A stretch of DNA of 32,000 nt from Candidatus Uhrbacteria bacterium (GTDB lineage Bacteria > Patescibacteriota > Patescibacteriia > 2-12-FULL-60-25): positions 1-32,000 of the forward strand of contig QIKL01000057.1 in the NCBI GenBank assembly GCA_003231955.1, in the 5' to 3' direction. The position numbers and the translations under genes were made by a program. Below the pieces are notes generated by a model. That model ran no database searches. It was not told the origin of the DNA and saw nothing but the letters and a program-made list of their open reading frames with translations. Positions 1 to 32,000 of this stretch are shown here, piece by piece (the first letter of the stretch is position 1; every line of letters begins with the position of its first letter).

Positions 1-3
1 GTC

Positions 4-120
4 TCATACTTTTGCCCTTCTTCTCACTTCTTTTTCATTTCTCATATATTTGAAACGTATCGTACACTCACCCATACTCAACCAGCCACCGGTGCCTCTA
101 AATCTGTTGAATTGTTGCAT
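4..120 (-). CDS. Speculative 38-aa small ORF (MQQFNRFRGTGGWLSMGECTIRFKYMRNEKEVRRRAKV)
   Basis: Read by hand because it is below the 60-aa track cutoff. ATG at 118-120, TGA at 4-6. A purine run AGAGGAG ends 2 nt before the ATG. A sigma70-like promoter lies about 35 nt upstream. No family recognised. Confidence 0.15.
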   Translation of the reverse strand: MQQFNRFRGTGGWLSMGECTIRFKYMRNEKEVRRRAKV

Positions 121-158
121 AGCTCCTCTGTTAGAAGAGTTTCATATGTTAGTGAACT

Positions 159-187
159 TATATACCAACCCCGCATCCTGCAATCAA
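159..187 (-). promoter_or_regulatory. Sigma70-like promoter candidate TTGATT-N17-TATATA
   Basis: On the minus strand, TTGATT (plus 182-187), an exact 17-nt spacer, and TATATA (plus 159-164). It faces the small ORF at 4-120. Confidence 0.3.
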
Positions 188-401
188 TACATCTCCTAAA
201 TGATAAAAAGGTAAAAACGACTCAACCTTACGAATACCGTAAAGATGACTAACAAGCTTTTATACATTCTCAAAAAATCTTTATTTTTATCTCTAAAAAT
301 CCGCATCTCACTGCGAAAATTAGAATAATATCTCTAAATTCTCTAAAAAATTATATACTGGATATAAAAATCTCATTAGAGAAAAATTCAGCACATACAT
401 T

Positions 402-1166
402 TCATTTCAAATTCACAGGTGTCGCGGAACGCCAAGCTGTCTGAAACAATGCACGAAATAAATCGGCACGCTCCGCGCTTTCCACAATAAATCCCATAAT
501 CCCAATCCGAGAAAATGTATATACGCCGACTTTGTGATCTACAATGTTAATCTCCCCGTTGCATGGCGTATCCTCATATGGAATCTTACGAACCTCCCAT
601 GATCGTAAATCAACTTCTGGATGTATGCACCCAGATTTGAGAGCATACATATATTTCCCGTGCATACGGCGCGCCATGCGTTTTCGCTGCCCTTCATTGA
701 CCGCATTTGAATATTCAAGCGACATCTCATCGATCGCGGTGAAACTAAGATATTCTCCGCGCGAATCCATCATAATCTCACGAATCTCAGACATGCCGTC
801 CGGTCCCTCAAAATATCGTACCCTCGGTTTACGCGCGAGTGAGTTGTAAAGCGCCATAAAAAATGGCAAGGACTCTTCCATCTTCTTTTGACGTTTTTTT
901 AACTCATGACCCTGATGTTCCAAAAATAATTTGAGCGATACCGGCGATTCCGCAATATAAAGAATCTTGCTCCCCTGCTCAATACATGACATAAGTCCGC
1001 GCCGTTGAAGATCTTTCAAGCTGTTATAGACCGTCGTCCGATTAACCTTAGATTTCTTAGCAACCTCCTGCACACTCGTAGGGCCAAGTTCGAGCATGGC
1101 TACATAAATGTAAGCCTCTTTTTCGGTCAGGCCGAGTTCGAGCAGGCGTCGTATCGCTTCGCGCAT
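402..1166 (-). CDS. TrmB-family (sugar-type) winged-helix transcriptional regulator
   Basis: 254-aa ORF. The N-terminus LGLTEKEAYIYVAMLELGPTSVQEVAKKSKVNRTTVYNSLKDLQRRGL is the typical TrmB HTH. It starts 17 nt after the upstream GT4 gene, so the two are probably co-transcribed. Confidence 0.75.
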   Translation of the reverse strand: MREAIRRLLELGLTEKEAYIYVAMLELGPTSVQEVAKKSKVNRTTVYNSLKDLQRRGLMSCIEQGSKILYIAESPVSLKLFLEHQGHELKKRQKKMEESLPFFMALYNSLARKPRVRYFEGPDGMSEIREIMMDSRGEYLSFTAIDEMSLEYSNAVNEGQRKRMARRMHGKYMYALKSGCIHPEVDLRSWEVRKIPYEDTPCNGEINIVDHKVGVYTFSRIGIMGFIVESAERADLFRALFQTAWRSATPVNLK

Positions 1167-1183
1167 ATTCTACAAATGCTATG

Positions 1184-2308
1184 TTACCATCGTGTCAAAA
1201 CAGGAAGAGTCTTTTCCGCCGTCGCTTTCCACGTAAATTTCGCAGCTTGTGCGATGCCTTTAACTCGCAAATCCGATTTTAATCCAGGTTCGCTCGCAAT
1301 CCGATCTAATGCATGAGTCAGTTCCTCCTGCTCACCAGGTGAAAAATAAATTGCTGCTTCTCCGCAAACCTCTGGCAAAGATGCCGCATTAGACGATACC
1401 ACCGAACAGCCACACGCCATCGCCTGCACTGGCGGAATCCCAAATCCCTCGTACCATGATGGATGAATCAATGCTTCGGCGCTGTTTAAAATATAAGGAA
1501 GATCAATCTCCGTGATATACCCCAATTCGAGGATATCGCTTTTAACGGTAGAATTCATAATCTCTCGTTTGATGGCATCATACCCAAATCCTTTCGGTCC
1601 AATGAGAATAAGACGGTATGGATCTCCCACGCCGCGTCGGATTTTGAATTGTGTAAAAGCTTTAACAAGCGTCGTGATGTTCTTTTTTGCTTCAAGACGT
1701 CCGACCGCGACGAAATACGGCTTCGGAATCTGATACCGACGCAGGCGTGCCTCAATAGCAGCCGCATCGCGTATAGGACGATACAGCGTATGATCAACGC
1801 CACAGGACGTGATCGCTATCTTCTTTGGATCAATACCGTACGCTTCAGCCATTTCGCGTCCAGAAAACTCAGACACAGTGAGAATACGCTCCGCCTTTTT
1901 TGCGATCTCCCTCATCACATGCTCGTGGATATGTACCTGACGTGGTTTATAGAGCTTGGGGAGACGATGAAATCCAATATCATGCGCCGTCACAACTGTA
2001 TTTTTTGGATGAAAGCGCGGAAGAACCGTCCCTGGCATCCACAACACGTCGATCGAATGTTTCTTAAGCTCGTGCGACAATCTGAATTGCGTCCAACCAT
2101 ACGGAAATGGCCACGTTGCACGCACCTCGTACCAATTCTCTGGCAGAATCTCAAGCCCGTTCACGAGCGGCGCGTTAGAATATAAGATCCATGAATTATT
2201 ATCCTTCGTAGTCTGACGCTTTAATTCTTGAATCACATGCCATGCGTACCATTCGACCCCTGTTTTATTGGGCTTGTTGGCACGTGTGGCTTCAATCCCG
2301 ATCAACAT
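1184..2308 (-). CDS. Glycosyltransferase, GT-B fold (Glycos_transf_1 / CAZy GT4-like)
   Basis: 374-aa ORF with the C-terminal signature [38 protein letters not shown] (the E-x7-E region of GT4 enzymes). Confidence 0.85.
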
Positions 2309-2341
2309 AACGAGAGTATAGCAGAAGTTGGAAGTTGAAAG

Positions 2342-2378
2342 CTAGAAGCTGATACCATAAATCTAGAAGCTGATACCA
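2342..2378. repeat. Two copies of the 16-mer CTAGAAGCTGATACCA spaced 21 bp apart, preceded by tandem GAAGTTG GAAGTTG
   Basis: Exact copies at 2342-2357 and 2363-2378. Related heptamers GAAGTTG occur at 2324 and 2331. The repeats lie 35-70 bp upstream of the GT4 start (2308). Confidence 0.9.
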
Positions 2379-2583
2379 CGAAGCGCATCCCCCTCTATTT
2401 TTTTCTCATCCCCGCTTCCAATATCTTTCCAATCAAACTCAATATCAATGACCGATAAAAATTTTTTATATATTTTTATATACATATATACGATGCCGTG
2501 TGCGATGTACGATATGCTACTCCTTCTATCCTGTTAACATCCTTGCTGGACGAGGCATAATCCGTGCAGCGAGGAGAAGCCGC

Positions 2584-2757
2584 ATGTGTCCTTTTAAAAA
2601 AATTGAACACTTAATCTTCGGATCAAAGACGCAGGAGAGCATCTACATCATTCATAGTACTCCACGGAGTGTACAATTACAGGAACATCAATTGACCGCG
2701 CAAAAAATAAACATGCTTCGAATATCGCAGATCTCCGCATCATTTTGCGCAGAGTAA
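2584..2757 (+). CDS. Hypothetical small protein (57 aa), speculative
   Basis: Internal ATG of track ORF 2500..2757, preceded by GAGGAG with a 7-nt spacer. SD motifs are rare in this window. No family recognised. Confidence 0.25.
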   Translation: MCPFKKIEHLIFGSKTQESIYIIHSTPRSVQLQEHQLTAQKINMLRISQISASFCAE

Positions 2758-2774
2758 ATGGGTCCTATCCCGTG

Positions 2775-3047
2775 ATGATCACCGAGTACAGCATTGTACT
2801 CACAAAAAATATTCGTGCCTCCGTGATTCTACCCTTTCTTCTTCAAAAGTATTGCGAAACCGAGACTGCGCTGACGCGATGTGATGTCGTATTTCTCACA
2901 AAGGAGGAACGCCTCGAATTTTACGACGAATTCTATCGTCGCGAAGCACAAGATCCTGCAGTCCATGGCAACGACAATGAGCAGTACCTGCCGTTGCGCA
3001 AAGGCGAAGCATTATGTTCAACAATCTTCGGACTTCTTCCGATCTAA
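2775..3047 (+). CDS. Hypothetical small protein (90 aa), speculative
   Basis: First ATG within track ORF 2745..3047 (the track start is TTG). It begins 17 nt after the previous small ORF. A 9-bp GC-rich hairpin begins 12 nt after its stop. No SD and no family recognised. Confidence 0.25.
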   Translation: MITEYSIVLTKNIRASVILPFLLQKYCETETALTRCDVVFLTKEERLEFYDEFYRREAQDPAVHGNDNEQYLPLRKGEALCSTIFGLLPI

Positions 3048-3058
3048 AACCGTCTCAC

Positions 3059-3081
3059 GAACGGGGCATCTCGCCCCGTTC
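3059..3081. terminator. GC-rich stem-loop GAACGGGGC-atctc-GCCCCGTTC (possible terminator, no clear U-tract)
   Basis: Perfect 9-bp inverted repeat with a 5-nt loop, directly downstream of ORF 2775..3047. Confidence 0.35.
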
Positions 3082-3348
3082 TGTACTATCTGGAGGTAAA
3101 AAACTATATTCGGCAGGCCTCCAAAAAAAAAGTATCTTTACGCCACAACGATTCTGGATGAACAACAAAAAAATACCTTTTCATGACGAGGATACACCCA
3201 ACTGTAAATGGAATAAGAAAAATACCGCGGAACGGTAGGTCACGATACAGGACGATATACACGCAAGGAATTTGTGGAGATCAAACCGTCACGGCGCAAA
3301 AATCCAATAAGTATAGACCCCCAATTATAAATGACCTGTCTAATCGTC

Positions 3349-3900
3349 TCATGCATAACGCGGATTTTTTTTGCTAACAGCTAATGCCATCGCGGTGATG
3401 ACCGCGGCCCACGTCGCATATGGAAAAAGCAAAACTGCGGAAAACGGGGAAACGGGCCAGATCAAAATAATAAGAATACCCATTGTAATCACGATCGCCA
3501 CAGATGCGATAGCCGACTCGTGAAGACGATGCCCCACAAAAAACATATAGTTCCACATAACATTAAGCACGCCACTGGCAAGAAAAAGAAGAGCGATAAG
3601 CTGACGAAGTCCCGTGGTGGATAATATCGGGCTGAGCCATGCGGGACTATTCCAAAACAAAATTGCCGAGAGTGCAATAAGCATATACATCAATACCCAC
3701 ACAAAACCGAACACACCGCCTGGAGGTATCCACCTAGGAAGTTTAAGTTTGTGATACCACGCCACGCCCTGCAACGTGTATATGCCTCCTAGAATCGCGA
3801 CCATGAAAACGAGGATTGGAATGATGATGATGCTCGACAACATATTGATTAGGATACCATATTCACTCTTGGATGAAATCAATGACACACGAGAACTCAT
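3349..3900 (-). CDS. tspO: TspO/MBR family tryptophan-rich sensory protein
   Basis: The motif WYHKLKLPRWIPPGGVFGFVWVLMYMLIA matches the TspO pattern W-Y-x-x-L-x-K-P-x-W-x-P-P. The protein has five hydrophobic segments and is Trp-rich. The track ORF begins at a TTG (3939). ATG candidates are at 3900, 3843 (gives the typical 164-aa length) and 3804, so the start is uncertain. Confidence 0.7.
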   Translation of the reverse strand: MSSRVSLISSKSEYGILINMLSSIIIIPILVFMVAILGGIYTLQGVAWYHKLKLPRWIPPGGVFGFVWVLMYMLIALSAILFWNSPAWLSPILSTTGLRQLIALLFLASGVLNVMWNYMFFVGHRLHESAIASVAIVITMGILIILIWPVSPFSAVLLFPYATWAAVITAMALAVSKKNPRYA

Positions 3901-4013
3901 CAAAACGACTATAGGCAGCTTTGGGAATAATTTTATCAATAAATCTCGTAGACGTTGGCTATTGAAGATGTTACCATTACGATCGTTACTCTAAATCTTG
4001 AACCAAAATAATT

Positions 4014-4397
4014 ATGGAATTTGATTACACAACATCTACAGAAAAAACTTTTGATCTTGCAGCTCAAAATGTACAAGACGAAATTGCTAAAGCAGGTATG
4101 AAGGTTTTATACGTCCACGATGTGCAAAAAAGTTTAGTGGAAAAAGGATTTAAAAGAGATCCATTCAAAATTATTGAATTTTGTAACGCAAAATTCGCCG
4201 ACGAGTTCCTGAATAAAGACATCAAAATAGGACTCTGCTTGCCATGTAAAATCAATGTGTACATTAAGGATGGACAAACATACATTTCTGGAATGCGACC
4301 GATTATTCTATCTCATTTTTTTCCGCATGTAGATTTAGGCGAGAGGCTAAAAGAAATTGATCAGATTATTCAAAACATTGTACATAACGCCAAATAA
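4014..4397 (+). CDS. DUF302 domain protein
   Basis: 127 aa. The region FKIIEFCNAKFADEFLNKDIKIGLCLPCKINVY resembles the DUF302 core (ilg-C-N-P ... L-P-C-x-v-x-V). It is one of very few plus-strand genes and is visibly AT-rich. Confidence 0.7.
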   Translation: MEFDYTTSTEKTFDLAAQNVQDEIAKAGMKVLYVHDVQKSLVEKGFKRDPFKIIEFCNAKFADEFLNKDIKIGLCLPCKINVYIKDGQTYISGMRPIILSHFFPHVDLGERLKEIDQIIQNIVHNAK

Positions 4398-4445
4398 TAA
4401 AAAACTCATTGACGACGGAATAAAAAAAAATCGCCCTGTTTTTGA

Positions 4446-5450
4446 CTACGAGCTAAAAATACTTCGCTTGTAGCTCTCTAAATTTTCCAACGCTATCCCC
4501 GTCCCTTTGGCGACGCAGAGTTGCGGTGTGTCAGCGACAAAAACCGAAACACCAGTAGCTTCGCTAAAAAGACGATCAAGGTTACGAAGCTGGGACGATC
4601 CGCCAGAGAGAACCATCCCCTTCTCTATCACATCCGCAGAAAGTTCTGGCGGTGTATTATGCAAAACATCTTTAACCGCATCAATAATCCCCTGCAATTC
4701 ATGTTGAATCGCATCAGTCACATCATCGCTTGTCACAGTAATAATACGCGGAAGGCCCGTAATCATGTCACGTCCCTTAGCTTGCATCTCTAATTTATCT
4801 TCCAAATATAATGCGGATCCAATACGAATTTTAATCTCTTCCGACGTACGCTCACCAATTGCGAGGCCGTATTTACGACGGATGTGTTCTATAACCGCGA
4901 CATCAAGCTTATTGCCGCCGATGCGGACAGAGCTAGAAGAAACGATGCCACCAAGCGAGATAACAGCGATCTCGCTCGTACCACCTCCAATATCCACGAC
5001 CATATGACCAGACGCGGATCCAATGGGAATATCCGCGCCAATCGCGGCCACAACAGGTTCTTTAATAATATACGCGGCGCGCGCACCGGCAGAAATCGTG
5101 GCGTCAATCACAGCGCGCCGTTCGGTCGAAGTAATACCACCAGGGACCGCAATCATGACTTCGGGACGAAAAAAACGCACGCCACCTAACGCTTTATTGA
5201 TAAAATACCGAAGCATTGCCTCAGTCGTACGATAGTCAGCGATAACACCATCCTTAAGCGGCCGCTTCGCAACAATTGTATCGGGCGTGCGTCCGATCAT
5301 CTCTTTTGCTTCCTTTCCCACGGCAAGCACACGTTTATCCGCAAGCGAAATCGCGACGACGGACGGTTCGTTTAGAACAATCCCCTTCTTGGGGATATAC
5401 ACAAGGACAGTCGTCGTCCCAAGGTCAATGCCGATCTTTTTGGCAAACAT
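4446..5450 (-). CDS. mreB: Rod shape-determining actin homologue MreB
   Basis: 334 aa with IGIDLGTTTVLVY, PGGITSTERRAV, VVDIGGGTSEIAVISLGG and VLSGGSSQLRNLD (actin/Hsp70 phosphate and adenosine motifs in MreB order). Confidence 0.95.
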   Translation of the reverse strand: MFAKKIGIDLGTTTVLVYIPKKGIVLNEPSVVAISLADKRVLAVGKEAKEMIGRTPDTIVAKRPLKDGVIADYRTTEAMLRYFINKALGGVRFFRPEVMIAVPGGITSTERRAVIDATISAGARAAYIIKEPVVAAIGADIPIGSASGHMVVDIGGGTSEIAVISLGGIVSSSSVRIGGNKLDVAVIEHIRRKYGLAIGERTSEEIKIRIGSALYLEDKLEMQAKGRDMITGLPRIITVTSDDVTDAIQHELQGIIDAVKDVLHNTPPELSADVIEKGMVLSGGSSQLRNLDRLFSEATGVSVFVADTPQLCVAKGTGIALENLESYKRSIFSS

Positions 5451-5511
5451 GATGATACGTAAAAATTACCTCATCATCCCGAGCGGCTCAGAATGATATT
5501 TCTAGAATTTT

Positions 5512-7704
5512 TTATTTGAATGAAATATTGAACACACGATCAAGTAATGAATCCGTTGTATACTCATAACGAGCATCTCCAAACTGCGATGCGTCCTCAG
5601 ATGGGACCGCAGACTTCAGTGTTGTAGCGAATGAGAGGTCCAGCGTCAATTGCGTATTATCTGCTCCAGCCTGTTTAGGCCAGTCGAGATGATAGCCAGT
5701 TGTCGTCACATTTGCCAGCACAGACGGTGGGAGTTTGTATGTAAACGAAAGTGTACCAGTGTGTCCAGGTTCAATGGACCAGAACGCACCAAAAACCGTC
5801 TTGCCGAGTTCCTTAGTAACATTAACTGTACCAGGTACGGCAACACCTCCCGTCTTGTATCTATCATCCTTCATCGCACCTTTAGAAGAAATAAGCTCCG
5901 AACCTTCTGGAACGTATACGCGTGTATAACTTCGATAGCGCGTGTATCGCCAGTCAATTTTTTTCGCCGTATTTGTGTAGGTCAAAGTTACGGTCGCGAT
6001 CGGATGAGCTGGATTTCGTGCATCGAGTTTATATGTGATCTTTTTTTTCATCACGCCGTCGGTCTTGAGCGCGGCGAGATTCGCATCAATAACCCATACA
6101 AAATCACCAGTTGTGGGCTTAGCTCGCCCAGTCCATCCGCGAGCGTCAAGAATCTTGAGAAAATTTGGATCCGAACTATAAATCATAATCTGCTTGCGAT
6201 TGAGTGCCTTGGTCACGAGACCCGTAATCTCATTCCAACGGGAAGATGGCAATGCTTTAATCTTATCAAGAAGCGCGACGCCAATAGCATTGATAATGTC
6301 CTTACGCTTGGCAAGCGGTATCCCTTGTTTGAGAAATCCTTCTTCGACCTGATATTCAATCTGATTGAAAAAGTTATTTTCATTAAAAACCTGCCCATCC
6401 ACCGTAACTGGTCCCGTGAGATGTAAGAGTGCCTTAAAAAATGCGGGTTCAAGGGCGAGGACAGCTGTGGGCGGGTTCACGAGTGGTTTACCCGTACCGA
6501 CATGGATCTCACGCGTAAAAAAATTACGTTCAGTCTTAGCCGATGTAGGAAAATCCGGTGACCAATTTGCATCGCGCATGTACCACTTCGTAACGCCGAG
6601 ATATTTTGCAATAGGTTCAGGCGGCACCTCGTGCCAATTATAGGAAGCAGGATTATCGATATTATAGACGTCTGTAAACGCAAGATTCGTGAGATTACCC
6701 GCATCAAGGCTCATCGTACCCACATTCCCGATAAACCCGCCACCTGGTCGAAGTTCATCTGAATTCTGAAGGAGAATGAGGTAATGAATCGGCGTCGGAT
6801 ACCCAGCCGCGGGGACGAGTACCTCAACGAGCGGGACACCCTGGTCAAGCGCCTCTTTGAGCTTAGGCAACATATCGGCAACGGGTCGAAGTGCATTCCG
6901 GAGAGGTGCAATAAGATTATTTTGAGGTACACGATTCCAAAGCTCAAGCGCGAGATCTATCTTATCGCGTGCAAGACGAAGATCTGGAAGAGCATTGGAG
7001 AATCGTTCAAGAAGATTATGTTTTTCTGCGGGTGAAAGACTAGAAAAACTGCGTGTGGGCGCAATACCCGTTGTAAGTGATCCAGCAGCTGTGGCACCTC
7101 CACGAAGCGCATTAATCACGACCTCGACCACGTTCAAAACGTCGTGCATCCCATCAAGAGTCTGCGATCCGGCTGTTGCGGCGTCTTCAAGTGCGCGAAT
7201 CTGGACACCCACACCTGGAACGTCACGCCAAAAACCCACATTCTGTAAAGAATCATGCGCGTCGTTCAGATCCATTCGTGCAGATGTGAGGTCAGTCTTG
7301 GCTGCGGCAATATCGAGTTTCTTTATATTGTCCCGTGCCTGCTGAAGTGAACCCTTCGCGGCCTGCGCGGACGTATACGCATGAACCAAAGAAATACCCG
7401 CCGGGACCGTGACAATAAGAAAAATACCCACAATGGCGGCAATGGCCCAACAAAAAATACGAAACCATACCCGCTTTGATTTAGGAGACGGCGGTACGGT
7501 CACGGGATGTTTTGGTTTCGAAATGACTGGTGGCAGAACAGACGATGGAGATATCGGCGGTGACGCAGTCGGCGGTGACGCAGTCGGCGGTGATACTATT
7601 ACAGCAGCCGAACGCGAAGGAGCCTCCGAGGGAAGATCCTTCGGAATTTCAGGAAACGCCGGACAGGTTAAAAAATTCGGCGCAGGATGTTTATCACGAG
7701 CCAT
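5512..7704 (-). CDS. DUF4012 domain membrane-anchored protein
   Basis: 730 aa with a Pro-rich N-terminus, one TM (FCWAIAAIVGIFLIVTV) and the DUF4012 signature YLILLQNSDELRPGGGFIGNVG. Confidence 0.75.
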   Translation of the reverse strand: MARDKHPAPNFLTCPAFPEIPKDLPSEAPSRSAAVIVSPPTASPPTASPPISPSSVLPPVISKPKHPVTVPPSPKSKRVWFRIFCWAIAAIVGIFLIVTVPAGISLVHAYTSAQAAKGSLQQARDNIKKLDIAAAKTDLTSARMDLNDAHDSLQNVGFWRDVPGVGVQIRALEDAATAGSQTLDGMHDVLNVVEVVINALRGGATAAGSLTTGIAPTRSFSSLSPAEKHNLLERFSNALPDLRLARDKIDLALELWNRVPQNNLIAPLRNALRPVADMLPKLKEALDQGVPLVEVLVPAAGYPTPIHYLILLQNSDELRPGGGFIGNVGTMSLDAGNLTNLAFTDVYNIDNPASYNWHEVPPEPIAKYLGVTKWYMRDANWSPDFPTSAKTERNFFTREIHVGTGKPLVNPPTAVLALEPAFFKALLHLTGPVTVDGQVFNENNFFNQIEYQVEEGFLKQGIPLAKRKDIINAIGVALLDKIKALPSSRWNEITGLVTKALNRKQIMIYSSDPNFLKILDARGWTGRAKPTTGDFVWVIDANLAALKTDGVMKKKITYKLDARNPAHPIATVTLTYTNTAKKIDWRYTRYRSYTRVYVPEGSELISSKGAMKDDRYKTGGVAVPGTVNVTKELGKTVFGAFWSIEPGHTGTLSFTYKLPPSVLANVTTTGYHLDWPKQAGADNTQLTLDLSFATTLKSAVPSEDASQFGDARYEYTTDSLLDRVFNISFK
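7556..7593. repeat. In-frame tandem 15-bp repeat (GGCGGTGACGCAGTC x2 plus a partial copy) encoding PPTAS-PPTAS-PP
   Basis: Exact copies at 7556-7570 and 7571-7585, with a partial copy at 7586-7593, inside the Pro-rich N-terminus of the DUF4012 gene. Confidence 0.9.
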
Positions 7705-7819
7705 GAGTTTTTATAGTGTACCGTATTTTTCAATTCTCCTCTCGTGAGACGAGCAATTCCGAACAAAATCAATAAAATGCCCCTATTAAATCCTCGCCAC
7801 ACTTAATAAATATAGAATG

Positions 7820-8860
7820 TTACTTAAAGTGTCTACGCATGGCACGTCCAGACACAGATGTCTTATACTTAATCTCGCGACGCTTCGTGAGCATGACAGA
7901 TAGGCGCCCCATTGCCTGGATGCCTGCCATCCAACGACTCGGTCGAAAAATCCCGATAAGAAATTCACTTCCCTGTACCGCAATGACCCATGGCGCGTGC
8001 AAAAGGAGATCACTGACGGTATCATTTTTTATAAGCAACCACATCTGATTACGCGCCATAAAAGTATGTGCAGGGGATGGGGTATGGCGATGAAAAAGAG
8101 CAGAAAGACCACGATACGTCTGTCCATCGTGAGAATGATGCCAGATGATTGCCGCAGGAACGAGACAAACAGGCATACCATATCGCTGCATGCGCCACGC
8201 AAGATCCACATCTTCGAGACATTGAAACATATCTTCATCAAAAAATTCGTCATGGAACTTTAAGTGTAAAATAGCTGAGGCTCGCACGAGCAAGCATGAA
8301 CGGGAAATACCAAAAACCTCAATTTCCTCATCATACTGCCCACGATCCTCTTCCCCAGCTCCGCGATGAAATGCCCGACGTGAACGACAAAACTGGATGC
8401 CAGTTGAATCAATCGTCGAGAAGTGCTCCGATTCACGCGAACCATCTTCCGCGATAATCGCATGGGCACGCAACATCTTAGGTCCGCACGCCATAACTTT
8501 GGGATTCGCATCCATAAAGGATACAAGTGCCGCGAGTGCACCAGGCGCAAACTCAATATCAGGATCCGCAATAAGCACATACCGATACGGCCATACCTCC
8601 TCTGGCCACCGTGTGAGCGCAAGCTGAATCCCTTGGTTATGTGCACGACATAACCCTTGGTTACGAAAGTTACGAAGCGTCGCGACTTCTGGATGCTCAT
8701 GCAAGAGCCAACTTGCAGCGCCGTCAGTCGACGCATTGTCCACCACAGTCACAGAATAGTCCTGAACAGTTTGCTCACCGAGCGACGCAAAAAATGCCGG
8801 TAGATACGCCATGGAATTCCACACAACGATGTTGATGCAGACCTTCTTTGCCTCCTCCAT
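7820..8860 (-). CDS. Glycosyltransferase family 2 (soluble GT-A type)
   Basis: 346 aa. The N-terminus INIVVWNSMAYLPAFFASLGEQTVQDYSVTVVDNASTDG and the later ADPDIEF (DxD) are typical GT2. Confidence 0.85.
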   Translation of the reverse strand: MEEAKKVCINIVVWNSMAYLPAFFASLGEQTVQDYSVTVVDNASTDGAASWLLHEHPEVATLRNFRNQGLCRAHNQGIQLALTRWPEEVWPYRYVLIADPDIEFAPGALAALVSFMDANPKVMACGPKMLRAHAIIAEDGSRESEHFSTIDSTGIQFCRSRRAFHRGAGEEDRGQYDEEIEVFGISRSCLLVRASAILHLKFHDEFFDEDMFQCLEDVDLAWRMQRYGMPVCLVPAAIIWHHSHDGQTYRGLSALFHRHTPSPAHTFMARNQMWLLIKNDTVSDLLLHAPWVIAVQGSEFLIGIFRPSRWMAGIQAMGRLSVMLTKRREIKYKTSVSGRAMRRHFK

Positions 8861-8935
8861 ATTCGGATTTCTATCCTACCCTTCCATCTTCCAGATTGGA
8901 AGTGGACTAAAATAATTTTTATTTCAAAAAAAATA

Positions 8936-10423
8936 CTACGAATCCGCTTTTCGTTTCGGTGAGACTTGAAATTCCAAATTTTTTCCAAACATCATCCGTG
9001 TTTGTGCATCAATCGCTGGAAACGCACCAAAAACCACAAAGGTAATAGGCAAAAGTAACCACTGAAGGACCGTAACGACAATCGTTTGGCGTGGATGCAC
9101 ATGCGCAGGCCGCGGCGGTAAAAGCGTAAACGCCAATCCAGCGGATACAAACGCGCCGACCATAGCAAATCGCATAAGCCACTGCAGAGTAAACGGCGTA
9201 TTCTGAAACACAGCAAATCCACGAAATCGTTCTGGCGCAAACCAGAATGGCAGACGTCCGAGAAGAAAAATAAGAAGCGGCGCCGTAGCCCATGTATACA
9301 TCCCTTCGATCTGTTTCCACATAAACATAAACTTCACGCCGAACGGCATTTTACGATCACGGCTGAAAGCATGGGCCATATACGAAAAATTCTCCACACC
9401 CCACGCCCAGCGGCGGAGCTGTCTATACAACGCCATAAGTGCCTGACTGTACGATCCAGTCATAACCGTATCCATGGAAACTGGAAGATAAATGGGTGTC
9501 ACATGATAATCTCCATGATATTTAAGAAGCCCCTGTAAAAAAATACGTGAGTCTTCACTCACAATATCCTTTTGCCAATACCCCACATCCATAAGCATAT
9601 GGAGACTCATGGAATGCGATGAAAAGGTCATCATGCCTTCTGGGCGTGCAAGCTCGGTCATGAGCCAAAACGTTGTACCAAACATAGCTACGCGCACTGG
9701 CGACGGTGACTCCCACAAGTTGTTGTTATAGAGCGGGATTGGTTGATATGAGCTCCGCGTCGGAGCGGGATTTGTGAGATAGAGATACGTGAGACATGAA
9801 AAATATTGCGGATGAATAATAGTGTCTATATCAAACGATGAAACAATAATATCATCTCTGTCGAAACCCATGGCAAGAACTTTCGGAACAATCTCATGCG
9901 CAGACCAATTGAGGTTGGATCCCTTGCCTGGAATTTCCTCCGGCAGATCTGCAGGATGAATCGTCGTGAATAACGACATGAACCGACCAGAAAACTCTGG
10001 GATCAACACCGCAATATTTGCCTCAAAACGTTCACGGTCACGTGCTTCTCCAGCTAAAACAACAATGAGACGATCCGCGGGATATGCATTCTCAGCCAAG
10101 CGACGGAGCGTTTCGCGAAGAACATGCATTTCCTCTTTATATGTCGGCAAAAAAATGAGATGCCTGATACGATCATATCTCGGTGTAGCCACGGCAAGCG
10201 CCTGCCAATCTTTTTTAATATCATGCCGAAACTTCCACCATGAGATAAGGAGGAATGGCATGTAATACACAACACGAAAAAGCCAATAGAGATCAAAGAT
10301 AATCACAAAATACACAACCAAAAGCGGACGAACGAATGAGAGAACGACTGACGCGATAATCGTGATCCAGATCAATGCACCAGGCAAAATCTCAAGGAAG
10401 CGTTGGGAAAATCGAGAGGACAT
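8936..10423 (-). CDS. Integral-membrane GT2, processive beta-glycan-synthase-like (D, DxD, (S/T)ED, QxxRW)
   Basis: 495 aa with 2 N-terminal and about 4 C-terminal TM segments. Motifs: FLPTYKEE, SFDIDT, VSEDSRIF and QLRRWAWG. Confidence 0.75.
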   Translation of the reverse strand: MSSRFSQRFLEILPGALIWITIIASVVLSFVRPLLVVYFVIIFDLYWLFRVVYYMPFLLISWWKFRHDIKKDWQALAVATPRYDRIRHLIFLPTYKEEMHVLRETLRRLAENAYPADRLIVVLAGEARDRERFEANIAVLIPEFSGRFMSLFTTIHPADLPEEIPGKGSNLNWSAHEIVPKVLAMGFDRDDIIVSSFDIDTIIHPQYFSCLTYLYLTNPAPTRSSYQPIPLYNNNLWESPSPVRVAMFGTTFWLMTELARPEGMMTFSSHSMSLHMLMDVGYWQKDIVSEDSRIFLQGLLKYHGDYHVTPIYLPVSMDTVMTGSYSQALMALYRQLRRWAWGVENFSYMAHAFSRDRKMPFGVKFMFMWKQIEGMYTWATAPLLIFLLGRLPFWFAPERFRGFAVFQNTPFTLQWLMRFAMVGAFVSAGLAFTLLPPRPAHVHPRQTIVVTVLQWLLLPITFVVFGAFPAIDAQTRMMFGKNLEFQVSPKRKADS

Positions 10424-10448
10424 TTGAATGACAAAATCAAGATGGAAA

Positions 10449-10877
10449 CTAAATCCTAACTTCTAACTTCTTTTTTGGCATAGTGATATTCGGTTCGCTA
10501 GAGTAAATCGGCGCGACGTACCCGACCTCAATTTTTATTCTTCGGTCGGCGAATTTTGTCCGTTGAGCTTTAAGTTTCAGACGTAGCTGCTCCATATCTC
10601 TTGTTTCATCGACAGTCACACCGATAAGTGGAAGTTTATACTGCCGCGCAAGTAAATTCGCGATAAGTACGCCTGTGCGCGTTGATGAAAAAGATCCAGG
10701 ACCAGATACAACACAGATCCCATCAAGACGAACAAACATAGCCGACGAGACGTGACGACAGATTTGGTTCAACACTATGTGCGATCGCCCTTTTGATCTC
10801 CAAAGTTTAATATCGGCGCCGAGCAAGCCTATCGTACAGGCATCATGATTCACAGATTCGATAAAGAGCCATGACAT
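10449..10877 (-). CDS. tsaB: Short TsaB (YeaZ)-like protein, N-terminal half only
   Basis: 142 aa. VVSGPGSFSSTRTGVLIANLLA matches the TsaB GPGSFTGxRIG motif. The protein is roughly 90 aa shorter than E. coli TsaB. Confidence 0.55.
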   Translation of the reverse strand: MSWLFIESVNHDACTIGLLGADIKLWRSKGRSHIVLNQICRHVSSAMFVRLDGICVVSGPGSFSSTRTGVLIANLLARQYKLPLIGVTVDETRDMEQLRLKLKAQRTKFADRRIKIEVGYVAPIYSSEPNITMPKKKLEVRI

Positions 10878-10880
10878 AAA

Positions 10881-11480
10881 TCAGACGTGATCTTTAAGCA
10901 AGTCTACCGCAACAGTCTTCGGCGAAAGCAGAATACTCTCAAGGAACCGATCACCCATATCACGACGATAGATATAATCCTGCGTCGACATAAGTGTATA
11001 GTTGATTTCAAATCCGAGATCAGCCTCAGCTTTGTCCATGATATGCCGAAGCTTCGCCGGATCCATCTCGCCTATGATGAGAATATCAACTGGATTATTA
11101 CGCTGGCCCTGAAAGACTCCAAAAAATGCGAGATAGTGCAGAGTACCGATTTTATTAATATGCTCATGAAGTTTCCATTCGGAAAGAACATATGCTTTCG
11201 TAAGAAGTGAACGTACCTCCTGTTGCAGCGGAAAATCTTTGTTCGCGGTATAGTACTTCCGTTTGAGCCCTGGACGCTTGATTCCAGCCTCTTCGACTGC
11301 GGCCTTCCCCTCGACGATGAGCCCTATCTTTACGAGATTCTCTATTTCACGCCGGACCGCATTGATCTGGGTATGAATCCGCCGAGTTAATTCGCGGACA
11401 AAAAAAACGTCATCTGGATGATGGAGAAACAGGATCAAGAGTTTGACCCGCGTTCTTGAGCCAAATAAGTGTTCAAGCAT
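10881..11480 (-). CDS. Winged-helix (ArsR/MarR-like) transcriptional regulator with an uncharacterised C-terminal domain
   Basis: 199 aa. The N-terminus LFGSRTRVKLLILFLHHPDDVFFVRELTRRIHTQINAVRREIENLVKIGLI is a typical wHTH. Confidence 0.55.
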   Translation of the reverse strand: MLEHLFGSRTRVKLLILFLHHPDDVFFVRELTRRIHTQINAVRREIENLVKIGLIVEGKAAVEEAGIKRPGLKRKYYTANKDFPLQQEVRSLLTKAYVLSEWKLHEHINKIGTLHYLAFFGVFQGQRNNPVDILIIGEMDPAKLRHIMDKAEADLGFEINYTLMSTQDYIYRRDMGDRFLESILLSPKTVAVDLLKDHV

Positions 11481-11544
11481 ATCTATACCTATATCCTGCC
11501 GTGTTCTTTACCCCTTGACAAGAGAGATGCGATTTTCCGTCAAA

Positions 11545-11561
11545 ACGTCTAGCATAGACGT
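11545..11561. promoter_or_regulatory. Perfect 7-3-7 palindrome ACGTCTA-gca-TAGACGT overlapping a promoter candidate (TAGACG-N18-TATACT)
   Basis: Lies in the divergent intergenic region between the wHTH gene (start 11480) and the 701-aa gene (start 11619). TATACT is at 11579-11584. Confidence 0.4.
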
Positions 11562-11618
11562 GTCATTTGCCTATCAAGTATACTCCGGCTGAGAGCGAAA
11601 CTGCAAAACTACCAAACA

Positions 11619-13724
11619 ATGTCTAAAATCACGCAACAATTCCGTATCGCCGAGATCGAGGTGGCAAAGAGTCTCACTGACGACAAGCTTGCCGGCGTTT
11701 TTCGATTTGAAAACGCCAGCCGTAACCGGACGAGTCCGACCCTCCTTATTATCGTCGACATCCAATCGTCATTATACGTGTACGAGCGCCTACTCGACAC
11801 CTTAAACTCCACAGCCGAACAAGCGCGGCATATGGGATCACAGATGGAGCAGGATCCTTTAGGCCGATTCGAAAAACTTGTCCAACGTCTCAACGAAGCC
11901 GTCGCGAAGTTTACGGAGCAGGAGGCATCACCACTCAACTGGAATCGTATCAACATTTTTATCATTGAGCTTTCGGAAAATCATCTCTGCTTCACTGGAA
12001 CAGGACATCTTATGAATCTCTTCCTGCAAAAACAGGAAGATGGAAGCTTTCGGTCGTTCAATCTGTTTGGATCACTAGAACAGCCAACACAGGCCGATCC
12101 GACCAAACCATTCGCTTCAATCATCTGCGGCGACATTAAACCAGGCGATCTCCTCATGGCAGGTACAACTAACCTTGAGCGTCTACGAAGTGAACTCCGA
12201 CTCAAAGAACGATTAGCAACCCTTCCACCAGTCACAGCAGCGTTGGAGATTAAACAGGATCTAGAACGCCGTGGCATTCCAGATGATTTCATCGCCGCAA
12301 TTATTGCATCCATTGCAGTCAAGGATCCAGAACCTTTACCTACAACACCTATTGAACCAGAACAAAACAAAAGCACACGTTCCATTGAACAGCTGCGCCA
12401 ACAAGAGGAAGAAACCGCCAAACAACTCTCCCCCGCTACACCCGTAAAAGAAACGCTAAACGTGTCCGCCGTACTGACGCAGACAGGAACCTTCGCAAAA
12501 AAAATCACCGTTAAATTTTTTGCTACTCTGCGGCACATTAAAAATTCGCTCATCCGACATGATCCCATGGCTCTTGCGAGCCTACGCGGAATGAATGCAG
12601 GATATGGAACTGTTTTTACTAAACGAAAAAAAACTATTGTCATGGCCGCGGGAGCAATTGTTATCCTTGGCGTCGCCGGTATCCTCTGGTTGAATCATTC
12701 TAAAAAAGTAGCCGCACAAACTGCGGCATGGAATACAACCTACGACAACGCAAGCGATCAACGTAATCGTGCCGAGTCTGATCTCGTCTACGGCAATGAA
12801 GCGCGTGCGCGGATTGAGGTTAACCGAGCCGAGAAACTTATCGCTGATCTGCCAACAGATACGACTGATCGAAAAACCAAGATGAGTAAACTCCAAAAAA
12901 ATCTGAGTAGTCTTAACAAACGAATTAGGAAAGTCGTTCCTGTAAACAATGTCCTTGAGCTCACCACCCTTTCTGCTTCGGCAAATCCCGGAAGTCTTAC
13001 CGCGCCAATTCTTGTTAAGAATACGGCATACGTAGTCGATGAATCTGCAAACCAAATCCTGAAAATCACCCTAGCGACAAAAGAAATTAAACGTATTAGT
13101 CTCCCCCAAGGAACGGGACCAATTGTCGCGAGTGCAGAAGGCAAAAACGGTATTTATTTTATGACGAAATCCGGAAAGCTTATCTCGCTCTCCACCGCCA
13201 CAAACCTCATAAAATCCATAAAATGGTCACATGCAAAAACATCAGAAAATTTAGACACTATCCTTTACAACAATCGATTGTACAGCATGGATCCAGCGGA
13301 TGGACAAATTTGGCGTTCATCACAGTCAGGAAACGGTTTTGGAAATGAATCTGGATATATCAAAGCCGCAAATACACAGATTAACGACGCGGTTGCGCTG
13401 GCTATCGACAGTAACGTCTATGTGCTCCGATCAAACGGCACCGTCGTCCAATTTTATGCTGGAGGGCAGGTAAGTTTCGGCTTGTACCCCATCAGTCCGC
13501 CGCTTCGCGCCGCATCCAATATCTGGACCAAAACAGGTTCGAGTTTACTCTATATCACAGATCCAGCGGATAAACGCATACTCGAATTTGATAAGGATGG
13601 AACCCTTAAAGCCCAATTAACCTCGCCGCAATTCCACGACCTCCGAGATCTCTCGGTAGATGAGGATACAAAGCGCATGATCGTAACCGACGGAAATCGT
13701 CTCTTACTAGTTCCGCTCCCGTAA
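11619..13724 (+). CDS. Membrane protein with a cytoplasmic PP2C/SpoIIE-like domain (signatures degenerate), one TM, a coiled region and an extracytoplasmic 6-bladed beta-propeller (NHL/YncE-like)
   Basis: 701 aa. ICGDIKPGDLLMAGTTNLERL resembles the PPM motif G-x-l-x-pGD-x-lll-x-TDG. The TM is IVMAAGAIVILGVAGILWL. Six repeats are of the type AYVVDESANQILKI / LYITDPADKRILEFDKDG / MIVTDGNRLLLV. The ORF itself is secure; the domain calls are inferential. Confidence 0.55.
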   Translation: MSKITQQFRIAEIEVAKSLTDDKLAGVFRFENASRNRTSPTLLIIVDIQSSLYVYERLLDTLNSTAEQARHMGSQMEQDPLGRFEKLVQRLNEAVAKFTEQEASPLNWNRINIFIIELSENHLCFTGTGHLMNLFLQKQEDGSFRSFNLFGSLEQPTQADPTKPFASIICGDIKPGDLLMAGTTNLERLRSELRLKERLATLPPVTAALEIKQDLERRGIPDDFIAAIIASIAVKDPEPLPTTPIEPEQNKSTRSIEQLRQQEEETAKQLSPATPVKETLNVSAVLTQTGTFAKKITVKFFATLRHIKNSLIRHDPMALASLRGMNAGYGTVFTKRKKTIVMAAGAIVILGVAGILWLNHSKKVAAQTAAWNTTYDNASDQRNRAESDLVYGNEARARIEVNRAEKLIADLPTDTTDRKTKMSKLQKNLSSLNKRIRKVVPVNNVLELTTLSASANPGSLTAPILVKNTAYVVDESANQILKITLATKEIKRISLPQGTGPIVASAEGKNGIYFMTKSGKLISLSTATNLIKSIKWSHAKTSENLDTILYNNRLYSMDPADGQIWRSSQSGNGFGNESGYIKAANTQINDAVALAIDSNVYVLRSNGTVVQFYAGGQVSFGLYPISPPLRAASNIWTKTGSSLLYITDPADKRILEFDKDGTLKAQLTSPQFHDLRDLSVDEDTKRMIVTDGNRLLLVPLP

Positions 13725-13745
13725 AATAAAAGATACTTGAACAAT

Positions 13746-13780
13746 ACATAAAACATCCCCTCACGAGGGATGTTTTATGT
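13746..13780. terminator. Bidirectional intrinsic terminator between convergent genes
   Basis: Perfect 14-bp stem ACATAAAACATCCC / GGGATGTTTTATGT with a 7-nt loop. The arms are A/T-rich at the outer ends, giving U-runs on both strands. It sits between the 701-aa gene stop and the rplL stop. Confidence 0.75.
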
Positions 13781-13796
13781 ATTAGAATACTGATGC

Positions 13797-14198
13797 TTAC
13801 TTGAGTATAGCCTTCCCACCAGCATCCTCAACCTTCTTCTTAATCTCTTCGGCACTCGCTTTATCAACGCCCTCTTTAATAACTTTCGGTGCGCTATCGA
13901 CAATATCCTTTGCCTCTTTGAGACCCAAAGCCGTCACTTCACGAACAACCTTAATGACGCCAATCTTGTTGCCGCCAACTTCGATAAGTTCAACATCAAA
14001 CGACGACTTTTCTTCAGCTGCGGCATCATCTGCTCCTTGTCCCCCGGCCATCATGACTGGAGCGGCGGCGGAGACACCAAATTTATCTTCCAAGACCTTC
14101 ACAAGCTCAGAAAGATCAAGTACGGACATCTTTTCAACGGTAGCGACGAGATCCTTAAACTTAGCAGGAACTTCGACGACCTTCTGTTCATCTGACAT
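13797..14198 (-). CDS. rplL: 50S ribosomal protein L7/L12
   Basis: 133 aa with [17 protein letters not shown], an Ala/Gly hinge, and a C-terminal domain [24 protein letters not shown]. Confidence 0.97.
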
Positions 14199-14245
14199 AG
14201 GAAAATGTGTCTATGAGTTAATTATCTTAAGCTAAGAATACATTT

Positions 14246-14893
14246 TTATTCAGTAGCTGAGGCTGCGGAAGATTCCGCCGCAGGAGCCTCATCTTTCGGT
14301 ACCACTTCTGGCGCTGGTGTTTCTGTTTCTTTTAGATCTTCCGTCGAAACTTCCGCCGCTTTCAGAACTTCTACTTCTGCCTTTTGTGTCGAAGCGGATT
14401 CCTCAGGTTTCCCCTTCTTTTCTGCGATCGCATTGAGTACGCGCACATATGCGGAGACCGGAGCATAGAGCGTACCAACGAGCATACCAAGCAGCTCTTT
14501 TTTACTTGGAAGCTTAGAAAGCGCGATCACTTTTTCTTTGTCGACAATCTGTCCCTCAAAAATTCCTCCGACAAGCTTGAGCGTTGTCTTTTTTCCGATA
14601 TCACCAAGAACTTTGGCCGGAGCAACCTCATCTTCTATACCGAACGCAGCGCCAAGCATACCTGGGAGCGTTTTGGCATCGAGATCAATACCAGCAGCCT
14701 TAGCTGCACGAGTGAACAATGATTTTTTAGCAACAATGTAATCTACGTTTGCCTCGCGCGCCTTAGCACGAAGTCTATCCGCCTGAACTACGGTCAAACC
14801 CTGATAGTCCGCAAATATCACAGACTTGGCGTTCTTAAACTCCTGTTCAAGCCGCTCTTTAATCACTTCTTTCTGCTGACGTGTTTTTGGCAT
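14246..14893 (-). CDS. rplJ: 50S ribosomal protein L10, with an acidic low-complexity C-terminal tail of about 45 aa
   Basis: 215 aa with FADYQGLTVVQADRLRAKAREANVDYIVAKKSL. It lies directly upstream of rplL. Confidence 0.95.
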   Translation of the reverse strand: MPKTRQQKEVIKERLEQEFKNAKSVIFADYQGLTVVQADRLRAKAREANVDYIVAKKSLFTRAAKAAGIDLDAKTLPGMLGAAFGIEDEVAPAKVLGDIGKKTTLKLVGGIFEGQIVDKEKVIALSKLPSKKELLGMLVGTLYAPVSAYVRVLNAIAEKKGKPEESASTQKAEVEVLKAAEVSTEDLKETETPAPEVVPKDEAPAAESSAASATE

Positions 14894-15149
14894 AATGAGA
14901 AAATATCACCTACGAACAGCGTACAAGTATCTCACATACAGACACCTATCAGCTCCATTCTGGATGACAATAATTTTGATGGTTCGACCTTTAAAAAACA
15001 CCCACAGTCTGTCCCGTGGATGTTCAAAGCGGAAAAAAACCGCTTGATCATGACCTCGGCAGGTAATTAAGCTCCTTTTTTCGGGGCGCCTGCTATCTCA
15101 GGACAATGAGTGTTGCTCGTATCGTACTGAAATAAGACAGCAACGTCAA
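14894..15149 (-). promoter_or_regulatory. rplJ promoter (TTGACG-N17-TACGAT) plus a structured 5' leader of about 220 nt (L10-leader-type candidate)
   Basis: The -35 is at plus 15144-15149 and the -10 at plus 15121-15126, with an exact 17-nt spacer. The leader has several hairpins, including AAGCGG-ttttttt-CCGCTT at 15027-15045. The pyrH-rplJ intergenic region is 386 nt in total. Confidence 0.45.
14993..15023 (-). terminator. Intrinsic-terminator-like hairpin inside the rplJ leader (attenuator candidate)
   Basis: Minus strand reads ACATCCAC-gggacagact-GTGGGTGT followed by TTTTT. The stem is 8 bp (one G-U pair) with a 10-nt loop, about 100 nt upstream of the rplJ ATG. Confidence 0.4.
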
Positions 15150-15279
15150 GCATGACCGCCCCACAAGTTTCTTCATGTCCCAAAATAGTAATAACACCGC
15201 AAAAAAAACTAATTCGCTGCTAATCTGTACTCTTTCACAAACTCTCCGCGTCCTTTGTAAGAAAAAAATAATAGCCTAT

Positions 15280-15972
15280 TCACGATGCGATAACCGTTCC
15301 TACGAACGTCTTTTTGTCCAGAATCTTCTGGAGATTTTTCAGATCCATCCCTTTAGTGATCACGACCTCCATTGCCCACCGGTCGGCAAGTTTGGATGCA
15401 ACTGGATCAAATGGCGTATTAGCACCCGGCTCCCATTTTGATCCCACGATTTTTCTAAATGCCTTCCAACTAATCTTGTCAATCGGTTGCGCACCTTTGT
15501 ACTTTGAAGGGTCTCTATCATACACTGCATCGATATTCGTCAAATTGATAATCCGCGTCGCATTATATTTTTTAGCGAGGCGTACAGCAATATAATCCGT
15601 ACTCCATCCCGGCTTCCATCCAGCAGCAATAAGCACCGCGTCGTGCCAAGCAAGCGGCTTCGTCGGGTCCTTCACCACGCGATGAGTTGCCTCTTTCCGA
15701 AAAATTGCGCGGAGCAAATGCCCATTTAGCCGTGTCGCATGGATACCAAGCCAATCCACATCTTCACGAGTAAGACAAACGATCCCCCTCGCAGCCTTCT
15801 GATATTCTCTCGCTGTATGCCCACCGCCAACCACGATAATAAAACGCTGTCCGCACGCAATTTCATGCCGAATCAATTTGTAAAACCGTTTAAGAAACGC
15901 AATGTCAATGCCGGTTTTTGGAACCACAATAGAACCACCGAGTGAGATAACGACGGGCGAAAGATGTTTCAT
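15280..15972 (-). CDS. pyrH: Archaeal-type uridylate (UMP) kinase, amino-acid-kinase fold
   Basis: VVISLGGSIVVP...FIIVVGGGHTAREY...TDYIAVRLAKKYNATRIINLTNIDAVYDRDP is collinear with archaeal PyrH as I remember it (Pyrococcus type). The start is taken at the internal ATG (MKHLSP); the track ORF extends to 16017. Confidence 0.75.
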   Translation of the reverse strand: MKHLSPVVISLGGSIVVPKTGIDIAFLKRFYKLIRHEIACGQRFIIVVGGGHTAREYQKAARGIVCLTREDVDWLGIHATRLNGHLLRAIFRKEATHRVVKDPTKPLAWHDAVLIAAGWKPGWSTDYIAVRLAKKYNATRIINLTNIDAVYDRDPSKYKGAQPIDKISWKAFRKIVGSKWEPGANTPFDPVASKLADRWAMEVVITKGMDLKNLQKILDKKTFVGTVIAS

Positions 15973-16003
15973 AATATAAGAACCCCAAGGTAAGATTGAT
16001 CTG

Positions 16004-16342
16004 TCACTCTTTAACAAGTGCGTTTACAAACCACGAAACCAACCAGAATACCAGCGATCCCCAAAATGCAGCCGTAAATCCTGTCACATCAAACCCTTTA
16101 ACAATAGAGGACGCGAGCCAAAACATAAGTGCATTAATAATGAATGTGAAGAGTCCAAGCGTCAAAATATTAACCGGTAGAGTTAAAAGGAGAAGAATTG
16201 GACGAATGACCGCATTCACGAGACCAATAACGAGAGCGGCAATAAGTGCGCTCCAAAAATTTGCTACCTCTACACCGGGAACGACATAGGCAACGATCAT
16301 GACGGAAAACGCAGAAAGGAACCAGCGGATGAGAATAAACAT
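16004..16342 (-). CDS. Small 4-TM membrane protein of the 'phage holin 4_2 / YvlD-like' family
   Basis: IRWFLSAFSVMIVAYVVPGVEV...ALVIGLVNAVIRPILLLLTLPVNILTLGLFTFIINALMFWLAS is typical of that family. The start is taken at the internal ATG one nt after the xseB stop; the track ORF extends to 16417 and overlaps xseB. Confidence 0.7.
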   Translation of the reverse strand: MFILIRWFLSAFSVMIVAYVVPGVEVANFWSALIAALVIGLVNAVIRPILLLLTLPVNILTLGLFTFIINALMFWLASSIVKGFDVTGFTAAFWGSLVFWLVSWFVNALVKE

Positions 16343-16343
16343 G

Positions 16344-16571
16344 TCAATCACCAGAATATTTCTTTTTAATCTCTTTAACCTTATTTTCAGCAAGTGCAAG
16401 GCGCTTTTTGAGAGCATCTGCGATCGTCATAGCTCGCTCAAACTTTTGAAGACCCTGATCCAAATCAATGTTGCCTTCTTCAAACCAAGTTGCGATTGAC
16501 TCAAGCTCGGCAAAGCCCTTAGCCGCATCAATATTTTTAGATTCTTTTTTTGGAGGCATATCAGTCATCAT
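16344..16571 (-). CDS. xseB: Exodeoxyribonuclease VII small subunit
   Basis: FAELESIATWFEEGNIDLDQGLQKFERAMTIADALKKRL is the XseB pattern. It lies directly downstream of xseA. The track start is TTG at 16580; the ATG at 16571 is preferred. Confidence 0.85.
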   Translation of the reverse strand: MMTDMPPKKESKNIDAAKGFAELESIATWFEEGNIDLDQGLQKFERAMTIADALKKRLALAENKVKEIKKKYSGD

Positions 16572-16615
16572 TCTAATCAATACAAGTAAGGTAGTATGAA
16601 TTATAATACATTCGA

Positions 16616-17794
16616 CTAAATAGATCGTTTCTCTATCCTATCGACGATGAGTTCGGCCTCACCATCGCAAAGAACAACACAAACATTCTGTCCATTCTGC
16701 AATCTGCCGACGGAGGTAACGCCACGTCCCGCATCATCTTTGAGGATAGCATACCCGCGCGCCAGAACGGCATTAGGATCAAGGGACGTGAGAAGACGAA
16801 GGTGCGTCTGCAGACGATCGTTAAGTCCCCGGATCCACGACGAAGCCGCTGTTGTGATACGATCGGCCGCGGCTTCGGAATGTACGCGACGTTCCGCAAT
16901 CCACAGCCCAGGCCAAGTTATCGCGCGATCAATAAGTGCATGTTGCTCTTCCAATTGCGCGAAAAAATCTGCCTCGACCGTATTGATTGCGGTCGCGAGT
17001 TCATAGAGGACATCCTTCCGATCTGGCACAAGACGACGCGCACAATCCGTCGGTGTAGACCCACGGACATCCGCTGCTTCTTCGGCGAGCGTGATATCAC
17101 GTTCGTGACCGATTGCAACAAGCGTCGGAATACGAGATCCGCGTACTGCGCGCGCGACGCTCTCGTCATTAAAGGCCATAAGATCTTCCAGCGAACCGCC
17201 GCCGCGCGTCATGACAAGAACATCGTATTCTCCATCCTGTGCCTGTGAAATTGCATCCACAATCTCCGCTGGCGCTCGCTCACCCTGTACGAGTACATGA
17301 TAGAGATCAATCTCCAATCCACCCCAACGTTCACTGAGAATACGAATAACATCACCATAGGCCGCACTTTCACGTGACGCGACGAGTGCAATTCGTGTCG
17401 GAAAGCGCGGAAGCGGCCGTTTGCGATCCGAATCAAAAATCCCTTCCTTTTCAAGACGCACATGGAGCGCAGCCAATGCCTTCTTAATTGCTCCCTCCCC
17501 CGCTGGCTCAATCCGTTCCGCGGAGATAGAAAATTTTCCATATTTAGGATAAATCCGCGGCATGCCAAAGATACGAACACGCATACCATCTTCCACGAGC
17601 ACATGTAAATTCCATATGGGCAAAAAAATATTAAGCAAACCTTTCTCATCCTTTAAGTCAAACGAAACCCATTGCCCCTGCGATACGCGGTACCCCGAAA
17701 CCTCACCCTCAATCGAGAATGACTCACCAGACAATGTCTCTCGGAGGACGCCATTTACGATCTCGATAAATTCAGAGACTTGAAGAGTTTTCAT
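16616..17794 (-). CDS. xseA: Exodeoxyribonuclease VII large subunit
   Basis: 392 aa with an N-terminal OB-fold (FSIEGEVSGYRVSQGQWVSFDLKD) and a catalytic core (IALVASRESAAYGDVIRIL, VLVMTRGGGSLEDLMAFNDE, TLVAIGHERD). Confidence 0.9.
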   Translation of the reverse strand: MKTLQVSEFIEIVNGVLRETLSGESFSIEGEVSGYRVSQGQWVSFDLKDEKGLLNIFLPIWNLHVLVEDGMRVRIFGMPRIYPKYGKFSISAERIEPAGEGAIKKALAALHVRLEKEGIFDSDRKRPLPRFPTRIALVASRESAAYGDVIRILSERWGGLEIDLYHVLVQGERAPAEIVDAISQAQDGEYDVLVMTRGGGSLEDLMAFNDESVARAVRGSRIPTLVAIGHERDITLAEEAADVRGSTPTDCARRLVPDRKDVLYELATAINTVEADFFAQLEEQHALIDRAITWPGLWIAERRVHSEAAADRITTAASSWIRGLNDRLQTHLRLLTSLDPNAVLARGYAILKDDAGRGVTSVGRLQNGQNVCVVLCDGEAELIVDRIEKRSI

Positions 17795-17872
17795 AATCTA
17801 AGCATATTATTCATCATTCTGATGTTCGGCATTGCGATATCTCATCATATTTTTTTTAAAAAACGAAATAAA

Positions 17873-19702
17873 TTATTCAACTGTTACTGATTTGGCGAGA
17901 TTCCTTGGTTTGTCCACATCGAATCCTCGTTTAGTCCCAACATAATAAGCAAAAAGCTGAAGCGGAACAATAGTTAAAAGCGGTTCCAATGATTCAATCG
18001 TTTTTGGTACGAAAAAAATATCATTTGCCAACGATACGATTTCTTTATCACCTTCCGTCGCGATCGCAAAAATCGGTCCTTTTCGTGCTTTGATCTCTTC
18101 AAGATTTGAAAACATCTTTTCTGAAACACTATTCTGGGGAACAATCGCCATCGTCGGAAATTTCTCACTAATCATAGCAATTGGTCCATGCTTCATTTCA
18201 CCAGCACCGTAACCCTCGGCATGAATATATGATATTTCTTTTAATTTAAGAGCGCCTTCAAACGCTACCGGATAATTATATCTTCGCCCAAGAAATAAAA
18301 AATTTTCGCAGTCTTTATACTTTTCTGATAGCATCTCTATCTCCGACGCTTTATCCAAAATAGCTTTTATTTTTTCTGGAATCTTTTCTAGCTCTTGTAA
18401 CAATGCATGATGTAATTGATGGCCATTAGATTCTGACATATAAACAGCCATTAACACTAACATCGTCAATTGAGATATAAAAGCTTTCGTTGAGGCGACA
18501 CCAATTTCTGGCCCAGCGTGATTATAAACCCCCGCATCCGTTTCTCTTGCAATTGTTGAGCCAACAGTGTTCACAATACCAAGTGTTAGCAAGCCGTGTT
18601 TTTTTGTTTTCCGAATCGCAGCCAACGTATCGGCAGTTTCTCCGGATTGCGAAATAGCTATTACTACAGTTCCTTCCTCAAATGGTTCCTCTCGATAACG
18701 AAATTCCGAAGCAAAATGAACCTCTGTCGGTAATTTCGCTATTTCTTCAAAAAGATACTCACCAACCAATCCAGCATGGTAAGAGGTACCACAAGCTAGG
18801 ATTATCAATCTTTTTGCTTCCTTTAGCTTCTCATTAACTTGTTCTAATCCACCTAACTTAACTAGATTTTTTCCGCTTTTAAGCCGCCCCTGTAATGCCG
18901 AAAAAACAATTTTTGGTCCTTCAAAAATCTCTTTAAGCATGAAGTGCGGATAATTTCCTTTCTGTGCCTGCTCTAAATTCCACTCCAATCGCACAATCTC
19001 TGGTGGAGTTTTCTTTTGTTCTAAATTAATTATATCGATTTTACTCCTAGTTATCTCAGCAATTTCTCCATCTTTAATATAAATAACATTTTTACTTTTC
19101 CCGACTAAAGCCGACGGGTCTGAAGCTAAAAAATTTTCATCTGCACCCACTCCAATTACCAATGGACTAGAAAAACTAACAGCATAAAGTGTATCGGGAT
19201 TTTTTACATCAATAATCGCAAAGGCATATGCACCTCTTATCATTTTGAGCGCATCAAATAGAGCGACATTAAAATCTCCATTACTTCTCAAAAAATCCTC
19301 AATAAGATGCGGAACAACTTCAGTATCTGTATCCGAATGAAAAATATGACCTCGATGTTGGAGGTATTCTTTTAACTCTTTGTAGTTTTCAATTATCCCA
19401 TTATGAACAACAAAAATCCGCCCCATACAATCATTATGTGGGTGTGCATTTGTTTCGTTCGGCATCCCGTGTGTAGCCCAACGGGTATGTCCAATACCGA
19501 GATGACCGATTAAATCGGTATCATTTTTAAGCGCATTTTCTAATACCTTAACTTGACCAGCTTTCCTTTTTACTTGAACTTTATCATGAGAAAAAATAGC
19601 AATACCCGCAGAGTCGTACCCACGGTATTCAAGAGCTTTAAGCCCATTGATCAAAAATGGCAAAGATTTTTCTTTACCGATATATCCAACAATTCCACAC
19701 AT
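17873..19702 (-). CDS. glmS: Glutamine--fructose-6-phosphate aminotransferase (isomerising)
   Basis: 609 aa with an MCGIVGY N-terminal nucleophile, two SIS domains and the C-terminal DKPRNLAKSVTVE. Confidence 0.97.
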   Translation of the reverse strand: MCGIVGYIGKEKSLPFLINGLKALEYRGYDSAGIAIFSHDKVQVKRKAGQVKVLENALKNDTDLIGHLGIGHTRWATHGMPNETNAHPHNDCMGRIFVVHNGIIENYKELKEYLQHRGHIFHSDTDTEVVPHLIEDFLRSNGDFNVALFDALKMIRGAYAFAIIDVKNPDTLYAVSFSSPLVIGVGADENFLASDPSALVGKSKNVIYIKDGEIAEITRSKIDIINLEQKKTPPEIVRLEWNLEQAQKGNYPHFMLKEIFEGPKIVFSALQGRLKSGKNLVKLGGLEQVNEKLKEAKRLIILACGTSYHAGLVGEYLFEEIAKLPTEVHFASEFRYREEPFEEGTVVIAISQSGETADTLAAIRKTKKHGLLTLGIVNTVGSTIARETDAGVYNHAGPEIGVASTKAFISQLTMLVLMAVYMSESNGHQLHHALLQELEKIPEKIKAILDKASEIEMLSEKYKDCENFLFLGRRYNYPVAFEGALKLKEISYIHAEGYGAGEMKHGPIAMISEKFPTMAIVPQNSVSEKMFSNLEEIKARKGPIFAIATEGDKEIVSLANDIFFVPKTIESLEPLLTIVPLQLFAYYVGTKRGFDVDKPRNLAKSVTVE

Positions 19703-19815
19703 AAAAAAAGATTAGCAATTTTTTAGCTTAAATTCAATATACTATTCCAGCAACGCAATACTTCAACACCCCACAGTTTCGCGCGAACTTTTATGGGATA
19801 CGCATTCCGATTGGA

Positions 19816-20304
19816 TCAAACGCCAGTTATGAAATGCCGCCTCTGTACTCGGTACTCGCGCCAAATAAGCCATACGACTGCTAGATCAAATATTGTAAGA
19901 CCAAGCATAATAAACGAGTAAGTATAGCTATATTGATATACTTGATACAATATAAAAGAACCAAGAACAATAAGCGCCGTCGGATATACCCAAAGCTTAT
20001 TTTTCAAAAGCCCAATAACCAAAAATACTTTTATAAAACCGTGTGCAAAGAGATACAACGCCACAAATGTACTGCCACTAATCGCGTAATGCTCAGCCGT
20101 ATGAAGCAAAAACGTCGCAATAATATCATGTGGATCTTCAATGAGCTCATGCCGAGTAAGAAGTGTCATAACCCATGTAACAGTTATAGGCGGCGCCAAA
20201 ATCGCAAATGTCCCGCCAATAAGTTCAAGGATAGCGTCCACACCCTTGAGAAACACAGCTATTCTAAAAAAGAAATTAATTTCTTTTTCTTTACGAATTG
20301 ACAT
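19816..20304 (-). CDS. DUF2127 family membrane protein
   Basis: FFFRIAVFLKGVDAILELIGGTFAIL plus 4 TM segments. The start is taken at the ATG (MSIRKE); the track ORF starts at a TTG at 20322. Confidence 0.6.
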   Translation of the reverse strand: MSIRKEKEINFFFRIAVFLKGVDAILELIGGTFAILAPPITVTWVMTLLTRHELIEDPHDIIATFLLHTAEHYAISGSTFVALYLFAHGFIKVFLVIGLLKNKLWVYPTALIVLGSFILYQVYQYSYTYSFIMLGLTIFDLAVVWLIWREYRVQRRHFITGV

Positions 20305-20503
20305 ATATACTAAATATACCAAACCTAGCCCATTCTAGGGCAATAAAAATCTAAGAGAACAAGAGGCTTTTTATCAACAACTCCGCTTAGAGGGTGACAT
20401 AGCTTTGATAAAACAGATACATTCCGGATGTATAGCCGCTGTCCGCAAAGGTTACATCGCCGCCCACCCTGAGCATACAAATAGCAAGAGCCCCACGGAC
20501 ATT

Positions 20504-20944
20504 TTATGACGGAATGACAATGCGCCACAAGTTTAATATCCACCAGAATAAAATTGCCCAACCAATATTGGCGAGGAAGAGATCGACGGGAAACCATGCG
20601 TCCTCACGTACGCCAAAGAGGCCATGACCATCAAGCGGAAGAATCACGCCGCCGACAAATAAAGTCAAAATCACGCTCCAGCCTAAGATTAAAAATAGCC
20701 CATATCCAGAAAAAATCCCAACAACAACCAGCCACCCATAGATCCCGCCAAACCACGCGGAGACGAGAAGATGCGTAAGAATACCTAAGAGATGCATCTC
20801 CCGATGCGTCACTTTACGTCCAAAAATATGCGGATTATCGAGATCCTTAACAAAATTCCCCGCTCCAAAAAGTGGCGCGACATGCGAAAGAAAGAGCACA
20901 ATCGCTCCCGCAAGGACACCGGCAACAGTAGCAGTAAAAATCAT
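20504..20944 (-). CDS. Hypothetical 4-TM membrane protein
   Basis: 146-aa hydrophobic ORF, tightly packed with its neighbours. No family recognised. Confidence 0.6.
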   Translation of the reverse strand: MIFTATVAGVLAGAIVLFLSHVAPLFGAGNFVKDLDNPHIFGRKVTHREMHLLGILTHLLVSAWFGGIYGWLVVVGIFSGYGLFLILGWSVILTLFVGGVILPLDGHGLFGVREDAWFPVDLFLANIGWAILFWWILNLWRIVIPS

Positions 20945-20947
20945 AGA

Positions 20948-21547
20948 TTAATGAGACTGATTCATATTAAAGATAATGGGAATTCTCACCGTATGCAATG
21001 GAGTTCCATCTTTCGACGATGGCTCAAATACTTCCAGTGTCCCACTCGTCGAACGCGGTGCCTGTGTAAATGTTCCTGCATCCGCAGAAAATGACCCAGA
21101 AACCCCAGCATCCGTACTAGAAACATAAACAAAACCTTGCGAAATCGCAAGACCAGTCGTGTCTATCACATGCCAATCAATCCGATGTTCGGATACGGTT
21201 GAAGTACCATAAAACTCAAGCATCGTATTGTAGACGGGCACGCCGTCTTTAATAGCATCACCTCTGACAACGACAGACATCATACCGTCTTTGCTTTTAT
21301 ACTCTCTCGGAGCCGCAATAAGCGATGTGCTTGTTACAACAGTCAACGTCGATGTTGGCGCATAGATTACGACCAATGCAGGAGCACGCGGAGTTGATGT
21401 CGCTTTTTGCACTGGAGGTGGTACAAATGGATGATATATTCGTTCTTGCGTTGTACGGATAAAAAATGCAAGCGTTCCTGCGCCAATAACCAACAAAAGC
21501 ATCATGAGGAACACTTTAGTATTACCCTTCATAGAGTTATGATGCAT
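20948..21547 (-). CDS. Membrane-anchored protein with a Gmad2-like immunoglobulin-like domain
   Basis: N-terminal TM (VFLMMLLLVIGAGTLAFFI). The C-terminus GTLEVFEPSSKDGTPLHTVRIPIIF resembles the Gmad2 end motif (l-x-vf-x-x-SakDGs ... v-x-ipv). Confidence 0.45.
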   Translation of the reverse strand: MHHNSMKGNTKVFLMMLLLVIGAGTLAFFIRTTQERIYHPFVPPPVQKATSTPRAPALVVIYAPTSTLTVVTSTSLIAAPREYKSKDGMMSVVVRGDAIKDGVPVYNTMLEFYGTSTVSEHRIDWHVIDTTGLAISQGFVYVSSTDAGVSGSFSADAGTFTQAPRSTSGTLEVFEPSSKDGTPLHTVRIPIIFNMNQSH

Positions 21548-22400
21548 GAGGAATTATAATAATCATTACTGGTTTTCCATGAAAAAAATCACCGCCATTC
21601 CAATCATGCACGGCATGTATGAAGGCAGTCAGGGTATAAATGACATCCGCGCCATTACGCGCTCCAGGATCATTTATCATAAGCATATTCTTCACATACC
21701 CCTTTACGACGAGCATACGATAAATCGGACTTCCATTACGAAGATTTAAATTTGGCAAAAGCTTTCCATCTATAGGAACAATCACAGGGAATCCGTTGGC
21801 AAGAGCACGCTTAAGCTGAACCACATCAGTCAGCGGAGCAACTACGACCTCATGATATTTGAAGTATCCCTTAATAAACCGTGCAGTCTCATCCGCACCC
21901 GCATCTTTCGAATACCCTGATGAACTATCCTCATATCCCACAATGGCATCAATCGCGCGCGTCGCTTGATCTGACGGAATCGTCCCAGAAATACCGCGGT
22001 AATAAGCATCAACCATAATTGCCGCGGTCTCCTCGCCAGCATCCTGATATGGCTCACCCCAGTCGCCCGTAGGTGCCTGACTCGTAAACGGAACTGCAAG
22101 ATTCACACCTGCTGGGAGTGGTCCATTGTTCGCGAATGGGTCCACCTTTTTAGGTACGGTTATCGGCGAAGAGAGCAGGATATAATGCGTTGACGTAGCC
22201 ACACCGCCCTCGACTGGAGAATTTGTATCGCCCGCCACCTGTACGGACGCACGCGTCGATGAAGCAAAAGGTTTCGCGGCTGGGAACTGCGGACTGTTCC
22301 ACAAAACCCACGCATTATGGATAGCAACGCGATCCATATACCCCACCAAAAATCCCACAACGAGAACAATAATAGCCACAAATAAAAACCGCTTCTTCAT
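21537..22400 (-). CDS. Membrane-anchored peptidase-C39-like domain protein (catalytic residues apparently substituted)
   Basis: N-terminal TM. VPFTSQAPTGDWGEPYQDAGEETAAIMVDAYY and YRMLVVKGYVKNMLMINDPG are collinear with C39_2-type proteins. Confidence 0.5.
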   Translation of the reverse strand: MKKRFLFVAIIVLVVGFLVGYMDRVAIHNAWVLWNSPQFPAAKPFASSTRASVQVAGDTNSPVEGGVATSTHYILLSSPITVPKKVDPFANNGPLPAGVNLAVPFTSQAPTGDWGEPYQDAGEETAAIMVDAYYRGISGTIPSDQATRAIDAIVGYEDSSSGYSKDAGADETARFIKGYFKYHEVVVAPLTDVVQLKRALANGFPVIVPIDGKLLPNLNLRNGSPIYRMLVVKGYVKNMLMINDPGARNGADVIYTLTAFIHAVHDWNGGDFFHGKPVMIIIIPHAS

Positions 22401-22433
22401 GTCATGAATCGTACACGAAAAAGCGGCTTTTTT

Positions 22434-23135
22434 CTACTGGTGATCTTCAACGGTCACTAATGTCATTGTGTCACCGACCTGAATCTTATGTACCACATCC
22501 ATGCCTGAAACCACCCGTCCAAAAATCGAATAACTCGGTGGGAGAGGTGTATCCTTCAACATAATGAAGAATTGTGAGCCATTCGTGTTTGGACCGGCAT
22601 TAGCCATAGCCACAATCCCTTCATTGTACGGCAGATGAACGGGATCATTCTTGAACTCATAGCCAGGTCCTCCAGTCCCATCGCCCTTCGGATCGCCACC
22701 CTGAATCACAAAATCTGGAACGACACGATGGAATGTTAATCCGTCATAAAATTTCTTCTTCGCAAGATACACAAAATTTGACACAGCGTTTGGCCCCTCT
22801 TTAGGAAGTAGCTGAAAAACAATGTCTCCTTTGTTTGTTTTGATATGAACGTACTTCCCTTCCGTCTCGGACGCAGGAAGGATACCAGGAAATGCGAGAT
22901 GTGTTGTGTTAGTCATGGTTGTTGATGATGAATTTGAAGTGGATGAAGTTGACGCCGCCTGATTAGACTCCTGTGTCGTTTTTGCTGGCGATGGAGCTGG
23001 AGCGGATGCTGTTGATGATTGTACTGCGCTCGTTGCGGGCGTAGCAGTGGATGCAGCCGGCGTTTGAATTGTAGGCGCACACCCAGCGCCGAATAACGCG
23101 AGAGCCACAATGACAGGAAAAATTATTTTTTTCAT
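22434..23135 (-). CDS. Cyclophilin-type peptidyl-prolyl cis-trans isomerase, lipoprotein with an S/T/A-rich linker
   Basis: Lipobox LFGAGC. Cyclophilin core FHRVVPDFVIQGGDP...GPGYEFKNDP...GIVAMANAGPNTNGSQFFI. Confidence 0.9.
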   Translation of the reverse strand: MKKIIFPVIVALALFGAGCAPTIQTPAASTATPATSAVQSSTASAPAPSPAKTTQESNQAASTSSTSNSSSTTMTNTTHLAFPGILPASETEGKYVHIKTNKGDIVFQLLPKEGPNAVSNFVYLAKKKFYDGLTFHRVVPDFVIQGGDPKGDGTGGPGYEFKNDPVHLPYNEGIVAMANAGPNTNGSQFFIMLKDTPLPPSYSIFGRVVSGMDVVHKIQVGDTMTLVTVEDHQ

Positions 23136-23186
23136 AGAAATCTATTCTAACAAAATAAACGAATGACGGAAAGTCTTCTCCCCAAT

Positions 23187-24188
23187 CTAGCTTTTACTCT
23201 CTGTTTCCCACGGAAATCCTGGTTCGCCTACGAATCCCCACCGTGTGGCATCAATACCTAAACCGGGACGCCACCATTCGTTCATAATGCGATCAAGAGA
23301 AAGATCAGCTGCTGGGATTTCAGCCGTCAAATTTCGGCCACGATCGTCTCGAGCGCGGATTCGTGCGGGAAATCGTTCACCAGGTTCATAAACACATTGT
23401 ACAAATGCTGCAGATGCGCCGCGAATCACAAGCGATCGTGCCGCCGCGCGCGCGAGCCATGAACCCCCTTTAGCTGGATGGAATGGTTCAACACCAACAC
23501 AACTCGGAATTCCCGGCATATTATCCCCATACATCGCTGTATGCGCGCCAGACGCGCCCATCACACGCGCAATTCCGCGCGCTTCATTGACGCCGAGCGG
23601 ATTCGTTATGACTGTAATCTCAGGTGAAACTGCCTGCACCATGTGCATAACGGCATCACGGACAGCATCCAGATCCTTCGTTCCAGTCTCAATTGCAATC
23701 GTCGCACGCGACGGCATACGTTTATCCGCCACAATAACCACTGCTCCATCCGGTCCGAGCCAATACCATCCTTCATCGCTGATCCGAAGCTCTTCCAGCC
23801 GCTTCGCAATACGGATCGCCAGACTTACCGATACGGGCAAAAAATCATCAGACTCGTTTGTCGCATACCCGATAACACTGACTGGAAGGGCCACACCTTG
23901 ATTAAGCCACGCCGATTGTTCCGGCGTGACGGGTTCAAGCGAAACAAACGGCTCAATATCCTCCATTACGCCCAGCGTTCCAAGGGTACGCAAAATGAGC
24001 GCAGATACATCAAAATCAGCAAAACTTTTCACATCACCAGATATAAAGAGTGCACCGCGTCCGCCAGCGACACTCAGACGAACGCGCGCCGTTGAATCAC
24101 GTCGGAGATATTCATCCACAATTGTCTCAGCCACAATGTCACAAACGGCATCGGGATGACCTGGAAGGCGAACATACGCAGATCTCAT
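23187..24188 (-). CDS. Divergent S-adenosylmethionine-synthetase (MetK)-like protein
   Basis: 333 aa, collinear with MetK. GHPDAVCDIVAETIVD aligns with GHPDKIADQISD; VIGYATNESDDFLPVSVSLAIRIAKRLEELR with MFGYATNET..LMP..AHRL; and the C-terminal GFPWE with FPWE. Several catalytic motifs are not conserved (see findings). Confidence 0.65.
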   Translation of the reverse strand: MRSAYVRLPGHPDAVCDIVAETIVDEYLRRDSTARVRLSVAGGRGALFISGDVKSFADFDVSALILRTLGTLGVMEDIEPFVSLEPVTPEQSAWLNQGVALPVSVIGYATNESDDFLPVSVSLAIRIAKRLEELRISDEGWYWLGPDGAVVIVADKRMPSRATIAIETGTKDLDAVRDAVMHMVQAVSPEITVITNPLGVNEARGIARVMGASGAHTAMYGDNMPGIPSCVGVEPFHPAKGGSWLARAAARSLVIRGASAAFVQCVYEPGERFPARIRARDDRGRNLTAEIPAADLSLDRIMNEWWRPGLGIDATRWGFVGEPGFPWETESKS

Positions 24189-24268
24189 AAGAAATAAAAC
24201 CTACCAGATTTGATGCACCTATTCAAGCGCCGTATCCAAGTAGGATTCGAATAAAAGAATCGTTTCTT

Positions 24269-26440
24269 TTATAGCTCATCAATACTGCGAAGGAATGACG
24301 TTGGAGGTTTTTTACTCAATGTGCCCGATGACTTCCACACTGTCTTTGTTGAAGAGCGCTCACCATCCCTTCCGATCCGAATCGTTGGTTCTTCGTACCC
24401 TCCTTCCCAACTCCATTCTTGATCCTGAGAATTTCTGACTTTGGACCTTTGATGTTGAAATGAATTCTGATCTCGCATCTCGCGGATTTCCATTCGTTCC
24501 ATAAATCTCGACGAAACTTCTTCAACAAATAACGATGGTTGGTTCAATGTGAGTGCGTCATAACCACTCGTAAGCGGATATACGAGAAAAAGTTTGCGCC
24601 GCGCGCGCGTGATCGCAACGTAGAAAAGTCGACGTTCCTCTTCAATTCCACCTTCCTCGACCAAAGCTCGCTTATTAGGAAAAGCCGTATCCGCAAGATG
24701 AATGAGAAAGACCGTATCCCACTCAAGACCTTTTGCCTGATGAATGGTCGAAAGTACAATACGCTCCTCCTCACCTCCCCCGCTTTTATCACGTCCAGCG
24801 AGCACATCATCATACAGTGCAATATCCGAAAGAAATGCAGCCGCATCTGGGTACCCTTCCGCGAAGAGAACAAGCTGCTCCAGATCCTCAAGCCGATCTT
24901 TCCAATCGGGATACTCACGTTCGAGATATCCTCGGTATGACGAATCAAGAATTGCACGGAGCATGTTTCCTGGTGCGGGCGCACGCTGCACGACTACCGA
25001 TGCGATTTCAATAAAATCTAGCCAGCCTTTTTCCGCACGTGACGGGAGAAGCGAATGCGTATCAAGATCGATAACCGTCTTGAGATCCGAGAATCCGCGG
25101 ACACGTGAAATCACGACGGACGCAGTCACCGCACCGATGCCAGTTTGCATATTAAGCGTACGAAGCCATGCAGCCTCATCTTTCGGATTTTGAAAAATCC
25201 GCAGATATGCAATCGCGTCTTTAATGTGCGCTCGTTCAAAAAATTTCATCCCGCCGCGATATTCGTACGGCACATCGCGCGAAAGCAATTCAAATTCTAG
25301 CGCCTGCGAATGTGCAGATGAACGAAAGAGCACAGCCATATTTCCAAGTGCCACACCTTCGGCACGCATCGCAAGGATCTGCTCAGCAACAAACCGAGCC
25401 TCCTGTCGCGCAGATGCCGTGGCGACAAGAACTGGCTTTTCCCCTTTCGCTTTAACCGGTACCAGTTCCTTCTCAAACTGATCAACGTTATGTGCAAGCG
25501 AATTGTTTGCAAGATCGAGAATCTCCGGAACAGACCGATAGTTCGTAAGGAGTTTGTATATCTTCACGTCCGCCCATTGATTCGGAAAATTCAAAATATT
25601 CTTCACGTCCGCGCCGCGGAACGCATAAATTGATTGTGCGTCATCTCCGACAACGAGAACATTAGCGCTAAGAGATCCCAAGCTCCGGACGATCCGCGCC
25701 TGCAAAGCATTCGTATCCTGATACTCATCAACAAGTACATAACGAAATTGCGATGCAATCCGCGGCCCAATTTCTGGAAGATCTAAAAGACGAACCCAAT
25801 TCATAAGAAGATCATCAAAATCCATAGCATTCGCCGCCATCTTCCGATCGCGATACATACACCCAATCTCCTCAATCTCGCTGTTAAACGGCACAAAATT
25901 TGGATGTTTGAGCTCAAGTGCATCCGTAACCGGCATTAGCATATTCCGCGCATACGAGAGAATATTCAAAACGACATTTGCCGTTGGAAAACGGCGCGCT
26001 TTAGGATCAATCCGAAGTTCCTTCATCACGGCTTTGATGAGACTTTGCGCATCACCTTGGTCCAAAATCGAAAACGTATGTATGTATCCCAACGCTGGCG
26101 CATACTTCCGTAAAAAGCGGTTCGCAATTGAATGAAATGTCCCGCCCCAGATACCGCGTGCGTCTCCGCCAACAAGAAGACCAACACGGTCAAGCATCTC
26201 ACGCGCCGCTTTGTTGGTGAACGTAAGAAGGAGAATCTGATTCGGATCCACACCCTGATCGACAAGATACGCAACGCGATATGTGACGGTCCGTGTCTTC
26301 CCAGACCCCGCACCCGCGAGAACAAGACACGGTCCGTCGGCATGCAACACGACGTCTAGTTGCTCCTGATTCAATTCCTTCTGATAATCAATAATTCGGT
26401 GGCCATGATTACTGGACCCATGTAAAACAAAAACAGACAT
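24269..26440 (-). CDS. uvrD: UvrD/PcrA-type superfamily 1A DNA helicase
   Basis: 723 aa with LAGAGSGKT (Walker A), VLVDEYQDTN (motif II), GDDAQSIYAFRGA, LTNYRS, TIHQAKGLEWD and YVAITRAR. Confidence 0.92.
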   Translation of the reverse strand: MSVFVLHGSSNHGHRIIDYQKELNQEQLDVVLHADGPCLVLAGAGSGKTRTVTYRVAYLVDQGVDPNQILLLTFTNKAAREMLDRVGLLVGGDARGIWGGTFHSIANRFLRKYAPALGYIHTFSILDQGDAQSLIKAVMKELRIDPKARRFPTANVVLNILSYARNMLMPVTDALELKHPNFVPFNSEIEEIGCMYRDRKMAANAMDFDDLLMNWVRLLDLPEIGPRIASQFRYVLVDEYQDTNALQARIVRSLGSLSANVLVVGDDAQSIYAFRGADVKNILNFPNQWADVKIYKLLTNYRSVPEILDLANNSLAHNVDQFEKELVPVKAKGEKPVLVATASARQEARFVAEQILAMRAEGVALGNMAVLFRSSAHSQALEFELLSRDVPYEYRGGMKFFERAHIKDAIAYLRIFQNPKDEAAWLRTLNMQTGIGAVTASVVISRVRGFSDLKTVIDLDTHSLLPSRAEKGWLDFIEIASVVVQRAPAPGNMLRAILDSSYRGYLEREYPDWKDRLEDLEQLVLFAEGYPDAAAFLSDIALYDDVLAGRDKSGGGEEERIVLSTIHQAKGLEWDTVFLIHLADTAFPNKRALVEEGGIEEERRLFYVAITRARRKLFLVYPLTSGYDALTLNQPSLFVEEVSSRFMERMEIREMRDQNSFQHQRSKVRNSQDQEWSWEGGYEEPTIRIGRDGERSSTKTVWKSSGTLSKKPPTSFLRSIDEL

Positions 26441-26492
26441 GGCGCTATCGTAGCGGATACGACCATTGATCGCCAGTTATAAAAAAGCGGAT

Positions 26493-26521
26493 AAAATAAA
26501 AGCCGCCTCAATGAGACGGCT
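26493..26521 (-). terminator. Intrinsic terminator downstream of the receiver gene
   Basis: Minus strand reads AGCCGTC-tcattga-GGCGGCT (7-bp stem including one G-U) followed by TTTATTTT. It starts 31 nt after the receiver stop and lies before uvrD. Confidence 0.6.
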
Positions 26522-26552
26522 CCACGTGATAAAAAGAACAATACGAGCGATG

Positions 26553-26936
26553 TTAGTCAACTGAAAGACCAAGTACTCGCAGAACGATCTCTGGTACTTC
26601 GCACTTAATCGTGCAGGTATCATCGCAACCTTCACGAATCAATGCACCCTGAAAGTGTACATTACTCGACGACGCGATGATCGTGCCTGTGAACCCGCTT
26701 GCGCGAATCTCTCGGACAAGATCAATTGTCGTCGCTCCTTCATGTGCCGGTACATGACCATCCATGACTATGAGCTTAATCTTGGGATACGCACGAAACA
26801 TCTCACGACCTTGTTTAACGGTATAGGCCGAGAGGACCCGTACACGTCCTTTGAGCATGAGTTGATAACACTCCTGCAACCTATATTCGTCTTCGACAGA
26901 AAGGATAATCGGGAGATCATCCAGATGATCTGACAT
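26553..26936 (-). CDS. Stand-alone response-regulator receiver domain (CheY-like, no output domain)
   Basis: 127 aa with an acidic beta1 end (ILSVEDE), a phospho-acceptor candidate in KLIVMDGHVP, Ser in TIIASSS and Lys in CTIKCEVP. The SD AAGGAG lies 5 nt upstream of the ATG. The gene starts 11 nt after the upstream gene. Confidence 0.8.
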   Translation of the reverse strand: MSDHLDDLPIILSVEDEYRLQECYQLMLKGRVRVLSAYTVKQGREMFRAYPKIKLIVMDGHVPAHEGATTIDLVREIRASGFTGTIIASSSNVHFQGALIREGCDDTCTIKCEVPEIVLRVLGLSVD

Positions 26937-26947
26937 ACAAACTCCTT

Positions 26948-28249
26948 TTAGAGAAACTTAGCGGCGGAGATGAGGCGTTTTTTGGCGAGAGTCCAATCAT
27001 CTACTGTCATCGCATATTCAGCTCCGCGAATGAGACATTCAACTTTTGCCTTAACAGGCACGTCAAGTGTGGCGTCGGAACACCGATCAAGACGATGGAG
27101 AAACGATGCGAGTAACCGTTCAACGGCCGCAAACTCTACAGGCGCCATATCACGCGTGATCTGAATCGTCTTTTCACGCTTATTACATGGAATACTTCGA
27201 CGACGTTTAGTCTCTTCCCGTCTGAGACGGGCAAGAAGAAATGACAATCGCGAGATAACTTCAATCTGAAGCACATCCAGCACGAACACCCAGCGAATAC
27301 CACGACGAAGCTTCGCACACTGTATGCGCAAAATGCGCAGATCACCGACCTTGCATGTCTCAATCGCGGCATTGAGATCCTTGACCGTATGCGCAGCGTT
27401 CTTACAGAACGGACGCGTTCTAATCTCTGTGAAAGCCTCACGATATTCACAAAGCCGACGACGGATCTTTCGAAGGAATGCCTTCTTTGTACGGGATTCC
27501 GACATCGATACACGAATTATCCATTGCTGGAGTATCCCACGTGAACGCGATTTTGTATCAACGCGCACATCGTCCCATAGCTCACGATATAGATTCATGT
27601 GCGATTGAATGAACACATAAACCTGAATAGTCCGCCGATCCATACACGTTGAAAGCCGCGGAATATCCGTAAGTCGCTTGAGAAGATGCCCAATGCCCGC
27701 GCCCGAAACCATAGCTGCTGCGGGAGGGTTATTCCGCCCAATACTATCCGTTGTGATCATTCCACGCATGAACTGACTTCGCGCCACTGTCTTGTGTCTG
27801 GCACGCTTGATCTCATACCGTGAAACGAGTAAGGACTGCATCTCCAGCAACTCACGCTTTTCATCGGGTTCGTACATACCAGAAACGAGCATAAAACGGA
27901 CGAATGCACGAGCGGTTTCGATGTCCTCACGAACTTCTCGCATCTCTCCCGCCCCATCTGAATCATGAACGGCATACTGACACACGGCATGACGCCCAGA
28001 ACGAAGTAGGTCGTACAAGTCATCATATCGTGCATGCGTCGATGCTCCTGCAGTTTCTTTTGCACGGGTATGATTAGCACGCCACAACGTTCCAGCTGGA
28101 ATAAAGATGTTCCCGGCCTTTCCGTTTGCAACTCTTAACGTCGCAGGGCGCTGTTGGATTAAATCGTTGGACGGAATGACCTGGACAGATATCCAAAGAC
28201 GTCCGCCACGGTTCTGTATGATCTTGATGACTTGAAAATACGTTTGCAC
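26948..28249 (-). CDS. Orphan arginine-rich protein (433 aa from GTG), function unknown
   Basis: Track ORF 26948..28327. I prefer the in-frame GTG at 28247-28249 because AGGAGG (plus 28254-28259) lies 4 nt upstream. By hand count it has 56 Arg of 433 residues and 9 Cys. There is a short beta-looking N-terminal segment; the rest looks helical. No Walker, HATPase or HTH motif recognised. Confidence 0.7.
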   Translation of the reverse strand: MQTYFQVIKIIQNRGGRLWISVQVIPSNDLIQQRPATLRVANGKAGNIFIPAGTLWRANHTRAKETAGASTHARYDDLYDLLRSGRHAVCQYAVHDSDGAGEMREVREDIETARAFVRFMLVSGMYEPDEKRELLEMQSLLVSRYEIKRARHKTVARSQFMRGMITTDSIGRNNPPAAAMVSGAGIGHLLKRLTDIPRLSTCMDRRTIQVYVFIQSHMNLYRELWDDVRVDTKSRSRGILQQWIIRVSMSESRTKKAFLRKIRRRLCEYREAFTEIRTRPFCKNAAHTVKDLNAAIETCKVGDLRILRIQCAKLRRGIRWVFVLDVLQIEVISRLSFLLARLRREETKRRRSIPCNKREKTIQITRDMAPVEFAAVERLLASFLHRLDRCSDATLDVPVKAKVECLIRGAEYAMTVDDWTLAKKRLISAAKFL

Positions 28250-28302
28250 ATTACCTCCTCTTATTAGAAAGTCCGTCTTCCAGTATCTGAGTGTCAGAAA
28301 GG

Positions 28303-28319
28303 TATCGAAAAATTCGATA
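28303..28319. promoter_or_regulatory. Perfect 7-3-7 palindrome TATCGAA-aaa-TTCGATA upstream of the orphan gene
   Basis: Lies in the 100-nt mltG/orphan-gene spacer, 54-70 nt upstream of the GTG. It overlaps weak promoter-like hexamers (TTGCTT ... ; TTTCGA-N17-GATACT). Confidence 0.4.
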
Positions 28320-28349
28320 TAAAGCAAGTTAGATATCGTCCTTCTCTAA

Positions 28350-29342
28350 TTAATTTTTAAATGCTTTTTGGCGATTCGCCTGATGCTCTGCAAAAGTCGT
28401 CGCAAAATAAGTCTTTCCATTTGTATCTGTCAAAAAATATCGATACTCGGTTCGTGTCGGATGAAGCGCAGCCATAAGAGCATCATCACCTGGATTCGAA
28501 ATCGGACCTGGTGGAAGTCCCGTATGTTTATAGGTGTTGTACAATGAATCTCTGGCAAGATCGTGTGCCGTTGGACGCGTCCGTTTCGCATGCGTGACAT
28601 AATTCACGGTTGCATCGCTCTGGAGTGGCATCCCGTCCTTGAGACGATTGAGAAAAATACCCGCCACAATCTTACGGTCATTACTGTTCGAAACTTCTTT
28701 CTCCACAATTGATGCAAGGATAACAATATCCCGCAATGTCCTTCCCTGTCTTGCTGCAACCTCAGCGATCCCAGGAGCACGCTTTGCGAATTCATTAAGC
28801 TGTTTTTTGATAAGTGATTGTGGAAGTTGATCGCCGTATACGCGATAGGTGTCTGGAAAGAGATATCCTTCAAAAGAGGCACCAACAGGAAGATTGCCGA
28901 GGAATGAATATGTATCTCGCAACTCCTTAGGAATCGTCTCCGGAATCGACGCATCGTACGGTGCTAATGCCTCATCAATTCTCGCAACAGTCCAGCCTTC
29001 GGGAATCGTAATCTGAAGTTCATTCTCTGGCGGACCTAAAATAAACAGACGCATGATCATCTTATAGCTCGTGTGCACCGGAATCTTATACACGCCAGTC
29101 CTCAAAAAATTCGCACGGTGATCAAATAGCTTGACATAATATCGAAATCCAGTAGCGGAATCGATAATTCCAAGCTTCGCGAGTTCATCCGCGGCTTGTG
29201 ATGCACTCCATCCATCTTTGAGTGTAACCGTAATCAAATGCGACGCATCGCCCGTATTAAGCCATGCACGCGGAATAAACCATGCCAGAAAAAATCCGAC
29301 AGCAATAAATGCGATACCTAGCAAGAGAAGTATTTTTTTCAT
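28350..29342 (-). CDS. mltG: Endolytic murein transglycosylase MltG (YceG family)
   Basis: N-terminal TM and the YceG core (ILASIVEKEV, GIFLNRLKDGMPLQSDATVNY, YNTYKHTGLPPGPISNPG). The start is taken at the ATG at 29342, which forms an ATGA overlap with the PAP2 stop. The track start is TTG at 29357. Confidence 0.88.
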   Translation of the reverse strand: MKKILLLLGIAFIAVGFFLAWFIPRAWLNTGDASHLITVTLKDGWSASQAADELAKLGIIDSATGFRYYVKLFDHRANFLRTGVYKIPVHTSYKMIMRLFILGPPENELQITIPEGWTVARIDEALAPYDASIPETIPKELRDTYSFLGNLPVGASFEGYLFPDTYRVYGDQLPQSLIKKQLNEFAKRAPGIAEVAARQGRTLRDIVILASIVEKEVSNSNDRKIVAGIFLNRLKDGMPLQSDATVNYVTHAKRTRPTAHDLARDSLYNTYKHTGLPPGPISNPGDDALMAALHPTRTEYRYFLTDTNGKTYFATTFAEHQANRQKAFKN

Positions 29343-29893
29343 GTATGACGATGCCAACGTGCCGATCGATTAATATCAGCGCACATAAGCTCATGATGAA
29401 TCTTTCGCACAACGGCAAACGAGAGAAGACCGACAAAAAATCCACCGAGGATATCCGTCGGGAAATGCACACCGACAGCCATACGTCCGTACGCAACAAA
29501 TCCAGCGATGACAAGCGAGAGTATGCCAAGCGTTCGGTTAGCATAGAATAAGGCAAAGGCAATAGCAAAGGCCGTAGCCGTATGGCCAGACGGAAACGAT
29601 GTATTGAATGGTGGCGGGATAAGAAGCACAACACTGTGTGTAGCAAGATATGGACGTATACGTTGGATGAAAAACGCAATCAATACCGTAAATGTAAGAG
29701 CTAAGAGTGCGCTCCATGCAGCCTCAATCACTGCGTGCCGTTCATGCACACGCCGTGAACCGAACATCACAATAGCCAACACAATGTTCACAAGAATGAA
29801 CCAGCGTGCAAAAAAGACTGCCAGCGCAATCATCCACGGCGTCGAGAGAACGACATTCTGAATGCCGATAAGAATCTGAATCTCAAATGGCAT
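29339..29893 (-). CDS. PAP2-family phosphatase (undecaprenyl-diphosphatase/BcrC-like)
   Basis: 184 aa and polytopic. PAP2 motifs: IQRIRP (KxxxxxxRP-like), FPSGHT and GRMAVGVHFPTD (SRxxxxxHxxxD-like). Confidence 0.85.
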   Translation of the reverse strand: MPFEIQILIGIQNVVLSTPWMIALAVFFARWFILVNIVLAIVMFGSRRVHERHAVIEAAWSALLALTFTVLIAFFIQRIRPYLATHSVVLLIPPPFNTSFPSGHTATAFAIAFALFYANRTLGILSLVIAGFVAYGRMAVGVHFPTDILGGFFVGLLSFAVVRKIHHELMCADINRSARWHRHT

Positions 29894-29903
29894 ACAAATG
29901 GAA

Positions 29904-30566
29904 TCAACGATTATTCATTGGGAATGAGGATGGCCTCAAAGTCTTCTTCGGATATGCACACCATTTTACTATCGGACACATCCAGCATTTCGGTTTTGTG
30001 CCGATACAAATATCACGCCCAAACTGCACCATTGTATGATTAATCTCAATCCAAAGTGACACTGGAATAAGATGCTTTAAATCAGCTTCCACCTTTTCCG
30101 GAGTCTTACGTTTCGTCCATCCAAGACGATGCGTAATACGAAACACGTGTGTATCTACCGCAATCGCGGGAATATGATACGCATACGCGAGAACACAGCT
30201 CGCGGTTTTTCTCCCCACGCCAGGTAGTGTAATAAGCTCCTCCATAGTTTTTGGAACTTTTCCATGATACTCAGCGATAATTTTCTGCGCGAGACCTTTT
30301 ATCGCTTTCGCTTTAGAACGATAGAGGCCAATCGTAGTAAGACTCTTTTTAATTTCACCAACAGACGCACTTGCTAATGATTTCCATGTTGGAAACTTTT
30401 TCCTGAATGTAGGAAAAATCTTCAAAACCTGCTTATCCGTCGTGCGCGCGGAGAGGAGCGTTCCTAAAATTGTGTCCTCAGGCGTCCTCATATCCATATC
30501 TGATTTCTTTGTATAACGCCGCCGAAGCGTCCGAATGGTCTGTGCCGCGATTTGTGAAGACGACAT
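29904..30566 (-). CDS. nth: Endonuclease III (DNA glycosylase/AP lyase)
   Basis: HhH-GPD motif LITLPGVGRKTASCVL...AVDTHV and a 4Fe-4S cluster C-x6-C-x2-C-x5-C (CIGTKPKCWMCPIVKWC). Confidence 0.92.
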   Translation of the reverse strand: MSSSQIAAQTIRTLRRRYTKKSDMDMRTPEDTILGTLLSARTTDKQVLKIFPTFRKKFPTWKSLASASVGEIKKSLTTIGLYRSKAKAIKGLAQKIIAEYHGKVPKTMEELITLPGVGRKTASCVLAYAYHIPAIAVDTHVFRITHRLGWTKRKTPEKVEADLKHLIPVSLWIEINHTMVQFGRDICIGTKPKCWMCPIVKWCAYPKKTLRPSSFPMNNR

Positions 30567-30570
30567 ATAG

Positions 30571-32000
30571 TCAAATCAGCGGTTTTCCCGTCATCTCCGA
30601 CGGTTGTGGAATCTCCATAAGTTTCAAAATTGTCGGTGCAACGTCCGCAAGCATACCAACAGGCGTCGTCATCGAAAGATCAGCGCCTATCACATCTCCA
30701 ATCGGCGCACGCATCCCCTCAAACTGCTTCCCGATGATAAGAAGCGGAACAGGATTAGTGGAGTGCTCCGTATCCATCTCGCCAGTTACAAGATTCTTCA
30801 CTTCCTCAGCGTTTCCATGATCGGCGGTGATAATGCAGACACCACCCGTCGCAAGCGATGCATTTACAATCATACCCATCGCCTTATCCACGGTCTCACA
30901 CGCCGTAATCGTCGCCTTCTCATCGCCTGTATGACCAACCATATCTGCATTCGCAAAATTAAGAAGAATGAGATCGTATGTTCCTTTACCAATTTCTTGC
31001 ACAACACGAGCAGCGATCTGCATAGCAGACATTTCCGGTGCCTTATCGTACGTCGAAACACGAGGACTTGGAATGATTACGCGATCTTCGCCAGGAAATT
31101 CTTGTTCAATCATGCCGTTCATAAAAAATGTGACATGCGCATATTTTTCTGTCTCTGCAATGTGAAGCTGTTTATATCCCGCGTCCGACACGACTTTGGC
31201 AAGACAATTCTCAATGGTCTGCGGCGGATATGCAATCGTAACAGGAAGATCCTTCTCATATTCGGTCATCGTCACAAAAAATAAATCTGTAATCTGTGAC
31301 CGAGGAAATTTTTCAAAACTCGGAAGAACAAACGCTTTCGTGATCTCGCGAGCACGATCCGAACGAAAATTAAAAAAGATGACCGCATCGCCTGACGCAA
31401 TGGTTGCGACGGGTTTACCTTTGTTCTCAATCACAGTCGGGACGATATGTTCGTCATAGATTTTCTGATCATAAGAACGTTGAATCGCCTGCATCGCCGA
31501 TGGCGCTAAAACATCGGCTTTTCCAAGCGTCATTGCGTTATAAGCTTTTTGAACGCGATCCCACCGGTTGTCGCGATCCATCGCATAATAACGTCCAGCA
31601 ATCGTCGCGATCTTCCCCACCTTAAGCTCACGAATTTTATCTTCAAGCTCTTTGATAAATCCAATAGCGCTATTAAAAATGGTGTCGCGACCATCTAAAA
31701 ACGCATGAATAAAAACGCGGTTAAACTTCTGCTGTTTACAAAAATCCATAAGCGCATAGCAATGCGCGGAACTTGAATGAACACCACCAGGGCTCATAAG
31801 TCCCATGAAATGAATCTTGCCTTGCGTCTTCTGACAATGAGCGATTGCATCAAGAAATACCTTATTCTTAAAAAATGCCCCATTCTCAATAGCAAGATCA
31901 ATACGTGGCAAACTTTGAAAAAAAATACGCCCAGCGCCAATAGTGAGATGACCGACCTCCGAATTTCCCATCACGCCCCACGATAATCCTACGGAAGACG
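30571..32000 (-). CDS. gpmI: 2,3-bisphosphoglycerate-independent phosphoglycerate mutase (5' end outside the window)
   Basis: MGNSEVGHLTIGAGR, FLDGRDT, ADHGNAE and further iPGM motifs. The frame stays open upstream of the track start (..SSVGLSWGV MGNSEVGH) to position 32000, so the gene is N-terminally truncated by the window edge. Confidence 0.93.
   Translation of the reverse strand, partial: SSVGLSWGVMGNSEVGHLTIGAGRIFFQSLPRIDLAIENGAFFKNKVFLDAIAHCQKTQGKIHFMGLMSPGGVHSSSAHCYALMDFCKQQKFNRVFIHAFLDGRDTIFNSAIGFIKELEDKIRELKVGKIATIAGRYYAMDRDNRWDRVQKAYNAMTLGKADVLAPSAMQAIQRSYDQKIYDEHIVPTVIENKGKPVATIASGDAVIFFNFRSDRAREITKAFVLPSFEKFPRSQITDLFFVTMTEYEKDLPVTIAYPPQTIENCLAKVVSDAGYKQLHIAETEKYAHVTFFMNGMIEQEFPGEDRVIIPSPRVSTYDKAPEMSAMQIAARVVQEIGKGTYDLILLNFANADMVGHTGDEKATITACETVDKAMGMIVNASLATGGVCIITADHGNAEEVKNLVTGEMDTEHSTNPVPLLIIGKQFEGMRAPIGDVIGADLSMTTPVGMLADVAPTILKLMEIPQPSEMTGKPLI

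Follow-up and report, generated by a model that had tools for sequence, protein, structure and literature searches.

Single-domain receivers of the CheY-like and Spo0F-like type (PF00072) and the partner proteins of receivers, among them HPt, CheZ, CheC/CheX/FliY, Rap and Spo0E, are the described systems closest to a pair of genes present in a 32 000-nucleotide stretch of Candidatus Uhrbacteria DNA (hereafter the window), of which one encodes a 433-residue protein, here designated X, and the other a 127-residue receiver-like protein. X resembles those partners in that its gene immediately precedes a receiver gene, apparently within one operon, and that the protein, in common with HPt, CheZ, Rap and Spo0E, is predicted to be largely helical. 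It differs from them in having neither a sequence or fold match nor an invariant His, and no phosphatase motif was seen by eye; moreover, receivers are lacking from the neighbourhoods of most X homologues. A second point of reference is provided by the lineage-specific ‘conserved hypothetical’ protein families of the Candidate Phyla Radiation (CPR). As in those families, X appears to be a Patescibacteria-restricted, unannotated and vertically inherited member of a housekeeping array, while it departs from them in yielding a confident full-length structural model that still finds no fold match in the PDB and in evolving faster than its neighbours. The two genes had been read, in the original prediction, as a self-contained cassette inserted into a housekeeping array. 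The main outcome of the present analysis is a correction of that reading, in favour of a lineage-specific resident gene, X, joined in a few relatives by an optional receiver gene.

Anatomy and expression signals of the locus

The genes are arranged on the minus strand in the order mltG, a 100 nt spacer, X, an 11 nt gap, the receiver ORF, a terminator hairpin and uvrD (Table 1), and every feature of the anatomy originally claimed, including the spacer palindrome, both Shine–Dalgarno sequences and the GTG start, was found on that strand. Some of the remaining window ORFs were assigned not directly but through the matches of syntenic genes in two relatives, L001 and L002; three window ORFs of approximately 150–700 residues gave zero Pfam matches, and the window contains no Rfam family and no tRNA. 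No HisKA, HATPase_c or HPt match was obtained among the window ORFs scanned, in agreement with the claim that neither a histidine kinase nor an HPt protein lies nearby.

Table 1. Features of the X locus in the window (strand ‘.’ where no strand applies).
Feature	Position	Strand	Remarks
mltG (YceG family)	28350..29357	-	Pfam YceG, E 8.6e-79; upstream anchor of the conserved array
mltG–X spacer	28250..28349	-	100 nt
Promoter-like element (putative)	28289..28327	-	TTGCTT, 17 nt, TACCTT, 3 nt, GACACTC; upstream of X
Perfect palindrome TATCGAAaaaTTCGATA (TATCGAA-aaa-TTCGATA)	28303..28319	.	Overlaps the -35/-10 spacer of the promoter-like element
Shine–Dalgarno sequence of X, AAGAGGAGG	28254..28262	-	Read directly; 4 nt before the GTG at 28249
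X, GTG-start ORF, 433 aa	26948..28249	-	TAA stop at 26950..26948
Shine–Dalgarno sequence of the receiver, AAGGAG	26942..26947	-	Read directly; within the 11 nt X–receiver gap
Receiver ORF, 127 aa	26553..26936	-	Apparent divergent CheY-like REC; accessory occupant of the variable X–uvrD slot
Intrinsic-terminator-like hairpin and T-run	26489..26523 (3' limit approximate)	-	Between the receiver and uvrD
uvrD/pcrA helicase gene	24269..26440	-	Pfam UvrD-helicase, E 1e-73; UvrD_C, E 7.5e-60; downstream anchor

Public gene calls (P0001, P0161) give X a TTG start and a length of 459 residues. This is probably too long, since a GTG-CAA start following a Shine–Dalgarno sequence recurs in both L001 and L002 and the alignment of homologues begins at the GTG of X.

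An alignment of three genomes (the window, L001 and L002) points to a promoter-like element upstream of X. The same layout can be read in L001 (TTGCCC, 17 nt, TAACGT, 3 nt, GTCACTC), and the reading in L002 is confined to the TAnCnT box, 3 nt and GACACTC; a scan for the sigma-70 consensus did not call the element. The gap between X and the receiver measures 11 nt in the window and 19 nt in L002, with a separate Shine–Dalgarno sequence for the receiver in each, while the hairpin ahead of uvrD comprises a GC-rich 11 bp stem with six GC pairs and a 3 nt loop, followed by TTTTATTTTAT. The tight, terminator-bounded linkage of X and the receiver is thus as claimed, with the addition of an upstream promoter-like motif common to L001 and L002. 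A promoter within the mltG–X spacer probably serves both X and the receiver, and their common transcript probably ends at the hairpin. The palindrome in the spacer is not significant by itself, since perfect 7+7 palindromes with loops of 0–8 nt number 40 in the window against about 18 in shuffled sequences. Approximately 0.1 are expected per 100 nt, and the palindrome is not conserved in L001 or L002. RNA folding of the spacer is no better than that of shuffles (z = -0.9).

The mltG–X–uvrD array and its variable junctions

Comparison of the mltG–uvrD junction among relatives bears directly on the claim of insertion. The mltG–X–uvrD array is kept in eight independent lineages (the window, L001/L010, L002, L003-5, L008/9, L018, L019/20 and L026/27), even where identity in X falls to approximately 30%, and uvrD lies downstream of X in all eight. 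On the other side mltG directly adjoins X in the window, L001, L002 and L019, inserted genes separate the two in L003, L008 and L026, and the L018 contig is too short to reach the mltG position. What varies is the content of the two junctions. The X–uvrD slot holds the receiver in two of the eight lineages (the window and L002), an unrelated acidic ORF of 155 residues in L001, a 73-residue ORF in L003 and an opposite-strand DUF4349 gene in L019, and it is empty in L008, L018 and L026. The mltG–X slot is either empty or contains one or two ORFs or, in a single relative (L026), a complete diversity-generating retroelement (DGR), in which mismatches fall at template-repeat adenines in 18 of 18 cases. 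X itself was considered as the target of this DGR and rejected, the variable repeat being located in a 259-residue gene upstream.

In favour of a mobile or horizontally acquired cassette of X and receiver that landed between mltG and uvrD, the unit carries its own Shine–Dalgarno sequences, terminator and spacer palindrome, and the junctions of X do accept foreign DNA in relatives, as the DGR of L026 illustrates. However, X occupies this position in each of the eight array lineages, spanning approximately 30–64% identity, and only the receiver is polymorphic. The GC content of the unit (0.47–0.52) matches that of the neighbouring genes with no compositional anomaly, there are no direct or inverted flanking repeats, no tRNA and no integrase or transposase match among the window ORFs scanned, and no relatives were found in viral contigs, phages or plasmids. 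We therefore consider such a cassette hardly credible, and for X the insertion reading is effectively refuted. The self-contained look of the unit reflects an ancient resident gene together with one optional neighbour, and sequence punctuation by itself is no sign of insertion.

On this reading X is a chromosomal resident, vertically inherited and single-copy in every locus examined, that has a fixed place in the long-established housekeeping array gpmI–nth–PAP2–mltG–X–uvrD–metK, while lineage-specific genes come and go at both of its junctions. We hold this evolutionary and anatomical account, of a resident X with variable junctions and an optional receiver, with considerable confidence. Both junctions of X constitute a small, reproducible hotspot for accessory genes (the receiver, small acidic ORFs, the DGR) in otherwise streamlined genomes.

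The X protein family

Profile searches identified nine close homologues of X and, at E<=1e-3, 217 clusters at 50% identity; most of the members listed are approximately 400–440 residues long, and all are from Patescibacteria where the source is named. X has no match in Pfam, NCBIfam, PHROGs, PADLOC or among PDB sequences. When X and 66 relatives were compared with Pfam and NCBIfam only scattered single-member noise resulted, and a Pfam scan of ten length-variant members for fused domains gave a single weak DUF2096_N match. Searching PDB sequences with X, by phmmer and with the family profile, returned designed helical bundles as the best match (E 0.06).

An AlphaFold (AF2) model of X computed from 67 sequences has a pLDDT of 95.4 and a pTM of 0.90. 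It predicts an N-terminal β domain (approximately residues 1–75) followed by an all-helical body that includes two helices of about 50 residues. Foldseek comparison of this model with the PDB gave nothing at E<=1e-3, none of the 50 matches listed having a TM-score above 0.25, and a comparison with the viral folds of BFVD likewise gave nothing at E<=1e-3. An internal duplication, sought with hhalign between four segments of X, was not significant, and X contains no transmembrane segment. The description of X as belonging to no recognisable family is thus borne out by profile, PDB and fold searches alike, while its 217 clusters and confident model identify X as a real, conserved protein. On the evidence of these sequence comparisons, X founds what appears to be an unannotated, Patescibacteria-restricted protein family with no known relatives.

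X is strongly basic (pI 10.3, 12.9% Arg), a property common to its family, in which the pI has a median of 9.8 and lies above 9 in 62 of 67 members. Arg, Lys, Asn and Asp predominate among the polar residues that are conserved, and the site D168-x2-G171-R172-x-N174-P together with R192 is conserved, D168, G171, R172, N174 and R192 being near-invariant. Several motifs were examined by eye and rejected: the DDxxD at residues 76–80 is not conserved as a family motif, the Rx4-6H of HEPN proteins has the wrong spacing, and both a Fic motif and a P-loop are absent. X evolves markedly faster than its array neighbours, such as uvrD.

Homologues of X fall into three synteny groups with no gene common to all three. 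In one group X is flanked by nth and uvrD, and in another by dnaA and dnaN. Genes of the cell envelope adjoin X in each of the three, being PAP2 and mltG, a class-A PBP, and a giant Big_7/β-helix surface protein that is accompanied by an ORF with a weak sub-threshold NlpC/P60 match. Cell-wall genes near X (mltG, the class-A PBP and the NlpC/P60-like ORF) are as frequent as DNA genes. A basic pI and a location beside DNA-repair genes are generic and weak guides to the function of X.

Because X is conserved and strongly basic, it may bind a phosphate-rich polymer, most likely nucleic acid, a proposal we offer as a tentative guess. Such binding would use the conserved Arg/Lys-rich helices and the D168/G171/R172/N174/R192 cluster. 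The presence of envelope genes in all three synteny groups, the rapid evolution of X relative to uvrD and its long predicted helices, like those of many division scaffolds, could instead suggest a cytoplasmic scaffold or regulator of envelope growth or division, whose basic helices contact the acidic membrane or envelope-synthesis proteins. However, the absence of a transmembrane segment or of a match to known division or elongation families, together with envelope neighbours that change from group to group and in some cases lie on the opposite strand, makes this role doubtful, and in the small genomes of Patescibacteria unrelated housekeeping genes are packed together. Taken whole, with polymer binding by X as its functional part, the explanation that we prefer is one towards which we lean slightly.

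The receiver and its relation to X

The 127-residue ORF had been described as a functional-looking receiver. It matches Pfam Response_reg (PF00072) at E 6e-4 with 20.3 bits, below the gathering score of 30.2, and NCBIfam AdeR at E 4e-5, while its orthologue in L002 independently matches Response_reg at a sub-threshold 19.2 bits. These sub-threshold matches are consistent and full-length, and a profile built from the two receiver sequences retrieved only response-regulator receiver structures from the PDB (AdeR at 3e-5, DrrD and TorR), to which the window protein aligns end to end. The active-site quintet is kept as E15/D16, D59, a Ser in the IIASSS run at the end of β4, and K111, which align with D12/D13, D57, T87 and K109 of CheY, K111 with an offset of one residue; these residues are also conserved in L002 and in P0160. 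Compared with CheY-like receivers the protein is nevertheless very divergent, with the subfamily signature VMDGxVP…IIASSS…GCD and without the usual Pro after Lys111. The ORF is thus plausibly a divergent, apparently phosphorylatable single-domain receiver, for which we infer a (β/α)5 fold from the end-to-end profile alignments to solved receivers. A word-index search found no more than four relatives, each from a metagenome or a MAG; the sole one with a named source is from Patescibacteria, and a relative carries the NCBI name ‘response regulator’. Unlike CheY-like receivers, the window receiver has no cognate kinase, HPt or output domain within 32 kb, and its phosphate would be supplied either by a kinase whose gene lies elsewhere or by a small-molecule donor.

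The original prediction went on to propose that X is a dedicated, uncharacterized partner of the receiver (phosphodonor, phosphatase, effector or target), such that the pair constitutes a signalling module. Several observations favour such a partnership, namely the operon-like linkage of the two genes in the window and L002, the retention of the phospho-acceptor pocket, the lack of a kinase or output domain nearby, and the occurrence of receiver orthologues that are 45–47% identical in the same position beside X proteins only 41% identical. This shared slot suggests that the receiver has long been retained beside X, which provides some evidence for a functional link in the window and L002. Outside these two lineages the linkage fails. 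The receiver adjoins X in only two of approximately 15 independent contexts, a small sample of the 217-cluster family; in approximately seven contexts beyond the eight array lineages no receiver was found near X. L001, which has the X most similar to that of the window (64% identical), carries the unrelated 155-residue ORF in the receiver's slot, and conversely a member of the receiver subfamily is encoded in Staskawiczbacteria with no X nearby. Queries of L001–L015 with CheY and Spo0F using phmmer returned no receivers, and the same queries also missed the receiver of the window; the widest alignment (A2) is too diverse for pattern-based locus searches. Nor does X itself present the features of such a partner: no His is invariant across 67 members, the best being H87 (74%) and H217 reaching 48%, and X and its 66 relatives have no match to HisKA, HATPase, HPt, CheZ, CheC/X, Spo0E or Rap/TPR models. 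Homologues of X are thus seldom, although not never, linked to receivers, an outcome near to the complete absence of linkage that the original prediction had named as its refutation. An obligate partnership is not supported, and we regard a dedicated role of X as the receiver's partner as unlikely. With X as a resident gene in its own right, the receiver would be an optional occupant of the X–uvrD junction in this genome and one other lineage; it may modulate X in the two lineages that carry it, and X does not appear to need it.

A bolder proposal, which we consider a long shot, is that the family has a fold absent from solved structures and that, in at least some lineages, X serves a phosphorylated single-domain receiver directly, as its output or target. 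If true, X would add a new class to the response-regulator effectors, with nucleic acid or the cell envelope as its target, in organisms where signalling machinery is otherwise almost absent. X is widespread, basic and fast-evolving, with a confident model and neither a sequence relative nor a fold match in the PDB, and families of this kind account for a large part of what is still unexplained in the core of ultra-small bacteria. The alignment, the structural model and the conserved D-x2-GR-x-NP…R site now define the X family well enough for work at the bench.

Position of X and its surroundings

Neighbourhoods of the homologues of X, the 433-aa protein encoded between mltG and uvrD, were taken from metagenome and genome contigs (loci numbered from L001), and the order (gpmI–nth–PAP2–)mltG–X–uvrD(–metK–ppiB…) was found in eight independent lineages. 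Across these array lineages identity to the X of the window falls to about 30%, whereas in the same comparisons UvrD is 59–76% and MltG 44–68% identical; X is thus kept in place yet evolves faster than its neighbours. A second synteny group has X after dnaA–dnaN–PBP (L006, L011), and in a third it follows a giant surface protein (Big_7/beta-helix; L007, L012–L014) or adjoins an OTCase gene (L007, L021). The unit formed by X and the receiver gene directly downstream has the GC content of its surroundings and no flanking repeats. No tRNA was found, the ORFs scanned gave no integrase or transposase match, and searches of viral contigs, phage genomes and plasmids found no relatives of X. The original prediction had read the two genes as a cassette inserted in a housekeeping array; with the array order kept in eight lineages and no evidence of mobility this reading is wrong for X, and the variable element would at most be the receiver alone.

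The locus itself had been described accurately, from mltG through spacer, Shine-Dalgarno sequences (SD), X, receiver and hairpin to uvrD. Public gene calls (JGI, NCBI) start X at TTG 28327, giving 459 aa. The GTG start is better supported, since the homologue alignment begins at the GTG-encoded Met and the same SD followed by GTG-CAA occurs in L001 and L002. With the 459-aa call, both the palindrome and the promoter-like motif would fall within coding sequence (28247–28327, minus strand). The palindrome, although perfect and in the spacer as predicted, is unremarkable: the window has 40 perfect 7+7 palindromes, where shuffles give about 18, and the relatives compared do not keep this one. The spacer RNA has no unusual structure (z = -0.9). 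The promoter-like element, read by alignment, is shared with L001, and in L002 only its -10 box and downstream motif are present; a sigma consensus scan did not call it. Transcription would start at this putative element, cover X and then the receiver, and end at the hairpin.

Features of the mltG–uvrD interval and other parts of the window
Feature	Position	Strand	Detail
Phosphoglycerate mutase region	30571–31974		cut by window end
mltG (YceG family)	ends 28350	minus	Pfam E 9e-79
mltG–X spacer	28250–28349		100 nt
Promoter-like element	28327..28289		TTGCTT, 17 nt, TACCTT, 3 nt, GACACTC
Palindrome	28303..28319		TATCGAA-aaa-TTCGATA
SD of X	28262..28254	minus	AAGAGGAGG, 4 nt ahead of GTG
X ORF	GTG 28249 to TAA 26950..26948	minus	433 codons
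X–receiver gap		minus	11 nt, AAGGAG within
Receiver ORF	26936..26553	minus	127 codons
GC-rich hairpin and T-run	26523..~26489	minus	11 bp
uvrD/pcrA	start 26440	minus	UvrD-helicase, Pfam E 1e-73
Phage_holin_4_2-family membrane protein	16004–16417	minus	E 2e-37
Amino-acid-kinase-family gene	15280–16017	minus	
701-aa ORF	11619–13724	plus	no Pfam match
DUF4012 protein	5512–7704	minus	730 aa

Several other features of the window were recorded. Two tandem cofactor-independent phosphoglycerate mutase paralogues (523 and 525 aa) head the array in L001 (2488–5638) and L002 (2579–5726), and at least one copy is visible in the window. The 701-aa ORF lies on the strand opposite to almost all other genes; several shorter ORFs of the minus strand (11609–13144) overlap it, and either strand may be the coding one. 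The DUF4012 gene lies between mreB and two family-2 glycosyltransferases (flanks 4446–5450 and 7820–10423), a group that may serve envelope biogenesis. The holin-family gene overlaps the start of the amino-acid-kinase-family gene by 14 nt and lies next to xseA, where the other genes are of the housekeeping kind.

A protein family specific to Patescibacteria

That X belongs to no recognisable family was borne out by searches of Pfam, NCBIfam, PHROGs, PADLOC and PDB sequences, which gave no match. Nine close homologues share 36–100% identity. Searched with a profile, 1.84 billion cluster representatives yielded 217 proteins at E ≤ 1e-3, of which 68 reached E ≤ 1e-30; most of those listed are about 400–440 aa long. 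Against Pfam and NCBIfam, 67 aligned members gave nothing beyond noise. Members are unnamed or labelled ‘hypothetical protein’ at source, and the named genomes are Candidatus Uhrbacteria and unclassified Patescibacteria. The 2-kb contig L015 (CAZXFK010000137.1) is labelled ‘uncultured Gammaproteobacteria bacterium’; it is probably mis-binned, because its X gene is 94% identical to that of L014, a Patescibacteria-type contig, and has the same neighbours.

X is single-copy and strongly basic (pI 10.3, 12.9% Arg), and its basicity is conserved (median pI 9.8; above 9 in 62 of 67 members). N174 and R192 are invariant across the family alignment, and at least 95% of members keep D168, G171, R172, P280 and W320; no internal repeat was found in X and no invariant histidine in the family. 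AlphaFold modelled X with a pLDDT of 74 from nine sequences and of 95.4 (pTM 0.90) from 67. The model comprises a beta domain of ~75 residues and an all-helical body with two ~50-residue helices (175–228 and 304–350), the most conserved motif, D168-x2-G171-R172-x-N174-P, lying on a short hairpin, followed by R192. No PDB fold matched it. X is a real, constrained protein without known relatives, and it is shown to be vertically inherited, single-copy, basic, folded and Patescibacteria-specific.

One guess is that X binds nucleic acid, or some other ligand rich in phosphate, by way of its Arg-rich helices and the D168/R172/N174/R192 site; we regard this as possible but doubtful, and the neighbours nth, uvrD, dnaA and dnaN, all of DNA metabolism, lend it weak support. 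An envelope-related scaffold, to which the neighbouring mltG, PAP2, PBP and weakly NlpC/P60-like genes would point, seems rather unlikely.

The receiver and its variable slot

The 127-aa ORF matches Pfam Response_reg at 20.3 bits (E 6e-4), under the gathering score of 30.2, and a series of NCBIfam response regulators, all over residues ~10–121 (AdeR, E 4e-5). Its L002 orthologue (45–47% identical) matches Response_reg independently, and a profile of the two retrieved only receiver-domain structures from the PDB (AdeR, E 3e-5; DrrD; TorR). The acidic pair E15/D16, phospho-acceptor D59, the Ser ending beta4 (IIASSS) and K111 are kept, as had been predicted. On these matches the protein is a divergent receiver, a new member of a very well-known kind. 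It is very isolated in sequence space: a word-index search found only itself and the two-sequence profile four proteins, among them a 135-aa Candidatus Staskawiczbacteria protein, named ‘response regulator’ by NCBI, which has the VMDGxVP/IIASSS/GCD signature too and adjoins an EPSP-synthase-family (murA/aroA-like) gene. The ORFs scanned across the 32-kb window, some of them assigned solely through syntenic genes in L001 and L002, contain no HisKA, HATPase_c or HPt match, again as expected. Phosphate would come from a kinase encoded elsewhere or a small-molecule donor.

Between X and uvrD, L002 has a receiver (118 aa), L001, which carries the most similar X (64%), an unrelated acidic 155-aa ORF, L003–5 a 73-aa ORF and L019 an opposite-strand DUF4349 gene; L008, L018 and L026 have nothing. 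The mltG–X junction is empty in the window, L001, L002 and L019, contains two ORFs in L003–5 and a 464-aa ORF in L008, and lies beyond the short contig in L018. In L026 it holds a complete diversity-generating retroelement (2120–4888) with a bAvd (minus strand), a reverse transcriptase and a 259-aa target gene, whose variable repeat (2766–2895) differs from the template repeat (3295–3424) at template adenines in 18/18 cases. X was rejected as its target, the variable repeat being in the 259-aa gene. The small proteins of this slot that follow the strongly basic X are all acidic (L001:9421–9888, pI 4.05; L002:9283–9639, 4.63; L003:9302–9523, 5.74; window receiver, 5.5) and, save the two receivers, mutually unrelated, which could be coincidence or a hint of selection for acidic partners of X.

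X and the receiver look co-transcribed, with gaps of 11 nt (window) and 19 nt (L002) and an SD in each, and the slot is shared by receiver orthologues of two lineages with just 41% identity between their X proteins, which implies long retention of the receiver beside X. The predicted pairing nevertheless did not hold across the loci compared: of 24 that carry X (about 15 independent contexts), only the window and L002 have an adjacent receiver according to the receiver profile. Judged by the identity of UvrD and of MltG, L001, L002 and the window lie at almost equal distances from one another, yet in L001 an unrelated ORF has taken the place of the receiver; the Staskawiczbacteria contig carries no X-family gene; and X has none of the traits that mark a kinase, an HPt domain or a known receiver phosphatase. 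X as the receiver's partner is improbable, although a lineage-specific regulatory link is possible. A new-fold effector under single-domain receiver control is very unlikely. These comparisons show the receiver to be an accessory gene of a variable slot, and we conclude that the conserved function of X is independent of any receiver.

As a system the two genes are ordinary: the orphan gene is conserved, and the orphan receiver downstream of it is facultative. The Candidate Phyla Radiation has many lineage-specific conserved hypothetical families, and X is best described as one of these, standing out from the others mainly by a very confident model without a PDB fold match.
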